Assembly: GCF_965641715.1 (NCBI RefSeq)
Contig: NZ_OZ282453.1
Reading direction: 5' to 3' (one strand)
Length of the DNA: 64,000 nucleotides
DNA from: Escherichia coli
GTDB lineage: Bacteria > Pseudomonadota > Gammaproteobacteria > Enterobacterales > Enterobacteriaceae
Part shown: positions 1 to 64,000 of the stretch, piece after piece
How positions within the stretch are numbered: the first letter of the stretch is position 1
Layout of the letters: each line of letters opens with the position of its first letter
Position numbers and translations under genes: made by a program
The notes under the pieces: generated by a model
The model's database searches: none
The model's input: only the letters and a program-made list of their open reading frames with translations
What the model was told of the DNA's origin: nothing

Positions 1-2
1 CG

Positions 3-554
3 CAGTTTGCAGAACAGATTAGTGGCGCTGTTGGTATTCCACTGGTGCGGTTGTTCGGACAGTCCCCGAAAGGATTTTCTACCGGTGATGCAGATCTTGC
101 CAACTATTACGACCGCATCAGTTCGTTGCAGGAGAGGCGTTTACGTCTTCCGGTGCGTCGGATACTGGACATCATGCATCGTTCGGAACTTGGCAAGCCG
201 CTCCCGGATGATTTCACGTTTGAGTTTAACCCGCTCTGGCAAATGTCTGATGTCGATCGCTCAACGGTGGCGTTAAACACCACCAACGCAATCAGTACGG
301 CGCTGGGTGATGGTCTGATGACACTGAAAGCCGCTATGACCGATTTGCGCGAAAATTCTGACGTAACCGGCATCGGGGCATCCATTACCGATGAGGACAT
401 AGAGAATGCCGAAGACGAAGCGCCGCCCGGCATCGGCGAACCTGATGACGAACCGCAGGAACCGTCAGGCGGAAATCCGCTATCGAACCAGCCTACGCAG
501 GATAGCGCGGGCGGTCGGAGACATCGTAAATGGTCGCTACGATGGTTCAAATGA
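3..554 (+). CDS. phage portal protein, C-terminal part (5' end outside window)
   Basis: Frame is open from the window start; acidic C-terminal tail; lies immediately upstream of a Mu gpF-like head morphogenesis gene as in many phage head modules. Confidence 0.4.
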   Translation, partial: QFAEQISGAVGIPLVRLFGQSPKGFSTGDADLANYYDRISSLQERRLRLPVRRILDIMHRSELGKPLPDDFTFEFNPLWQMSDVDRSTVALNTTNAISTALGDGLMTLKAAMTDLRENSDVTGIGASITDEDIENAEDEAPPGIGEPDDEPQEPSGGNPLSNQPTQDSAGGRRHRKWSLRWFK

Positions 555-1179
555 CAGTATCACGGAAATTATTGAGGCGCTGGAACGCTACAGTGAAATC
601 ATCACCCCTTGGGCGACAAAGGTCGCGGAAAACTTTACTGCCGACATTGTGCGCAAGAATGATGAGCAGTGGCGTAAACACAGCAAAACCATCAGCCGTG
701 AGCTCCGCAATCTGGTAAACAGTGCCCCGCCAGGGCAGGTGATGAAATCCATCGTTGCCGAACAGGTTAAGTACATCAAATCGCTACCCCTCGAGGCGGC
801 TGACAGGGTGTACGACATCCAGAATCGGGCGATTGAAGCTGTTGTGACCGGTGGGAGAGCGGAACATTTTGCTAAAGAAATAGCAGCATCGGGTGATATA
901 GCAAAGTCCAGAGCTGCCCTGATTGCCCGTACTGAACTTGGACGTGCAACCGGCGCGCTGGATCAGGCGCGTGCGCTGGCAATTGGTTCGAATGGTTATA
1001 TCTGGCGTACAGCCGAAGATGGTGATGTCAGGCATTCTCATCGGGAAATGGAAGGTAAATTTGTCGAATGGGGCAAACCTCCAACGCTTGACGGCATGAC
1101 AGGTCACGCTGGCGAGTTCCCGAATTGTCGCTGTTATAAAGAAATTGTTTTTCCCACCTCCCATTCTTACCCCGCCTGA
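406..1179 (+). CDS. phage head morphogenesis protein (Mu gpF-like)
   Basis: C-terminal motif WRTAEDGDVRHSH...LDG...FPNCRCY typical of the Phage_Mu_F family; position after portal. Confidence 0.65.
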   Translation: MPKTKRRPASANLMTNRRNRQAEIRYRTSLRRIARAVGDIVNGRYDGSNDSITEIIEALERYSEIITPWATKVAENFTADIVRKNDEQWRKHSKTISRELRNLVNSAPPGQVMKSIVAEQVKYIKSLPLEAADRVYDIQNRAIEAVVTGGRAEHFAKEIAASGDIAKSRAALIARTELGRATGALDQARALAIGSNGYIWRTAEDGDVRHSHREMEGKFVEWGKPPTLDGMTGHAGEFPNCRCYKEIVFPTSHSYPA

Positions 1180-1193
1180 ATCGCAGGTAACAC

Positions 1194-2414
1194 ATGAAAT
1201 ATTTTTTCAATACCCGGCTGGGGGAAACCCGCTATCAGCTGGCTGACGGCTCGTTGCTGTGCAAAGACGTGCCGATAGGACGAACAGGTAAGCAGCTCTA
1301 TGGTGCTGATGACCTGCCAAAACTGAAACCCGATAAGTTCGGTGAAATAGTCGTCACGCGTTCTCCTGAGCAGGTATTCCATCCCGCCACGCTTGCCTCA
1401 TTCGAAGGAATGAGTATCACGGTGTTGCATCCCGAGGATGAAAACGGGGATGTGCGGCTGGTGAATCCAGAGAACTGGAAAGAGCTCGCGGTCGGGCATC
1501 TTCAGAATGTCCGGCGCGGGACGGGTGTGCAGTCTGATTTGATGCTGGCTGACCTTATCGTCAAAGACGAAAACGCCATTCAGCTGATCGAAGATGGCCT
1601 GCGCGAAGTGTCGTGTGGCTATGACGCGGAATATAAGCAGACTGAGCCGGGTAAGGCTGAGCAGGTTGATATTACCGGAAACCATGTGGCTCTTGTCCCT
1701 AAAGGCAGAGCCGGAAATCGTTGTGCAATTGGAGACAGAGACACAATGGCAAATCAAAAGAAAAGCTGGTGGACCCGCATGCGCACGGCCATCAAAACGG
1801 GTGACGCTGACACCATGAACGAACTGGTGGAGTCGGCTCCCGCATCGGTTACAGGAGATGAGGGGGATTTGCCGCAGGGCGTTAATCTCAACATCAACCT
1901 GTCCCCGCAGCAACCGCTACCGGACAAAGCACCAGAGATGGGCGGAGGTCCAACCGGCGACAGTGATGATGACCTCAAAACATTACTGAAAGCCCTGCTG
2001 GCTAAGCTGGAAGGAAATGCGACGGGCGATAACGACAATAAGCCTGACGATAATCCGACCGGTGACGGCGAGGACGATGAAGAGGAAACCACGATTACTG
2101 GTGACTCAGCCTGGCGTGCCGAAGTTATCGTTCCAGGTATCGATCTGAGCCGTAAGATGAAACCGACCGCGTTCAAACGCGAGGTTCTGGCTTCTGCTGA
2201 CAAAACGCTGGTTCGCCAGATAGTCGGTGATGCGGATATCCGCAAATTACCGAAACAATCGGTCGACATGGCGTTTAATGCCGTGTCTGAGATTGCCAAA
2301 GGGCGAAACACCCGCGCCACCACCGGCGATGCACAGCGCCCAAACATGGGCATGACCAGTATCGCTTCCCTGAACAAACAAAACGCTGAATTCTGGGCAA
2401 ACCGTAAAGGGTAA
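1194..2414 (+). CDS. phage head scaffold/protease-like protein
   Basis: 406-aa ORF between head morphogenesis and capsid genes; acidic Asp/Glu-rich linker; family assignment (DUF2213-like) is from memory only. Confidence 0.4.
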   Translation: MKYFFNTRLGETRYQLADGSLLCKDVPIGRTGKQLYGADDLPKLKPDKFGEIVVTRSPEQVFHPATLASFEGMSITVLHPEDENGDVRLVNPENWKELAVGHLQNVRRGTGVQSDLMLADLIVKDENAIQLIEDGLREVSCGYDAEYKQTEPGKAEQVDITGNHVALVPKGRAGNRCAIGDRDTMANQKKSWWTRMRTAIKTGDADTMNELVESAPASVTGDEGDLPQGVNLNINLSPQQPLPDKAPEMGGGPTGDSDDDLKTLLKALLAKLEGNATGDNDNKPDDNPTGDGEDDEEETTITGDSAWRAEVIVPGIDLSRKMKPTAFKREVLASADKTLVRQIVGDADIRKLPKQSVDMAFNAVSEIAKGRNTRATTGDAQRPNMGMTSIASLNKQNAEFWANRKG

Positions 2415-2417
2415 AAA

Positions 2418-2924
2418 ATGAATAATGTATTTCTGTACCGGATGCCTGTTGGCATTGCCGGGGCCGTCTCTCGCCCGCAGGACTTAACCGTCGAACCGGT
2501 GGTCCTTAAATCCGATAACGCCTTCGCTGCCTATGGGCTGGCTGGTAAATACGATGATGACGGTTTTTTTGTACCGCTGGCAGATGGTGATACCGCAGAC
2601 AAGGTGAAGGGGATCTACGTGCGCCCTTATCCGACCATTTCGCAGCCGGACATGGTTCGCCAGGTGGGGAGTGGCAAGAACTTCCCGGGCGACGCCATGA
2701 AGCGTGGCTACGTGACCGTTAATCTCGGTTCTGATTTTGATGCCAGCACCATCAAAAAAGGCGACCCGGTATACGTTGTCGTCTCCACTGATGAATCCAT
2801 CAAAGTGCCGCTGGGTGGATTCATGTCCACGTCAGTCAGTGGCAAAAACGTGGTGCTGACCAACGCTGAATTCACAGGTGCCGGTGATGCTGACGGCAAT
2901 GCAGAAATTTCCTGGAAGATTTAA
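2418..2924 (+). CDS. phage structural protein (possible head decoration)
   Basis: 168-aa ORF tightly packed between scaffold-like and capsid genes. Confidence 0.35.
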   Translation: MNNVFLYRMPVGIAGAVSRPQDLTVEPVVLKSDNAFAAYGLAGKYDDDGFFVPLADGDTADKVKGIYVRPYPTISQPDMVRQVGSGKNFPGDAMKRGYVTVNLGSDFDASTIKKGDPVYVVVSTDESIKVPLGGFMSTSVSGKNVVLTNAEFTGAGDADGNAEISWKI

Positions 2925-2935
2925 GGAACAGACGA

Positions 2936-3877
2936 ATGATTACTTTTGATCAGGCAACCGTTGACAGCTCTGGTGCCTTTCTCATCGGGGAGCTGGAGCG
3001 ACTCGACCAGACGCTGAACCTGCCACTGGTGGGGTACACCTGGAGCCGCGATATTCAACTGCGTGAAGACGTCTCCATCGCAGATGACATTTCCAGCTGG
3101 ACGAATACCAGCTTCGCCGCTGCGGGTACTGGCGCAAATCCGAATGGAAAAAACTGGGTAGGCAAAGACTCAACCGCTATTGCTGGCGTGAACGTGGATA
3201 TCGGCAAATCCGGTAACCCGCTGAACCTGTGGGGGATGGAACTTGGCTGGACGGTCATAGAATTGCAGGCTGCTCAGCAGGTCGGCCGCCCGATTGATAC
3301 GCAGAAGTATGACGGTATGCAACTGAAATGGCAGATGGATAACGATGAACAGGTATATGTTGGCGATTCAGCATTAAACCTGAAAGGCCTTGTTACCCTG
3401 GACGGCGTGCCTGTCAACAACGCTGCCAAAACGTGGGCAACCTCAACACCGGACGAAATCCGCGCAAGCATTAACCAGGTGCTGTCTGATGCGTGGGCCG
3501 CTTCTGGTTACTCTGTGGTTCCGCGTGATTTGCTGATCCCGCCTGAGCAGTTTGCTCTGTTGTCCAGCATTATCGTTTCATCTGCGGGTAACCAGTCCCT
3601 GTTGACATACCTTCAGACCAACACCATCAGCTATCACCAGAACGGTGTTCCGCTGAATATCCGCGCGGTTAAATGGCTGAAAGGCCGTGGTGTGGGGAAT
3701 AAGGATCGCATGGTTGCGTACACCAACGATAAAAAATACGTCCGCTACCCGCTGGTTCCGCTTCAGAGCGTGCCGGTGCAATATCGCGGTCTGTATCAGA
3801 TCGTCACTTACTACGGCAAGCTGGGTGCAGTCGAGCCAGTGTACAAAGAAACCATTTCGTACGTTGATGGCATTTAA
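2936..3877 (+). CDS. phage major capsid protein
   Basis: 313-aa ORF in the canonical capsid position with RBS GGAACAGACGAATG; size and composition typical of a major capsid protein. Confidence 0.5.
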   Translation: MITFDQATVDSSGAFLIGELERLDQTLNLPLVGYTWSRDIQLREDVSIADDISSWTNTSFAAAGTGANPNGKNWVGKDSTAIAGVNVDIGKSGNPLNLWGMELGWTVIELQAAQQVGRPIDTQKYDGMQLKWQMDNDEQVYVGDSALNLKGLVTLDGVPVNNAAKTWATSTPDEIRASINQVLSDAWAASGYSVVPRDLLIPPEQFALLSSIIVSSAGNQSLLTYLQTNTISYHQNGVPLNIRAVKWLKGRGVGNKDRMVAYTNDKKYVRYPLVPLQSVPVQYRGLYQIVTYYGKLGAVEPVYKETISYVDGI

Positions 3878-3918
3878 CAGCCATATGGCCCCCTGGCGGG
3901 GCCATTAAGGATGACCCG

Positions 3919-4140
3919 ATGGCAAAAAATAATGCAGTAATACACGTACATACCCCGTTTGTGCTCACGCTTCCCGACGGTTCGCGGCGCGAGTTTGTTA
4001 AAGGCCGTCATGCTGTGGAGGAAGACGTTGCCACGCACTGGTTCACTCGTGCGCACGCGGAAGTATCCGTTGGCAAAGCCACAGACGCGCGTAACGAGGT
4101 AAAAAATGCCAAAGAATCAAAGTCTGCCAGCGGTAAGTGA
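3919..4140 (+). CDS. hypothetical phage protein
   Basis: 73-aa ORF in the head-tail joining region. Confidence 0.3.
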
Positions 4141-4513
4141 TTTTCGCCGCGACTTCCCGCAGTTTGCTGACCCTGCCAAATATCCCGAAGCGCAAATCCA
4201 GTTTCGTCTGAATCTGGCCGATGAACTGCTGAGCGAAAACGTCACCAGCAAAAAGTTGTTTCCGTACTTTGCCGGATTGTTCGTTGCACACTACATGACG
4301 CTCTGGGCGGCAGACATCCGGGCGATGCTGGCTGGCGGGCCGGGCGGTTCAACCAATGGTGTTCAGTCCTCAAAGTCCGTGGATAAGGTAAGCGTCAGTT
4401 ATGACACCAGCGCGACGCTGAATCCTGATGCAGGTTTCTGGAATAACACCCGATATGGCGCTGAATTTTATCAGTTGATCACGATGTTCGGTGCAGGTGG
4501 TCGCCAGCTATGA
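4106..4513 (+). CDS. phage head-tail adaptor-like protein
   Basis: 135-aa ORF overlapping its neighbours, co-oriented in the head-tail joining block. Confidence 0.35.
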
Positions 4514-5064
4514 GTTTCAAAAGCGGTGTAACAACGAGGGTGGATAACGCTAAGGCCATTCTGGATGCGCTCAGGTCGTTAACCAAAAAAGATGTGCTGG
4601 TCGGCATCCCTTCGGAAGACAGCGAGCGGGATGATGTTCCGTTTGGTAATGCGGGCATCGGTTACCTCAACGAATACGGCTCACCAGAGCAGAACATCCC
4701 GCCACGACCTCACCTGGTCCCCGGCGTTAAATCGGCAGAAGAGCAGACGGTGCCGCAGCTCAAAGCCGCGGCGCAGGCTGCACTTGATGGTAATGCTGCG
4801 GGAGCAGAAAGCGCACTCAACCGTGCCGGAACACTGGCCGCTAATGGCGTCAGGCGTTACATGACCATTACCGGCTTTACGCCGCTTGCTGACAGTACTG
4901 TTGAAGCCCGGGCTCGTCGGGGGCGCAAGGGGGCAACACTGGAACTTGCCCGGCGTGCTGCTGGCGAATCTCCGGGAACCGAACTGGCGAAACCATTAAT
5001 TGATACCGGGCAATATCGCAGAGCTATTACCCATGTTGTGAGGGATAAAGATGCCGACTCTTGA
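4510..5064 (+). CDS. phage head-tail joining protein
   Basis: 184-aa ORF; start overlaps upstream stop (ATGA). Confidence 0.35.
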
Positions 5065-5440
5065 TGTAACAGATGTGCTTTTTGACCCCGATTTTTGCGA
5101 CTTCAATTTGTGGGTAACACGCCGTGTGCAAACGGTGGATGAGGACGGGATCGGCAGCGACAGCGAAGTTAAAAAGCAGTTTGCCGGAGTCGTAACTGTT
5201 GATCGCTCTCTGGAAAACCGTCGTATGCAGGCCGGGCAGGTAATCAGTGGTGCAATTCTGATTGTGACGACTGAGCGACTGACGCAGGGACAGACTGGCC
5301 GTGATGCCGATATCGTGACGTATCAGGGCCGTGATTATCGTGTGACTTTCGTCGACCCGTATACAGCGTATGGTGCCGGATTCGTTCAGGCGCATTGTGA
5401 GTTGCTGCCGTTTGATGGGGGAATTCCGGTTGAGCAATAA
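5051..5440 (+). CDS. phage head-tail joining protein
   Basis: 129-aa ORF in the same co-oriented block. Confidence 0.35.
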   Translation: MPTLDVTDVLFDPDFCDFNLWVTRRVQTVDEDGIGSDSEVKKQFAGVVTVDRSLENRRMQAGQVISGAILIVTTERLTQGQTGRDADIVTYQGRDYRVTFVDPYTAYGAGFVQAHCELLPFDGGIPVEQ

Positions 5441-5978
5441 CACCAGCACAGAGCGCGGATGGCTGATACCAACCAGTGGCGATCCGGATTATGACGAAGC
5501 GCTCGACAGGCTGTTAAGCCAGTGGATGCGTAACGTTTCCGGTCTGTCTGCCGGGATGGTTCGTCCGCGCTGGCAGAAAGAGCAACCGCCACTGCTACCG
5601 GCTGAAACGAACTGGTGTGCGTTTGGGGTTATCGGATGGTCAGGTGATGACAGTCCGGCATTCACCAGACAGACCGATGATGGCTCTCAGCTCTGGCGGC
5701 ATGAAACGATTGAGTGTATGGCTTCGTTTTATGGTCCGGCGGGGATGGTGTATGCGTTCCGGTTTCGTGACGGTATATCTGTACCGCAGAACAACGCAGC
5801 ACTGAATGCGCTGGGGCTGTCTCTTGGCGATTACACAGGTCTGACTCCCTTCCCTGAACTTATTAATCAGCAATGGGTCCGCCGCTACGATATGACGGTG
5901 CGTCTGCGCCGGAAGGTTGTGCGCGAGTACGGTATTAAATCGCTGGTGGAAGCACCAGTCATCTTTTTCGGAGATTAA
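5370..5978 (+). CDS. phage tail completion-like protein (start uncertain, possibly TTG at 5430)
   Basis: ORF directly upstream of the sheath-like gene; alternative TTG start with GGGGGAA RBS. Confidence 0.3.
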   Translation: MVPDSFRRIVSCCRLMGEFRLSNNTSTERGWLIPTSGDPDYDEALDRLLSQWMRNVSGLSAGMVRPRWQKEQPPLLPAETNWCAFGVIGWSGDDSPAFTRQTDDGSQLWRHETIECMASFYGPAGMVYAFRFRDGISVPQNNAALNALGLSLGDYTGLTPFPELINQQWVRRYDMTVRLRRKVVREYGIKSLVEAPVIFFGD

Positions 5979-5981
5979 GCT

Positions 5982-7127
5982 ATGGCACAGGGCTTGCCTG
6001 TATCAAACGTTGTTAATGTTGATGTGATCATGTCGCCGCGTGCAGCATCAGGGCGAAATTTTGGTGCATTACTCATTCTCGGCCCGTCCACAATCATTCC
6101 GGTAAGTGAGCGCATTCGCCGTTATTCTGCCGCGGAAGATATTGGAAAAGATTTTGGCGTGGAATCACCAGAATATAAGGCTGCGCAGGTGTTTTTCTCT
6201 CAATCAACGAAACCTCAGGAGGTTTTTGTTGGTCGTTGGGTGAAAACGAAGGGAGACAGCGAACAGGCCACGCCTGAGACGCTGGAGCAGGCTGTGAATG
6301 CCATGCTCGATTATACTTCATGGTATGGGCTGGGGATTGCAGACGATGAAGATATTCCGGATGCAGACTGGCTGAAAGTGGCTGCGGCGATCGAATCCTC
6401 TTCTGTAAGCCGTATTCTGGCGATTACGACAAGCGATGAGAAATGCCTGCAGACTGCATCCAGCGATGATTTGGCATCAAAACTGAAAACCGCCGGATAT
6501 TCACGCAGTTTTATTCAGTATTCATCGGGTAATAAATACGCTGCGTTATCTGCATTTGGCCGGGCATTCACGGTTAATTTCAATGGCAGTAATACCGCGA
6601 TTACGCTCAAGTTTAAGCAGGAGCCGGGTGTCGGGTATGAAACACTGACAGTCAGCCAGGCATCGGCACTTGATGCAAAAAACTGCAATGTGTTCGTGTA
6701 CTACCAGAATGATACAGCTATCCTCCAGCAGGGAGTGATGGCTAACGGCGATTTCTTTGATGAACGCCACGGCCTGGACTGGTTACAGAATTATGTGCAG
6801 ACCAACCTCTATAACCTGCTTTATACCAGCACCACGAAAGTTCCCCAGACTGAAGCCGGTATTACCCGACTGTTATCAAATGTAGAAAAATCACTGGATC
6901 AGGCCGTTCAGAATGGACTGATTGCTCCGGGCGTATGGAACGGTGGCGACCTTGGTCAGTTGTCATCAGGTGACACGCTGCCCAAAGGTTATTACGTATA
7001 CGCCCAGCCGCTGGATGAACAGGCACAATCAGAACGTGAAGCCCGTAAGGCTCCGGTGATTCAGGCTGCAATAAAACTTGCAGGCGCGGTTCATTACGCT
7101 GACGTACAGATTAACGTTGTTCGCTAA
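5982..7127 (+). CDS. phage tail sheath-like protein
   Basis: 381-aa ORF immediately before tube-like and chaperone genes; order sheath-tube-chaperone-tape measure. Confidence 0.5.
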
Positions 7128-7137
7128 GGGGAAGTGA

Positions 7138-7578
7138 ATGTCTACCTATTCTTTTATGGATGTCACTGCGACGCTGACCGGCCCGACCGGTTCGATTGAC
7201 CTCGGGTACGGTTCTGCAAGTTCTGAAGAGGGGATTGTGGTTGCGATGGGCGGTCCTAAAAACACCATGATCATCGGTGCTGATGGCGAAGTGATGCACA
7301 GTCTCCATGCAGATAAAAGCGGGACGATCACCGTTAACCTTCTGAAGACATCACCGACAAATAAAAAATTGTCGCTGGCGTATAACGCACAGAGCCAGTC
7401 TTCTGCCACATGGGGGAATAACGTTATTGTGATCCGAAACAAGGTCAGCGGCGACATCATCACGGCACGTAGTGTTGCGTTCCAGAAACAACCGGATAAT
7501 GCCAACGCTAAAACCGGTAATACGATGCCGTGGGTGTTTGACTGCGGCAAGATTGACCAGGTTCTCGGGGAGTTTTAA
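7138..7578 (+). CDS. phage tail tube-like protein
   Basis: 146-aa ORF between sheath-like gene and tail assembly chaperone. Confidence 0.5.
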   Translation: MSTYSFMDVTATLTGPTGSIDLGYGSASSEEGIVVAMGGPKNTMIIGADGEVMHSLHADKSGTITVNLLKTSPTNKKLSLAYNAQSQSSATWGNNVIVIRNKVSGDIITARSVAFQKQPDNANAKTGNTMPWVFDCGKIDQVLGEF

Positions 7579-7581
7579 TAC

Positions 7582-8034
7582 ATGGAATTCGAAATCAAAG
7601 GCGTGAAATATCGCGTGGCAAAACTCAGCGTTTTTGACCAGCTGAAAGTGACCCGCAAACTTCTGCCGGTACTGGCGGGAATGATGTCAGATTTCGGGAG
7701 CATTCGCTCCCTGTTGCCTGCTGATGGCAAAATCGACACCGTGAAATTCGATCAGTTGAAACCGGTATTTGAAACCCTGCTTCCGCGTATCGCTGAGGAA
7801 CTGTCTTCCCTGACTGAAGAAGACACCAACGCGATTATTCATCCGTGCCTGGCCGTAGTATCACGTAAGCACATGGACGGATGGACGCCGGTATTTAAAA
7901 GCGGTCAGCTGATGTTCGATGATATCGACCTGCTAACCATGCTGCAGCTGGTGGCGCGGGTGGTCGCCGATTCGCTGGGAAATTTTTTGCCCGTGAGCCC
8001 TACCAGCCCGACGCCGGGCCAGCTTCAGGGTTGA
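7582..8034 (+). CDS. phage tail assembly chaperone
   Basis: 150-aa acidic protein directly upstream of the tape-measure gene; contains slippery heptamer T TTT TTG near its 3' end. Confidence 0.5.
   Translation: MEFEIKGVKYRVAKLSVFDQLKVTRKLLPVLAGMMSDFGSIRSLLPADGKIDTVKFDQLKPVFETLLPRIAEELSSLTEEDTNAIIHPCLAVVSRKHMDGWTPVFKSGQLMFDDIDLLTMLQLVARVVADSLGNFLPVSPTSPTPGQLQG
7983..7989 (+). promoter_or_regulatory. putative -1 programmed ribosomal frameshift site (T TTT TTG)
   Basis: Heptamer identical to the one in the P2-like E gene at 59153..59159; the -1 frame is open from here to 8222. Confidence 0.45.
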
Positions 8035-8222
8035 CCCTCAACAGCCTACCAGACGGGCTGTCTTATCTCCTTGACCCGGTTGATGCCGGGTTAATCCCTT
8101 ATTACGCGCTGAAGGATGGATCAATCGATCTGTGCGATATCGCGCTGATGAATGACCACCTGGCCGTTAAGGCTGACAACCAGCGCCGTATAGAGAAATG
8201 GAGAGAGGATAATGAACGCTGA
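8031..8222 (+). CDS. frameshift extension of tail assembly chaperone (-1 frame)
   Basis: -1 frame relative to 7582..8034, open across the slippery site. Confidence 0.4.
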   Translation: MTLNSLPDGLSYLLDPVDAGLIPYYALKDGSIDLCDIALMNDHLAVKADNQRRIEKWREDNER

Positions 8223-9582
8223 GACTATTAAAGATTTCCTCGTCTCGCTTGGTTTCGATATCGACGAAGCTGGCGCGGAAAAGTTCGATTCAGTCCTGGC
8301 CGGCACGACCGCAAACGCTATCAAAATGGGGCTGGCCGTCGAAGGTGCCGCGCTTACCGTGGTGGCCTTCACGGCTAAGATCGCCTCCGGTCTGGATAAT
8401 CTCTACTGGGCGTCACAGCGCACTGGCGCGACGGTACAGGGGATTCAGTCTATTGGCTATGCGGTTTCCCAAGTGGGCGGCAGCGTAGACGCGGCGCGCT
8501 CCTCTCTGGAAAGCCTCTCCCGATTTGTGCGTAACAATCCCGGCGCGGAAGGCTTCCTGAATCGCCTGGGCGTACAGACCCGTGACGCCAGCGGTAACAT
8601 GCGTGACATGGCCGCTATCTTTACGGGTGTCGGCCAGAAGCTCAGCAGCATGCCGTACTACCGGGCTAACCAGTATGCGCAGATGCTGGGGATTGACGAA
8701 AACACCCTCATGGCGATGCGCCGGGGTGTGGGCGGTTTCTCCGGGCACTACAGCGCAATGGCGAAGGCTATCGGCTTTAATGCTGACGAGGCGGCCAGAA
8801 GCTCCAATAAGTTCATGACTTCTCTGCGCGAGTTCGGCGCGATGGCAGGCATGGCCCGTGACAAAATCGGCTCTAATCTTGCTGGTGGTCTGGCGGGTTC
8901 GCTGGACACGCTGCGCCGTCATATTCTGGATAATTTCCCGCGCATCGAGCAGACCCTGACGAAAGCCATAAAAGGCATTCTGGCGCTCGGGGACATCATC
9001 GGGCGGTTGTTCTTCCGGCTTATTGAGGGGACATCCAGCCTTATTACCTGGTGGCAATCGCTGGATAAGCAAACCCGGGAGCTGATCTCGCTGTTTGGCG
9101 CACTGACGATTGCGCTGCGCATTCTGAACAGTACGTTCTGGATGTCGCCGGTTGGCCTCATTACCGCGCTGGCGGCGGGGATTGCCCTCCTGTGGGAGGA
9201 CTATCAGACCTGGAAGGAAGGCGGCGACAGCCTGATTGACTGGGGCAAGTGGAAACCGGAGGTCGATGCCGCGCTGAAGATGGTTCGTGACCTTAAAACG
9301 ACCGTTAACGATCTGGCGAAAGCGCTGGCGAAACTACTCAATATTGACCCCAAATCATGGTCCCTGAAGTGGGATTTCAGCAACTTCATCGACCAGATGG
9401 GCGAATTCAGCAAAATGCTGAACATGATCGCCGACCTGCTCAACGCTATCAAAGATGGACGCTGGGCTGATGCCGTCAGCATCGGCAAACAGATACTTAA
9501 TCAGGGCAGCGAAAATCCGTCAGCGATGCCGATGGTTACAGACAGCGCTAACAGTACTGCCGACTGGATTAAAGAGCACTGG

Positions 9583-9593
9583 GGATTCGATCC
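9583..9593. repeat. IS186 target-site duplication, left copy (GGATTCGATCC)
   Basis: 11 bp identical to 10933..10943, directly flanking the IS inverted repeats. Confidence 0.7.
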
Positions 9594-10932
9594 CATAAGC
9601 GCTAACTTAAGGGTTGAACCATCTGAAGAATGCGACGCCTCGGTGCCTCGTTAAGACGATGCCTCGCGTTCTTCAATTGCGTTTTGTAGGCTGTCAGGGA
9701 TACTGTCCCACGAATGGCCACCTGTAAGCTCCAGATGACCATTTTTGTTATTCTCCACAACGAGTTAGTTCTTCTTTTCGGATCCGGCACTTCTGGGGGG
9801 GAAATCCAGCGATGGCTGGATTATGTCGTCAATTAAAAATGCGGCGAGTAGATTAGCAAATATCCACGCTTTCGCGAGTTCAGGTTCCTTTGCACGCAAA
9901 GCATCCAGGTGCAGCAAACTTTTGAGCCGCTTAAAAGCCAGTTCAATTTGCCATCGCAGACGGTAACAATCAGCCACTTGCTCTGCTGAATATTCATCTT
10001 CCGGTAATGATGTTAGCAATAGCACATGGCCCGCTGCTTCCAGCGTTTCCGCCTGAACTACTCGTCCTTTTCGACGATTCTCGCTGAGCAGTCGGGTTTT
10101 ACTGATTAATGCTTTTTCGGGAGGAAGTGATACGGCAATGAGACGTGCCGGAAAGGGAGCTCCGGCTTTTTTATTACCTGAATTGCCTATCATTACAGTG
10201 GTTTCACCGTTCTTACCGCAATCCAGCCCGCGCAGAAAACCCATCATGTCAAAGCGCATTCCTTCTGCAGTTAACCAGCGCAATCCTCGCCAGTGAACCC
10301 GGACGATATAATCAGCTTCTCCAAAAGCAAGTGAGCGGATACATTCGGGACGCGAACCGAATCCCCGGTCAGCAATGCGTATCTCGTCTGCCGTTTGCGC
10401 AAATCGGTCCAGCCGTTCAGCGTCTCTGCTGTCGGTTAGCTCAAAATCAGTGAACTGACAGGTATGAGGATCATATCCCATATGTAGTCGCCATTCAGCG
10501 CTGCCGCCCCCGGGCGCACTGATTGCTGTTCCATCGACAAGACGCAATCTCTTTCCGCTTGTACAACCCGTAACTGCGGCGCGTACAGCAAGTGTTTGTG
10601 CGGCAAGTATGCCAAACCAGTCGGCGGCATTCCGCAGCCGCTTCAGGAGAGCCACGTCAGATAATGTTGCAACGTCATGGAGCTGAGCCCATGCAGTGAC
10701 TTCACGTAATGACATCCCCCCGGGGCCGTAAGCCAGCCCCAGACGTAGCAGAGTTGCAGCATCACGAATTTCGCGGCGGCGGGTTAGAGCCCCGGCATTA
10801 CGTGCCGAAGTATCCAGTTCTTCGGGCTTACCAATATGGGCCAGAATTGCTGACCAGTTATCGTGAGAGTAATTCATCGGCACGTTAAATCATATCAGGC
10901 GTAATACCACAACCCTTAAGTTAGCGCTTATG
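9594..10932 (-). mobile_element. IS186 insertion sequence
   Basis: 23-bp perfect terminal inverted repeats CATAAGCGCTAACTTAAGGGTTG (9594..9616 and reverse complement 10910..10932) around a 372-aa IS4-family transposase. Confidence 0.85.
9765..10883 (-). CDS. insL: IS186 transposase
   Basis: 372-aa ORF beginning MPMNYSHDNWSAILAHIGKPEELD..., recognised as IS186 InsL. Confidence 0.8.
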   Translation of the reverse strand: MPMNYSHDNWSAILAHIGKPEELDTSARNAGALTRRREIRDAATLLRLGLAYGPGGMSLREVTAWAQLHDVATLSDVALLKRLRNAADWFGILAAQTLAVRAAVTGCTSGKRLRLVDGTAISAPGGGSAEWRLHMGYDPHTCQFTDFELTDSRDAERLDRFAQTADEIRIADRGFGSRPECIRSLAFGEADYIVRVHWRGLRWLTAEGMRFDMMGFLRGLDCGKNGETTVMIGNSGNKKAGAPFPARLIAVSLPPEKALISKTRLLSENRRKGRVVQAETLEAAGHVLLLTSLPEDEYSAEQVADCYRLRWQIELAFKRLKSLLHLDALRAKEPELAKAWIFANLLAAFLIDDIIQPSLDFPPRSAGSEKKN

Positions 10933-10943
10933 GGATTCGATCC
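10933..10943. repeat. IS186 target-site duplication, right copy
   Basis: Identical 11 bp to 9583..9593. Confidence 0.7.
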
Positions 10944-11549
10944 CCGCAGTGTGGGCCGGACGGTACGCGGCTGGTTTGGTGATGATGAGCCGGAACAACA
11001 TGCACAGGCTACGAAACGAGGAGAGCGGAATAACAATCCGGGAAACCTTAATTTTGCTGGTCAGGCGGGGGCTTCTCTTGAACACCCGGGCGGGCGATTT
11101 GCCAGATTTGAAACTGCCTTTGATGGATTACGGGCTCTTGCTCGTCAGTTAATGTTGTACGCCGGGCGAGGAATAAACAGTGTGGAAAAAATTATCTCTA
11201 CCTGGGCACCTGCCTCTGATAATAACAACACAACTGCGTATATCAGGGCTGTATCGCAACGACTGGGAGTGGATCCCCGGGCTGCCCTGAATATGAGCGA
11301 TCCGAAAACCATGTCAGCATTGATGAGCAGCATTATCCAGCATGAAAATGGAAGAAATATCTATTCTCGAGCGCTGATTAATAAGGCTGCCGTGGCGGGA
11401 ATTAGTGGCAAAATGACAGAGGTTAACCAGCAAAATACCTACCACATTTACGGTGGCGGAGATCCGCACGCTGTCGGTAATGAGGTTGCACGTCGGCAAC
11501 AGTCTGCAAATGCTCAGGTCATGCGAAGTAATCAGGTGAGGGTGGGTTA

Positions 11550-12137
11550 GTGGATATTCTCTCTACACTTTTTCATCAGCAGAGCAGAAAAATAGGAATG
11601 ATTGTTCCCAGTGTTGTTATTTCAGAGAAGCATACAGATATGCTTGAAATAACCGAGCATCCGGTAGAGGTCGGGGCTGCTGTCGCTGATCATGCCTATA
11701 AAAAACCGTCAGAAGTGGTGATGGAGGTTGGTTTCGCCGGTGGCGGCACATTGCTGGATTTTGCCAGTAACCTGACGGCTACCAGCCTGCTCGGCCTGAG
11801 TCCTCAGCAGACGTATCAGGAGCTACTGGATCTGCAGGAAAGCCGTATCCCCTTCGATGTGGTAACCGGTAAACGGCTGTACAGCAACATGTTGATCCGG
11901 GCGCTGGAAGTGACGACGGACAAGACAACCGAAAATGTCCTGTCCGCCGTCCTTACCCTGAGGGAGGTCCTTATCTCCCGGACACAGCAGATTACCGTCG
12001 CGGATAAAACCAACATGAAGGAAGGGGCCAGCACGTCGGCGGTACAGAATAGCGGCAACAAAACCACAAAGCCTCCAGATACTTCACTGCTGAAAAGCAT
12101 TACGGGTAACGTGGCGTCATTACTAGGAGGCGGCTAA
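11550..12137 (+). CDS. phage tail protein (possibly gpU-like)
   Basis: 195-aa ORF immediately after tape measure. Confidence 0.3.
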   Translation: MDILSTLFHQQSRKIGMIVPSVVISEKHTDMLEITEHPVEVGAAVADHAYKKPSEVVMEVGFAGGGTLLDFASNLTATSLLGLSPQQTYQELLDLQESRIPFDVVTGKRLYSNMLIRALEVTTDKTTENVLSAVLTLREVLISRTQQITVADKTNMKEGASTSAVQNSGNKTTKPPDTSLLKSITGNVASLLGGG

Positions 12138-12439
12138 TGACAATTCAGGAAATTCCGCTGACAGCGGACAACCAGCAGTTCAGCATCGTCCTGGGCGGTG
12201 TCACCTGGCGGATTAGCATCATATGGCGCGATCTGTACTGGATTATGGACCTGCAGAATGACAGAGGGGAGCCGGTAATCTCCGGTATTCCTCTCGTCAC
12301 TGGCGCTGATCTGCTGGCGCAGTACGCCTGTATGGGGCTTGGTTTTAAGCTGTTGGTGGTCTGCGATGACAACACACAGGATTATCCCACGAAAACTGAC
12401 CTGGGCAGTCGCAGCCATTTACTGGTATCAACGGAGTAA
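12137..12439 (+). CDS. phage tail protein (possibly gpX-like)
   Basis: 100-aa ORF translationally coupled to neighbours. Confidence 0.3.
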   Translation: MTIQEIPLTADNQQFSIVLGGVTWRISIIWRDLYWIMDLQNDRGEPVISGIPLVTGADLLAQYACMGLGFKLLVVCDDNTQDYPTKTDLGSRSHLLVSTE

Positions 12440-12441
12440 GC

Positions 12442-13503
12442 ATGTCACAGAACTGGATGAGACATTTCGAGCTGCAGCTTGTGGACGGGAACGGTCAGGG
12501 AATTGAGCTAAGTGATTTTAAAGTCACCTTTACGATCGACTGGTTCAACATCAGCAGTGCGTCCCGGGTAGGGACTATCAAAATTTATAACCTCTCGGCA
12601 GATACTGTGAACCGAATCACCGGGCAGGAGTTTTCGAAAGTGCGTCTGATTGCGGGTTACGACGGTATCGCGCCGGAGGTGTCGGCAAGCGACGTCGGGA
12701 CTGTGCGGGAAGTTGACGCGGCGGACGTGGGCCAGAGTGATGGCCGCAACTACGGACTAATTTTCAGCGGTGAAATTCGCTACTCGGTCACAGGAAAAGA
12801 CAGTCCGGTTGATTCCTACGTCCTGATTCAGGCAGCAGATACTGATCTGGCTTTTGCCACCAGTATAACCTCACAGACGCTGGCTGCCGGTTACACGGTC
12901 GCTGATGTGAACCGTGCGCTGATGAAAGACTTCGAAGCCAAAGGCGCGACCGAAGGCCTGACGCCTGAAATGCCTGCTACTGTATTCCCCCGGGGGCGGG
13001 TGCTCTTTGGCATGACGCGGCATCTAATGGATAACGTAGCCGGGCAATGTGGCGCAACATGGCAATTCGTGGACGGTCAGCGCCAGATGGTGGCGAATAA
13101 CGAATATGTTCACGAAGCGATTGTGCTCAACAGTGCTACCGGGCTTATTGGCATGCCGCAGCAGACCATCGGTAACGGCGTAAACGTCCGTGCGCTCATT
13201 AATCCGAACATCCGGGTTAACGGGCTCATTCAGCTGGATCAGGCTTCTGTATATCGCACCGCGTTGTCGAACAACGATATCGCTATGGCTGGTGGGCAGA
13301 TCACCGACCAGAACACGGACGGAAATATTACGCTCAGCGGCACCACATCACAGCCTGCCAGCATCGCAACGGATGGCGTTTATATTGTGCGCGGGATTAT
13401 GTACACTGGCGACACAAGGGGCCAGGTGTGGTACATGGATATGATGTGCGAAGCGCGTGGCGCGGCGGATCTGTATACGCAATCGGCTTTGCAAAGGGGA
13501 TGA
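12442..13503 (+). CDS. phage baseplate hub-like protein
   Basis: 353-aa ORF between tape measure-associated genes and baseplate genes. Confidence 0.4.
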   Translation: MSQNWMRHFELQLVDGNGQGIELSDFKVTFTIDWFNISSASRVGTIKIYNLSADTVNRITGQEFSKVRLIAGYDGIAPEVSASDVGTVREVDAADVGQSDGRNYGLIFSGEIRYSVTGKDSPVDSYVLIQAADTDLAFATSITSQTLAAGYTVADVNRALMKDFEAKGATEGLTPEMPATVFPRGRVLFGMTRHLMDNVAGQCGATWQFVDGQRQMVANNEYVHEAIVLNSATGLIGMPQQTIGNGVNVRALINPNIRVNGLIQLDQASVYRTALSNNDIAMAGGQITDQNTDGNITLSGTTSQPASIATDGVYIVRGIMYTGDTRGQVWYMDMMCEARGAADLYTQSALQRG

Positions 13504-13506
13504 GCA

Positions 13507-13848
13507 ATGAGGGGTATTATTTTTCTGTTAGCTGTCTTTTCTGCGTGCAGCGCGTGGGCGGATGGCTTCACGGTTAAATGCGGTGGCTACACTATGGTTG
13601 CAAACCAGGGCGAGTTATCGACAATCAACGGTGAAAGAGTTACCTCTCAAAAAATCACCGAACTGGGTACCAATGGTTTGAAAGTAGACATGGGGATTAT
13701 GCCTGCCAAAGACGGTAACAACTACGGCTTTGAATACATTCGTCGCCCTGGTACCGAAACGCGATTCCTGAATGTGCAACTGCTGCAGAACAGCATGGAC
13801 GCGCCGAAAATCATCGGGTCTTTCCCGTGTAAAAAGGTTAATCAGTAA
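13507..13848 (+). CDS. phage-encoded lipoprotein (possible exclusion protein)
   Basis: N-terminus MRGIIFLLAVFSACSAWA is a signal peptide with lipobox (FSAC); RBS AAGGGGA upstream. Confidence 0.5.
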   Translation: MRGIIFLLAVFSACSAWADGFTVKCGGYTMVANQGELSTINGERVTSQKITELGTNGLKVDMGIMPAKDGNNYGFEYIRRPGTETRFLNVQLLQNSMDAPKIIGSFPCKKVNQ

Positions 13849-13907
13849 AGCTATAATCCATTTCTGACATCAATTTCAGGCAGTTGATTCTGGGGTTAAG
13901 GATTATT

Positions 13908-14684
13908 ATGGCTACACCAGCTAAAGCATCCAGTAACTATGTTATCCAGTTCGGGGCGATGCTTGAAGAAAATGCTTCGATAGATGAGTTCACTTATCGT
14001 TACGTTTTACGCAATTATTCATCCAGCACTGAAGGCAACGATGTTAGCGCGGTTGGTTTTGCTTATGCTTTAAATGGTGAAGATGATCTAGCCTATGAAC
14101 ATTTTCATAAGCATCTGAAAATGGGCAACATCACTATTGCAAAGAATTTCGCTGCTTTCCTTTTCAAACGACATCACTACCGCCAGTTACATGAAATTAT
14201 TTATCAACTTGCTGATGCGTTTGGCGGGAAAATGTTGACTATGCTTGCTGCTGCGGAATCTTATCGGGTTGGTGACCTGGCGGCAATCCAGAAATACATG
14301 GAATGGCACTGTCGTTTACTGTCAGAAAACGATGACAAGTACGGAGCTGAAGCCTATATGCGTGAGCTTATCGATGGTGTTAAAGGATGTTACGAGGCAA
14401 AAGTTTGTACACCTGAGCAGTTTAGATTGCTTGGGGACATCACTCATTCGATCCTTGAAGAACGTAAACTTATTCCCGGTAGCTTGGGAATTTTCAGCTC
14501 TATGGGCGGTGATTATCTCGTGCAAGTGGAGAAAGCTACTCCGGAAGATATCGTTTTGATGAATTTTGATTTGGCTGAAAGGATATGTTCTGAGTCAAGG
14601 TTAGACGACTGTGAAATGACTGCTCGTTTCTCGGTTTTAAGGGAGTCCCATACGAAGGAAACTTATGACTATTCAGAGTTTTGA
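13908..14684 (+). CDS. hypothetical protein, partner of HEPN-like gene
   Basis: 258-aa ORF with RBS TAAGGA; AT-rich compared with flanking tail genes; 3' end overlaps next gene by 20 nt. Confidence 0.5.
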   Translation: MATPAKASSNYVIQFGAMLEENASIDEFTYRYVLRNYSSSTEGNDVSAVGFAYALNGEDDLAYEHFHKHLKMGNITIAKNFAAFLFKRHHYRQLHEIIYQLADAFGGKMLTMLAAAESYRVGDLAAIQKYMEWHCRLLSENDDKYGAEAYMRELIDGVKGCYEAKVCTPEQFRLLGDITHSILEERKLIPGSLGIFSSMGGDYLVQVEKATPEDIVLMNFDLAERICSESRLDDCEMTARFSVLRESHTKETYDYSEF

Positions 14685-15036
14685 TTTTTTGCGTTCAAGT
14701 GAACATTGTTTAACTCTGGACGAAGAAGTTGGTTATCGTAATGCCGTATCGCGAGCCTACTATGCTATGTTTCATCGTGCTGGCGAGGCTCTGAAGCATG
14801 TCCCCTCTGTAGAACATAATCACCATGCTAATTTAATCAACTACATGCAAGGTAGGATGGGCACACCTAAGGAAGAAATACCTCCTGCAAGATTAAAAAT
14901 ACTTGCATACGATCTCCGCCAAATGAGACAAGCGCGGAATGAAGCCGACTATCGCTTATCTGACTCCAAGATAAATGCTGACGTTGCCAAGGAATCATTA
15001 TTAACCGCGCAGCATTTTTTTAAACGGATTTCATAA
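14665..15036 (+). CDS. HEPN-domain-like protein
   Basis: 123-aa ORF with SRAYYAMFHRAGEAL helix resembling the HEPN fold; strong RBS GAAGGAAA. Confidence 0.5.
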   Translation: MTIQSFDFLRSSEHCLTLDEEVGYRNAVSRAYYAMFHRAGEALKHVPSVEHNHHANLINYMQGRMGTPKEEIPPARLKILAYDLRQMRQARNEADYRLSDSKINADVAKESLLTAQHFFKRIS

Positions 15037-15057
15037 AAAGTCACTATTTACCACGAA

Positions 15058-15079
15058 CCCGCCATCCGGCGGGTTTTTT
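15058..15079 (+). terminator. intrinsic terminator after HEPN cassette
   Basis: Hairpin CCCGCC-ATCC-GGCGGG followed by TTTTTT. Confidence 0.6.
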
Positions 15080-15098
15080 GCTTTCTGGAGCCTACTAA

Positions 15099-15851
15099 AT
15101 GGCAGTATCTGACCAGACCCGCAGCGGCGACCTTGCCGAAACATTCAAATCTGAACGGGAAACAACAAAGAACCAGATCCGTGTCGCCTTGCCTGGCATT
15201 ATTCAGTCATTCGATCCTGATGCGGTGACGGCAGTTGTGCAGCCTGCTATCCGTTCGGTTGAAAAGGATAATGACGGCAACCGCATTACCAAAAATTACC
15301 CATTGCTGGTGGATGTGCCAGTGGTATTCCCACGCGGCGGAGGATGTACGCTAACGTTCCCAGCTAAAGCCGGTGATGAATGTTTGGTGATTTTTGCCGA
15401 TCGTTGTATTGATTTCTGGTGGCAGAGTGGCGGGATACAGGAGCCGGTCGATGACAGAATGCATGATTTATCGGATGCGTTTTGTATTGTCGGTCCCCAG
15501 TCGCAGGCAAGGAAGATTAGCGGTATTAATACCAGTGCCACACAGTTGCGTAGTGACGACGGCAGCACCTATTTTGAGCTTAATCCTGATACCAGGAAAA
15601 TTAAAATTGTCGCTCCGGGTGGTCTTGATGTGGTTGCCCCTCTGGCTGATTTTTCTGAGAAAGTAACCATTCATGGCCTGTTAACCTGGATGGGGGGCAT
15701 GGTGGGGTCTGTTGTTTCTGGTGTGGCTTCAAAAATCACTGGTGCTGTTGAGTTTTTGGGTAGCGTGAAGGCTAACGGCAAGCTAATCGATGATACGCAC
15801 ACTCATGGTGGTGTTCAGCGCGGTGGAAGCAATACCGACGGAGTAAACTGA
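15099..15851 (+). CDS. phage baseplate spike/assembly protein (gpV-like)
   Basis: 250-aa ORF; position and size as in P2-type V-W-J-I order. Confidence 0.45.
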   Translation: MAVSDQTRSGDLAETFKSERETTKNQIRVALPGIIQSFDPDAVTAVVQPAIRSVEKDNDGNRITKNYPLLVDVPVVFPRGGGCTLTFPAKAGDECLVIFADRCIDFWWQSGGIQEPVDDRMHDLSDAFCIVGPQSQARKISGINTSATQLRSDDGSTYFELNPDTRKIKIVAPGGLDVVAPLADFSEKVTIHGLLTWMGGMVGSVVSGVASKITGAVEFLGSVKANGKLIDDTHTHGGVQRGGSNTDGVN

Positions 15852-16204
15852 TGCGATACAGACGTGAAGACGCCGATGGCGATTACACCTTTGGCAGCGG
15901 TGATGATACCTGGCTGATTAACTCACCGGAGGCCGTGGCGCAGGCGGTAAAAACGCGATTCGAATTGTGGTATGGGCAATGGTTTCTAGACACCACCGAA
16001 GGGACTCCGTGGATCCAGTCCGTACTCGGTAAGCAGAAGCCGGAAACCTACAACCTGGCGATCCGTAAGCGCATCCTCGAAACGCGGGGCGTTAAATCAA
16101 TCCTCTCTTTCAATACGACGGTGGATACCACGACCCGACGTGTCATGTTTTCCGCTGAAATCGACACTCTCTATGGAATAACGACTGTTACATCGGAGGC
16201 GTAA
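15851..16204 (+). CDS. phage baseplate wedge protein (gpW/gp25-like)
   Basis: 117-aa ORF coupled to neighbours. Confidence 0.45.
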   Translation: MRYRREDADGDYTFGSGDDTWLINSPEAVAQAVKTRFELWYGQWFLDTTEGTPWIQSVLGKQKPETYNLAIRKRILETRGVKSILSFNTTVDTTTRRVMFSAEIDTLYGITTVTSEA

Positions 16205-17403
16205 TGGCTCTGAACCTTGATTCTCTCGGTTTATCTGCAAAGGTAACCGCGGAGGGGATCAGTGCGCCTGATTATCAGACGATACTCAGCACCCTGATTA
16301 GCTATTTTCAGCAGATTTATGGCAGTGATGCCTACCTCGAACCGGACAGCAAAGACGGCCAGATGGTGGCTCTGATGGCGCTGGCGATTCATGATGCCAA
16401 TAATATGGCGATAACTGTCTACAACTGTTTTTCACCGGCAACCGGCTATGGGGCTGCACTCACCAGTAACGTGAAAATAAATGGTATTTCACGTAAAGGC
16501 GCGACGAACTCTACGGTTGATTTGCTTCTTACAGGAACTGCCGGAACAACCATCATTAATGGCAGCGTGAAAGACAGTAATAATGTGATATGGCGTTTGC
16601 CTGCTTCAGTGGTGGTCGGCGTGGATGGTACAGTGATGGCGACCGCAACATGTTCCGTCAGTGGTGCAGTGGCGGCGCTGGCTGGAACTATCACTGAAAT
16701 TAATACGCCAACCCGTGGCTGGGTTTCGGTAACTAATCCTGCTGCGGCTACTGTTGGCTCTCCGGCAGAAACTGATGCTGAGTTACGTATCCGCCAGTCG
16801 CAAAGTGTTGCATTGCCATCAATAACCCCATTTGAAGCACTGGATGGTGCTGTTTCTAATGTTACCGGTGTAACCCGCCACAAACTCTATGAAAACGATA
16901 CTGGTTCGGAGGACGGTAACGGGTTACCGCCACACTCTGTTGCTGTAATTGTGGATGGCGGTGATGTGACGGATATTGCTCAGGCTATCAGAGGGAATAA
17001 AGGCCAGGGGACAGCCACTCACGGTACAACATCCGTTACGGTTCCGGATAAATACGGCAATCCCCATGTAATCAAATTCTCGCGTTCCAGTGATGTACCT
17101 GTTTATGCCCGGATTAAATTAAAAGTTTTTACGGGTTATACCTCACAGATAGGGCAGCAGATCCAGCAGGCTATTTCCGACTATATCAATAGTCTGATGA
17201 TTGGTGATTCGGTCCTTTTAAGTCGCATTTACTCACCGGCGAATCTTGGCGTGGTGAGTGGCGGGAATGCACGCTATTACGATATTCAGGAACTGACGAT
17301 TGGGAAATCCCAGGGGACTTTGTCGTCATCAAACATTGATATCAGATATAACGAATCTGCGTCCTGTACCCCGGAAAATATCGTTATAACGGTGGAGTCA
17401 TGA
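16204..17403 (+). CDS. phage baseplate protein (gpJ-like)
   Basis: 399-aa ORF following the W-like gene. Confidence 0.45.
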   Translation: MALNLDSLGLSAKVTAEGISAPDYQTILSTLISYFQQIYGSDAYLEPDSKDGQMVALMALAIHDANNMAITVYNCFSPATGYGAALTSNVKINGISRKGATNSTVDLLLTGTAGTTIINGSVKDSNNVIWRLPASVVVGVDGTVMATATCSVSGAVAALAGTITEINTPTRGWVSVTNPAAATVGSPAETDAELRIRQSQSVALPSITPFEALDGAVSNVTGVTRHKLYENDTGSEDGNGLPPHSVAVIVDGGDVTDIAQAIRGNKGQGTATHGTTSVTVPDKYGNPHVIKFSRSSDVPVYARIKLKVFTGYTSQIGQQIQQAISDYINSLMIGDSVLLSRIYSPANLGVVSGGNARYYDIQELTIGKSQGTLSSSNIDIRYNESASCTPENIVITVES

Positions 17404-18080
17404 GCAAATACACCGAACTAATCACAAACTACCACGCCTCCAAACCTAAATTTCTTTCACATGTTGATCTGATGACCCGGCCGCTTATTGATGTTGCGGC
17501 TGCCACCAGAGGGCTGATTACTGCATTTGATATCGACTCTGCGGTTGGTGTGCAACTTGACATTCTGGGATTGTGGATCGGACGTAGCCGTGTTGTCAGC
17601 CAGCCTATTTCAGGTGTCTATTTCAGCTGGGATACCGACGGGATTGGATATGATCAGGGGGTATGGCAGGGACCATACGATCCTGATTCAGGATACATGT
17701 ATCTCAGCGATGAAACTTATCGTGTCATTCTTAAAGCGAAGACTGCGATTAATAACTGGGACGGACGGAATGATTCGCTTCCGGCAATTCTTGACGCGGC
17801 AACAGCAGGATCCGGGCTGCGAATGCAGATAGTCGATAACCAGGACATGACGATATCGGTCAGGGTCTTTCCTGATACTGATATTTCAGATGTATCGCGT
17901 GAGTTAATTGCGGCAATTAAACAGGGGTATCTCACAGTAAAAGCCGCCGGGGTATGGGCGGGTGGCATTGAAACACCTTCGGTGGAAACCCCATCGGAAG
18001 GCTCAAAATTTTTTGGTTTTGATATGGATAACGAATTCATCAGTGGTTTTGATGTAGGGGCATGGGGAGTATTACTCTGA
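17400..18080 (+). CDS. phage tail protein (gpI-like)
   Basis: 226-aa ORF preceding the tail fibre gene. Confidence 0.4.
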
Positions 18081-18871
18081 TGGCGAAAAATGACTTTAAA
18101 GCGTTTGCAACTGATCGGAATGCCAATGTTATGTCGCAGGAGGAATGGGAAGCGTTGCCTGCGCTTTTATCCGGATTTACAGCAGGGAAAGCATCCAGTG
18201 CGCAAGTCAATAAGGTTATTCGGCAGGCCAGCTTTATTGCTGCAGCTCTGGCCCAGTTTGTAAGTGACAAAACGCAACGGGATGTGCTTGATAATGGTGA
18301 TCTGCCCGGTTTTGTTGAATTGCTGGGATCGGGGTTTGCTGTTGAATACCTGAGCCGCAAGAATCCGTTTGGCGATATCAAATCGGATGGCACGGTGAAA
18401 ACGGCTCTCGAAAACCTTGGTTTGGGAGAAGCGGCAAAACGGAATGTGGGCAACGGGGAAAACCAAATCCCTGATATGTCTTTCTGGACGGTTACTGGTG
18501 GCAATGGAAATTTTGTGATTCGTCAACCTGACGGGCTAATCATTCAGATGGTTACTGTAAGTATAAGCGGTCCAGTGGCGATGAATGGAATGACTGATAA
18601 TGCTTATGCCATTACAGGTTCTAATAAGTCTTATATTGCCACAGCCACATTGCCCTTTGTATTTCCTAATAAGGTGCTGGGCGTTATCCCTCTGGTATCA
18701 ACAACAGCTTATGGTGGTGTATCCAGTAATATTACAGGTTCATACGCGACGGCGGTTTGTTCTTTTGCCGCTGTCAGGGGGAATAATACGATTGTGTTCA
18801 AAGTCGACAAACCACTGAATGCAGCCTTTCCTTCAGATACCAGCGTCTCAGCGTTAATCATTGGACGGTAA
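18062..18871 (+). CDS. phage tail fibre protein (constant N-terminal part fused to variable C-terminal part in current orientation)
   Basis: Start may be ATG at 18083; recombination-site-encoded ENLGLGE motif at 18412..18431 splits constant and variable parts. Confidence 0.5.
18412..18431. repeat. gix-like inversion crossover site, left (AAACCTTGGTTTGGGAGAAG)
   Basis: 19/20 inverted repeat of 20337..20356; AAACC-TT-GGTTT half-site structure as in Gin/Hin/Pin sites; lies inside the fibre ORF. Confidence 0.55.
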
Positions 18872-18873
18872 GA

Positions 18874-19317
18874 ATGAACTCAGTATTCTTTTCACCCGGA
18901 AGTAAAAGTTTTTATCTGCAAGAATTGTTTCCAGAATATGAGAATGCGGGAACGCTTCCTGATGATGTTATTGAAATTACCAGAGAAACATATGAGCAAT
19001 TTCTTGGGCTGCATCCAGAAGGGAAAGAAATTGGCGCTGACAGTTCAGGACGGCCAGTATGGATTAATTCCCCACCCCCTTCAAAAGAGGATGAGGTGTT
19101 GACGGCTGAAATGAAAAAAATATCTTTGGTTTCAGAAGTCAATACCTACATCAATACCCATCAGTGGCCTGGCAAAGCGGCGATTGGTCGTCTGAAAGGT
19201 GACGAGCTGGAACAATATAATTTGTGGCTGGATTATCTGGACGCACTGGAGCTGGTCGATACTTCCGGTGCGCCAGATATTGAATGGCCTACGCCTCCGG
19301 CAGTTCAGGCCAGATGA
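18874..19317 (+). CDS. phage tail fibre assembly protein
   Basis: 147-aa ORF; C-terminus resembles that of the convergent Tfa-like ORF. Confidence 0.55.
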   Translation: MNSVFFSPGSKSFYLQELFPEYENAGTLPDDVIEITRETYEQFLGLHPEGKEIGADSSGRPVWINSPPPSKEDEVLTAEMKKISLVSEVNTYINTHQWPGKAAIGRLKGDELEQYNLWLDYLDALELVDTSGAPDIEWPTPPAVQAR

Positions 19318-19891
19318 CATCCGGCGCGGTGCTGGTATCTGTTGCAGTCACCGCGTCAATGTAATCCAGCACAGCGTTAAGCCGGGTTGTTTCTGCCTGC
19401 GTCAGTTTCCGTCCGGCCTGTAATTTCAGTTGAATCAGACTAATGGAAGCCATTGCTGCATCAATCAGTGACTGGCGCTGTGCTTCTGCCGCTTCTACTG
19501 CGGCACCGTGTTGTGCCTCAGTATCTGTCATCCATTTTTCACCATCCCATTTATCGTATGGCGTTAACGGGGCGATAGTGGTTGTATTTTCGGGATAGTC
19601 GCCTGGTGCTGTGATTTCTTTGGCATCTCCCGTTTCGGTGTTATAGACGATTTCACCTCGATGGTCTGACACATATTCCCATGATTTTAAATCCACAGAA
19701 CGGCAAATTGTATAACCAGCCTTATATGTACCAGGAGCGTCTAAACAGGAATATGCAGGGATACCGACACCAATGGCAAGATATTCATTTGAAGTGGAAA
19801 TATATTCCCGTGTTTCGCCATCATAGTTATAGACGGTAATATTTCCCGCCTTTGTAGCAATAAACTCGCTATTTAATACAGCGTTATCCAT
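19289..19891 (-). CDS. phage tail fibre assembly protein (alternative, on opposite strand)
   Basis: 200-aa ORF with Tfa-like C-terminus ...LNAVLDYIDAVTATDTSTAPDVIWPELP; convergent with 18874..19317. Confidence 0.6.
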   Translation of the reverse strand: MDNAVLNSEFIATKAGNITVYNYDGETREYISTSNEYLAIGVGIPAYSCLDAPGTYKAGYTICRSVDLKSWEYVSDHRGEIVYNTETGDAKEITAPGDYPENTTTIAPLTPYDKWDGEKWMTDTEAQHGAAVEAAEAQRQSLIDAAMASISLIQLKLQAGRKLTQAETTRLNAVLDYIDAVTATDTSTAPDVIWPELPEA

Positions 19892-20336
19892 TATGCAGCC
19901 CTCACGATATAGTTAAATGCGATATTCCGTGGGCGAGTATCGGCAGGAACGACATACATTTCACCAATTGCCCGCTCATTAGAGTTGTTCAGCAATAGGC
20001 TTGAGCCATTACTGTCATGACCCGTAATTAAGATATCATTGGACAAAATAAGTGAGCCCGTACCTGCAGGAATACCATAAATTCCCATATCAAATTTAAT
20101 ATAACCAACACGCGCGCTCTGTGCAGACATAACGCTGCGACCAGTATCTACTGAACGACCGTCATCCCAGCCACGAATAAACTCACCGCGTAAATCAGGC
20201 AATTTATTTGTCGGATAAGCCTTTGCCAGTTCCGGGTATTCTTCAGCAGAAAAAGCCGCACCATTGCATTTCAGCCAGCCTGTTGGCGGAGTGGCTGAAG
20301 GCCACGGAACAGGGACACCAACAGGTAATGCCGAAC
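19891..20336 (-). CDS. alternative tail fibre C-terminal segment with tail-collar-like motif
   Basis: Contains ...LPDLRGEFIRGWDDG... collar-type motif; reading frame runs out of the right gix-like site, so it would be expressed only after inversion. Confidence 0.5.
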
Positions 20337-20356
20337 CTTCTCCCAAACCAACGTTT
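20337..20356. repeat. gix-like inversion crossover site, right
   Basis: Reverse complement matches left site 19/20; 62 bp upstream of the invertase start. Confidence 0.55.
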
Positions 20357-20417
20357 ATGAAAATGCAGAAATAACAAGCAAATGGCATCATTCCTGCTTT
20401 TGTCAGGGGGGGGGACC

Positions 20418-20546
20418 ATGCTTATTGGCTACGTACGCGTATCAACAAATGACCAGAATACCGATCTACAACGTAATGCGTTGAACTGTGCAGGATGCGA
20501 GCTGATTTTTGAAGACAAGATAGGCGGCACAAAGTCCGAGACCTAG
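20418..20546 (+). pseudogene. truncated DNA invertase (Gin/Pin/Hin family), N-terminal 42 codons only
   Basis: MLIGYVRVSTNDQNTDLQRNALNCAGCELIFEDKIGGTKSET then stop; near-identical to N-terminus of intact invertase at 62702..63289. Confidence 0.7.
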
Positions 20547-30897: not shown

Positions 30898-32208
30898 ATG
30901 GGTCAGGTTTTACCGCTGGTTACCCGCCAGGGCGATCGTATCGCCATTGTTAGCGGTTTACGTACGCCTTTTGCCCGCCAGGCGACGGCTTTTCATGGCA
31001 TTCCTGCTGTTGATTTGGGGAAGATGGTGGTAGGCGAACTGCTGGCACGCAGCGAGATCCCCGCTGAAGTGATTGAACAACTGGTCTTTGGTCAGGTCGT
31101 ACAAATGCCTGAAGCCCCCAACATTGCGCGTGAAATTGTTCTCGGTACCGGAATGAATGTGCATACCGATGCTTACAGCGTCAGCCGCGCTTGCGCTACC
31201 AGTTTCCAGGCGGTTGCAAACGTCGCAGAAAGCCTGATGGCGGGAACTATTCGAGCGGGGATTGCCGGTGGGGCAGATTCCTCTTCGGTATTGCCAATTG
31301 GCGTCAGTAAAAAACTGGCGCGCGTGCTGGTTGATGTCAACAAAGCCCGCACAATGAGCCAGCGTCTGAAACTCTTCTCTCGCCTGCGTTTGCGCGACTT
31401 AATGCCCGTACCACCTGCGGTAGCAGAATATTCTACCGGCTTGCGGATGGGCGACACTGCAGAGCAAATGGCGAAAACCTACGGCATCACCCGAGAACAG
31501 CAAGATGCATTAGCGCACCGTTCGCATCAGCGTGCCGCTCAGGCATGGTCAGACAGAAAACTCAAAGAAGAGGTGATGACTGCCTTTATCCCTCCTTATA
31601 AACAACCGCTTGCCGAAGACAATAATATTCGCGGTAATTCCTCGCTTGCTGATTACGCAAAGTTGCGTCCGGCGTTTGATCGTAAACACGGAACGGTAAC
31701 GGCGGCAAACAGTACGCCGCTGACCGATGGCGCAGCGGCGGTGATCCTGATGACTGAATCTCGGGCGAAAGAATTAGGGCTGGTACCGCTGGGATATCTG
31801 CGCAGCTACGCATTTACCGCTATTGATGTCTGGCAGGACATGCTGCTCGGCCCGGCCTGGTCAACGCCGCTGGCGCTGGATCGTGCTGGTTTGACAATGG
31901 CAGATCTGACATTGATTGATATGCATGAAGCCTTTGCCGCCCAGACGTTGGCCAATATTCAGCTACTGGGGAGCGAACGTTTTGCTCGCGACGTACTGGG
32001 GCGTGCGCATGCCACCGGTGAAGTGGACGATAGCAAATTTAACGTGCTTGGTGGCTCGATTGCATACGGGCATCCCTTTGCGGCGACCGGCGCGCGAATG
32101 ATAACCCAGACATTGCATGAACTTCGCCGCCGCGGCGGTGGATTTGGTTTAGTGACCGCCTGTGCTGCCGGTGGGCTTGGCGCGGCAATGGTTCTGGAGG
32201 CGGAATAA
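30898..32208 (+). CDS. fadI: 3-ketoacyl-CoA thiolase FadI
   Basis: 436-aa thiolase; directly followed by fadJ with overlapping stop/start. Confidence 0.9.
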
Positions 32209-34352
32209 TGGGAATGGCATCAGCGTTTACTCTTAATGTTCGTCTGGACAACATTGCTATCATCACCATCGACGTATCGGGTGAGAAAATGAATACCCTG
32301 AAGGCGGAGTTTGCCTCGCAGGTGCGCGCCATTATTAAGCAACTCCGTGAAAACAAAGAGTTGCGAGGCGTGGTGTTTGTCTCCGCTAAACCGGACAACT
32401 TCATTGCTGGCGCAGACATCAACATGATCGGCAACTGCAAAACGGCGCAAGAAGCGGAAGCTCTGGCGCGGCAGGGCCAACAGTTGATGGCGGAGATTCA
32501 TGCTTTGCCCATTCCGGTTATTGCCGCTATTCATGGCGCTTGCCTGGGCGGTGGGCTGGAGCTGGCGCTCGCGTGCCACGGTCGCGTTTGTACTGACGAT
32601 CCTAAAACGGTGCTCGGTTTGCCTGAAGTACAACTTGGATTGTTACCCGGTTCAGGCGGCACCCAGCGTTTACCGCGTCTGATAGGCGTCAGCACAGCAT
32701 TAGAGATGATCCTCACCGGAAAACAACTTCGGGCGAAACAGGCATTAAAGCTGGGGCTGGTGGATGACGTCGTTCCGCACTCCATTCTGCTGGAAGCCGC
32801 TGTTGAGCTGGCAAAGCAGGATCGTCCATCTTCCCGCCCTCTACCTGTACGCGAGCGTATTCTGGCGGGGCCGTTAGGTCGTGCGCTGCTGTTCAAAATG
32901 GTCGGCAAGAAAACTGAGCACAAAACTCAGGGTAACTACCCGGCGACAGAACGTATTCTTGACGTTATTGAAACCGGATTAGCGCAGGGGACCAGCAGTG
33001 GCTATGACGCTGAAGCTCGCGCCTTTGGCGAACTGGCGATGACGCCACAATCGCAAGCTTTGCGTAGTATCTTTTTTGCCAGTACTGAAGTGAAGAAAGA
33101 TCCCGGTAGTGATGCGCCGCCTGCGTCATTAAACAGCGTGGGGATTTTAGGCGGTGGCTTGATGGGCGGTGGAATTGCCTACGTTACTGCCTGTAAAGCG
33201 GCTCTACCGGTAAGAATTAAAGATATCAACGCTCAGGGCATAAATCATGCGCTGAAGTACAGTTGGGATCAGCTTGATGGCAAAGTGCGCCGCCGCCATC
33301 TCAAAGCCAGCGAACGCGACAAGCAACTGGCTTTAATTTCGGGGACGACAGATTATCGCGGCTTTGCCCATCGCGATCTGATTATTGAAGCGGTGTTTGA
33401 AAATCTCGAGTTAAAACAACAGATGGTGGCGGAAGTGGAGCAAAACTGCGCCGCTCATACCATCTTTGCTTCGAATACTTCATCTTTACCGATTGGTGAT
33501 ATCGCCGCTCACGCCGCGCGACCTGAGCAGGTTATTGGCCTGCATTACTTCAGCCCGGTGGAAAAAATGCCGCTGGTGGAGATTATTCCTCATGCGGGTA
33601 CATCGGCGCAAACCATCGCCACTACGGTAAAACTGGCGAAAAAACAGGGCAAAACGCCAATCGTCGTGCGTGACAAAGCCGGGTTTTACGTCAATCGCAT
33701 CTTAGCGCCTTACATTAATGAAGCTATCCGCATGCTGACCGAAGGTGAACGGGTAGAGCACATTGATGCCGCGCTAGTGAAATTTGGTTTTCCGGTAGGT
33801 CCAATCCAACTTTTGGATGAGGTAGGAATCGACACCGGGACTAAAATTATTCCTGTACTGGAAGCCGCTTATGGAGAACGTTTTAGCGCGCCTGCAAATG
33901 TTGTTTCTTCAATTTTGAACGACGATCGCAAAGGCAGAAAAAATGGTCGGGGTTTCTATCTTTATGGTCAGAAAGGGCGTAAAAGCAAAAAACAGGTCGA
34001 TCCTGCCATTTACCCGCTCATTGGCGCACAAGGGCAGGGGCGACTCTCCGCACCGCAGGTTGCTGAACGGTGTGTGATGTTGATGCTGAATGAAGCAGTA
34101 CGTTGTGTTGATGAGCAGGTTATCCGTAGCGTGCGTGACGGGGATATTGGTGCGGTATTTGGCATTGGTTTTCCGCCATTTCTCGGTGGACCGTTTCGCT
34201 ATATCGATTCTCTCGGCGCGGGCGAAGTGGTTGCAATAATGCAACGACTGGCCACGCAGTATGGTTCACGTTTTACCCCTTGCGAGCGTTTAGTCGAGAT
34301 GGGTGCGCGTGGGGAAAGTTTTTGGAAAACAACTGCAACTGACCTGCAATAA
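32208..34352 (+). CDS. fadJ: fatty acid oxidation complex alpha subunit FadJ
   Basis: 714-aa ORF with N-terminal enoyl-CoA hydratase and C-terminal NAD-binding 3-hydroxyacyl-CoA dehydrogenase regions ([10 protein letters not shown]). Confidence 0.9.
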
Positions 34353-34554
34353 GAAGGTCAAAGCTATATGAATCCGCGCTGAATGGCGGATTGCTGGTCA
34401 AAATGTAAACGCATATTGACTATACTTACGCCATTGAGGTAAAAAACAGCGTTTCATTCGGTGAATGGATAAGGCACAATGCCGGCCACCGTTTTCTTTC
34501 TCTGGTTTCAGATGAAAGAAAACGGGCGAATCTGGTTAACAAAAGCGGTGCAAT

Positions 34555-35040
34555 ATGCAAGTTTTTATCATGCGTCACGGCGACGCAGCCCTCGATGCCG
34601 CCAGTGATTCGGTTCGTCCTCTGACTACTAATGGTTGTGACGAATCTCGCCTGATGGCGAACTGGCTGAAAGGTCAAAAAGTGGAAATCGAACGCGTTCT
34701 GGTGAGCCCGTTCCTGCGAGCCGAGCAAACACTGGAGGAAGTAGGGGATTGTCTGAACCTGCCTTCCAGTGCAGAAGTTCTGCCGGAGTTAACGCCCTGC
34801 GGCGATGTTGGTCTGGTCAGTGCCTATTTGCAGGCGTTGACCAATGAAGGTGTTGCTTCGGTGTTGGTTATCTCCCACTTACCGTTAGTCGGGTATCTGG
34901 TTGCCGAGTTATGTCCGGGCGAAACGCCGCCTATGTTTACCACCTCGGCCATTGCCAGCGTAACGCTTGATGAAAGCGGAAAAGGCGAGTTCAACTGGCA
35001 GATGAGCCCATGTAATTTGAAGATGGCGAAAGCTATCTGA
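34555..35040 (+). CDS. sixA: phosphohistidine phosphatase SixA
   Basis: 161 aa; N-terminal RHG motif (MQVFIMRHGDA) of the histidine phosphatase family. Confidence 0.85.
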   Translation: MQVFIMRHGDAALDAASDSVRPLTTNGCDESRLMANWLKGQKVEIERVLVSPFLRAEQTLEEVGDCLNLPSSAEVLPELTPCGDVGLVSAYLQALTNEGVASVLVISHLPLVGYLVAELCPGETPPMFTTSAIASVTLDESGKGEFNWQMSPCNLKMAKAI

Positions 35041-35053
35041 TTCGTTTGAAAAA

Positions 35054-35092
35054 ATGCCCGATGTACAGCTTACATCGGGCATTTGTCTTTTT
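35054..35092 (+). terminator. intrinsic terminator after sixA
   Basis: Hairpin ATGCCCGATGTA...TACATCGGGCAT followed by T-rich run. Confidence 0.55.
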
Positions 35093-35685
35093 GCAATAGT
35101 AGATATTCACTCAAAACCTTTCACGGAGTTGATACGCTTCGATACAGAATTCATCGCACTTTTTCCTCTGCTTCCCTATTAATTTCTGACGAAATGAGAC
35201 TAAGTTGTAATGTATTTTTACAAAGCATCAAACTAATAGAACAGTTAATAATAAAAAAGAAATGATATTTTCGTGTCTTAATTTAATATTATTTGTGATG
35301 TGTTAATAGTATAACTTCAAAAAAGTACAATCTCAAACTTAATCTAAGATTGTCTTTTTTGCGCAGGTTATTCATAAATTGAAATTATGTGTAAGATATT
35401 TTTTTAAGCATTTCATTTCTTTTTTATAAGAAAATCCTCAAAATATTTCTATTCTGGCTATACATTAAGCGGTCCTTAATTCGCTGTTAAGTAAATATAA
35501 TTTGAAACAATAAAGACAAAATATCACCATCCGCCCACACCAAAGAATATCTTCTTATGCGACCTATTTTCTTGTTAGTTAGATCGGATAGCTTATTCAA
35601 TGGCTGGGTATAAATAATTGCTATTGACTGAATCAATGTATTGCAATGTTTATATTTTTAATTATTTATGGTTTAAGGACAAATA

Positions 35686-36249
35686 ATGAGTAAGTTTGTA
35701 AAAACAGCTATTGCTGCAACAATGGTAATGGGTGCGTTCGCTTCTACTTCAACAATCGCCGCTGGCAACAATGGTACAGCACGTTTCTACGGCACCATTG
35801 AAGATTCCCCGTGCTCCATCGTTCCTGATGATCACAAACTGGAAGTTGATATGGGTGACATTGGTTCAGGGATCCTGAAAAACAACGGGACTTCTACACC
35901 GAAAGCTTTCCAGATCCATCTGCAAGACTGTGTGTTTGACACCCAGACAACGATGACCACTACCTTCACCGGTAACGCGTCTTCTACCAACAGCGGCAAT
36001 TACTACACCATTTACAATACCGATACTGGTGCGGCATTTAACAATGTCAGCCTGGCCATTGGTGACGCTCAGGGAACCTCTTATAAAAGCGGCGCGGGTA
36101 TCGAACAGAAAATCGTAAACGATACGGCGACCAACAAAGGCAAAGCGAAGCAGACGCTGGACTTTAAAGCCTGGCTGGTGGGCGCGGCTGATGCGCCAGA
36201 TTTAGGTAATTTTGAAGCCAACACGACCTTCCAGATTACTTATCTCTAA
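35686..36249 (+). CDS. yfcV: fimbrial major subunit
   Basis: 187 aa with signal peptide and fimbrial subunit architecture; first gene of a chaperone-usher operon after a 640-bp AT-rich leader. Confidence 0.7.
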   Translation: MSKFVKTAIAATMVMGAFASTSTIAAGNNGTARFYGTIEDSPCSIVPDDHKLEVDMGDIGSGILKNNGTSTPKAFQIHLQDCVFDTQTTMTTTFTGNASSTNSGNYYTIYNTDTGAAFNNVSLAIGDAQGTSYKSGAGIEQKIVNDTATNKGKAKQTLDFKAWLVGAADAPDLGNFEANTTFQITYL

Positions 36250-36255
36250 GTGATA

Positions 36256-36285
36256 CCCCCATAGCTTTCGGGCTATGGGGTTTTT
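36256..36285 (+). terminator. intrinsic hairpin/attenuator after fimbrial major subunit gene
   Basis: CCCCCATAGC-TTTCGG-GCTATGGGG followed by TTTTT. Confidence 0.5.
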
Positions 36286-36318
36286 AAATGGAATTCGCGC
36301 AAATTATAATAATTACGG

Positions 36319-38970
36319 ATGGATACGTGTATGCCTGACCATTCTCTTTTCCGACTGCGGGTACTTCCCTGCTGCGTTGCATTGGCAATGTCCGGGAGTT
36401 ATGTCAATGCCTGGGCTGAAGATGAAATTCAGTTTGATTCCCGTTTTCTGGAGTTAAAAGGCGACACAAAAATCGATCTGAAGCGATTTTCCAGCCAGGG
36501 TTATGTCGAGCCTGGGAAATACAATTTACAGGTTCAACTAAATAAACAGCCGCTGACGGAAGAATACGATATTTTCTGGTACGCCTCTGAGAACGATGCC
36601 AGTAAAACCTATGCCTGCCTGACGCCTGAACTGGTCGCGCAGTTTGGCTTAAAAGAGGATGTGGCAAAAAACCTGCAATGGATCCACGACGGCAAATGCC
36701 TGAAACCCGGTCAACTGGAAGGCATTGATATTAAAGCTGACCTGAGTCAGTCAGCGTTAGTCATTTCATTACCCCAGGCTTACCTTGAATATACCGACAT
36801 CAACTGGGATCCGCCTTCACGCTGGGATGACGGTATATCTGGTTTAATTGCTGACTACAGTATTACCGCCCAGACACGACATGAAGAAAATGGCGGGGAT
36901 GACAGCAATGAAATTAGCGGTAACGGGACGGTTGGGGTGAACCTCGGCGCATGGCGTCTTCGTGCCGACTGGCAGACTGATTATTTGCATAGTAAAAGCA
37001 ATGATGACGATGTTATCAACGGTGATGACACGCAAAAAAACTGGGAGTGGAGCCGCTACTACGCCTGGCGAGCCTTACCGTCGCTAAAAGCCAAACTTGG
37101 GCTTGGCGAAGACTACCTGAATTCTGATATTTTCGACGGCTTTAACTACGTGGGTGGCAGTATCAGCACCGACGATCAAATGTTGCCGCCGAATCTGCGC
37201 GGCTATGCGCCGGATATCTCCGGCGTGGCGCACACCACCGCGAAAGTGACCGTCAGCCAGATGGGCCGCGTGATTTACGAAACTCAGGTCCCGGCGGGGC
37301 CGTTCCGTATCCAGGATCTTGGCGATTCCGTCTCCGGTACGCTGCATATCCGCATTGAAGAGCAGAACGGTCAGGTGCAGGAATATGACATTAACACTGC
37401 GTCAATGCCGTTCCTGACCCGCCCCGGCCAGGTGCGCTATAAACTGATGATGGGCCGCCCGCAGGAGTGGGGGCACCACGTGGAAGGCGGTTTCTTCTCC
37501 GGCGGCGAAGCTTCCTGGGGGATTGCCAACGGCTGGTCGCTCTACGGCGGGGCGCTGGCAGATGAACACTATCAGTCGGCGGCGCTTGGCATCGGTCGCG
37601 ACCTGTCTGCCTTTGGCGCGGTCGCCTTTGATATCACCCACTCGCATACCCGCCTGGATAAAGAAACTGCCTACGGTAAAGGTTCACTGGACGGTAACTC
37701 GTTTCGCGTGAGCTATTCCAAAGACTTCGATGAACTGAACAGCCGCGTCACTTTTGCCGGATACCGCTTCTCGGAAGAGAACTTCATGACCATGAGCGAG
37801 TATCTCGATGCCAGCGACAGCGAAATGGTGCGCACCGGCAACGACAAAGAGATGTACACCGCCACCTATAACCAGAACTTCAGGGATGCCGGTGTGTCTG
37901 TTTATCTCAACTACACCCGCCATACCTACTGGGATCGCGACGAACAGACTAACTACAACATCATGCTCTCGCACTACTTCAACCTGGGCAGTATCCGCAA
38001 CATGAGCATTTCCATGACCGGATACCGCTACGAGTATGACAACCAGGCCGATAAAGGTGTGTACATATCGCTCAGTATGCCGTGGGGTGACAGCAGCACC
38101 ATCAGCTATAACGGCAACTACGGCAGCGGTTCGGACAGCAGCCAGGTGGGGTATTTCAGCCGTGTCGATGACGCAACCCATTACCAGTTGAACGTAGGCA
38201 CCAGCGACAATCACTCCAGCGTTGACGGTTATTACAGCCACGACGGATCGCTGGCGCAGGTCGATCTCAGCGCTAACTACCATGAAGGGCAGTACACCTC
38301 GGCGGGTATTTCCTTACAGGGCGGCGCGACGCTCACCGCACAAGGTGGCGCGCTCCACCGTACCCAGAATATGGGCGGCACGCGTCTGTTAATAGATGCC
38401 GATGGCGTGGTCGGTGTTCCGGTGGAAGGAAACGGTGCAGCGGTTTACACCAATATGTTCGGTAAGGCCGTGGTGGCAGACGTCAACAACTACTACCGCA
38501 ACCAGGCGTATATCGACCTAAACAACCTGCCGGAAAACGCCGAAGCCACCCAGTCCGTGGTGCAGGCCACCCTTACCGAAGGGGCCATTGGCTACCGTAA
38601 GTTCTCGGTTATCAGCGGGCAAAAAGCGATGGCGGTCCTGCGTCTGCAGGATGGTAGCTACCCGCCGTTTGGCGCGGAAGTGAAAAATGACAACGCGCAG
38701 AACGTTGGTCTGGTTGACGATGACGGCAACGTCTACCTCGCGGGCGTCAAACCTGGCGAGCATATGATCGTTTCATGGGGCGGTGTGGCCCACTGCGATA
38801 TTCATCTGCCTGACCCGCTGCCAGCCGATCTGTTCAATGGCCTGTTATTACCATGCCAGCAAACAGGGGCGATATCTCCTTCGATGCCTCATGAAATTAA
38901 GCCGATGATCCAGGAGCAGACCCAGCAGGTGATGCCAACGGAAGCACCGGTATCGGTATCCGCCAATTAA
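36319..38970 (+). CDS. yfcU: fimbrial outer membrane usher
   Basis: 883-aa intact ORF, usher-sized, between fimbrial subunit and chaperone. Confidence 0.75.
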   Translation: MDTCMPDHSLFRLRVLPCCVALAMSGSYVNAWAEDEIQFDSRFLELKGDTKIDLKRFSSQGYVEPGKYNLQVQLNKQPLTEEYDIFWYASENDASKTYACLTPELVAQFGLKEDVAKNLQWIHDGKCLKPGQLEGIDIKADLSQSALVISLPQAYLEYTDINWDPPSRWDDGISGLIADYSITAQTRHEENGGDDSNEISGNGTVGVNLGAWRLRADWQTDYLHSKSNDDDVINGDDTQKNWEWSRYYAWRALPSLKAKLGLGEDYLNSDIFDGFNYVGGSISTDDQMLPPNLRGYAPDISGVAHTTAKVTVSQMGRVIYETQVPAGPFRIQDLGDSVSGTLHIRIEEQNGQVQEYDINTASMPFLTRPGQVRYKLMMGRPQEWGHHVEGGFFSGGEASWGIANGWSLYGGALADEHYQSAALGIGRDLSAFGAVAFDITHSHTRLDKETAYGKGSLDGNSFRVSYSKDFDELNSRVTFAGYRFSEENFMTMSEYLDASDSEMVRTGNDKEMYTATYNQNFRDAGVSVYLNYTRHTYWDRDEQTNYNIMLSHYFNLGSIRNMSISMTGYRYEYDNQADKGVYISLSMPWGDSSTISYNGNYGSGSDSSQVGYFSRVDDATHYQLNVGTSDNHSSVDGYYSHDGSLAQVDLSANYHEGQYTSAGISLQGGATLTAQGGALHRTQNMGGTRLLIDADGVVGVPVEGNGAAVYTNMFGKAVVADVNNYYRNQAYIDLNNLPENAEATQSVVQATLTEGAIGYRKFSVISGQKAMAVLRLQDGSYPPFGAEVKNDNAQNVGLVDDDGNVYLAGVKPGEHMIVSWGGVAHCDIHLPDPLPADLFNGLLLPCQQTGAISPSMPHEIKPMIQEQTQQVMPTEAPVSVSAN

Positions 38971-38992
38971 TAACGTGATTAAGGAATGATCC

Positions 38993-39745
38993 ATGACGAA
39001 TCTATTTTGCTCTGCCAAAAAATCCACAATGTTGCTGGCATTGCTACTAACCACTGCCAGCCTGTCAGCACAGGCCTCTGTCACGCCAGACCGTACACGC
39101 CTGATTTTTAATGAGAGTGATAAATCAATCAGCGTCACGCTGCGTAATAACGACCCGAAAATGCCGTATCTGGCACAAAGCTGGATGGAAGATGAACAGG
39201 GTAACAGGATTAGCTCGCCACTGACGGCCCTGCCGCCGGTGCAGCGCATCGATTCCATGATGAACGGCCAGGTGAAGGTGCAGGGGATGCCGGATATCAA
39301 CAAGCTGCCTGCCGACCGCGAGAGCGTGTTCTACTTCAACGTGCGTGAAATTCCGCCGAAATCGAATAAACCCAACACGTTACAGATAGTGCTGCAAACG
39401 CGCATCAAGCTGTTCTGGCGACCAAAGGCGCTGGAAAACGTCAGCATGAAAAACCCGTGGCAGCATAAGGTGACCTTAACCCGCAGCGGTCAGGAGTTTA
39501 CCGTCAATAATCCTACGCCGTACTACGTGGTTATCAGTAACGCCAGCACGCAGAAAAATGGCAATCCGGCAGCGGGATTTTCCCCCATGGTGATATCGCC
39601 AAAAACCTCTGTGCCGTTAAAAGTCAAAATGGATAGCGTCCCGGTGCTGTCTTACGTCAACGACTATGGCGCACGGATGCCGCTGTATTTTAAATGTGGC
39701 GGTGATACATGCCAGGTGGATGTAGAGCAGAGCCGCAAAGGCTGA
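38993..39745 (+). CDS. yfcS: fimbrial periplasmic chaperone
   Basis: 250 aa with signal peptide; PapD-like chaperone size and position. Confidence 0.75.
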   Translation: MTNLFCSAKKSTMLLALLLTTASLSAQASVTPDRTRLIFNESDKSISVTLRNNDPKMPYLAQSWMEDEQGNRISSPLTALPPVQRIDSMMNGQVKVQGMPDINKLPADRESVFYFNVREIPPKSNKPNTLQIVLQTRIKLFWRPKALENVSMKNPWQHKVTLTRSGQEFTVNNPTPYYVVISNASTQKNGNPAAGFSPMVISPKTSVPLKVKMDSVPVLSYVNDYGARMPLYFKCGGDTCQVDVEQSRKG

Positions 39746-39760
39746 TGCCGGGAGAGCGAC

Positions 39761-40264
39761 ATGAGACAAATTTTTGTTGTGGGGGTGGGTATATTACTGC
39801 TGGGCGTTAGTGGGATATATAACATTATCCTTGCAAATTCAAAACCTGTTGATCTCATTTTACAGGTACATGTAGATCCTCCTCCGCCATGTAGCGTAAC
39901 GGGGAGTTCAGTAGATTTTCAGACTGTGAATATCAACGATATCAATGGTAGTAATTATCGTAAAGATGCAGGATATACGTTGTCATGCCCTGACCGAAAA
40001 GCTGATGATTTACGTATGCAGTTGAGAGGAAACACCACCACAATTAATGGAGAAAAAGTCGTTGATGTAGGGGTTCCAGGATTTGGTATTCGAATCGAGA
40101 ATGCAGATAACAACTCACTATTCTCCATTGGAGAAAACAACTGGACCCCTTTCAATATCACATCACAGCCGAAACTTAATGCAGTCCCGGTAAAACAAAG
40201 TGGTGCACAACTTTCAGGGGCCGATTTTAGTGGGAGTTTAACAATGGTGGTGGATTATCAATGA
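39761..40264 (+). CDS. yfcR: fimbrial minor subunit
   Basis: 167-aa secreted protein ending in a fimbrial-type beta-strand (VDYQ). Confidence 0.6.
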   Translation: MRQIFVVGVGILLLGVSGIYNIILANSKPVDLILQVHVDPPPPCSVTGSSVDFQTVNINDINGSNYRKDAGYTLSCPDRKADDLRMQLRGNTTTINGEKVVDVGVPGFGIRIENADNNSLFSIGENNWTPFNITSQPKLNAVPVKQSGAQLSGADFSGSLTMVVDYQ

Positions 40265-40737
40265 AAATACTCTTGTATTTATTGCTCTGTATGAGCAGCG
40301 GTATTGTGAATGCATCACCGGATATCACCTTCAAAGGAACTCTTGTATTGCCTCCGGCATGTACTATTAGTGATGGAAACACTATCGAGGTGGAGTTCAG
40401 GGATGTAATTATCGATAGCATTGATGGAAATAATGGGCGAGAGGTCGTGCCCTACGATATTAAATGTGATGCTGTTACACCCGGTAGTTCCTGGGATATG
40501 ACATTGACATGGATAGGCACACAAACAAGTTATGATGATGCTGCAATCGAAACTGATGTAACAGGATTAGGGATTAAACTTCGGCAAAATGGTCAGCCAT
40601 TTAGAGTAAATACACCGATACAAATTAACGCCGATACGAAACCACAATTAGAGGCTGTCCCCGTGAAGGCGGTAGATGCTGTATTAACAGACGGAACGTT
40701 TTCAGCTTCGGCCACATTACGGGTGGAATATCAATGA
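40261..40737 (+). CDS. yfcQ: fimbrial minor subunit
   Basis: 158 aa; signal peptide; C-terminal ...LRVEYQ. Confidence 0.6.
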   Translation: MKILLYLLLCMSSGIVNASPDITFKGTLVLPPACTISDGNTIEVEFRDVIIDSIDGNNGREVVPYDIKCDAVTPGSSWDMTLTWIGTQTSYDDAAIETDVTGLGIKLRQNGQPFRVNTPIQINADTKPQLEAVPVKAVDAVLTDGTFSASATLRVEYQ

Positions 40738-41258
40738 AGATGAAAACCTGGTTCGCACTCATAGTAATGCTGTTACTGGCAGGAAATAGCACAGCGCGTG
40801 CAGACAATAATTTACACTTCTACGGAAATTTATTAAGTAAATCTTGTACCCTGGTAGTACAAGGACAAGTGCTGGCTGAAGTCCATTTCCCAAGTATCAG
40901 CAGCAGAGATTTAATGTCACGGGAACAATCTGATCGTGTGCCGGTCGTTTTTCAATTGAAAGATTGCAAAGGGCCTGTTGGTTACAAAGTTAGAGTTACG
41001 TTAACCGGTACCGAAGATAGCGATTTGCCAGGGTTTCTGGCTTTGGATGCATCATCGGGTGCGCAAGGTGTGAGCATTGGCATGGAAACAGTTGATGGGA
41101 TACAGGTCCCCATCAACAATTCGGCAGGGGCAATATTTAACCTGAGTAACGGTGCTAATAATCTTAACTTTAAGGCTTGGTTGCAGGCGAAATCTGGGCG
41201 TGAAGTCACTTCTGGTGAATTTACTGCCAGCCTGACGGCAATTTTTGAGTATATCTAA
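40734..41258 (+). CDS. yfcP: fimbrial minor subunit
   Basis: 174 aa; signal peptide; C-terminal ...AIFEYI. Confidence 0.6.
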   Translation: MKMKTWFALIVMLLLAGNSTARADNNLHFYGNLLSKSCTLVVQGQVLAEVHFPSISSRDLMSREQSDRVPVVFQLKDCKGPVGYKVRVTLTGTEDSDLPGFLALDASSGAQGVSIGMETVDGIQVPINNSAGAIFNLSNGANNLNFKAWLQAKSGREVTSGEFTASLTAIFEYI

Positions 41259-42098
41259 ATGAAAATAAAAGTGATTTTATTTGGTATGTTATTGTTCGGG
41301 CTTAATTCTTCTGTACAAGCAGACGTTACATTTAATAATGTTCAGACTTATGGCGCATCTTATGGCAGTGGGCTAACAACATCTATCGTTTATAAAATAG
41401 ATGTGTTAACCCCTGAAGGGGCATATTATGGGACATATTCACAAGGGGGGATTATGGTACAGGCAGGAGTTGTGCCTAACTTAACCTGGACTGGACCGGG
41501 TGTCCCCCCAGACATAACAATTCCGCCAGGGCGGGCACCGATAGTAGATGATTCTTATTGTCCCGGTATGACCTCTGGTTGGGTTTGTCATAGACTTCCT
41601 GTAAATGTACATGTTACGGGTACAACCCATGGTTGCCCTTGGGTGGTGACAACATCAATTTATAGCACAGCAAGGCCTCCGCAGGCGGGGCCATATTATT
41701 ATCAGGGGCCGAATGCGCACCAATCAAATTGTCCAACAGAGCCAGTAGCAAGCTATGATATTTCCTGGGATGAAAACACCGTTGTTCATAATAAATCATT
41801 AAGCCTGCAATCTACGGGGGGGGTTATTGAGAAATCGTTGCCGACATTCTTAATGAAAGATGGGCGATTATGTGATGGCAGTGACTTCAGTGATGACCGT
41901 GGAGCCTATTGTCGCCTGGTATCACAATTAATGACGTTTAGTGTCCAGGGTTGTGATAACAATAAAGTGAACGTAACGGCAAACCGACATCCTGTAACTG
42001 ATAAACAACTCCATGACATGCAGGTGCGTGTTGATACTAGTGAACGGCAAAGTTTTGATGCTACATGTCGCTTTCAATATATTCTTAATGAACTTTAA
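41259..42098 (+). CDS. yfcO: fimbrial tip adhesin-like protein
   Basis: 279-aa secreted protein, last gene of the operon. Confidence 0.55.
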   Translation: MKIKVILFGMLLFGLNSSVQADVTFNNVQTYGASYGSGLTTSIVYKIDVLTPEGAYYGTYSQGGIMVQAGVVPNLTWTGPGVPPDITIPPGRAPIVDDSYCPGMTSGWVCHRLPVNVHVTGTTHGCPWVVTTSIYSTARPPQAGPYYYQGPNAHQSNCPTEPVASYDISWDENTVVHNKSLSLQSTGGVIEKSLPTFLMKDGRLCDGSDFSDDRGAYCRLVSQLMTFSVQGCDNNKVNVTANRHPVTDKQLHDMQVRVDTSERQSFDATCRFQYILNEL

Positions 42099-42140
42099 TT
42101 AATATTATTAGCCTCGACAGTGTTCGTAGCCGGATAAGGC

Positions 42141-42170
42141 GTTTACCCCGCATCCGGCATTTGGTCCCAG
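42141..42170. repeat. REP (repetitive extragenic palindromic) element
   Basis: GCCGGATAAGGCG...CGCATCCGGC palindromic unit. Confidence 0.55.
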
Positions 42171-42211
42171 CATTCAGGGCGAAATGGCAAAACGCATCCG
42201 CCCCCTAATAT

Positions 42212-42763
42212 TCATGGCAACTCCGGCGGTAGCCACTCTTCCACTTCAATCAACACTAACAACGCTGCATCTCCGCCGTACTCTTTCGGCGCCTGGTGAA
42301 ATGCCATTACATGCGGATGTTGTGCCAGCCACAGCGGCGTTTGCTGTTTTAAAATATGCTTCCCGTGCCCGTGCATTACGCAAGCGCAAAACACATGTTC
42401 ACGGCGGCAGGCGGCAATCAACGCCCCCAGTTCCTGCTTGGCCTGTAGCTGCGTCAGACCGTGTAAATCCAAAAACAATTCCGGCGAATAATCACCGCGT
42501 CGCAACTTCTTCGCTTCAAAATGACTAACATCCGGGCGGACATATTTCACTGGGCCTTCGGTATTCAGTAACGGCTGAAACTCATCTGAGAAATAATGGC
42601 TGGCATCAGCCTGCTCCTGGATCAAGCGTTTCACCGGCACTTCGCTGACTTTTTTACGCTGTGGCCGATGGACAATGGTGTCCTGCTTAATCTTGCGAGT
42701 CCCCGCCATCAACTGGCGAAACAGAGCCTGGTCCTCCTCGCTAAGTGTTGTTTTCTTTTTCAT
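42212..42763 (-). CDS. smrB: Smr-domain ribosome rescue endonuclease SmrB
   Basis: 183 aa; Smr domain; divergent from prmB. Confidence 0.8.
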
Positions 42764-42928
42764 TTATCTGTCTCTATTTCTAATTTTCCTACAGTTTACC
42801 CGACTCGTAGCGCAATCGATCGTTTTAAACGTATTTTTCCTCACTCACCGCGCGTGAATGCTGATTTATCGTCATCTTCATGGCAAACTAGCCGCCGAAA
42901 TTATTGCGATCATGCCCTGGAGGAATAC

Positions 42929-43861
42929 GTGGATAAAATTTTCGTTGATGAAGCAGTAAATGAGCTGCAAACCATTCAGGACATGTTGCGCTGGTCGGTG
43001 AGCCGCTTCAGCGCGGCAAATATCTGGTACGGTCACGGCACCGATAACCCGTGGGATGAAGCCGTACAGCTGGTATTGCCGTCGCTCTACCTGCCGCTGG
43101 ATATTCCGGAAGATATGCGCACCGCGCGTCTGACCTCCAGCGAAAAACATCGTATTGTTGAGCGCGTGATCCGCCGCGTCAACGAACGCATTCCGGTAGC
43201 TTACCTGACCAACAAAGCGTGGTTCTGCGGCCATGAATTTTACGTCGATGAACGCGTGCTGGTGCCGCGCTCGCCGATTGGTGAATTGATCAACAATAAA
43301 TTTGCCGGACTTATCAGCAAGCAACCGCAGCATATTTTAGATATGTGTACCGGTAGCGGCTGCATCGCCATTGCCTGTGCTTATGCCTTCCCGGAAGCGG
43401 AAGTCGATGCGGTAGATATCTCTCCCGACGCGCTGGCGGTTGCCGAACAGAACATCGAAGAACACGGTCTGATCCACAACGTCATACCGATTCGTTCCGA
43501 TCTGTTCCGTGATTTGCCGAAAGTGCAGTACGACCTGATTGTCACTAACCCGCCGTATGTCGATGCGGAAGATATGTCCGACCTGCCAAACGAATACCGT
43601 CACGAGCCGGAACTGGGCCTGGCATCTGGCACTGACGGCCTGAAACTGACGCGTCGCATTCTCGGTAACGCGGCAGATTACCTTGCTGATGATGGTGTGC
43701 TGATTTGTGAAGTCGGCAACAGCATGGTACATCTTATGGAACAATATCCGGATGTTCCGTTCACCTGGCTGGAGTTTGATAACGGCGGCGATGGTGTGTT
43801 TATGCTCACCAAAGAGCAGCTGCTGGCGGCCCGTGAACATTTCGCGATTTATAAAGATTAA
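42929..43861 (+). CDS. prmB: ribosomal protein L3 glutamine methyltransferase
   Basis: 310 aa from GTG start; NPPY methyltransferase motif (VTNPPYV). Confidence 0.8.
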
Positions 43862-43895
43862 GTAAACACGCAAACACAACAATAACGGAGCCGTG

Positions 43896-44981
43896 ATGGC
43901 TGGAAACACAATTGGACAACTCTTTCGCGTAACCACCTTCGGCGAATCGCACGGGCTGGCGCTCGGCTGCATCGTCGATGGTGTTCCGCCGGGCATTCCG
44001 CTGACGGAAGCGGACCTGCAACATGACCTTGATCGTCGTCGCCCTGGGACATCGCGCTATACCACACAGCGTCGTGAGCCAGATCAGGTCAAAATTCTCT
44101 CCGGTGTTTTTGAAGGTGTTACTACCGGCACCAGCATTGGTTTGTTGATCGAAAATACCGATCAGCGTTCTCAGGATTATAGTGCGATTAAGGACGTTTT
44201 CCGTCCTGGCCATGCCGATTACACCTACGAACAAAAATACGGTCTGCGCGATTATCGCGGCGGTGGACGTTCTTCCGCCCGCGAAACCGCCATGCGCGTG
44301 GCGGCAGGGGCGATTGCCAAAAAATATCTCGCCGAGAAATTTGGTATTGAAATCCGCGGCTGCCTGACCCAGATGGGCGACATTCCGCTGGAAATCAAAG
44401 ACTGGTCGCAGGTTGAACAAAATCCGTTCTTCTGCCCGGACCCGGACAAAATCGACGCGTTAGATGAACTGATGCGCGCGCTGAAAAAAGAGGGCGACTC
44501 CATCGGCGCGAAAGTCACCGTTGTAGCCAGTGGTGTCCCCGCCGGACTTGGCGAGCCGGTCTTTGACCGCCTGGATGCCGACATCGCCCATGCGCTGATG
44601 AGCATCAACGCGGTGAAAGGCGTGGAAATTGGCGACGGTTTTGACGTAGTGGCGCTGCGCGGCAGCCAGAATCGCGACGAAATCACCAAAGACGGTTTCC
44701 AGAGCAACCATGCGGGCGGCATTCTTGGCGGTATCAGCAGCGGGCAGCAAATCATTGCCCATATGGCGCTGAAACCGACCTCCAGCATTACCGTGCCGGG
44801 GCGCACCATTAACCGCTTTGGCGAAGAAGTTGAGATGATCACCAAAGGCCGTCACGATCCTTGTGTCGGGATCCGCGCGGTGCCGATCGCTGAAGCGATG
44901 CTGGCGATCGTATTAATGGATCACCTGTTACGGCAGCGGGCGCAAAATGCCGATGTGAAGACTGATATTCCACGCTGGTAA
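43896..44981 (+). CDS. aroC: chorismate synthase
   Basis: 361 aa starting [20 protein letters not shown]. Confidence 0.9.
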
Positions 44982-44984
44982 AAA

Positions 44985-45809
44985 ATGAACAAAACCGCGA
45001 TTGCGCTGCTGGCCCTGCTTGCCAGTAGCGTCAGCCTGGCAGCGACGCCGTGGCAAAAAATAACCCAACCTGTGCCGGGTAGCGCACAATCGATAGGCAG
45101 TTTTTCTAATGGCTGTATCGTCGGCGCTGACACGCTGCCGATACAGTCCGAACATTATCAGGTCATGCGTACCGATCAGCGTCGCTATTTCGGTCACCCG
45201 GACCTGGTGATGTTTATCCAGCGTCTGAGTAGCCAGGTGAGCAATCTGGGCATGGGTACGGTGCTGATTGGCGATATGGGGATGCCCGCTGGTGGGCGTT
45301 TCAACGGCGGTCATGCCAGCCACCAGACCGGACTGGATGTCGATATCTTTCTGCAACTGCCGAAAACTCGCTGGACCTCCGCGCAGCTCTTGCGCCCGCA
45401 AGCGTTAGATTTGGTTTCCCGGGACGGTAAACGCGTTGTCCCCACGCTGTGGAAGCCGGAAATTTTCAGCTTGATCAAACTCGCCGCCCAGGACAAAGAC
45501 GTCACGCGCATTTTTGTTAATCCGGCGATTAAACAACAACTTTGCCTTGATGCGGGCACCGATCGCGACTGGTTGCGCAAAGTGCGACCCTGGTTCCAGC
45601 ATCGTGCGCATATGCATGTACGATTACGTTGCCCTGCCGATAGTCTGGAGTGTGAAGATCAACCTTTACCGCCACCAGGCGATGGTTGCGGGGCAGAACT
45701 GCAAAGCTGGTTTGAACCTCCAAAACCGGGAACAACAAAGCCTGAGAAGAAGACACCGCCTCCGTTGCCGCCTTCCTGCCAGGCGCTACTGGATGAGCAC
45801 GTGATCTAA
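44985..45809 (+). CDS. mepA: penicillin-insensitive murein endopeptidase
   Basis: 274 aa with signal peptide; recognised MepA sequence. Confidence 0.85.
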
Positions 45810-46618
45810 TGGAAACGTTTAATAGCCTGTTTATGGTTTCCCCGCTGTTGCTGGGAGTTCTCTTTTTTGTCGCCATGCTGGCGGGATTTATCGACTCGAT
45901 TGCCGGTGGCGGTGGGTTACTCACCATTCCGGCATTGATGGCAGCGGGGATGTCTCCCGCTAATGCGCTGGCAACCAATAAACTGCAAGCCTGCGGCGGC
46001 TCTATTTCCGCCACTATCTACTTTATTCGCCGCAAAGTGGTTAGTTTAAGCGATCAGAAACTCAATATCGCCATGACCTTTATCGGCTCAATGAGCGGCG
46101 CACTGCTGGTGCAATACGTTCAGGCTGATGTCTTACGGCAGATTTTGCCCATTCTGGTGATTTGTATCGGCCTCTATTTCTTGCTGATGCCAAAGCTGGG
46201 TGAAGAAGATCGCCAGCGCCGGATGTACGGTTTACCCTTCGCGTTAATTGCCGGTGGCTGCGTCGGTTTTTATGACGGATTCTTTGGTCCGGCAGCCGGA
46301 TCGTTTTACGCGCTGGCCTTTGTTACGCTGTGCGGATTCAACCTCGCCAAAGCCACGGCTCACGCCAAATTACTCAACGCAACGTCAAACATCGGCGGTT
46401 TACTGCTGTTTATTCTCGGCGGCAAAGTGATTTGGGCGACGGGCTTTGTGATGCTAGTGGGGCAGTTCCTCGGCGCGCGCATGGGTTCAAGACTGGTGTT
46501 GAGCAAAGGACAAAAACTGATCCGCCCGATGATCGTTATCGTCTCGGCGGTGATGAGTGCCAAATTACTTTATGATAGCCACGGACAGGAGATCCTCCAC
46601 TGGTTGGGGATGAACTAA
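45809..46618 (+). CDS. yfcA: TauE/SafE family inner membrane protein
   Basis: 269-aa polytopic membrane protein. Confidence 0.75.
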   Translation: METFNSLFMVSPLLLGVLFFVAMLAGFIDSIAGGGGLLTIPALMAAGMSPANALATNKLQACGGSISATIYFIRRKVVSLSDQKLNIAMTFIGSMSGALLVQYVQADVLRQILPILVICIGLYFLLMPKLGEEDRQRRMYGLPFALIAGGCVGFYDGFFGPAAGSFYALAFVTLCGFNLAKATAHAKLLNATSNIGGLLLFILGGKVIWATGFVMLVGQFLGARMGSRLVLSKGQKLIRPMIVIVSAVMSAKLLYDSHGQEILHWLGMN

Positions 46619-47166
46619 TGAACAGTACACACCACTATGAGCAGTTGATTGAAATTTTTAATAGCTGCTTTGCCGATGATTTTAATACCCGTCTGATTAA
46701 AGGCGACGACGAACCGATCTATCTTCCTGCTGATGCGGAAGTACCGTATAACCGAATCGTCTTTGCCCACGGCTTTTATGCCAGCGCAATTCATGAGATT
46801 TCGCACTGGTGTATTGCCGGGAAAGCGCGCCGCGAGCAGGTTGATTTCGGCTACTGGTATTGCCCGGACGGTCGCGATGCCCAAACGCAAAGCCAGTTTG
46901 AAGATGTTGAAGTGAAGCCGCAGGCGCTTGACTGGTTGTTCTGCGTGGCGGCGGGATACCCGTTTAACGTCAGTTGCGACAATCTGGAAGGCGACTTCGA
47001 ACCGGACCGCGTGGTGTTTCAACGGCGAGTACATGCGCAGGTGATGGATTATCTAACAACTGGCATTCCGGAACGCCCGGCACGTTTCATTAAAGCACTA
47101 CAAAATTATTATCACACGCCGGAACTTACGGCGGAACAGTTCCCGTGGCCGGAAGCGCTCAACTGA
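46618..47166 (+). CDS. epmC: elongation factor P hydroxylase
   Basis: 182 aa; synteny yfcA-epmC-yfcL. Confidence 0.75.
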   Translation: MNSTHHYEQLIEIFNSCFADDFNTRLIKGDDEPIYLPADAEVPYNRIVFAHGFYASAIHEISHWCIAGKARREQVDFGYWYCPDGRDAQTQSQFEDVEVKPQALDWLFCVAAGYPFNVSCDNLEGDFEPDRVVFQRRVHAQVMDYLTTGIPERPARFIKALQNYYHTPELTAEQFPWPEALN

Positions 47167-47199
47167 AGCCAGCGCCACGTTTTACAATGAGGAAAGAAG

Positions 47200-47478
47200 A
47201 TGATCGCGGAGTTTGAATCACGCATTCTGGCATTAATCGACGGTATGGTTGACCATGCCAGTGATGATGAGTTGTTTGCCAGTGGGTATTTGCGTGGCCA
47301 CCTGACATTAGCCATCGCAGAACTGGAAAGTGGTGATGACCACTCCGCTCAGGCGGTACATACGACCGTTAGCCAGAGTCTGGAAAAAGCCATTGGTGCT
47401 GGTGAATTGTCGCCGCGTGACCAGGCGCTGGTGACCGATATGTGGGAAAACCTGTTTCAGCAGGCGTCACAGCAGTAA
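47200..47478 (+). CDS. yfcL: uncharacterised protein YfcL
   Basis: 92-aa ORF. Confidence 0.65.
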
Positions 47479-47484
47479 GTTGCG

Positions 47485-47585
<101 letters not shown>

Positions 47586-47598
47586 ATGCCAAAGCTGG

Positions 47599-49671
<2,073 letters not shown>

Positions 49672-49681
49672 CTATTAATTG

Positions 49682-49716
49682 GCTGATCGGACTTGTTCGG
49701 CGTACAAGTGTACGCT
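49682..49716 (+). promoter_or_regulatory. fabB promoter operators: FadR site (GCTGATCGGACTTGTTC) and FabR palindrome (GCGTACA-AG-TGTACGC)
   Basis: Sequences match the known arrangement of the fabB promoter, 50-80 bp upstream of fabB start. Confidence 0.5.
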
Positions 49717-49763
49717 ATTGTGCATTCGAAACTTACTCTATGTGCGACTTACAGAGGTATTGA

Positions 49764-50984
49764 ATGAAACGTGCAGTGATTACTGGCCTGGGCATTGTTT
49801 CCAGCATCGGTAATAACCAGCAGGAAGTCCTGGCATCTCTGCGTGAAGGACGTTCAGGGATCACTTTCTCTCAGGAGCTGAAGGATTCCGGCATGCGTAG
49901 CCACGTCTGGGGCAACGTAAAACTGGATACCACTGGCCTCATTGACCGCAAAGTTGTGCGCTTTATGAGCGACGCATCCATTTATGCATTCCTTTCTATG
50001 GAGCAGGCAATCGCTGATGCGGGCCTCTCCCCGGAAGCTTACCAGAATAACCCGCGCGTTGGCCTGATTGCAGGTTCCGGCGGCGGCTCCCCGCGTTTCC
50101 AGGTGTTCGGCGCTGACGCAATGCGCGGCCCGCGCGGCCTGAAAGCGGTTGGCCCGTATGTGGTCACCAAAGCGATGGCATCCGGCGTTTCTGCCTGCCT
50201 CGCCACCCCGTTTAAAATTCATGGCGTTAACTACTCCATCAGCTCCGCGTGTGCGACTTCCGCACACTGTATCGGTAACGCAGTAGAGCAGATCCAACTG
50301 GGCAAACAGGACATCGTGTTTGCTGGCGGCGGCGAAGAGCTGTGCTGGGAAATGGCTTGCGAATTCGACGCAATGGGTGCGCTGTCTACTAAATACAACG
50401 ACACCCCGGAAAAAGCCTCCCGTACTTACGACGCTCACCGTGACGGTTTCGTTATCGCTGGCGGCGGCGGTATGGTGGTGGTTGAAGAGCTGGAACACGC
50501 GCTGGCGCGTGGTGCTCATATCTATGCTGAAATCGTTGGCTACGGCGCAACGTCTGATGGCGCAGATATGGTTGCTCCGTCTGGCGAAGGCGCAGTACGC
50601 TGCATGAAGATGGCGATGCATGGCGTTGATACCCCAATCGATTACCTGAACTCCCACGGTACTTCGACTCCGGTTGGCGACGTGAAAGAGCTGGCAGCTA
50701 TCCGTGAAGTGTTCGGCGATAAGAGCCCTGCGATTTCTGCAACCAAAGCCATGACCGGTCACTCTCTGGGCGCTGCTGGCGTACAGGAAGCTATCTACTC
50801 TCTGCTGATGCTGGAACACGGCTTTATCGCCCCGAGCATCAACATTGAAGAGCTGGACGAGCAGGCTGCGGGTCTGAACATCGTGACCGAAACGACCGAT
50901 CGCGAACTGACCACTGTTATGTCTAACAGCTTCGGCTTCGGCGGCACCAACGCCACGCTGGTAATGCGCAAGCTGAAAGATTAA
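49764..50984 (+). CDS. fabB: 3-oxoacyl-ACP synthase I
   Basis: 406 aa; recognised FabB sequence. Confidence 0.9.
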
Positions 50985-50990
50985 TTCGCA

Positions 50991-51063
50991 GTAGGCCGGA
51001 GTAGGTCGGATAAGACGCGTCAGCGTCGCATCCGACGTTACGCGCCAATGCGGCATCCGGCAC
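50991..51063. repeat. REP elements downstream of fabB
   Basis: GTAGGTCGGATAAGACGCGTCAGCGTCGCATCCGAC plus a second palindromic unit. Confidence 0.55.
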
Positions 51064-51255
51064 TAACGCCAAAGGGAACCCGATGGTTCCCTTTTTCACA
51101 TCATTGACAATCGCCGCCTGTTCCAGGCAAACTTCCCGCTTTGTCGATTTCCTTCTGAAAAGACGTACGCGTTAATTCCTGCCAACGCACCGTAACCCTG
51201 AAACCAGAGAGATGAGACGGGGATACTCCTCGCCTTGCGCTGCATTCTGGAGTAA

Positions 51256-53429
<2,174 letters not shown>

Positions 53430-53625
53430 TACGTATCCTTATACCTGAAATCTTCGCAAGTATGCCTGGCCGCGAGATTATGGCACACTTGTCCGGTTAA
53501 CTCTCGTCTCATACAGGTAACACAAACGTGAAAATCCTTGTTGATGAAAAAAATGATGACTTAATTTATTGATGTAAAAGGATTTATGTCAGCGCGTGTC
53601 CACGCAGTGACCACATTTTCGAGTT

Positions 53626-53669
53626 ACAGATAACACAAAGCCCGTTTTCACGGGCTTTGTGTTATCTGT
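53626..53669. repeat. perfect 19-bp inverted repeat hairpin with TTTTCA loop
   Basis: ACAGATAACACAAAGCCCG-TTTTCA-CGGGCTTTGTGTTATCTGT, 28 bp downstream of the stop of the 297-aa gene. Confidence 0.5.
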
Positions 53670-53696
53670 AATTGTGGCTAAGCCACATGATTTATA

Positions 53697-54590
53697 CTAT
53701 TTCCAGTTACAAGCAGATTGAAGCGGTTTTAGCGCGTTTGACAGGCCGTTTAAATTGAAAGTTGCACTTACGGGGCTCTCATTATAAGGCGTTATTTTTG
53801 TATACATTTTGCTTGAGTTGGCTAGTTTTCGGATGAAATCAATGTCATTACCTTTATAAAAAACAGCCTTTGTATCTGTAGATACTAGCCAGTTTCGCTC
53901 AACTGCTTTCTGTTTATCAAGGCGATAAAGCATGCTGGTTTGTTCAAGGCCTAAATATACATCCCAACTAAGAAATACTTCGGTTTTCTTTTCTCGGCAA
54001 GCTATAAACAGAGTAGGAGTAACCGCTTCTCCAAATGGAGTTCTGATATAATCATCACTTTCTAACGATAAAATTACATTTTTCGAATCATCAATTGGCG
54101 ATGTAGTAATGGATGTGTGCCATTTTCCTACATCTGTGGCTTTCTCTAATTTTGATTCAGCTTGAACGGCTTTATCCTGTGGGAATAGTTTATCGTAGCA
54201 GTTTAGTCTGGCTTCTTTATCATTTTCTGCACGACATTTAGATATCTCAGAAAGATTTGGTTGCTGAGCCTCTGTTGTTACTGGCTTTTCCGTTTTAGAT
54301 TTTGAGTTTACAGATGGAATAAATGTTGGAGAAAAGAAACGATCATAACAAGATAAACGTCTATCATCATCTTTCTCATCAGGGCATTGATCTCTGCTTT
54401 CGAATTTTTCAGCAACTTTCGTTCGAGTCGGTTGTATTGACTTATCGTAACAAGAAAGTCTGTCTTTATTATTTTCTATTGCTCGGCACTGGAGTACTGC
54501 ATTGAAGTTCTTATGTTCAGTTGCTGCGTGAACAGGCAGTACACTAATTGATAAAAATGATGCGCCTATAGAAAAAATTATATTTTTCAT
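53697..54590 (-). CDS. secreted protein with three Cys-containing repeats
   Basis: 297 aa; signal peptide MKNIIFSIGASFLSISVLPVHA; repeats RLSCYDK / RLSCYDR / RLNCYDK; AT-rich. Confidence 0.5.
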   Translation of the reverse strand: MKNIIFSIGASFLSISVLPVHAATEHKNFNAVLQCRAIENNKDRLSCYDKSIQPTRTKVAEKFESRDQCPDEKDDDRRLSCYDRFFSPTFIPSVNSKSKTEKPVTTEAQQPNLSEISKCRAENDKEARLNCYDKLFPQDKAVQAESKLEKATDVGKWHTSITTSPIDDSKNVILSLESDDYIRTPFGEAVTPTLFIACREKKTEVFLSWDVYLGLEQTSMLYRLDKQKAVERNWLVSTDTKAVFYKGNDIDFIRKLANSSKMYTKITPYNESPVSATFNLNGLSNALKPLQSACNWK

Positions 54591-54594
54591 TTTA

Positions 54595-54927
54595 TTATCC
54601 CTTTGGTTTAGTAAGAAATACTAAAATTCCGATAATGATATCGCCAATAACCCATAAGCTTCCAATGGTAATTAAACCTAAGCCTGTACCAATAACTGCA
54701 CCGGCTTTTTCAGCATCGGATGTGGCATTATTTATTATTTCACTAGTGCCACCTAGTCCAACTAAAAGCGTATAGATCATAAAAATATTAAATAATATAA
54801 AAACCCACTTAATGATCCGTCCAAAAAATGAACGCTTAAGTTTTTGTAGTTGTTTACCACAAGCAGGGCAATACAATGCTGAATCGCTCACCTCTTTCTG
54901 GCATTCAGGACATTTGATTAATGCCAT
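54595..54927 (-). CDS. zinc-ribbon membrane protein
   Basis: 110 aa; N-terminal CPEC...CPACG zinc ribbon then two hydrophobic helices; 4-bp gap to downstream gene. Confidence 0.5.
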   Translation of the reverse strand: MALIKCPECQKEVSDSALYCPACGKQLQKLKRSFFGRIIKWVFILFNIFMIYTLLVGLGGTSEIINNATSDAEKAGAVIGTGLGLITIGSLWVIGDIIIGILVFLTKPKG

Positions 54928-55189
54928 GTAATCCGCCTCCTTTGGATTAATACGAGTTGATGTTTGTTACAAAACATTTTGATTTTATCAGATTTTTTTT
55001 TATTGATAAGTGTCAATTGATTAGCTGGTATAGAGTGAGGCATATAGAAGGGCTGATCTGTATCAGTATGTGATGCAAAAATCCCACAGTTTCATGGAAT
55101 TTTTGCAGTTAGAGCTGTGAGATAGGGTGCCTTATCGACCTTACCCTGGCAACCGATTGACGGGGGATTGCTCCCCCGTCGCGGTTTCC

Positions 55190-55330
55190 TTACTGCTTAC
55201 ACTGTAAGAACGCCGCAAACTCCGCTCCCCAGAAGCTCATCCGTATTTCGCACAGCGAACCGTGAAGCATCCAGATGATGAGGATTGCCGTCACGCAGAA
55301 CGTGATGGCCGTAAGCGATTTTTGCGACAT
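55190..55330 (-). CDS. Hok/Gef-family-like small membrane toxin
   Basis: 46-aa ORF MSQKSLTAITFCVTAILIIWMLHGSLCEIRMSFWGAEFAAFLQCKQ; strong RBS AAGGAG; SLCEIR and AAF motifs resemble Hok. Confidence 0.45.
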   Translation of the reverse strand: MSQKSLTAITFCVTAILIIWMLHGSLCEIRMSFWGAEFAAFLQCKQ

Positions 55331-55520
55331 AGCGCTTGCTCCTTTTTCGGGGAGGCGCTAACCTATCACTTGCTTAGGGTAGACGGTTAGGGCCTCGGTT
55401 AAACAAAAGTGTTTTCCGGGGCCTTTCCACATCTGGCCTTCGGGTATTCCCTCCGACCATCAGCCGAAAGGCACCCGCGCGTAATCTATCGCTTTTTTGT
55501 TACTCCGACAATTCTGCCTG

Positions 55521-55781
55521 TTAATTCTGAGGTAAAGGCAAACTCATCTGATTGTTTCCCCTGTGTGAAGCTGGCAGCTCATGCCACGGGATACCTTCTG
55601 ATGAGTGAACGCCGGAGGCGTGTTTCGATGTGAATTTATGGAAAGCTTCCAGTGTTGAGAAGCATACGCCGCATTCCAGATTGTTACACTGGTAATACTT
55701 TTGCCGCACGGTGTTTGAATCATTTTCCGGACGACTGGTGCGGATACGGGCAGATGCGCCACAAAGCGGACAACGGAACAT
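55521..55781 (-). CDS. Ogr/Delta-family zinc-finger late transcription activator-like protein
   Basis: N-terminus MFRCPLCGASARIRTSR...YYQCNNLECGVCF (C2C2 finger); C-terminus diverges from P2 Ogr, may be degenerate. Confidence 0.5.
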   Translation of the reverse strand: MFRCPLCGASARIRTSRPENDSNTVRQKYYQCNNLECGVCFSTLEAFHKFTSKHASGVHSSEGIPWHELPASHRGNNQMSLPLPQN

Positions 55782-55823
55782 AGCGACCTCCCTTAACGTG
55801 GTGCTGCCGCTATTCTAAGTTGC

Positions 55824-56933
55824 TCACTCTGTTTCTGCTATCCATTCCGGGATTTTTGCTTCAAGCTCAAGCTGCGTGGTAAAGCCACTGTTATCAATGG
55901 TGTGCTCGGCTTTCGCAATAATCCAGTCCTGATTATCAATCTCGCTTTTAAATCCTGTTACCGTGCCATGCATTTCGGGGTAGAGTTCTGCTCGTCCACG
56001 TGTCAGCGTGATGGAGAATGATGCGGCTCCGCGTTGTAGTTGTTGCCACTTTGCCGCCGCTGCGCGTCTTGCTGCCTGCTCGTTCTGATAAGTCTTGCGT
56101 AACACAAACACATTGCCTTCCGCGCCTTCCATATAATCACCTTCACGGCTGCTGCTTTTCTCTTTTTTCGGTTTTGGCGGTTTGCGGCGTTTCACGCTGA
56201 CTTTTTTCTTTTTCCCGTAATTAAGATCAAGCCAGTAAGCGCGTACCCCCGTATACGCTTCGCGGTCAGCAATGCGGAACTGATGGCGATCGCCACTGCT
56301 GCGTGTGATGGCGAACGATGGCAACGGCTGGCCCTGTGCGTTCACGCCACCGCCGGGCATGATGAATAACAGATTACCGCTTTTTACCGTGGTGATTGCG
56401 CCCAGCATTTCCGCCATGCGCGTAAGGAAGGACATGTCACTTTCTTCGGTCTGGTCGGCGTGGTCGATTTCGATATCCATCAGCATTTCGCTGATTTGCG
56501 GTTTCAGACCGTACCGATGAGCGATGGCGGATACCACACGCTCAACGGTCACATCATGCCAGGACACCTCACGTTTAACGTTAAATTCATCCCGAAAATC
56601 TGCGCTTCTGGCTGAAACAGTCAGCCTGTCCGGCGGTCCTTCGTGTGCGATTTCATCAACAATGTAAGAGCCTTTTTCTGCCAGCGGTTCGCCTTTCCAG
56701 CCAATGAGAACCGTCAGGCGCGCGCCCCGTGGCGGTAGCTGCAACTGACCATCCGCATCATCCAGCGTGATGGTTAGCTGATCTGCCTCAAATCCCCGGT
56801 TGTCGGTCAGCGACAGGCTCATCAGGCGCTCTGCCACTCCGGACAGCGTTTTACCCTCCGCGAGAATATCAAAATCCGGCATTTTTACGGGGTCTGTGCT
56901 CTGACTGAGCAATTGCATGGTGGTATCGGTCAT
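55824..56933 (-). CDS. P2-like tail protein D (late control gene D)
   Basis: 369 aa from ATG with RBS GGGAGGAAG; gpD-like sequence with lysine-rich linker. Confidence 0.7.
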   Translation of the reverse strand: MTDTTMQLLSQSTDPVKMPDFDILAEGKTLSGVAERLMSLSLTDNRGFEADQLTITLDDADGQLQLPPRGARLTVLIGWKGEPLAEKGSYIVDEIAHEGPPDRLTVSARSADFRDEFNVKREVSWHDVTVERVVSAIAHRYGLKPQISEMLMDIEIDHADQTEESDMSFLTRMAEMLGAITTVKSGNLLFIMPGGGVNAQGQPLPSFAITRSSGDRHQFRIADREAYTGVRAYWLDLNYGKKKKVSVKRRKPPKPKKEKSSSREGDYMEGAEGNVFVLRKTYQNEQAARRAAAAKWQQLQRGAASFSITLTRGRAELYPEMHGTVTGFKSEIDNQDWIIAKAEHTIDNSGFTTQLELEAKIPEWIAETE

Positions 56934-57090
56934 CTGCTTCCTCCCTGTGCGGCATGGTCGCATGTGCGTGTGGAGGGGGTTACTGCTTTTTGTTGTCGCC
57001 GTGGCGGGAGAACGGCGCAGGGGTGAGATTACGCGCGTGGTGGGTGATGATTGTTGCCGAATCATTTAACGGATACAAGGGGCTGAAGCT

Positions 57091-64000: not shown

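Follow-up and report, generated by a model that had tools for sequence, protein, structure and literature searches.

Probable programmed -1 frameshift sites in genes for tail assembly chaperones in two Escherichia coli prophages, with DUF6889 read as a frameshift-encoded domain

Frameshifting of the kind found at lambda G/GT is widespread in tailed phages (PMC5009743). The slip in the lambda siphovirus tail gene occurs on G_GGA_AAG, as reviewed there (Levin 1993; Xu, Hendrix and Duda 2004, 2013, 2014). For phage P2, PMC3091744 and PMC3931495 describe a -1 shift on TTTTTTG that yields E (91 aa) and E+E' (142 aa); E' is reported to be made as an extension of E (citing Christie 2002), and a downstream structure is reported to be lacking. 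A -1 frameshift has also been described in the chaperone gene of Pakpunavirus (phage Adele; PMC12846349, 2025), where a conserved poly-T motif, GTTTTT, is located at the 3' end of the short gene. The argument made there was an uninterrupted -1 frame across many alleles, and the downstream ORF was routinely annotated as hypothetical.

The window analyzed here, a 64,000-nucleotide stretch of E. coli chromosome (contig NZ_OZ282453.1), carried two phage tail modules in which a pair of overlapping ORFs was located between the tube and tape-measure genes, with in-frame heptamers inside the -1 overlap (Table 1). Site 1 is within a SEN34-like myovirus prophage (prophage 1), and site 2 is within a P88-like prophage (Xuanwuvirus, P2 family; prophage 2). 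We read both as places where ribosomes are programmed to shift by -1 within a tail assembly chaperone gene, the counterparts of lambda G/GT and P2 E/E+E'; judged from the sequence, the probability of this reading is roughly 85%. From this anatomy we infer that most ribosomes would terminate normally, releasing a short chaperone of 150 aa (site 1) or 121 aa (site 2), and that a minority would shift by -1 on the U-rich cassette and continue into a predicted fusion of 213 or 176 aa, respectively. The C-terminal domain gained by the fusion would be DUF6889 at the first site and GpE/E' at the second. On the lambda model, the N-terminal part common to both products may coat the tape-measure protein and the extension may recruit the tube protein, its presumed binding partner, with neither product staying in the virion.

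Table 1. Features of the two prophage tail modules (positions are those of the window).
Prophage	Feature	Position	Strand	Basis or remark
1	Tail sheath gene	5982..7127	+	Pfam DUF3383, E = 2.9e-100; RefSeq 'DUF3383 family protein'
1	Tail tube gene	7138..7578	+	Pfam KPP10_Orf10, E = 2.8e-60; RefSeq DUF3277
1	Tail assembly chaperone, short 0-frame product, 150 aa	7582..8034	+	Phage_TAC_15, PHROG 1688
1	Near-invariant block GTG GCG CGG GTG GTC GCC GAT (GTGGCGCGGGTGGTCGCCGAT)	7951..7971	+	82 unique alleles
1	Slippery cassette G_GGA_AAT_TTT_TTG	7977..7989	+	Overlapping in-frame heptamers at 7977, 7980 and 7983
1	-1 extension, 77 codons, DUF6889	7989..8222	+	Pfam DUF6889, PHROG 4364
1	Tape-measure gene, 5' part	8212..9594	+	PHROG 2276, E = 5e-203
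1	IS4-family (IS421/IS186-like) insertion	9595..10931	-	DDE_Tnp_1 and NF033592; RefSeq IS421 family
1	Tape-measure gene, 3' part	10945..11550	+	TL20 alignment resumes after the duplicated 13 bp; ORF end 11550
2	Sheath gene	57091-58275	+	Pfam Phage_sheath_1
2	Tube gene	58275-58787	+	Pfam Phage_tube, E = 7.5e-47
2	P2 gpE-like chaperone, short product, 121 aa	58842..59207	+	PHROG 103, E = 2.3e-35
2	Slippery cassette A_AAT_TTT_TTG	59150..59159	+	Two overlapping heptamers, at 59150 and 59153
2	-1 extension, 70 codons, E'-like	59159..59371	+	Pfam Phage_P2_GpE, PHROG 1756
2	Tape-measure gene	59358..62165	+	Pfam PhageMin_Tail, E = 2.3e-58; start as in P88

The short product at site 1 matched Pfam Phage_TAC_15 (E = 5.7e-32; 111.3 bits against a cut-off of 22 bits) and the 'tail assembly chaperone' family PHROG 1688 (E = 3.2e-64). 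Its extension matched Pfam DUF6889 (E = 4.1e-22; 78.1 bits against a cut-off of 23.9) and PHROG 4364, which is labelled 'unknown function'. Three heptamers, G_GGA_AAT, A_AAT_TTT and T_TTT_TTG, overlap in the cassette, and codons 1-136 of the chaperone plus the 77-codon extension make up the predicted 213-aa fusion. E. coli strain TL20 was 100% identical to the window across 5900-9594 and lacked the insertion sequence (IS); the 5' part of the tape-measure gene was collinear with the intact 662-aa gene of TL20 up to 9594. The IS carried a transposase ORF at 9765-10883 and terminal inverted repeats, and was flanked by a 13-bp target duplication, GGGATTCGATCCC, at 9582-9594 and 10932-10944. The junction between IS and tape-measure gene was found in no complete RefSeq E. 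coli genome. Because the IS interrupts the prophage 1 tape-measure gene, the site-1 frameshift probably no longer contributes to a functional tail in this strain; it is still a trait of the phage family despite the broken gene. Further along the window, a tyrosine integrase gene (23482-24675, - strand) adjoined a tRNA-Arg(CCU) gene (24801-24875, - strand); prophage 1 probably integrated there and has one of its ends there.

Prophage 2 began ~30 kb beyond the integrase/tRNA-Arg region, near a gpD-like gene (55824-57065) that adjoined a type VI secretion VasI gene (53697-54590). The site-2 chaperone aligned along its length with P2 E at 31% identity, and its match to Pfam Phage_TAC_7 (17.2 bits) was below the 25-bit cut-off. 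The extension matched Pfam Phage_P2_GpE (PF06528; E = 1.8e-12, 47 bits against a 23-bit cut-off), PHROG 1756 (E = 2.5e-38) and, in tblastn, the E+E' genes of P2, 186 and Wphi. The predicted 176-aa fusion consists of chaperone codons 1-106 followed by the 70-codon extension. Site 2 is the P2 E/E+E' arrangement. Among eight P2-family loci, the -1 frame was open in all eight and the heptamer varied. T_TTT_TTG was present in P2, SEN4, a Yersinia phage, P88 and the window, T_TTT_TTT in a Vibrio phage and G_GGA_AAG in a Mannheimia phage. In phage 503458, which is 77% identical to site 2, TTG had become ATG and A_AAT_TTT alone was left. A further 80 relatives of site 2 in viral contigs were 98-100% identical to it and thus uninformative.

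On the + strand, TTTTTTG was found at 7983-7989 (site 1) and 59153-59159 (site 2). The local codons within both 0-frame ORFs were AAT TTT TTG, showing that the heptamer is in the phase T_TTT_TTG that tandem -1 slippage needs. The initial annotation had described one heptamer, the one used by P2 E/E', in the tail chaperone genes of two unrelated-looking modules, and each element of that description held on sequence and comparative grounds. Both copies were located in slippery phase. The P2 record has the heptamer within GGT TTT TTG, beside the annotated frameshift site, and VNFLS of the window (GTA AAT TTT TTG) aligned with VGFLS of P2 (GGT TTT TTG). Homology between the site-1 and site-2 chaperones was not detected by BLASTP (E = 0.73) or hhalign (probability 0.9%), and BLASTP gave no match between the two extensions. 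Deep homology of the two chaperone families, considered as a candidate, was rejected since neither comparison of the chaperones was significant.

The -1 frame was open across 7923-8222 at site 1 and 59123-59371 at site 2, with 77 and 70 codons after the slip. It ended 11 nt inside the tape-measure gene at site 1 (ATG 8212) and 14 nt inside it at site 2 (ATG 59358, the start annotated in phage P88), in agreement with the earlier proposal of two open -1 frames, each overlapping the beginning of its tape-measure gene.

The two-frame layout at site 1 was conserved. When the predicted 213-aa fusion was used as a tblastn query, 40 phage records were matched with identity down to 32%; the match fell into two pieces in 39 of the 40, and at least 80% of the query was covered in 35. 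In all 19 phage loci examined, in which identity was ~30% at the lowest, the -1 frame ran without a stop between the slip region and the tape-measure start. The same layout was present in 119 further unique alleles, comprising 82 enteric alleles and 37 from Acinetobacter, Burkholderia and Bordetella clades, where the arrangement was kept. These loci and alleles, together with the position of the heptamers inside the -1 overlap, back the conserved programmed frameshifting that had been suggested for this DNA. Conservation of the -1 peptide in 17 phages began directly after the slip site, with F-[FY]-x-R-x-[PA]-Y followed by LPxGEDWLLRPV and then DLxDIALMND. Just after the slip, TTTTATTCAAGGGCTGCTTAC was near-identical in nucleotides between Acinetobacter and Burkholderia phages whose proteins were only ~30% identical, as dual coding predicts. 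One allele with seven T's (Logan assembly SRR23924998, locus 1896-1909) had the chaperone and DUF6889 in a single 213-aa frame with both Pfam domains, indicating that a single base in the run separates the two frames. The cluster of this fused protein contained 16 member sequences; it is a candidate variant that may be real or a homopolymer sequencing error. In GenBank, a joined 'tape measure chaperone frameshift product' is annotated in Klebsiella phage Mulock and Burkholderia phage Magia, in both cases as a prediction. Mulock CPT_Mulock_014/015 is a site-1 homologue with ~60% identity over the full fusion, the same two-frame layout and an identical cassette, GGGAAATTTTTTG. Magia gp15/gp16 is a homologue with ~40% identity over fusion residues 57-206 and the same layout, with C_CCT_TTT instead of the enteric cassette. 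The frameshift was not discussed in the Mulock genome announcement, and no mention of DUF6889 was found in the literature searched.

TTTTTTG is not rare in the window, where 35 copies were counted on both strands against ~20 expected, four of them in frame within ORFs; a common T-rich heptamer could therefore have fallen into two small ORFs by coincidence, with no recoding. Chance was surveyed in 69 long ORFs chosen greedily, which together spanned 18,905 codon positions and contained 61 in-frame X_XXY_YYZ heptamers. A -1 ORF of at least 50 codons running beyond the 0-frame stop was found in this set only for the three overlapping heptamers at 7977, 7980 and 7983. The site-2 ORF was missing from the set because a longer antisense ORF had displaced it; examined separately, it had a -1 ORF of the same kind. 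Sites 1 and 2 alone combine the heptamer with a long -1 ORF reaching beyond the stop and into the tape-measure gene; their extensions hit curated protein families, and distant relatives with no more than ~30% identity keep the combination. By this conservation, coincidence is effectively excluded. The identity between the sites extended to a 10-mer, AAATTTTTTG, with three copies in the window against 0.51 expected, a number reached in 1 of 100 shuffles. The third copy (18006-18015) was inside ORF 17400-18080 and out of slippery phase, so it is probably irrelevant. The -1 ORFs could also be independent small genes with their own starts, the DUF6889 ORF running from 8031 or 8058 to 8222 and the E'-like ORF likewise having a start of its own. 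RefSeq, Pfam and PHROGs treat them so, RefSeq with a separate 'DUF6889 family protein' (WP_042043910.1, window 8058-8222); a separate small ORF is called in several phage records, and GTG 59216 at site 2, which P2 has as well, is the annotated start in P88. However, this GTG lacks an evident ribosome-binding site, and the site-1 ORF has neither a ribosome-binding site nor a usable start codon: its first ATG or GTG is only 25 codons before the stop (none before codon 54 of 77). ORF 8031-8222 is a mechanical TTG-to-stop ORF, and its TTG is not conserved, being TTA, CTG or ATA in relatives. The RefSeq protein begins at CTG 8058, again without a ribosome-binding site, and looks like an artefact of gene calling inside the frameshift extension. 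Starts in different records are at non-equivalent positions, the conservation of the -1 peptide begins at the slip site, upstream of every proposed start, and E' of P2 is itself reported to be made as an extension of E (PMC3931495, PMC3091744). We consider independent genes very improbable. In line with the initial annotation, the sequence favors reading ORF 8031-8222 as the C-terminal portion of a fusion product. Transcriptional slippage, in which RNA polymerase would add one U in the T6 run with no ribosomal slip, is of similarly low probability. Homopolymer runs are known slippage sites (PMC5009743). One extra T does fuse the frames, as seen in the seven-T allele. However, the run is six T's here and only 3-4 in the Acinetobacter, Burkholderia and Bordetella relatives that keep the two-frame layout, which makes slippage by the polymerase unlikely; efficient bacterial transcriptional slippage needs runs of about 8-9 or more.

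Under ribosomal frameshifting, the site-1 slip would most likely involve the UUU (Phe) triplet at 7984-7986, which would occupy the A site if A_AAU_UUU (7980-7986) is used and the P site if U_UUU_UUG (7983-7989) is used. These alternatives would give products one residue apart, GNFF-ARE and GNFL-ARE, so the junction peptide would tell the heptamers apart: VVADSLGNFFAR would point to A_AAU_UUU or G_GGA_AAU, and VVADSLGNFLAR to U_UUU_UUG. T_TTT_TTG could be the sole functional slip site at site 1, as is assumed for P2. It is in frame, it is the only canonical heptamer that P2 itself has, P2 frameshifting is reported at this sequence (PMC3091744), and TTG was present in 81 of the 82 unique enteric alleles. 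In the single exception (IMG/VR contig 3300022463_000030), TTG at 7987-7989 was TTT, so that the heptamer reads T_TTT_TTT and the short product has Phe in place of Leu. However, dual coding accounts equally well for the invariance of TTG if the -1 frame is translated. Only eight of the 19 loci, each of enteric type, had T_TTT_TTG, and it was missing from every one of the 37 unique alleles from the Acinetobacter, Burkholderia and Bordetella clades; the 11 loci without it had TTT ATT, TTT ATC, TTC AGC and similar. Since the heptamer differs outside the enteric clade, its identity between sites 1 and 2 is not itself evidence. By contrast, T_TTY at the aligned Phe codon was present in 19/19 loci, a canonical heptamer in 17/19 and a canonical X_XXT_TTT in 15/19; two loci, and four unique alleles of the Burkholderia-query set, had T_TTT only, without a canonical heptamer. 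Across the 19 loci, the P-site codon covaried with the base before it (GGA-AAT, GCA-AAT, GGC-CCT, TCG-GGT). Codons GGA AAT TTT were invariant in the 82 unique enteric alleles, and Gly and Phe codons elsewhere in the gene varied; the A of GGA (7980) is required by A_AAT_TTT and not by T_TTT_TTG. The ATG of phage 503458, with A_AAT_TTT retained, also stands against T_TTT_TTG as the only slip site. In E. coli reporter tests, H_HH.U_UU.Y was among the most efficient heptamers and U_UU.Y among the best tetramers, and U_UU.U_UU.G was listed as efficient only for eukaryotes and not among the efficient E. coli heptamers (PMC4066793). Because T_TTT_TTG is confined to the enteric type, GGA is invariant and the reporter ranking favors H_HH.U_UU.Y, A_AAT_TTT (7980-7986) appears at least as likely as T_TTT_TTG to be the site-1 slip, and both may contribute; T_TTT_TTG as the sole slip site is possible but doubtful.

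A downstream stimulatory RNA structure, which the initial annotation had named as something to look for, was not found. The 91 nt after each heptamer folded no better than shuffled sequences (z = -0.53 at site 1 and -0.98 at site 2), RNAalifold on 12 diverse site-1 sequences gave 0 compensatory pairs with a covariation term of +0.09, and neither site matched Rfam at E up to 1. Synonymous variation was lowest after the slip, where dual coding leads one to expect it, and 12-26 nt upstream of the slip. The upstream block (Table 1) was nearly invariant among alleles that otherwise differed by ~30%, included an invariant rare CGG codon and was identical in phages only ~70% identical overall. A hairpin was considered as its cause and rejected (fold of 7917-7976, z = +0.27). 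A Chi site, GCTGGTGG, is located at 7947-7954; since 6 of 29 unique segments had lost Chi and kept the block, Chi explains the block partly at best. It may be speculated that GGUGG at 7959-7963, 13-19 nt upstream, acts as a Shine-Dalgarno-like stimulator, with a central mismatch to the anti-SD when judged by eye. Another proposal, which we regard as unlikely, is that G_GGA_AAU_UUU_UUG is a multi-site cassette that arose independently in two chaperone families without detectable homology, both of which have AAATTTTTTG, perhaps with GTGGCGCGGGTGGTCGCCGAT as a new upstream stimulator or attenuator that replaces a downstream structure at site 1.

Chi sites were generally frequent in the window, with 11 copies against 1.9 expected, 10 of the 11 on the + strand (1765, 5942, 7947, 8881, 13288, 15305 and five more). 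Six co-oriented copies were within ~14 kb of the structural module of prophage 1, and none was in the prophage 2 part (~55.8-64 kb).

The mechanism proposed here is ordinary and already known, and the main yield is a correction of annotation; the understanding of phage tail assembly and of frameshifting is unchanged. In RefSeq, Pfam (DUF6889) and PHROGs (phrog_4364), the -1 ORF of this prophage family, which is widespread, stands as a separate protein whose function is unknown. DUF6889/PHROG 4364 would best be re-annotated as the frameshift-encoded C-terminal domain of the long tail assembly chaperone. The slip codon conserved in the site-1 family is UUU/UUC (Phe), usually within X_XXU_UUU.

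Compared with the described systems, the Pakpunavirus case concerns virulent Pseudomonas phages, another family on another host, and is likened here by description; its argument, an open -1 frame across alleles, is the same as that for site 1, and the tube family at site 1, Pfam KPP10_Orf10, is named after a Pseudomonas phage. Lambda G/GT has in common with sites 1 and 2 the position of the gene, a short and a long product that share an N-terminus, and the presumed role of loading the tube protein onto the tape measure. However, the tails here are contractile, the slip codon is UUU and there is no sequence similarity to lambda. P2 has the heptamer and the gene order in common with site 1, whose proteins have no detectable homology to P2 E or E'. 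P2 E and the site-2 chaperone are only 31% identical, the latter being 30 residues longer, and site 2 has the extra overlapping heptamer A_AAT_TTT, which P2 lacks. As in P2, the site-2 pair is located between the tube (FII) and tape-measure (T) genes, the extension is a Phage_P2_GpE domain, the heptamer is at the aligned V-x-F-L-S, and no downstream structure is supported.

Follow-up and report, generated by a model that had tools for sequence, protein, structure and literature searches.

A tape-measure protein (TMP) gene of a SEN34-like prophage that lies at argW in E. coli is split by a complete copy of IS186. We give a probability of about 90% to the reading that IS186 inserted recently in this gene and that the insertion disabled the tails of the prophage. 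The window, i.e. the whole 64-kb stretch of DNA that was analysed, contains both halves of the gene, the tail genes on either side and the chromosomal end of the prophage. IS186, its target preference and the inactivation of prophages by IS elements are all known, and the case described here is a clean but ordinary instance of them. It exemplifies how IS elements are known to ground prophages, and it raises no new question. Nothing specific emerged from a search of the literature on tape-measure genes disrupted by IS elements in prophages of E. coli. The practical value of the finding lies in annotation, as the prophage can be marked as very probably tail-defective.

The IS186 copy, the intact allele and the target site

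The element occupies positions 9594–10932, belongs to the IS4 family and is complete with a length of 1339 bp. It lies on the minus strand, with the transposase reading leftward, and is therefore antisense to the tail operon. Comparison with IS186A of E. coli K-12 MG1655, annotated as mobile element 15387–16731 with the gene insL1 (‘IS186/IS421 family transposase’), showed identity at 1339/1339 positions. The terminal inverted repeat at the end distal to the transposase start (9594–9616, plus strand) reads CATAAGCGCTAACTTAAGGGTTG and matches the other end at 23/23 positions, since the repeat at the proximal end (10910–10932, minus strand) is its perfect reverse complement; identity between the two ends stops at base 23. 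No further copies of the CATAAGCGCTAACTTAAGGGTTG pattern were present elsewhere in the window, and shuffled sequences gave an expectation of 0. One long ORF fills the element. Called mechanically, it runs from a GTG start at 10883 to 9765 on the minus strand, and the InsL start annotated in K-12 corresponds to 10877, so that insL occupies 9765–10877 (minus strand) and encodes 370 aa without interruption. Its DNA is identical to that of K-12 insL1, and the product scored 93.7 bits against Pfam PF01609 (DDE_Tnp_1; cut-off 23) and 133.2 bits against NCBIfam NF033592 (IS4-family transposase; cut-off 115). The preliminary description had named the element IS186 and had claimed an intact transposase and terminal inverted repeats that match perfectly over 23 bp. 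The identity to K-12 IS186A, the absence of mismatches between the repeats and the open transposase ORF that passes both family cut-offs bear this out, and the comparison with the K-12 reference did not contradict the name. The K-12 element is active in K-12 lines (PMC5009759) and, judged from its identity to that element, the copy in the window is probably competent for transposition.

At least 99% identity to the element was found for thousands of copies in 5,426 complete E. coli genomes. Those that match at 100% carry the labels IS186B or IS421-family transposase, and many of them are listed in RefSeq as ‘IS4-like element IS421 family transposase’. IS421 was considered instead of IS186 and rejected, as the element is base for base the K-12 IS186A and ‘IS421’ is only a naming variant in RefSeq.

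Deletion of 9594–10943 in silico joins 8212–9593 to 10944–11550 and yields an ORF of 1989 nt, encoding 662 aa and a stop. This agrees with the earlier claim that excision of IS186 and one repeat restores a frame of 663 codons (662 codons plus the stop). When the left half was used as a query, a single genome matched at 100%, that of E. coli TL20 (NZ_CP191567.1). The TL20 gene is uninterrupted, has 1989 nt and encodes WP_053275916.1; the excised ORF of the window is identical to it at 1989/1989 nt, and 8212–9593 corresponds to its codons 1–461 with 100% identity. The empty site of TL20 reads CACT-GGGG-ATTCGAT-CCCC-GCAG (CACTGGGGATTCGATCCCCGCAG) and holds GGATTCGATCC once. The identical 662-aa protein, with the same empty site, is found in GCA_032174015.2 and in ENA ERZ27297162. 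The uninterrupted allele, which the preliminary description had proposed to look for in other strains, is thus present in the sequence records of TL20 and of these two assemblies. The match with TL20 is direct evidence of the pre-insertion allele, beyond a frame that is merely reconstructed.

In the window GGATTCGATCC is present as two identical copies, at 9583–9593 to the left and at 10933–10943 to the right of the element, when the target-site duplication is delimited in the classical way at 11 bp. With a slash for the IS186 edge, the left junction reads ...CACTGGGGATTCGATCC/CATAAGCGCTAACTTAAGGGTTG... and the right junction ...CAACCCTTAAGTTAGCGCTTATG/GGATTCGATCCCCGCAG... The span of 9583–10943 that was given earlier runs exactly from the left repeat through the right repeat, and the ‘11-bp target duplication’ of the preliminary description is acceptable as the reading that goes with 23-bp inverted repeats. 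How long the duplication is taken to be varies with the placement of the ends of the element: it is 7 nt for the core, 11 nt in the classical definition and 13 nt for the stretch shared in comparison with the empty site (GGGATTCGATCCC). Because the target is G/C-palindromic, the sequence by itself does not fix the edge between IS186 and target. Lee et al. (2016) treat just the 7-nt core as duplicated (PMC5009759), and the annotation of MG1655 places the ends of IS186 3 bp wider on each side, which makes the element 1345 bp long. The three K-12 copies were tried as a guide to the edge and were uninformative, as all have the same CC/GG beside the repeats (...CC/CATAAG...CTTATG/GG...) and all lie in GGGG-N6-CCCC, namely in GGGG-ATCACT-CCCC, GGGG-AGTAAT-CCCC and GGGG-ATAATT-CCCC.

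The target of IS186 has been described as 5'-GGGG(N6/N7)CCCC-3', a motif that K-12 has at only 54 sites and into which the element inserts in both orientations; for the insertions of Lee et al. with recovered sites, the core was 6 bp in 41/59 and 7 bp in 16/59 (PMC5009759). The empty site GGGG-ATTCGAT-CCCC is a perfect N7 form of this motif. GGGG(N6/N7)CCCC occurs at two places in the window after excision, at this site and at ~55.16 kb in the chromosome. The allele of Sx181-0-1, which is 95% identical, has GGGGATTCGATCCTC at the same place; it differs from the motif by one synonymous change and provides no canonical site. The insertion is a clean natural case of IS186 using GGGG(N7)CCCC within coding sequence, and other strains carry the allele exactly as it was before the event. 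An IS186 copy transposed into GGGG-ATTCGAT-CCCC in the TMP gene of the prophage at argW, and staggered cleavage followed by repair left the target in two copies (GGATTCGATCC when delimited classically).

The interrupted gene and its prophage

The length of a tape-measure protein sets the length of the phage tail, and the protein sits in the lumen of the tail tube. The restored protein matched phrog_2276 (‘tail length tape measure protein’) over residues 1–662 with an E-value of 1.7e-281. With 100% of its length aligned, it shares 75.5% identity with the protein annotated as TMP in Salmonella phage SEN34; homologues in several induced E. coli myoviruses are 71–73% identical to it (vB_EcoM-606R2 and others, 72.6%). 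Pfam PhageMin_Tail reached 21 bits with it, below the cut-off of 33.2. The gene stands in an ordered set of tail genes on the plus strand. Upstream are the tail sheath (5982–7127; Pfam DUF3383 and PHROGs tail sheath), the tail tube (7138–7578; Pfam KPP10_Orf10), the tail assembly chaperone (7582–8034; Pfam Phage_TAC_15 and PHROGs tail assembly chaperone) and a DUF6889 gene (8031–8222; Pfam DUF6889). The TMP gene is followed by a Dit-like baseplate protein (11550–12137; Pfam Dit_like), a plug (12137–12439; Pfam Pam3_gp18) and the baseplate hub (12442–13503; phrog_196 baseplate hub). TL20, Sx181-0-1 and a Klebsiella phage have the same tail gene order. The family match, the homology to SEN34 and the gene order all support the earlier statement that IS186 interrupts a tape-measure gene. 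SEN34 itself is a temperate myovirus that is induced by mitomycin and forms plaques; its tail is contractile and its regulation lambda-like (PMC5261728). The prophage in the window is best explained as a SEN34-like prophage of an E. coli host, with lambdoid regulation and a contractile tail. Its TMP is a full-length homologue of those of SEN34 and of phages of the vB_EcoM-606R2 type and is encoded in the same contractile-tail module, but the TMP genes of SEN34 and of the E. coli phages are unbroken, whereas the gene in the window is split by IS186.

The C-terminal part of the protein has relatives among muralytic proteins. Residues 485–617 matched PDB 9vvp_L, the N-terminus of Gp29 (E 1.1e-18), residues 484–607 matched PDB 7q47_A, ‘Endolysin’ (E 3.9e-13), and the region also matched phrog_873 (‘endolysin’) and phrog_7182 (‘tail injection transglycosylase’). 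Residues 485–617 are a putative muralytic-type domain, and it is because of this domain that RefSeq names the TMP ‘lytic transglycosylase’. The homologue in Klebsiella phage ST11-VIM1phi8.3 has 667 aa and is 65% identical over residues 1–486, with no match beyond; its depositor labelled it ‘lytic transglycosylase domain-containing’ (SLT). The two proteins share the N-terminal body, which is followed in both by a C-terminal region of ~180 aa, but they differ in the sequence of that region, and the version in the window resembles 7q47 and 9vvp Gp29. Since the homologues in some Klebsiella phages match only residues 1–486, the C-terminal module is exchangeable. It is presumably also needed, as every full-length relative inspected (TL20 with 662 aa, Sx181-0-1 with 669 aa and ST11-VIM1phi8.3 with 667 aa, all of them one polypeptide) has a C-terminal region of similar size.

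The window opens within the portal gene, and the early and lysis regions of the prophage lie outside it. It is collinear with TL20: positions 1–9594 and 10932–18431 match at 99.99% with one SNP each, i.e. 2 SNPs in 17,094 aligned bases. Both are nonsynonymous, one at 6207 in the sheath gene and the other at 17657 in a baseplate gene. The prophage ends with intS (23482–24675), which adjoins tRNA-Arg(CCT) at 24801–24875 (argW), and the chromosome continues with yfdC, mlaA, fadL and onward. No complete E. coli genome matches this chromosomal part at more than 99.6% identity.

Age of the insertion and fate of the split gene

The insertion with both junctions was found in 0/5,426 complete E. coli genomes, and a 40-mer across the left junction had no match among GTDB species representatives. 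In exact-protein look-ups, the 480-aa and 206-aa products of the two halves were found only in the draft assembly GCA_965259455.1, where two contigs carry them; each contig breaks off ~120 bp inside IS186 and is identical to the window. As the assembly and the window may derive from one and the same strain, this is perhaps no independent observation. The intact 662-aa protein was found in 226 blocks of the same collection. The best megablast matches, which covered 79% of the junction query, were considered as a second occurrence and set aside; they are most likely other IS186 copies whose G/C-rich flanks lengthen the alignment by chance, as is also the case at the flank of K-12 IS186A. The comparisons point to a recent, lineage-specific event. 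‘Recent’ was also the view of the preliminary description, and the age estimate is now carried by the split gene, whose 1989 nt show 0 substitutions relative to TL20, by the 2 SNPs in ~17 kb, by the junction search and by the single assembly found for each fragment. The perfect 11-bp repeat and the 100% identity of the element say little on age by themselves, because identity of 99% or more is shared by almost all IS186 copies.

These data also bear on two other explanations. If the insertion were old and the prophage defective beforehand, IS186 would not be the inactivating event. Close to the tail fibres, the prophage of TL20 carries a truncated recombinase gene and a fragment of IS3, both marks of decay or mosaicism, and identity to TL20 falls sharply past 18431, with the early region outside the window. 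Against this stand the scarcity of differences from a strain with the intact gene, the absence of the insertion from 5,426 complete genomes, the commonness of the intact protein, and the structural ORFs in view, all of which are open. It is therefore very unlikely that the insertion is old and came to a prophage that was already defective. An assembly artefact, in which the IS186 repeat was misplaced during contig joining, could be suspected, since the flanks are on separate contigs that end in IS186 in GCA_965259455.1 and joining them needs scaffolding or long reads. However, both contig ends enter IS186 straight from the halves of one gene, and the canonical target is precisely duplicated; a misjoin would not duplicate a site that is single-copy in the intact allele. 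We consider an artefact hardly credible.

IS186 splits the TMP after P461, shortly before the muralytic domain, and cuts off the C-terminal 201 residues. The 5' fragment (8212–9654, plus strand) consists of 461 native and 19 IS-encoded residues (ISANLRVEPSEECDASVPR), i.e. 480 aa, and ends at a TAA (9652–9654) within IS186. The 3' fragment (10930–11550, plus strand) is an ORF of 206 aa with the whole muralytic domain (TMP residues 485–617). Both termini of IS186 are identical and end outward in ...CTTATG, and the ATG of the 206-aa ORF at 10930 is formed by the final three bases of the element. It is in frame with the TMP, and therefore GFDP is encoded twice. Failure of the tail is very plausible because the 201 residues cut off include the muralytic module and the full-length relatives inspected all keep a C-terminal region of similar size. 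Tail assembly is strongly expected to fail without the full-length TMP, and the prophage is very probably tail-defective. Upon induction it would produce tail-less, non-infectious particles. In principle, the gene could be restored if IS186 were on rare occasions excised precisely between the direct repeats.

The insertion may also act on the gene downstream. The GTG start of the Dit-like gene overlaps the TMP stop by 1 nt (TA[G]TG), and because of this overlap its translation may fall; expression could drop through the loss of translational coupling with the TMP stop together with a hairpin within IS186. This hairpin (10147–10166, plus strand) resembles a terminator, has a T-run and is only a lead; a scan for promoters and terminators inside IS186 found no more sites than in shuffled sequences. 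The early and lysis regions of the TL20 prophage include genes for a holin, an endolysin and the Q antiterminator. Lambdoid antitermination by Q could override polarity, which is a point against this part of the explanation.

The split gene could also still work, with the 480-aa product as a shorter tape measure and the 206-aa fragment acting in trans by a muralytic activity or by binding to the hub. The in-frame ATG at the IS186 end (...CTTATG/GGA...) could allow some C-terminal product, which is a point against complete loss. The 206-aa ORF holds the entire muralytic domain, both fragments are called as genes by a gene caller, and the cut at residue 461 is close to the natural module boundary at ~486, beyond which the Klebsiella-phage relatives differ. 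However, the sole Shine-Dalgarno-like element upstream of the ATG is a weak TAAG, and the TMPs of TL20, Sx181-0-1 and ST11-VIM1phi8.3 are unsplit with 662–669 aa. Tape-measure proteins are generally known to assemble as a single chain that lies in the tube and reaches into the baseplate at one end; if the chain were broken, the measurement of length would no longer be coupled to initiation. We regard a working split TMP as very improbable. Separate expression of the C-terminal module is likewise unlikely, and there is only the slightest chance that the start codon at the IS186 terminus has led to a free-standing 206-aa lysozyme-like protein or to a two-piece tape measure. If this were true, IS186 would not simply have inactivated the gene but would have caused its fission at a natural boundary between domains. 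The preferred reading remains that the recent insertion of IS186 probably disabled the tails of the prophage.

Relation to known IS186 insertions

The copy in the window resembles IS186A, IS186B and IS186C of K-12 in its sequence (scored here against IS186A), in the 23-bp repeats, in InsL and in the preference for GGGG(N6/N7)CCCC. It differs from them in location only, as it occupies an N7 site in the tape-measure gene of a prophage. An IS186 hot spot is known from the lon promoter of E. coli B, where insertion knocks out expression of the target and recurs often under selection (SaiSree et al., 2001, via PMC3045373). That case shares with the present one the element, a G/C-flanked hot-spot motif and insertion in either orientation, but it concerns a promoter, whereas the insertion described here is intragenic, lies in an accessory prophage gene and has been found in one lineage so far. 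The two junction sequences, which among public draft assemblies occur in one only, provide a strain-specific marker.

Possible mosaic structure of the prophage

The window is collinear with E. coli strain TL20 (NZ_CP191567.1), which carries an uninterrupted tape-measure gene. Identity to TL20 is 99.99% up to the left inverted repeat of the tail-fibre region (18431), where it falls abruptly, and the sequence beyond (18412-24700) is 94% (inverted segment), 85% and 97% identical. The tail-fibre, cargo and integrase end therefore differs in history from the head-tail module, and a mosaic or recombination boundary is suggested at this point. Over approximately 17 kb of prophage only two differences from TL20 were found, both nonsynonymous: at 6207, residue 76 of the sheath is Thr in the window and Pro in TL20, and at 17657, residue 86 of a 226-aa baseplate protein is Gln in the window and His in TL20.

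The invertible tail-fibre segment (18412-20356) is flanked by 20-nt inverted repeats, AAACCTTGGTTTGGGAGAAG and CTTCTCCCAAACCAACGTTT, at 18412-18431 and 20337-20356, which we take to resemble crossover sites of the Gin/Cin/Pin type. Between them lie two sets of genes for a tail-fibre C-terminus and its assembly protein, facing opposite ways. The orientation of the segment is reversed relative to TL20, in which the adjoining recombinase gene is reduced to a 123-bp remnant.

Non-structural and cargo genes

Three non-structural ORFs (13507-15036) lie between the genes for the baseplate hub and the spike, and may be moron or defence cargo within the tail operon. One encodes a 113-aa product with a signal-peptide-like N-terminus, and a 123-aa protein is annotated as HEPN in TL20 and scores 19.6 bits against Pfam HEPN, under the 22-bit cut-off. 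The 266-aa protein had no family match, and PADLOC matched none of the three. Cargo ORFs of 447 and 200 aa are located on the minus strand (20721-23147), between the tail fibres and the integrase gene intS (23482-24675). Neither had a Pfam family; the PADLOC matches of the 447-aa protein to Lit and PD-Lambda-2_B were faint only (E ~6e-4), with no single stretch passing.

The tape-measure C-terminus and the IS186 insertion

Residues 1-486 of the tape-measure protein are common to a protein of Klebsiella phage ST11-VIM1phi8.3 (positions 2501-4504 of sequence L010), while the C-terminal sequences differ: the Klebsiella phage relative is annotated as lytic transglycosylase domain-containing, whereas the module in the window resembles PDB entries 7q47 and 9vvp. 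A shared N-terminal part with differing C-termini points to module swapping among these relatives, at a putative boundary approximately 25 residues to the C-terminal side of the point where IS186 is inserted.

Both IS186 termini end outward in CTTATG, which places an outward-facing ATG at each end (10930-10932 and, mirrored, 9594-9596). The right-end ATG is in frame with the downstream tape-measure fragment and starts a 206-aa ORF, preceded by a weak Shine-Dalgarno-like sequence. Inside the element, antisense to the transposase gene, lies a terminator-like hairpin on the plus strand (10147-10176; GCCGGAAAGGGAGCTCCGGC then TTTTTTATTA), through which the insertion could exert a polar effect on the baseplate genes that follow; terminator-like sites in the scan showed no excess over shuffles.

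The K-12 MG1655 annotation draws IS186A (positions 388-1732 of sequence L001) as 1345 bp, corresponding to 9591-10935 in the window, and adds three bases per end (TCC...GGA) to the element defined by its 23-bp inverted repeats. Whether these bases are target-derived or IS-derived is a matter of convention, which accounts for the conflicting figures in the literature for the length of IS186 and the size of its duplication. A second IS186-type target, GGGGG-ATTGCT-CCCCC within ACGGGGGATTGCTCCCCCGTCG, lies empty at 55161-55177 in the chromosomal part.

Follow-up and report, generated by a model that had tools for sequence, protein, structure and literature searches.

Positions 13840 to 15055 of the analyzed window, a 64,000-nt stretch of an Escherichia coli contig (NZ_OZ282453.1), are a horizontally mobile accessory module of two genes in a SEN34/Brunovirus-like prophage. 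With a probability of about 0.5, as judged from the genomic surroundings and the domains encoded, the two products, a HEPN effector and a TPR regulator or sensor, act in a toxin-antitoxin-like or abortive-infection manner. Abortive-infection, toxin-antitoxin, and CRISPR-associated systems repeatedly use HEPN RNases as effectors. The original prediction had described this part of the tail module as an AT-rich, three-gene cassette encoding a HEPN-like protein, and the analysis presented here retains two of the three genes.

Three co-oriented open reading frames are indeed present on the plus strand, at 13507 to 13848 (113 amino acids [aa]), 13908 to 14684 (258 aa; protein A), and 14665 to 15036 (123 aa; protein B). 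The length of protein A is counted from the ATG at 13908; an alternative TTG start at 13884 is possible and has no Shine-Dalgarno sequence. Genes A and B overlap by 20 nt (14665 to 14684), and the sequence AAGGA is found 5 nt 5' of both ATG codons, at 13898 to 13902 for gene A and, within gene A, at 14655 to 14659 for gene B, whose ATG is at 14665. The region from 14655 to 14684 on the plus strand is a translational-coupling junction, and the predicted overlap with a Shine-Dalgarno sequence inside the upstream gene was confirmed from the sequence. To the left lies the conserved gene for the baseplate hub (12442 to 13503, plus strand; phrog_196, baseplate hub, E 2.4e-88), which is 79 to 98% identical to its counterparts in relatives, and to the right lies the likewise conserved gene for the baseplate spike (gpV-like; 15099 to 15851, plus strand; TIGR01644 phage_P2_V, E 2.8e-8), the product of which is named membrane-puncturing spike protein in RefSeq. 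The GC content of 13840 to 15055 is 41.8%, compared to 53.5% for the tail block before it and 49.3% after it, which bears out the predicted AT richness relative to the flanking tail genes (49 to 54% GC). One intrinsic-terminator-like site was found on the plus strand (15055 to 15082), in agreement with the prediction; it consists of a stem-loop at 15055 to 15076 that is followed by a T run.

The borders of the variable segment were determined by blastn against relatives carrying other cargo, and the breakpoints were sharp, at 13839 and 15055. The swappable segment is 13840 to 15055 (1,216 bp), which has the gene for the small secreted protein on its left and that for the baseplate spike on its right. 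The left conserved flank reaches 13838/13839, at the end of the first gene, and the right conserved flank begins at 15055/15056 in L001 and in L011 to L017, exactly at the start of the terminator. The first of the three genes (13507 to 13848, plus strand) occupies the same position in every relative examined, with identities of 95% in Yersinia phage YP3, 84% in SEN34, 54% in E. coli 689R2, and 54% in Klebsiella GZ7, and homologues at the matching position were also found in many IMG/VR loci. The terminator, which had been counted as part of the block, is common to relatives with eight other cargo types. Both the first gene and the terminator belong to the conserved backbone of the SEN34/Brunovirus-like prophage lineage, and therefore, the cassette has two genes and not three.

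The 113-aa product of the first gene matched phrog_3443 (E 1.6e-47), a family of unknown function, and had no match in a Pfam search. It had been predicted to be a lipoprotein with the lipobox FSAC. However, FSAC is not kept in the homologues, which have AxA signal-peptidase-I sites instead (AMA|A and AFA|D, as read from the sequences; the copy in the window also has AWA|D), and thus, the label "lipoprotein" is doubtful. The sequences of this family are better explained by a protein that is secreted to the periplasm and has two conserved cysteines.

The A-B pair itself behaves as mobile cargo in a variable slot, as had been proposed. Among 5,426 complete E. coli genomes, the flanks were found in 272 and the TPR-plus-HEPN cargo in 2, and the cargo is sporadic among otherwise near-identical phages. 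At least eight alternative cargo types were found at the hub-to-spike slot, including a pair with a YafO-family toxin, a HEPN-like protein with the canonical motif, and pairs of a protein with two transmembrane helices and a small protein. Presence and absence between conserved genes, alternative cargo, and distinct base composition are the properties of a moron or hotspot. Only its position within the tail module would speak for a structural or assembly role of the pair in the baseplate or tail, such as that of a spike chaperone; the pair is missing from more than 99% of the prophages with near-identical hub and spike genes, unrelated genes replace it in the same slot, and copies were also found outside tail modules, beside integrase genes, downstream of the gene for the antiterminator Q, and between the genes for lysis and those for terminase. 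A structural role is thus effectively refuted. The slot resembles the hotspots of P2 and P4 prophages (Rousset et al. 2022, PMC9122126), which also are fixed positions between genes that take up alternative, compositionally distinct cargo, but it belongs to another phage lineage and to another locus, inside the baseplate block, and most of its cargo is unlike known defense systems; the hub-to-spike slot was not found in the hotspot literature examined. PADLOC assigned none of the alternative slot cargo to an established defense system and gave only a weak PycTM-like match, and therefore, this search does not establish a "defense hotspot." The single 266-aa protein in the slot of YP3 may be a distant homologue of protein A, but the similarity was not significant: hhalign gave an E of 0.09 with a probability of 0.6%, and the same YP3 protein matched a homologue from BH100N by blastp with an E of 0.001 in a tiny database.

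Protein B (14665 to 15036, plus strand) had been called HEPN-like from a single helix, and Pfam, profile, and structure searches agree with this call. The Pfam HEPN model PF05168 matched with an i-E of 0.0018, which is below Pfam's usual significance, and a precomputed Pfam domain is absent from 105 of the 106 clusters of the protein B family. A profile of the family matched 2hsb (AF0298; E 6.5e-4) and 9xbd (E 4.6e-3) in the PDB, and 2hsb, 9xbd, and 9xbc were the only HEPN matches. The AlphaFold2 model has five helices (pLDDT of 91.2), and its top Foldseek matches were 2hsb, the HEPN domain of sacsin, 1ufb, 1wol, 8xeh, 1o3u, and Csm6. RefSeq names the protein "HEPN domain-containing protein," and several homologues are named "UPF0332 family" by JGI. 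Among HEPN folds, that of protein B belongs to the AF0298/UPF0332 (HEPN-T) type. This group (COG1895-like; PF05168) gave the best match in both sequence and structure, and the SRAYYxMFH helix, the second histidine, and the R-x3-D-Y motif are shared with it; the family described here differs in being phage borne in Gammaproteobacteria and in having a dedicated TPR partner.

Ten charged or aromatic residues of protein B are invariant down to about 27% identity, namely, E21, R25, R30, Y32, Y33, H37, H54, R91, D95, and Y96, with R91-N-E-A-D95-Y96 as the invariant motif. The conserved arginine and histidine that had been expected in the HEPN motif were found only in part: R91 is invariant, but the histidine of the canonical Rx4-6H motif is absent from the motif position in 15 of 15 diverse homologues, and the invariant H37 and H54 lie elsewhere. 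Since this histidine is absent, protein B could be a noncatalytic, ligand-binding HEPN protein. The pair would then be a nontoxic regulatory or ligand-binding adaptor made of a catalytically dead HEPN domain and a TPR protein, with a function such as the binding of nucleotides or RNA, as in sacsin or the C-terminal HEPN domain of kanamycin nucleotidyltransferase, and there is precedent in that numerous PF05168-type HEPN domains have been regarded as noncatalytic modules for substrate binding (PMC3710099). We consider this improbable: ten residues are invariant, with two histidines and the RxxxDY block among them, and an alternative active site has been proposed for exactly the AF0298-type family by Anantharaman et al. 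(PMC3710099). In that variant, the motif histidine is lost, a second conserved histidine is located N-terminal to the motif, and the protein is predicted to be still active (Anantharaman et al. 2013, PMC3710099); the E/R/R/YY/H...H...RxxxDY set of protein B matches it. The close HEPN structures 9xbd and 9xbc, for which our literature search found no publication, differ by a Y-to-F exchange in RNRSDY.

Protein A (13908 to 14684, plus strand) has an N-terminal domain of TPR-type repeats at about residues 4 to 163, where tandem helix-turn-helix repeats match TPR profiles, and a small C-terminal domain at about residues 169 to 243 with an alpha-beta-beta-alpha-beta arrangement. It has no nucleotidyltransferase (NTase) fold, in line with the earlier statement that the partner is not an MNT nucleotidyltransferase; a GSX10DXD-type MNT was not found next to gene B, and the partner has no conserved acidic residues. 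Across 57 homologues of protein A, not one alignment column was invariant; what is conserved are small or hydrophobic positions together with N80 and N219. This pattern points to a binding protein and not to an enzyme. The C-terminal helix, at about residues 212 to 228, is the most conserved stretch, and a DNA-binding domain as in autoregulating type II antitoxins was not found. Protein A is a nonenzymatic TPR protein.

The absence of an MNT also separates the pair from HepT/MntA, the type VII toxin-antitoxin system. As in HepT/MntA, a small, stand-alone HEPN protein is encoded downstream of the partner gene and overlaps it, and a conserved tyrosine follows right after the R motif, which in HepT is AMPylated by MNT; moreover, AF0298, the closest solved relative of protein B, belongs to the MNT-associated HEPN-T group (PMC3710099). 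However, the motif here is RxxxDY and not RX4HXY. Y96, the tyrosine next to the R motif, is invariant, but without an NTase partner, acceptance of AMP by this residue cannot be deduced, and AMPylation-based neutralization is not expected.

The pairing of A and B was analyzed from both sides. Of 80 viral loci that a search with the HEPN protein retrieved, 76 encode protein A directly upstream of protein B, and the four exceptions are three loci at contig ends and one with a truncated HEPN gene. Conversely, protein B was present in all 13 loci found from the side of protein A, and an unbiased lookup found the pair in 10 of 10 loci. Gene overlaps of 4 to 20 nt are typical across the 76 paired loci. 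The distance matrices of A and B were correlated with a Mantel r of 0.94, a value that was reached in none of 999 permutations, and protein A evolves faster, with a mean identity of 25% versus 38% for protein B. Pairing of A and B is effectively obligate, and the two genes thus share with type II toxin-antitoxin systems that they are adjacent and found together. These data would also suit a plain addiction-type toxin-antitoxin module that stabilizes the prophage or persists as selfish DNA without phage sensing: an upstream partner, a small downstream protein with a toxin fold, and overlapping reading frames are the classic organization, A and B codiverge, a YafO-family toxin pair occupies the same slot in other phages, and HicAB is found beside other copies. 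But the partner is large (258 aa), lacks a DNA-binding domain, and has a fast-evolving TPR surface, which fits a sensor better; a locus with a frameshifted partner and an intact HEPN gene exists; and the module was restricted to temperate phages in all loci examined. On balance, we regard simple addiction as unlikely. Broken copies gave no sign of the asymmetry between toxin and antidote, since one example was seen each way: an intact partner A with a truncated HEPN protein (L098) and a frameshifted partner with an intact HEPN protein (L118 and L119, one sequence on two contigs).

The preferred reading, an accessory module with a HEPN effector and a TPR regulator or sensor, was also compared with the genomic contexts. 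Every examined locus of the pair is a temperate phage, and the pair has moved repeatedly, as a unit, among unrelated temperate phages of Gammaproteobacteria, in which it takes up six or more distinct accessory positions. Of the strains that carry the module, those of the BH100N type and the OkiPb01696 type are the most numerous, with 27 and 33 complete genomes, respectively. Elsewhere, it adjoins integrase genes, lies between lysis and terminase genes, stands beside Arc/antirepressor genes or in other tail modules, and is also found after the antiterminator Q gene, beside HicAB and methylase genes. In nearly every context (tail operon, after Q, between lysis and terminase genes), it is co-oriented with the late genes. 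A scan for consensus promoters on the plus strand found no conserved dedicated promoter for the pair. A perfect TATAAT hexamer is present at 13852 to 13857 (plus strand; a candidate -10 element inside the 59-nt spacer between the first gene and gene A), but it is kept only in a Citrobacter relative and was rejected as a conserved promoter; its best -35 candidates match in three of six positions, and the scan made no call. In Salmonella (L008), the pair abuts the upstream gene. Given the lack of a conserved promoter and the arrangement in Salmonella, the lysogen may not express the pair, which could depend on transcription with the late genes alone.

If so, the pair could be a module that benefits the phage during the lytic cycle, by counterdefense, shutoff of host RNA, or late exclusion of coinfecting phages, and that is expressed from the late operon. 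The nearly constant co-orientation with late genes, the lack of a conserved promoter of its own, and the arrangement in L008 argue for such a role. The integrase-adjacent copies, however, lie at the prophage end, outside late operons (L018 and L019, cluster 5), and the usual layout of a moron is found in L022 and L025, where a terminator-like site is located 4 nt and 92 nt, respectively, downstream of the pair and where, in L025, a 10/12 match to a promoter is located upstream of it. We therefore rate a purely lytic role as rather unlikely, less so than the structural or the adaptor role but more so than plain addiction. Since the pair is sporadic among near-identical phages, it is dispensable for lytic growth. 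An Rfam scan of 12400 to 16300 gave only subthreshold chance matches, and hence, nothing pointed to an RNA antitoxin.

How would an accessory module of this kind work? Protein B would be an RNase-type toxic effector with an alternative active site formed by R91, D95, and Y96 plus H37, H54, or both. Protein A is predicted to bind protein B and to hold it inactive, and its more conserved C-terminal domain probably contacts the HEPN protein. Because there is no MNT, neutralization would be by binding and not by AMPylation of the conserved tyrosine. The fast-evolving TPR surface may serve as the input through which the HEPN protein is released or activated; the most plausible trigger is a superinfecting-phage protein that binds to it, and loss of the partner is the other. 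RNA would then be cleaved, with growth arrest or abortive infection as the consequence, to the benefit of the resident prophage. In its most specific form, that is, a phage-borne two-component immune module in which a rapidly diversifying TPR subunit recognizes a protein of an invading phage and controls, by binding without AMPylation, a histidine-shifted (RxxxDY) HEPN RNase of the archaeal AF0298/UPF0332 type, the proposal is tentative, and we put it somewhat short of an even chance. A solved structure from the AF0298/UPF0332 branch has been available since 2006, and our literature search found no demonstrated activity or biology for this branch. If the proposal is true, it would be the first known functional and mechanistic assignment for the AF0298/UPF0332 subclass of HEPN proteins, with the MNT partner replaced by a sensor.

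The pair is possibly undescribed, as the original prediction had suggested: it has no model in PADLOC v2 or NCBIfam, its Pfam matches are HEPN and TPR repeat models only, and the three PHROG families that it matches have no assigned function. Against PADLOC-DB v2.0.0, protein A had no match in four of five subfamilies and only a nonsignificant one in the fifth (PDC-M71B, E 0.038), and protein B had only marginal, generic HEPN matches (E 0.002 to 0.05). Of the known systems, HepS of the Gifsy-1 prophage and Tha of Staphylococcus aureus prophages are HEPN abortive-infection RNases that respond to the tail proteins of phages entering the cell (PMC13043305, PMC11087260), and they share with protein B the accessory position in temperate phages. 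HepS, however, is a solo HEPN protein that has a canonical R100-H105 motif and lacks a partner, and Tha is under the control of an inhibitor encoded in antisense; a TPR partner is present in neither, and the search of the PDB with the protein B family profile returned no HEPS-like chain. DS-28 from the DefensePredictor study is a validated two-gene system of E. coli that consists of a HEPN nuclease and a partner of about 252 aa (PMC13092281), and here, too, a small HEPN protein is paired with a protein of about 250 aa of unknown function. Yet the gene order is reversed, and its HEPN protein has 163 aa and a canonical RNSVAH motif. Identity with DS-28 was rejected on account of the canonical motif, a partner that is unlike protein A by eye, and the absence of the accessions from the tables of PMC13092281. 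Should the pair be a defense or toxin module, it would add a new architecture, a TPR sensor with a noncanonical HEPN protein, to prophage-encoded immunity and would provide a tractable E. coli system for RNA cleavage by a HEPN protein without the motif histidine and for its restraint without AMPylation by MNT. The hub-to-spike junction of SEN34-like prophages would then be a cargo hotspot worth mining, with occupants that are largely uncharacterized.

Three co-oriented ORFs, encoding proteins of 113 aa (13507-13848), 258 aa (13908-14684; protein A) and 123 aa (14665-15036; protein B), are flanked by genes for a baseplate hub (12442-13503) and a gpV-like spike (15099-15851). The ORFs for A and B overlap by 20 nt, AAGGA precedes the ATG of both by 5 nt, the GC content of 13840-15055 is 41.8% versus 53.5% upstream and 49.3% downstream, and the sole plus-strand terminator-like site of the region is found at 15055-15076, just before a T run. 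Since all of these features were confirmed in the sequence, the raw description in the original prediction was accurate. The proposed three-gene cassette, however, did not hold. Alignment to relatives with other cargo placed the breakpoints at 13838/13839 and 15055/15056; the 113-aa gene sits within the conserved left flank, and the terminator opens the conserved right flank and is common to all cargo types. Therefore, the insert consists of two genes, not three. The view that the block is cargo and not structural applies to A and B, which occupy a variable slot and are found in many contexts, but not to the 113-aa gene, which is conserved backbone. Nor is the hub-to-spike junction otherwise uninterrupted in relatives: the 113-aa gene is constant and is followed by varied cargo. 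The insert is accessory: 272 of 5,426 complete E. coli genomes contain the flanks, but only 2 contain the full segment.

The 113-aa protein (phrog_3443, function unknown; no Pfam match) keeps its hub-to-spike position in all relatives, with homologues in Yersinia phage YP3 (95%), SEN34, 689R2 and Klebsiella GZ7 (54%). It had been taken for a lipoprotein, but when the sequences were read by eye, the "lipobox" of the window was not kept among the homologues and the family had two conserved cysteines and, in its signal peptide, AxA sites for signal peptidase I, which makes a secreted periplasmic protein the safer description. Among baseplate genes, one for a periplasmic protein is unexpected; its product could act in superinfection exclusion as a conserved factor.

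The predicted resemblance of protein B to HEPN was borne out by Pfam (PF05168, i-E 0.0018), by a profile of 16 homologues that matched AF0298 (PDB 2hsb, UPF0332; E 6.5e-4) and by the AF2 model, a five-helix bundle (pLDDT 91.2) for which nearly every top Foldseek match is a HEPN domain. The profile also matched the recent PDB entries 9xbd and 9xbc, which differ by Y to F in an RNRSDY motif. The HEPN fold is solid. In homologues down to ~27% identity, E21, R25, R30, Y32, Y33, H37, H54, R91, D95 and Y96 are invariant, and the histidine of the canonical Rx4-6H motif is missing, the motif being R-x3-D-Y. This variant has been described for the AF0298-type HEPN-T family, in which the motif His is lost, with Asp often in its place, an alternative active site is predicted to be formed by a second conserved His N-terminal of the motif, and MNT, the nucleotidyltransferase partner in HepT/MntA, was proposed to nucleotidylate a conserved C-terminal Tyr (Anantharaman et al., PMC3710099). 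Catalytic competence of B is plausible, and a role as a non-catalytic adaptor appears quite improbable.

As anticipated, the partner is not an MNT nucleotidyltransferase: the AF2 model of protein A (pLDDT 90.5) has a helical repeat domain (~4-163) followed by a C-terminal alpha-beta-beta-alpha-beta domain, and an alignment of 57 diverse homologues contained no invariant column. Conservation is seen at small or hydrophobic residues and at N80 and N219, and is highest in the C-terminal helix; A resembles a binding protein more than an enzyme. It matched no Pfam or NCBIfam family and belongs to phrog_17809 (function unknown); among 1.84 billion cluster representatives, a profile search recovered only 68 clusters, nearly all of 245-290 aa. 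The full-length fold was found in AFDB50 in many Gammaproteobacteria, all matches being labelled uncharacterised or "TPR protein." The module pairs a toxin-type HEPN protein with a TPR partner that is not an MNT.

Pairing of the two genes is effectively obligate. A ~255-aa gene was directly followed by a ~125- to 135-aa HEPN gene in 10 of 10 diverse members looked up, and the HEPN gene was present in all 13 loci examined from the partner side. When IMG/VR was searched with the HEPN protein, 80 of the 186 loci obtained were retained; the partner was directly upstream in 76, and the remaining four were cut at contig ends (three) or had a truncated HEPN (one). The junction typically overlaps by 4-20 nt. 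The two proteins co-diverge, their pairwise identities being tightly correlated (Mantel r 0.94; reached in 0 of 999 permutations), with the partner diverging faster than HEPN (25% versus 38% mean identity). Decayed copies occur in both directions: one locus (L098) has an intact A and a truncated B, whereas in one sequence present on two contigs (L118 and L119, 2370-3163) the partner is apparently frameshifted into two ORFs, both matching the family profile, and the downstream HEPN is intact, which could reflect sequencing error, decay or tolerance of HEPN without a full-length partner.

The pair was also found at prophage ends adjoining integrases and immediately downstream of antiterminator Q, where methylase and HicAB genes are its neighbours. 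Other copies separate lysis genes from terminase genes, lie near antirepressor and Arc genes in siphovirus tail modules, or occupy another tail module between the tape-measure gene and a tail-protein gene. In a Vibrio P2-like phage, the pair is flanked by late-control gene B and replication gene A. These contexts demonstrate repeated horizontal transfer among temperate phages and virtually rule out a structural role of the pair. In three unrelated settings (window 15055-15076; L022, 6152-6172; L025, 6239-6259), the terminators 3' of the pair have closely similar stems, AACCCGCC...GCGGGTTTTTT, which may be a coincidence of common shape or a short sequence travelling with or attracting cargo.

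We consider a toxin-antitoxin-like or abortive-infection module, with a probability of about 0.5, as the function of the pair. HEPN protein B would be the effector, as a putative toxin and RNase; TPR protein A would restrain it by binding in a complex, probably via the conserved C-terminal domain, and a trigger would release B by way of the variable TPR surface, which would serve as input. The timing of expression we infer likewise. Weak points are the absent canonical histidine, the decayed copies, which point neither to a toxin nor to an antidote, and the slot's other cargo, which does not match established defence systems, and the finding of no conserved promoter for the pair also counts against this reading. 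A plain addiction module is a lesser possibility, and a lytic-cycle or counter-defence function is rather unlikely. PADLOC v2 gave no significant model for A or B in any subfamily, and the window accessions are not in the tables of the DefensePredictor paper. DS-28, validated in DefensePredictor, is a superficially similar pair, but kinship was not apparent when the partners were compared by eye. HepS and Tha, prophage HEPN abortive-infection proteins, differ in being solo or differently regulated and in having canonical motifs (PMC13043305, PMC11087260). The A-B pair is a good experimental candidate.

Elsewhere in the lineage, the slot is occupied by a DUF4282 protein, a DUF2335 protein or unrelated small proteins, and the alternative cargo had no match to established defence systems in PADLOC apart from the weak one given below. 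E. coli EC17CM13 (L012, 818-1808) carries another toxin-type pair, in which the gene for a 190-aa helical protein precedes that for a YafO-family toxin. Escherichia phage vB_EcoM-689R2 (L001, 2897-3409) encodes a 170-aa protein that has no PADLOC match and contains a canonical R-x4-H motif (RNNLFH); this may be another HEPN-type cargo, unrelated to the first. Two loci (L016, 670-1400; L017, 665-1393) encode a 176- to 184-aa two-transmembrane protein with a weak PycTM-like match (E 2.6e-4), then a 56- to 59-aa acidic protein. In YP3 (L002, 3077-3877), a solo 266-aa helical protein without HEPN may be a very distant partner-like protein; its C-terminal segment lined up non-significantly with the C-terminal domain of A (hhalign E 0.09). 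Two more E. coli variants, the BH100N type (27 complete genomes; 32% and 37% identity to the window proteins) and the OkiPb01696 type (33 genomes; 27% identity for HEPN), are strongly diverged versions of the pair. The 131-aa HEPN ORF of BH100N (L015, 1620-2015; NZ_CP025703.1) has no RefSeq annotation, and a lone "hypothetical protein" lies under the match in five of the six copies listed, of 27 genomes, which looks like a systematic annotation gap.

The prophage itself is a myovirus whose relatives include Salmonella phage SEN34 (Brunovirus), YP3 and several E. coli phages; across the ORF trio it is identical to E. coli TL20. A ~1.3-kb insertion at 9595-10931, missing from the TL20 prophage although the two are otherwise 99.99% identical, carries a minus-strand ORF for a 372-aa IS4/IS186-like transposase (9765-10883) and interrupts the tape-measure/lytic-transglycosylase gene, so the window prophage is probably defective for tail assembly. 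At 18412-19941, which covers the tail-fibre C-terminus and tail-fibre assembly genes, the alignment to TL20 is inverted (93.6%), so this is an invertible host-range segment in the opposite orientation; in TL20, a recombinase pseudogene adjoins it.

Follow-up and report, generated by a model that had tools for sequence, protein, structure and literature searches.

It is established biology that the e14 P segment of Escherichia coli K-12 inverts, that the invertases Gin, Pin, Cin and Hin are classically interchangeable, and that PinQ acts in trans. In the Mu G segment (invertase Gin) and the P1 C segment (invertase Cin), the constant part of the tail fibre lies outside the invertible segment and two alternative C-termini with their chaperones lie inside it, and both systems use 26-bp crossover sites of the form AAACC-NN-GGTTT and a serine invertase of the Fis-dependent type. 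The e14 P segment, for which the literature gives 1.8 kb, is organized in the order stfP-tfaP-tfaE-stfE-pinE and belongs to an element that is integrated at icd and encodes an intact PinE of 184 aa. An invertase of one prophage can also flip a segment that belongs to another element, and Fin of Fels-2 reportedly acts on hix in this manner. PinQ of the Qin prophage likewise inverts the e14 P segment in trans (Kirigo et al., 2025, PMC12529663). A comparable relationship is proposed here for a locus in a 64,000-nucleotide stretch of the E. coli contig NZ_OZ282453.1 (hereafter the window). While the targets of PinQ and Fin have a working invertase of their own, the segment in the window would be wholly dependent on a foreign enzyme. 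The locus has the same gene order as e14 in a different prophage backbone, integrated at argW, and very probably represents a P segment of the e14 type, a two-state switch of host range that can still be flipped in trans despite its dead pin gene.

Crossover sites and gene content of the cassette

An earlier note on this DNA had pointed out 20-nt inverted repeats at 18412-18431 and 20337-20356, with 19 of the 20 nucleotides the same, and had likened them to the crossover sites of Gin, Hin and Pin. Both points hold, the repeats being 95% complementary. Lengthened to the 26 bp usual in this family (12-bp half-sites and a 2-bp core), they become the left site pixL at 18405..18430 (CTCTCGAAAACC-TT-GGTTTGGGAGAA, core TT at 18417-18418) and the right site pixR at 20338..20363 (reverse complement TTTTCATAAACG-TT-GGTTTGGGAGAA, core AA on the plus strand at 20350-20351), which share 21 of 26 positions as well as the central dinucleotide (TT/TT in inverted register). 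Base for base, both are the pix sites of K-12 e14, and pixL is also identical in UTI89, TL20 and 606R2. When the window was searched with the pattern AAACCNNGGTTTGGGAGAA, allowing up to three mismatches, four matches were found against 0.11 expected, a number reached in none of 100 shuffles. Six independent records carry identical sites, and the idea that the repeat reflects chance or faulty assembly was therefore rejected.

The tail-fibre ORF on the plus strand at present spans 18062-18871 and encodes 269 aa; its true start is probably the ATG at 18080, which overlaps the stop codon of a DUF2612 gene lying upstream, and RefSeq fibre homologues begin at the equivalent position. The constant N-terminal part Sc (18062..18417, plus strand), of which residues 1-125 match PHROG tail-fibre families, lies outside the invertible segment and is now joined to a variable C-terminus (18419..18871, plus strand; Pfam Gp53-like_C, E 8.5e-4; phrog_12714, E 1.7e-47). 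This is followed by a 147-aa assembly chaperone for the present variable part (18874..19317, plus strand; phrog_188, E 1.8e-55), whose homologues carry the annotation tail fiber assembly protein. The minus strand encodes an alternative, TfaE-like chaperone of 200 aa (19289..19891; phrog_105, E 1.1e-96), with 87.6% nucleotide identity to the K-12 tfaP 3' end/tfaE, and an alternative fibre C-terminus with a tail-collar domain that has no start codon of its own (19891..20349; Pfam Collar PF07484, E 4.9e-15; phrog_523, E 4.4e-65). Each alternative C-terminus is therefore followed by its own chaperone, both with strong tail-fibre assembly PHROG matches, and the two sets converge so that the chaperone genes overlap by 29 nt. 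NCBIfam profiles gave no match for the fibre or chaperone proteins, and the assignments come from PHROGs and Pfam instead; together with the ORFs, they bear out the content that had been described for the two strands.

Both crossover sites lie inside fibre coding sequence and, as had been noticed, encode the related peptides NLGLGE and NVGLGE. Inversion swaps the C-terminal part in frame, and its simulation in silico yields a 271-aa fibre ORF in which the Collar domain is fused to Sc. Transcription and translation would enter the segment from the constant fibre part, and the 1.93 kb between the two pix sites would supply the C-terminus, Gp53-like in one orientation and tail-collar in the other, with the matching chaperone gene behind it in each case.

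The earlier note had compared the cassette to the Mu G segment, which is correct for the type of invertible fibre cassette but not for its closest relative. This is the e14 P segment, because the pix sites are identical and tfaE and the 5' end of pin are 88-94% identical. In detail, the window shares with e14 the tfaP 3' end/tfaE (88% nucleotide identity), the site-proximal end of Sv', the right site and the pin 5' end (94% identical) and the NLGLGE peptide encoded across the site, whereas the variable part expressed in the window is Gp53-like and not StfP-like as in e14. Unlike Mu, the locus has TT as its crossover core and fibre and chaperone sequences of the e14 set, and it is in Mu that the invertase is adjacent and intact.

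Host prophage, cargo and mobility of the cassette

The cassette resides in a myovirus-like prophage integrated at the tRNA-Arg(CCT) gene argW, adjoining intS. A phage collection held no full-length match to this prophage, the closest backbone being that of vB_EcoM-606R2 and its relatives with 97% identity over the baseplate genes. For its cargo proteins of 447 aa and 200 aa, PADLOC and Pfam give only weak HExxH/Lit-like and ZorB-like matches.

An IS4-family insertion interrupts the tape-measure gene, which probably renders the prophage defective, and the switch may consequently be without effect on virions in this strain. Such a defect would suit a cassette that has been co-opted by the host, for instance to provide a phase-variable protein that acts at the surface or against adsorption, as e14 StfE2 does, and that no longer serves as a virion host-range switch. 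Once its P segment is inverted, e14 in K-12 indeed yields a chimeric protein that keeps T2 from adsorbing (PMC12529663), and defence-type cargo adjoins the stub cassette in many genomes. However, the IS is missing from the same prophage in TL20, the defect is therefore recent, and co-option by the host appears improbable. It is a reading that concerns the function of the cassette and not the mechanism of inversion, and it is compatible with a P segment flipped in trans.

The cassette is clearly mobile through recombination; it is found joined to differing fibre N-termini and prophage backbones, and the similarity to UTI89 begins only ~60 bp left of pixL. Part of the segment in the window (~19068-20349) is itself an imported allele that is 85-94% identical to TL20. 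No donor was found for the divergent tfaE/collar patch (19050-20349), as no E. coli genome exceeds ~97% identity to it.

The truncated pin gene and its neighbourhood

Next to the segment, pin is a pseudogene of 42 codons plus a stop (20418..20546, plus strand; phrog_8275, E 1.6e-28), which agrees with the stub seen earlier and is labelled 'recombinase family protein, incomplete' in RefSeq. It comprises 41 PinE-homologous codons, including the catalytic Ser of YVRVSTNDQ, followed by T and the stop, and resembles K-12 pinE up to ~20539. The stub lacks most of the catalytic domain, together with helix E and the DNA-binding domain, and cannot encode an enzyme. With these 41 homologous codons all that is left, an intact serine invertase gene is absent from the position beside the segment where e14 has its full-length pinE. 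Since the adjoining invertase is reduced to a stub, the locus is an orphan (invertase-less) member of the DNA-invertase fibre-segment family, which works like this family while lacking an adjacent intact enzyme.

In place of the rest of pin there is a different sequence (20540..20700) with a GC-rich hairpin at 20596-20619, read directly from the sequence. This spacer shows ~94% identity across all stub-bearing loci, regardless of the downstream cargo. An old replacement event probably cut pin after codon 41 and brought in the short shared spacer, with variable cargo genes beyond it. Among the cis elements, both sites have outlasted pin, with TT cores that match, and the Fis enhancer probably has as well.

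The 65-bp enhancer of Hin is situated ~100 bp away from hix, and wild-type invertases require the Fis/enhancer system (PMC3798978). In the window, the 189 bp between the centre of the site and the pin breakpoint are still present, homologous to the interval that holds the enhancer in Hin. Judged by position, a Fis-dependent recombinational enhancer is predicted within the stub at 20439..20502, and it is probably kept in the first ~120 nt of pin. The stub shares exact runs of 20 nt (gene nt 22-41) and 11 nt (nt 70-80) with the Gin orthologue encoded elsewhere in the window; synonymous-site conservation between pinE and this orthologue is high at codons 1-15 but has a second peak at codons 103-120 and is thus not enhancer-specific. 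The predicted enhancer in the stub may still have a role, and with the cis elements retained, a Gin/Pin-family invertase from elsewhere in the cell should still be able to flip the segment. It is possible, if doubtful, that the stub has been kept as the carrier of the Fis enhancer and that pixL, segment, pixR, enhancer stub and spacer form a self-contained invertase-less cassette, grafted by recombination onto argW and ssrA backbones beside a hotspot of defence-type cargo. If this is true, phase variation of the fibre or surface protein of one prophage would rely on Gin from a P2-like prophage residing in the same cell.

Segment orientation and a candidate invertase in trans

The earlier note expected the segment to be frozen in its present orientation unless an invertase is supplied in trans. 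The requirement for an enzyme in trans stands, but the segment does not behave as frozen, as near-identical stub-bearing prophages differ by inversion. The stub junction was found in 302 of 5,426 complete E. coli genomes (~5.6%), and the two orientations are roughly equal among stub-junction genomes (67 as in the window, 79 opposite); the repeats, too, persist on realignment. TL20 has the same argW prophage with the same stub and the same cargo, yet its segment is flipped relative to the window. The flanks of the two are 99.99% identical, the left one showing 2 mismatches over 17 kb and the stretch from the stub to argW almost none, and the Gp53-type part is ~100% identical after inversion. 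In a second comparison, GN06489 against SF-166 and UTI89, the flanks are 100% and 99.98% identical and the 1939-nt segment is 99.9% identical yet inverted, with the inversion breaking exactly within the 20-nt repeats and the stub present in all three; between GN06489 and SF-166 there is no difference except the flip. At the level of sequence comparison, both this prophage lineage and sister loci are shown to have undergone inversion after pin was truncated, and we infer flipping in this strain from its relatives.

The UTI89 locus at 2.9 Mb carries the same cassette, 94-95% identical and inverted relative to the window, with the same stub junction and the same two sites, but in an ssrA-integrated prophage with DUF262 cargo and not in an argW prophage. 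This 'inversion at 2.9 Mb' was validated by PCR in culture, where both orientations were detected (Russell et al., 2019, mSphere, PMC6458436, Fig. S1, Table S2). The primers of that study, mapped here, flank the UTI89 segment beside the same stub, although it goes unmentioned in the paper that the adjacent invertase is a stub (PMC6458436).

Recombination of the kind described above for the cassette, with its varied N-termini and backbones and the imported allele in the window, could in principle have spread stubs and segments after the event, so that the segment is frozen here and the orientations found among genomes are relics predating the pin truncation. In support of this, the P segment of K-12 is locked upon deletion of pinE despite pinQ at its native level (PMC12529663), and trans action is therefore not automatic. 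A frozen segment is nevertheless unlikely, because it would leave unexplained how TL20 and the window came to have opposite orientations while near-identical on both sides and in the Gp53-type half, how GN06489 and SF-166 came to differ by the flip alone, and how UTI89 cultures come to contain both states. Flipping in trans is favoured by the clean inversions between stub-sharing relatives, the balanced orientations and the UTI89 PCR. The ST95 assemblies all have one orientation, which suggests that switching may be slow or biased.

For a P segment flipped in trans, the obvious candidate enzyme in this genome would be the Gin orthologue encoded by a P2-like prophage at 62.7 kb (62702..63289, minus strand). 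That this serine DNA invertase is intact, as had been stated before, is supported by its match to the Gin structures PDB 4m6f/3uj3 (E ~1e-100, residues 1-183 aligned), and its catalytic domain is complete, with the active-site Ser located in YVRVSTNDQ, and is followed by a C-terminal helix-turn-helix domain. It is 78% identical to PinE in a gap-free alignment and 98% identical to the recombinase of the UTI89 P2-like prophage at 0.919 Mb, the companion prophage in which UTI89 has its intact invertase. A gix-type crossover site (63344..63369, TTATCTAAAACC TC GGTTTACAGGAA) lies 55 bp upstream of its GTG start, and its core is TC/GA, unlike the TT/AA core of the pix sites. Considering the UTI89 parallel and the interchangeability within the family, the Gin orthologue is the likely driver of pix inversion in trans, although further invertases may be encoded outside the window. 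A Gin-type or pin-type gene is present in every stub-bearing genome studied closely, i.e. UTI89, this window and TL20 (a second pin-like match). RecA-dependent homologous recombination between the 20-bp repeats in place of a serine invertase, while in keeping with the missing intact invertase beside the segment and with repeats identical at 19 of 20 nt, is very improbable, given that the repeats are exactly the functional e14 pix sites, that all of these genomes have a Gin-type or pin-type gene and that repeats of 20 bp barely reach, or fall short of, the length that RecA needs for efficient exchange.

Taken as a P segment flipped in trans, the locus indicates that a prophage switch can survive the loss of its invertase and come to rely on a second prophage of the same cell, and the truncated pin allele concerned is common in complete E. 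coli genomes. For annotation, this means that a 'recombinase pseudogene' next to tail-fibre genes is not to be taken as the sign of a locked switch, and that assemblies of close strains may differ at this locus merely through flipping.

Sites, genes and affinity of the segment

The inverted repeats flanking the fibre cassette (18412–18431 and 20337–20356; 20 nt, 95% complementary in a repeat-finder run on the window) resolve into two sites of the 26-bp serine-invertase format, a left pix site at 18405–18430 (CTCTCGAAAACC-TT-GGTTTGGGAGAA) and a right one at 20338–20363 with the reverse complement TTTTCATAAACG-TT-GGTTTGGGAGAA. The sites agree at 21 of 26 positions and have identical central dinucleotides in inverted register, an identity on which productive inversion depends. 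A degenerate site search of the window returned four matches against 0.11 expected by chance; the left site accounts for two of them, one per strand, and the others are the right site and a further one near 63.35 kb. Base for base, both 26-bp sites are the P-segment sites of the E. coli K-12 cryptic prophage e14; all related loci compared have them unchanged, and they match the e14 repeat core in the literature, TTGGTTTGGGAGAAGG (PMC12529663).

The fibre ORF (18062–18871, plus strand), which enters the segment only after its first ~120 codons, presently carries a Gp53-like C-terminal domain (Pfam). It is followed by a 147-aa assembly chaperone (18874–19317, plus), a convergent 200-aa TfaE-like chaperone (19289–19891, minus) and a fibre C-terminus without a start codon (19891–20349, minus). 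In-silico inversion of 18419–20349 produces an uninterrupted 271-aa fibre with a phage tail-collar domain (Pfam) as its new C-terminus and the TfaE-like gene directly downstream. Repeats, sites and gene layout bear out the earlier note, which had described a fibre cassette between AAACC-NN-GGTTT inverted repeats, and the ORFs and family matches return the gene content it had listed. Its claim that both variable parts open with a site-encoded N(L/V)GLGE likewise holds, since translation across the two crossover sites gives NLGLGE and NVGLGE.

The description of the cassette as Mu G-segment-like is correct for the family architecture, but the likeness to Mu ends there, and the closest relative is another system. 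The gene order is that of e14 (stfP-tfaP-tfaE-stfE-pinE). Nucleotide identity to e14 is 88% over the stretch that spans the tfaP 3' end and tfaE, and 94% from the site-proximal portion of the alternative variable part through the right site to the 5' end of pin. Judged by these shared sites, gene order and identities, the e14 P segment is the nearest known system within the Gin/Hin/Pin/Cin family. Unlike in K-12, the host element is not e14 but a myovirus-type prophage integrated at tRNA-Arg(CCT) argW (24801–24875), adjoining intS. Its baseplate genes share 97% identity with Escherichia phage vB_EcoM-606R2, and the adjoining chromosome (yfdC, mlaA, fadL, fadIJ) has an E. coli character, with 97–99% identity. 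Because the related vB_EcoM-606R2 record extends into flanking host genes, it represents a predicted prophage rather than a packaged genome; its segment has the orientation opposite to that in the window, and it holds a separate, longer pin truncation of 104 codons (10251–10565 of the record).

The tape-measure/lytic-transglycosylase gene, intact in strain TL20, is interrupted here by an IS4-family insertion (9595–10931) of 1.34 kb, whose 372-aa transposase is encoded on the minus strand. The prophage of this genome is thus probably a defective one, and in this strain virions may be unaffected by the switch. Amid the baseplate genes, at 13884–15036, a 266-aa ORF precedes a 123-aa ORF annotated in TL20 as a HEPN domain protein; the pair resembles an insert of the moron or toxin type and had no match in PADLOC or NCBIfam.

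The pin remnant and its junction

The stub (20418–20546) encodes MLIGYVRVSTNDQNTDLQRNALNCAGCELIFEDKIGGTKSET and then a stop, and its nucleotide similarity to K-12 pinE stops at about 20539, after ...AAGTCCGA. Only 41 of the 184 pinE codons remain; the loss takes in the bulk of the catalytic domain along with the dimerisation helix and DNA-binding domain, so the gene is dead, as had been stated of this 42-codon stub. Upstream of it, a run of nine G (20406–20414) stands in place of the GGGAGAT ribosome-binding region; TL20 has eight G there. The two prophages differ in very few other places, and a change of tract length between copies so nearly identical fits a hypermutable homopolymer.

Wild-type invertases are inactive without a Fis-bound enhancer; that of Hin spans 65 bp and is situated about 100 bp away from the site nearest the invertase (PMC3798978). 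As 189 bp are kept between the right-site centre and the pin breakpoint, the interval homologous to the Hin enhancer (about 20439–20502) falls within the stub, and a predicted Fis enhancer is likely kept there. Two stretches of the stub, 20 nt (gene nt 22–41) and 11 nt (70–80) long, are identical to the Gin orthologue of the window. Synonymous conservation between pinE and this orthologue reaches 0.75–0.89 over codons 1–15, while the gene as a whole averages 0.47; a second peak at codons 103–120 makes this signal unspecific.

The cassette is modular: likeness between the window and UTI89 is confined to the stretch from only ~60 bp outside the left site to 20700. The same stub and spacer precede differing cargo, here 447-aa HExxH and 200-aa proteins (two genes between stub and intS, 20721–23147, minus) and in other E. 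coli a DUF262 protein or HNH endonuclease, which suggests a cargo hotspot at the stub junction. The 447-aa protein has only weak Lit, PD-Lambda-2_B and M48 matches, and the TL20 annotation places an IS3 fragment between the two genes. Farther along the window, a fimbrial (yfc-like) operon (35647–39764) is about 76% identical to TL20, against about 97% for the chromosome around it, and is by this comparison a divergent allele of the fimbrial cluster.

Orientation after the loss of pin

The earlier note expected the segment to be frozen unless an invertase acts in trans. Four lines of evidence from related genomes speak against a frozen segment. First, the stub junction (query 20440–20700) occurs in 302 of 5,426 complete E. 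coli genomes, and two 601-nt queries joining the stub to either segment end found 67 genomes oriented like the window and 79 opposite. Second, TL20 carries the same argW prophage (window 1–18431 is 99.99% identical apart from the window's IS), virtually identical from the right site through stub, both cargo genes and intS to argW, with the segment reversed. Because truncation and cargo are common to both, the flip is later than the death of pin. Once the segment is inverted in silico, it aligns to TL20 with hardly a mismatch (~100%) over the Gp53-type variable part and the greater part of the chaperone gene that goes with it. The TfaE/collar half (19068–20349) is a different allele, 85–94% identical, and thus imported by recombination; the edges of this patch are the crossover site and the conserved chaperone 3' ends, and no donor above ~97% identity was found among complete E. 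coli genomes.

Third, and more cleanly, in an ssrA-integrated prophage with the same stub, GN06489 matches SF-166/UTI89 over the left flank (4,282 nt, 100%) and the right flank (6,364 nt, 99.98%), while the segment (1,939 nt, 99.9%) is inverted and the alignments switch strand exactly inside the 20-nt repeats. Fourth, an inversion "at 2.9 Mb" in UTI89 was PCR-confirmed in wild-type cultures (Russell et al., mSphere 2019, PMC6458436). The primers of that study map to 6474–6493 (+), 8172–8191 (-) and about 10036–10056 (-) of the UTI89 locus, one left-outside, one inside and one right-outside relative to the segment between pix sites at 7312–7337 and 9239–9264, and the segment so tested adjoins the same 42-codon stub.

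A candidate enzyme in trans

The intact invertase reported at 62702–63289 (minus) is confirmed by alignment to Mu Gin crystal-structure sequences over residues 1–183 (E about 1e-100); it is 78% identical to PinE and is preceded by a gix-type site at 63344–63369 (TTATCTAAAACC-TC-GGTTTACAGGAA, core TC/GA). Its P2-like prophage is 95.7% identical to the UTI89 prophage at 0.9 Mb (window 55115–63623; 31384–39908 of the UTI89 record), whose recombinase is 98% identical to the Gin orthologue (180/183 residues). UTI89 therefore holds the same pair of elements as the window, and it flips both segments. The Gin, Pin, Cin and Hin enzymes can substitute for each other. We infer that the flip is driven by the window's Gin orthologue. 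Trans action between prophages is established, as the e14 P segment can be flipped by PinQ from the Qin prophage (PMC12529663). In the same study a K-12 pinE mutant nevertheless remained locked although it carried chromosomal pinQ, which indicates that activity in trans hinges on which enzyme it is and how it is expressed.

The pix cores (TT/AA, at 18.4 and 20.35 kb) differ from that of the gix-type site (TC/GA). Since recombination between sites requires matching overlaps, the mismatch should prevent recombination between the sites of the two prophages and insulate the two switches from each other; without it, such an exchange would leave about 43 kb of chromosome inverted or deleted. In the UTI89 0.9-Mb prophage, the invertase comes immediately after gpU, and the D/ogr genes and the fibre/baseplate genes are oriented against the sheath-to-gpU block, an arrangement that could reflect a larger rearrangement.

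Taken together, the earlier observation is confirmed as a whole and its interpretation supported with two refinements: the locus is an e14-type P segment, and the inversions in relatives together with the UTI89 PCR favour flipping in trans over a frozen state. The mechanism is textbook; the orphan status and the spread of the cassette are mildly interesting.

Follow-up and report, generated by a model that had tools for sequence, protein, structure and literature searches.

The AT-rich unit at the pdxB end of the prophage studied here is almost certainly a conserved phage cargo pair, which joins a zinc-ribbon inner-membrane protein to an exported protein of the VasI/TagO clade. Its most likely role would be that of an envelope module expressed in the lysogen and acting in exclusion or protection, and we offer the reading as a whole, cargo module and envelope role together, as a tentative best explanation that falls a little short of even confidence. 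The two genes lie on the minus strand of the 64-kb stretch of DNA analysed (the window), between ogr/hok and the attR of the prophage. The lengths of their products and the 4-bp gap between them are as given in an earlier note on the same DNA, and the AT-rich island reported there is equally evident, with a GC content of 0.34–0.37 over positions 53800–54999 against about 0.50–0.56 in flk and the phage tail genes. The features of the locus are as follows.

53531–53550, no strand assigned: attR core AAAATCCTTGTTGATGAAAA, 20 bp, within the first codons of pdxB
53596–53609, no strand assigned: GTGTCCACGCAGTG, possibly an arm-type integrase site within the attP arm (putative function)
53624–53671, no strand assigned: perfect 22-bp inverted repeat with a 4-nt loop, likely a bidirectional terminator closing the operon
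53697–54590, minus strand: gene for the 297-aa protein
54595–54927, minus strand: gene for the 110-aa protein
54936–54942, minus strand: Shine-Dalgarno sequence AAGGAGG, upstream of the 110-aa gene
54982–55009, minus strand: predicted sigma-70-like promoter TTATCA-16-TGaTAAAAT, then the conserved TTTTGTAACAAA dyad
55190–55330 (hok CDS) and 55317–55476 (sok-like RNA region), minus strand: hok/sok-type type I toxin-antitoxin
55521–55781, minus strand: ogr, late-gene activator, the final prophage backbone gene before the cargo slot

The operon is carried by a PhiSM-like prophage of the P2 type that has inserted within the first codons of pdxB; the remnant of this gene has its GTG start at 53528. 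The 20-bp att core is common to the integrase-side junction in strain RM10740 and to the empty site of K-12, where pdxB directly adjoins flk, as the earlier note said. It includes the 17-bp att ATCCTTGTTGATGAAAA published for PhiSM, and the PhiSM att site in pdxB is the same as the one used here (PMC6456863). Because the core stands on the flk side of the operon and, in RM10740, is found also at the end of this prophage that carries the integrase, the operon lies inside the prophage, and the suspicion that it was prophage cargo was well founded. The 14-mer GTGTCCACGCAGTG is repeated at the other prophage junction in locus L001, just downstream of int and before the att core.

The operon has the attributes of a phage moron as far as they can be read from the DNA, namely a predicted promoter, a terminator, deviant GC content and variable presence on a conserved backbone: among 5426 complete E. 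coli genomes, the D-ogr backbone segment was found in 1076 and the operon in 236. The −35 element (TTGTCA in most copies) and the −10 element are conserved across the E. coli, Klebsiella and Dickeya copies, all of which also have a terminator after ogr and ahead of the promoter elements; the TTTTGTAACAAA dyad is kept only in those of E. coli and Klebsiella. The hairpin said to follow the operon is indeed a perfect inverted repeat, although its arms measure 22 bp and not 19. It has an inner GC stem (GCCCG..CGGGC) followed by TTTGTGTT on both strands, and is conserved in an 89%-identical lineage (L029). The 101-nt stretch containing it (53600–53700) has a folding energy of −49.5 kcal/mol (z = −10 against shuffles), and in Rfam the hairpin matched nothing but a spurious miRNA model, far under its threshold.

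The hok/sok-type locus is neighbouring cargo that lies outside the two-gene operon and is missing from the Klebsiella and Dickeya copies. Its hok gene is annotated Hok/Gef in RefSeq, and the Rfam match of the sok-like region (45.7 bits) is under the gathering score of 59.

Neither protein had been placed in a family in the earlier note, and here that description no longer holds. The 297-aa protein is an exported, divergent VasI/TagO-family paralogue (Pfam PF11319) belonging to a phage-borne clade; it falls in PHROG 1848 and is annotated TagO in RefSeq. Residues 118–296 match the whole of PF11319 (model positions 1–184 of 184, i-E 1.7e-16), and two further matches cover model positions 1–26 and 1–36 at residues 34–59 and 68–103, respectively. 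Its divergence is evident from a score of 75.3 bits against NCBIfam TIGR03360, which fails the curated equivalog cut-off of 124.2; the same model gives 257.4 bits for TagO from the Sakai T6SS cluster and 56.9 for a 250-aa prophage variant. The protein shares 26% identity with TagO from the T6SS-2 cluster of E. coli.

The protein has one hydrophobic N-terminal stretch (residues 4–23), ending VHA/AT, and eight cysteines. The Cys motif noted earlier does occur in three copies, at residues 35, 69 and 119, but with the spacing C-x8-RL-x-CYD-[KR] and not C-x6, and Pfam independently aligns the beginning of the VasI model at three places (34–59, 68–103 and from 118). Among the 150 closest clusters at 50% identity, three copies are present only in the protein's own cluster and two copies in 2 clusters. 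The three C-x8-RL-x-CYD units appear to be disulfide-type helical hairpins on flexible linkers, and the protein has four Cys pairs in all. The C-terminal domain of about 150 aa, already recognised in the earlier note, is modelled as a beta-sandwich at residues ~150–297 (pLDDT >85) and appears to have an IalB fold. Its fold matches are to IalB, a flagellar T-ring component and uncharacterised phage proteins, none of which indicates an activity, and a search of solved structures with the family sequence profile gave chance-level matches only, such as TIM21. From the signal peptide and the four Cys pairs, the protein is predicted to be Sec-exported and periplasmic; together with the eight cysteines and the two-TM partner these features are consistent with the envelope location proposed earlier.

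The 110-aa protein (PHROG 6586) carries a CPEC...CPAC zinc ribbon with cysteines at 6, 9, 20 and 23 (Pfam Zn_Ribbon_1, PF13240, E 1.6e-07), of which C6, C20 and C23 are invariant and C9 nearly so among 27 homologues. Two hydrophobic stretches follow (~37–62 and ~75–108) with basic flanks on both sides, in agreement with the zinc ribbon and two TM helices first described. The protein is predicted to be a 2-TM hairpin of the inner membrane with both termini inside, a conserved periplasmic loop of ~15 aa and a cytoplasmic C4 ribbon. It resembles DrpB (YedR), a 2-TM divisome protein of E. coli, in size and TM-hairpin topology, and the two share the boundary motifs R-S-x-x-G-K and T-R-P-K/R and weak profile matches; unlike the 110-aa protein, however, DrpB lacks a zinc ribbon. 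Homology to DrpB was not accepted, the score being 20.8 bits (E 3.6e-4) against a cut-off of 50 (NF038392, PF28000), and hhalign of the family alignment with E. coli DrpB gave a probability of 18.9% (E 0.0012). A two-component spanin was likewise rejected: the 297-aa protein has a signal-peptidase-I-type site and no lipobox and the loop of the 110-aa protein is only ~15 aa long, so that neither resembles an o-spanin or an i-spanin.

The two genes travel together. Viral loci with the VasI-like gene numbered 71, of which 59 are P2-like prophage ends, and in 56 of these 59 IMG/VR loci the zinc-ribbon gene stands directly upstream. The pair occupies the same prophage position in P2-like phages of E. 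coli, Klebsiella and Dickeya, and the same gene order recurs in Dickeya and Klebsiella genomes and in published phages. PhiSM and Escherichia phages 500465-2 and PhiR44_2 carry it with 95–99% aa identity in both proteins, Xuanwuvirus P884B11 with 95%/90% and Klebsiella phage 3LV2017 with 64%/72%. The idea that both are core housekeeping genes never found in mobile contexts clearly does not hold. In an E. coli prophage at the tamB site, the neighbour of the VasI-like gene is instead a zinc-ribbon protein with a TM2 domain, of the same overall architecture; the two genes lie on opposite strands and so do not form an operon there. Izhakiella has the VasI-like, zinc-ribbon and zinc-ribbon-TM2 genes all together. 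The 4-bp coupling, the co-occurrence and this analogous replacement argue for a functional pair. The partners need not be obligate, since the zinc-ribbon gene also occurs as a solitary chromosomal gene (in Pantoea, as cueR-X-copA, and in Haemophilus) and the VasI-like gene lacks it in the remaining 3 of the 59 P2-like loci and at every distant locus.

Those distant loci belong to a large sister clade of VasI/TagO, carried on temperate phages and islands, and those of its loci that were tested have no T6SS genes close by. Searching with a profile of the prophage-borne clade recovers ~800 clusters (50% identity) at E ≤ 1e-30. The homologue lies directly after a cI/LexA-like repressor in Brucella phage BiPBO1, Klebsiella phage ST11-VIM1phi8.1 and two further loci (L083 and L109), and directly before an integrase in three others (L077, L080 and L081). 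At L110 it is flanked by an Old/AriA-like ATPase and PDC-S06, and at L112 an Old-like ATPase lies ~1.2 kb away and a type IV restriction enzyme ~340 bp away; such defence-island neighbours occur in only 2–3 of the 11 non-enteric loci sampled, a set that is small and was not drawn systematically. Three contexts of remote representatives were looked up, mostly short metagenomic contigs, and the informative one (L091) has a Rap1a-type T6SS immunity gene ~1 kb, or two genes, from the homologue and an integrase nearby.

How might such a pair act? We infer that a near-consensus sigma-70 promoter belonging to the operon would drive its transcription in the lysogen, without dependence on the late genes that Ogr controls, and that the two products would cooperate physically at the inner membrane and in the periplasm to bring about lysogenic conversion. 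Such a module would change the outcome of injection through the envelope, either by superinfection exclusion or by guarding the cell against attack by incoming phage, tailocins or the T6SS, and would not serve as part of the host's own T6SS. We regard this mechanism as a reasonable working model, to be held loosely. What favours the phage-exclusion or stress role suggested in the earlier note is circumstantial, namely the moron architecture, the homologues adjoining repressors or integrases and the few neighbours in defence islands. A scan of both proteins against PADLOC-DB v2 found no family at E up to 1, and our search of the literature on phage-borne VasI/TagO found no functional study of this protein or of a phage-borne homologue. 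The slot used by the operon is neither of the two major defence hotspots described for P2, the GpA-portal and the tail-gene Z/fun region (preprint 10.64898/2026.02.27.708500).

The reading implied by the RefSeq name is that a phage VasI/TagO homologue joins the T6SS of the host and boosts killing or virulence. The PhiSM paper suggests as much, listing ORF1 as 'T6SS VasI family protein - virulence' (PMC6456863), and the PF11319 and TIGR03360 homology is significant, with the same N-terminal Cys motif and the same C-terminal ...AC.W. V. cholerae VasI (VCA0118), moreover, is dispensable for Hcp/VgrG secretion and yet required to kill amoebae and E. coli (PMC3166118). Against this stand the sub-equivalog score, the low identity to the T6SS-2 TagO and the genomic setting: homologues of TssA/B/C/F/G/K/L/M, ClpV, Hcp and VgrG are absent from the window, no T6SS core gene lies within 8 kb of the VasI-like gene in 19 genome loci, and, to judge by appearance alone, none of the 71 viral loci resembles a T6SS cluster. 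The conserved zinc-ribbon membrane partner is also missing from the Sakai T6SS cluster annotation examined. E. coli K-12 is not known to have a functional T6SS, nor is Brucella known to have a T6SS. Homologues are nonetheless present in a Brucella phage, and PhiSM is described in its report as lysogenising K-12 (PMC6456863). We consider T6SS cargo improbable on these grounds. It is rather unlikely, too, that the two are general fitness genes, that is, independent and merely co-inherited envelope proteins which aid the lysogen outside any phage or T6SS conflict, for example in envelope-stress tolerance, in a DrpB-like role at division or the septum, or in the host-cell interaction proposed for IalB. 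Such morons would hardly call for the tight coupling, the near-constant co-occurrence or the exchange of one partner for a Zn-ribbon-TM2 protein; the similarity to DrpB is far under its cut-off, and members of the wider clade are found mainly in the lysogeny modules of prophages and in islands, not in core genomes.

A function in the phage life cycle, in which the pair modulates lysis or envelope disruption or stops progeny from re-adsorbing to and injecting into lysing cells, is very improbable. In an annotated relative the lysis region does consist of just a holin and a GH108 endolysin, and no spanin is annotated between these and the tail genes, and a pair divided between inner membrane and periplasm loosely recalls envelope-spanning lysis factors. 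The promoter, however, is of the sigma-70 −35/−10 type and not within the late operon, and the operon is missing from most prophages with the same D-ogr backbone and is thus not essential for the phage. Least credible of all is a decaying hitchhiker, a neutral remnant without current function. A frameshift interrupts the VasI-like gene in one E. coli lineage of ~91% identity, among whose members is a remnant carried on a plasmid, and dN/dS reaches 0.33–0.53 at the shortest distance. Both genes are nevertheless under purifying selection, with dN/dS of at most ~0.15 where dS can be estimated (~0.04–0.15 at larger distances), the reading frames are uninterrupted all the way from E. coli to Dickeya, and the promoter, the cysteines and the loop motifs are conserved.

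Our preferred reading, an envelope module of the lysogen, has a bolder form which we think unlikely as it stands: the zinc-ribbon and VasI-fold proteins would constitute an envelope-level protection system, borne by temperate phages, that blocks or senses entry by contractile injection devices, be these superinfecting myophages, tailocins or T6SS spikes, and VasI/TagO would be its domesticated relative. Were this true, the role of VasI/TagO within the T6SS would be envelope protection or guidance during firing and not that of an effector. The gene itself is already known, being annotated in RefSeq and listed among the PhiSM cargo in one paper; as far as its relevant passages go, that paper treats ORF1 only, as a 'T6SS VasI family protein (virulence)' by annotation, with no mention of the zinc-ribbon partner and no experiment on ORF1 (PMC6456863). 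The RefSeq name 'T6SS-associated protein TagO' is probably misleading for such prophage genes, as is the virulence label that goes back to it. VasI/TagO is among the few T6SS-associated proteins without an assigned molecular role, and proteins of the IalB fold are equally obscure. A positive exclusion or protection phenotype would open the VasI family to functional study for the first time. At 1.3 kb and with a predicted promoter of its own, the module is compact and self-contained; it occurs naturally in PhiSM, which lysogenises K-12, and is directly testable. If there were no phenotype, it would be ordinary and already annotated prophage cargo.

Among known systems, the closest is PhiSM of Citrobacter rodentium and E. 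coli, which is essentially the same element, with the same gene pair (ORF1 being the VasI-like gene) in the same position and the same att site (Magaziner et al. 2019, PMC6456863). The VasI/TagO proteins (V. cholerae VCA0118 and the E. coli T6SS-2 TagO) are likewise exported, with an N-terminal C-x8-RL-x-CYD motif, a beta-rich domain of ~150 aa ending in a conserved Cys-x-Trp and significant HMM matches, but the phage protein differs in its 26% identity, its 75 bits against a cut-off of 124, its triplicated Cys motif, its location at a prophage end, its zinc-ribbon membrane partner and the absence of T6SS genes nearby where tested. IalB (PF06776; PDB 3DTD) is 15–17% identical to the 297-aa protein and lacks the Cys-motif hairpins. 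P22 SieA, HK97 gp15 and T4 Imm and Sp are membrane superinfection-exclusion proteins. No sequence or fold relationship to these proteins was found, and the likeness is one of analogy: the pair, too, would be small, non-essential envelope cargo that the prophage expresses and that acts in the inner membrane or periplasm, and the distant VasI-like homologues placed after a repressor hold the same kind of position as superinfection-exclusion proteins do.

The two-gene operon is prophage cargo, occupying the slot between ogr and the flk-side prophage end (attR). Mapped against the K-12 empty site and the fully assembled, 99.9% identical homologous region of strain RM10740, the prophage sits inside the first codons of the pdxB coding sequence, 3 bp past the GTG start (window 53528-53552). 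Recurrence of the att core at the integrase junction puts the operon inside the prophage, as the earlier note had suggested, and its statement that K-12 has pdxB directly beside flk proved correct. The att-core mapping and the RM10740 and K-12 comparison place the features of the window in the sequence attR, hairpin, VasI-like gene, zinc-ribbon gene, hok/sok, ogr and D.

Features of the operon and its surroundings (window coordinates; genes of the operon from the ORF listing).
52434..53429, flk, one flank of the operon island
53531-53550, att core, 20 bp, AAAATCCTTGTTGATGAAAA, recurring at the integrase junction
53624-53671, perfect 22-bp inverted repeat with 4-nt loop, past the operon's end (repeat and folding analysis)
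53697..54590, minus strand, VasI-like gene, 297 aa
54595..54927, minus strand, zinc-ribbon membrane protein gene, 110 aa
54960-54977, TTTTGTAACAAA dyad about the predicted transcription start, kept in E. coli and Klebsiella copies
55009-54982, sigma-70-like promoter TTATCA-16-TGaTAAAAT, upstream of the zinc-ribbon gene's Shine-Dalgarno
55190-55476, minus strand, hok/sok-type type I toxin-antitoxin between ogr and the operon
55824-57065, minus strand, gpD ORF, 413 aa as listed
55824-62666, region with tail genes FI (sheath), FII (tube), E, T (tape measure) and a next ORF that is probably U

At the integrase junction of an annotated relative (L001 4480-4620), pdxB gains a TTG start and seven additional N-terminal codons from the phage, and then measures 1158 bp as against 1137 bp. 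The paper on PhiSM, a P2-like phage of Citrobacter rodentium and E. coli, gives a 17-bp att (ATCCTTGTTGATGAAAA) that is the att site of the window prophage, describes behaviour with which this new start agrees, and lists a VasI-family gene among the cargo (PMC6456863); in that sense the operon's VasI-family entity is already known. The deposited PhiSM genome encodes both operon proteins at 98.7% and 99.1% identity. The identity of the operon as PhiSM-type cargo, comprising an inner-membrane zinc-ribbon protein and an exported VasI/TagO paralogue, is secure.

Both ORFs, their coordinates and sizes and the 4-bp spacer are exactly as first described, and the operon island is indeed AT-rich (GC 0.34-0.37, versus about 0.50-0.55 in neighbouring flk and the P2-like ogr and D genes). 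The hairpin that follows is perfect, as claimed, but its stem is 22 bp rather than 19 bp; the 101-nt segment containing it (53600-53700) folds with a dG of -49.5 kcal/mol (z = -10). Alignment of the upstream regions of E. coli, Klebsiella and Dickeya copies revealed a terminator hairpin after ogr, a -35 (TTGTCA) and a -10 (GATAAAAT) common to all three genera, and a perfect AAGGAGG Shine-Dalgarno lies downstream of the promoter. The dyad may act as an operator or as part of the 5'-UTR. Judged by these signals, the operon is built like a moron, a self-contained unit independent of the Ogr-dependent late promoters, and would be active in the lysogen.

The 297-aa protein has a single N-terminal hydrophobic stretch (ending VHA|AT) and eight Cys residues. 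Its motif is present in three copies, as proposed, with a spacing of x8 and not x6 (C-x8-RL-x-CYD-[KR], at residues 35, 69 and 119). Residues 118-296 match PF11319 (E 1.7e-16), the upstream repeats account for two extra matches, each confined to the model's first 26-36 positions, and the C-terminal domain is PHROG 1848 (E 1.6e-37). These profile matches identify a VasI/TagO family member. The 110-aa protein is PHROG 6586 (E 1.7e-41), so that the statement that neither protein could be placed in a family no longer holds; both PHROGs are labelled 'unknown function'. Residues C119, R128, L129, C131, D133, C198 and C294 are invariant in the family alignment, a pattern compatible with two disulfides in each basic unit and with an oxidising, periplasmic compartment. 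The number of motif copies in family members ranges from one to three; of the 150 nearest 50%-identity clusters in a 1.84-billion-protein library, three copies occur only in the query's own cluster and two copies in two clusters.

The C4 zinc ribbon (Cys 6, 9, 20 and 23; Pfam Zn_Ribbon_1, E 1.6e-07) and two TM helices described earlier for the 110-aa protein were both recovered. The two hydrophobic stretches have basic flanks, implying a predicted N-in/C-in hairpin with a ~15-residue periplasmic loop. The family is narrow and strongly conserved (mean column identity 73%), including the loop SDAE(K/R)AGA and the WVIGDII segment of TM2. In Pantoea (L012-L014 6001-6333), a 70%-identical protein is encoded on the chromosome by a gene that stands by itself, flanked by cueR and copA; one strain has a P2-like prophage inserted directly downstream of it, with the integrase leading, a possible clue to how the gene came to be picked up by a phage.

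Searching IMG/VR with the family profile recovered 71 loci, 59 of which have gpD and ogr; the zinc-ribbon gene is the immediate upstream neighbour of the VasI-like gene in 56 of these 59. The same pair is found at other chromosomal integration sites in Dickeya oryzae and Klebsiella-type prophage loci (genome and metagenome assemblies), in Enterobacter mori, Raoultella and Klebsiella michiganensis genomes, and in published Klebsiella phages (64% and 72% identity). A tamB-site E. coli prophage carries a two-motif VasI-like variant beside an opposite-strand gene for a 98-aa protein in which two TM helices, of the TM2 family, come after an N-terminal zinc ribbon. Izhakiella has zinc-ribbon, VasI-like and TM2 genes all together. 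Across 5426 complete E. coli genomes the D-ogr segment (at least 80% coverage) is present in 1076 and the operon in 236, making the operon variable cargo on the prophage backbone. A 148-kb E. coli plasmid (NZ_CP025848.1 107100-109563) holds a prophage remnant with a D fragment, ogr, hok, the zinc-ribbon gene and a frameshifted VasI-like gene, adjoining a group II intron and an IS110 element.

Cargo at the D-ogr-att end varies, and this slot is not one of the two classical P2 hotspots. In related prophages it is occupied by other genes (L026 3315-4148, L018 2065-3567 and L003 8204-8962), which encode 277-aa and 500-aa proteins, neither of them matched in PADLOC or PHROG, as well as an alpha/beta-hydrolase (esterase/lipase PHROG 789). 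The hok/sok locus (Hok/Gef protein of 46 aa; sok-like RNA at 45.7 bits, below the Rfam gathering score of 59) is present in E. coli prophage copies and absent from Klebsiella and Dickeya copies. The tail genes FI to probable U lie on the strand opposite to D and ogr, with sheath and D divergent; in classical P2, FI-FII-E-T-U-D are co-directional. All the relatives compared (E. coli, Klebsiella and Dickeya; L001, L003, L006, L007) share this arrangement, which marks it as characteristic of the lineage rather than a product of assembly. The gpD ORF has an N-terminus about 30-45 aa longer than its homologues (369-384 aa) and probably starts at an internal ATG; RefSeq annotates only an 801-bp gpD fragment in RM10740. 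In the lysis region of the annotated relative (L001 22384-23815), only a holin and a GH108 endolysin precede the tail-completion genes, with no lysA/lysB/lysC (spanin) genes annotated.

Distant single-domain homologues occupy lysogeny-module or island positions. In Brucella phage BiPBO1 and Klebsiella phage ST11-VIM1phi8.1 the homologue directly follows a cI-like repressor; at two further loci (L083, L109) it follows a LexA/cI-like repressor, at three (L077, L080, L081) it directly precedes an integrase, and in a Pasteurella phage it lies within the tail module. Single-motif genes also have defence genes as neighbours. In a Nitrospirales MAG (L110 682-5944) one is flanked by an Old/AriA-like ATPase and PDC-S06 (849 bits); in Pseudomonas viridiflava (L112 4897-10908) an Old-like ATPase is ~1.2 kb away and a DUF262 type IV restriction enzyme ~340 bp away. 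The Sulfurovum homologue adjoins MazF, and in one metagenomic island a Rap1a-type T6SS immunity gene is found two genes (~1 kb) away from the homologue. These few cases, from an unsystematic sample, are suggestive of a conflict-related role; neither operon protein matched a PADLOC model.

We tentatively favour an envelope module that would protect the lysogen, through superinfection exclusion or a related role: expressed in the lysogen, it would guard against incoming injection. A true T6SS accessory or virulence role for the VasI-like gene, implied by its annotation and by the PhiSM paper (PMC6456863), is disfavoured. The protein scores 75.3 bits against the TIGR03360 equivalog cut-off of 124.2, whereas TagO of the E. 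coli O157 Sakai T6SS cluster reaches 257 bits and is only 26% identical to it. No T6SS core gene was found in the 64-kb window, nor within 8 kb of the homologue in any of 19 species-representative genomes spanning Enterobacterales to Pseudomonas, Shewanella, Sulfurovum and Nitrospirales, and the gene occurs in phages of hosts not known to have a T6SS.

A lytic-cycle role is disfavoured by protein topology, promoter type and dispensability. Neutral decay fits poorly with the purifying selection on both genes (dN/dS no higher than about 0.15 at unsaturated dS), although a frameshift interrupts the VasI-like gene of one E. coli lineage (about 91% identity). That lineage, together with zinc-ribbon genes standing alone in Pantoea and on the Haemophilus paracuniculus chromosome, argues against an obligate partnership; two independent fitness morons are a rival to the protective module.

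The TM hairpin of the 110-aa protein is weakly similar to that of the divisome protein DrpB, a relationship that is unproven. Three aspects of the VasI-like gene had no description in the literature searched: its membership of a large phage/island clade apart from T6SS-linked TagO, its coupling to a conserved zinc-ribbon 2-TM partner or architectural analogue, and the duplication or triplication of its Cys-motif hairpin specific to the enterobacterial P2-like lineage.
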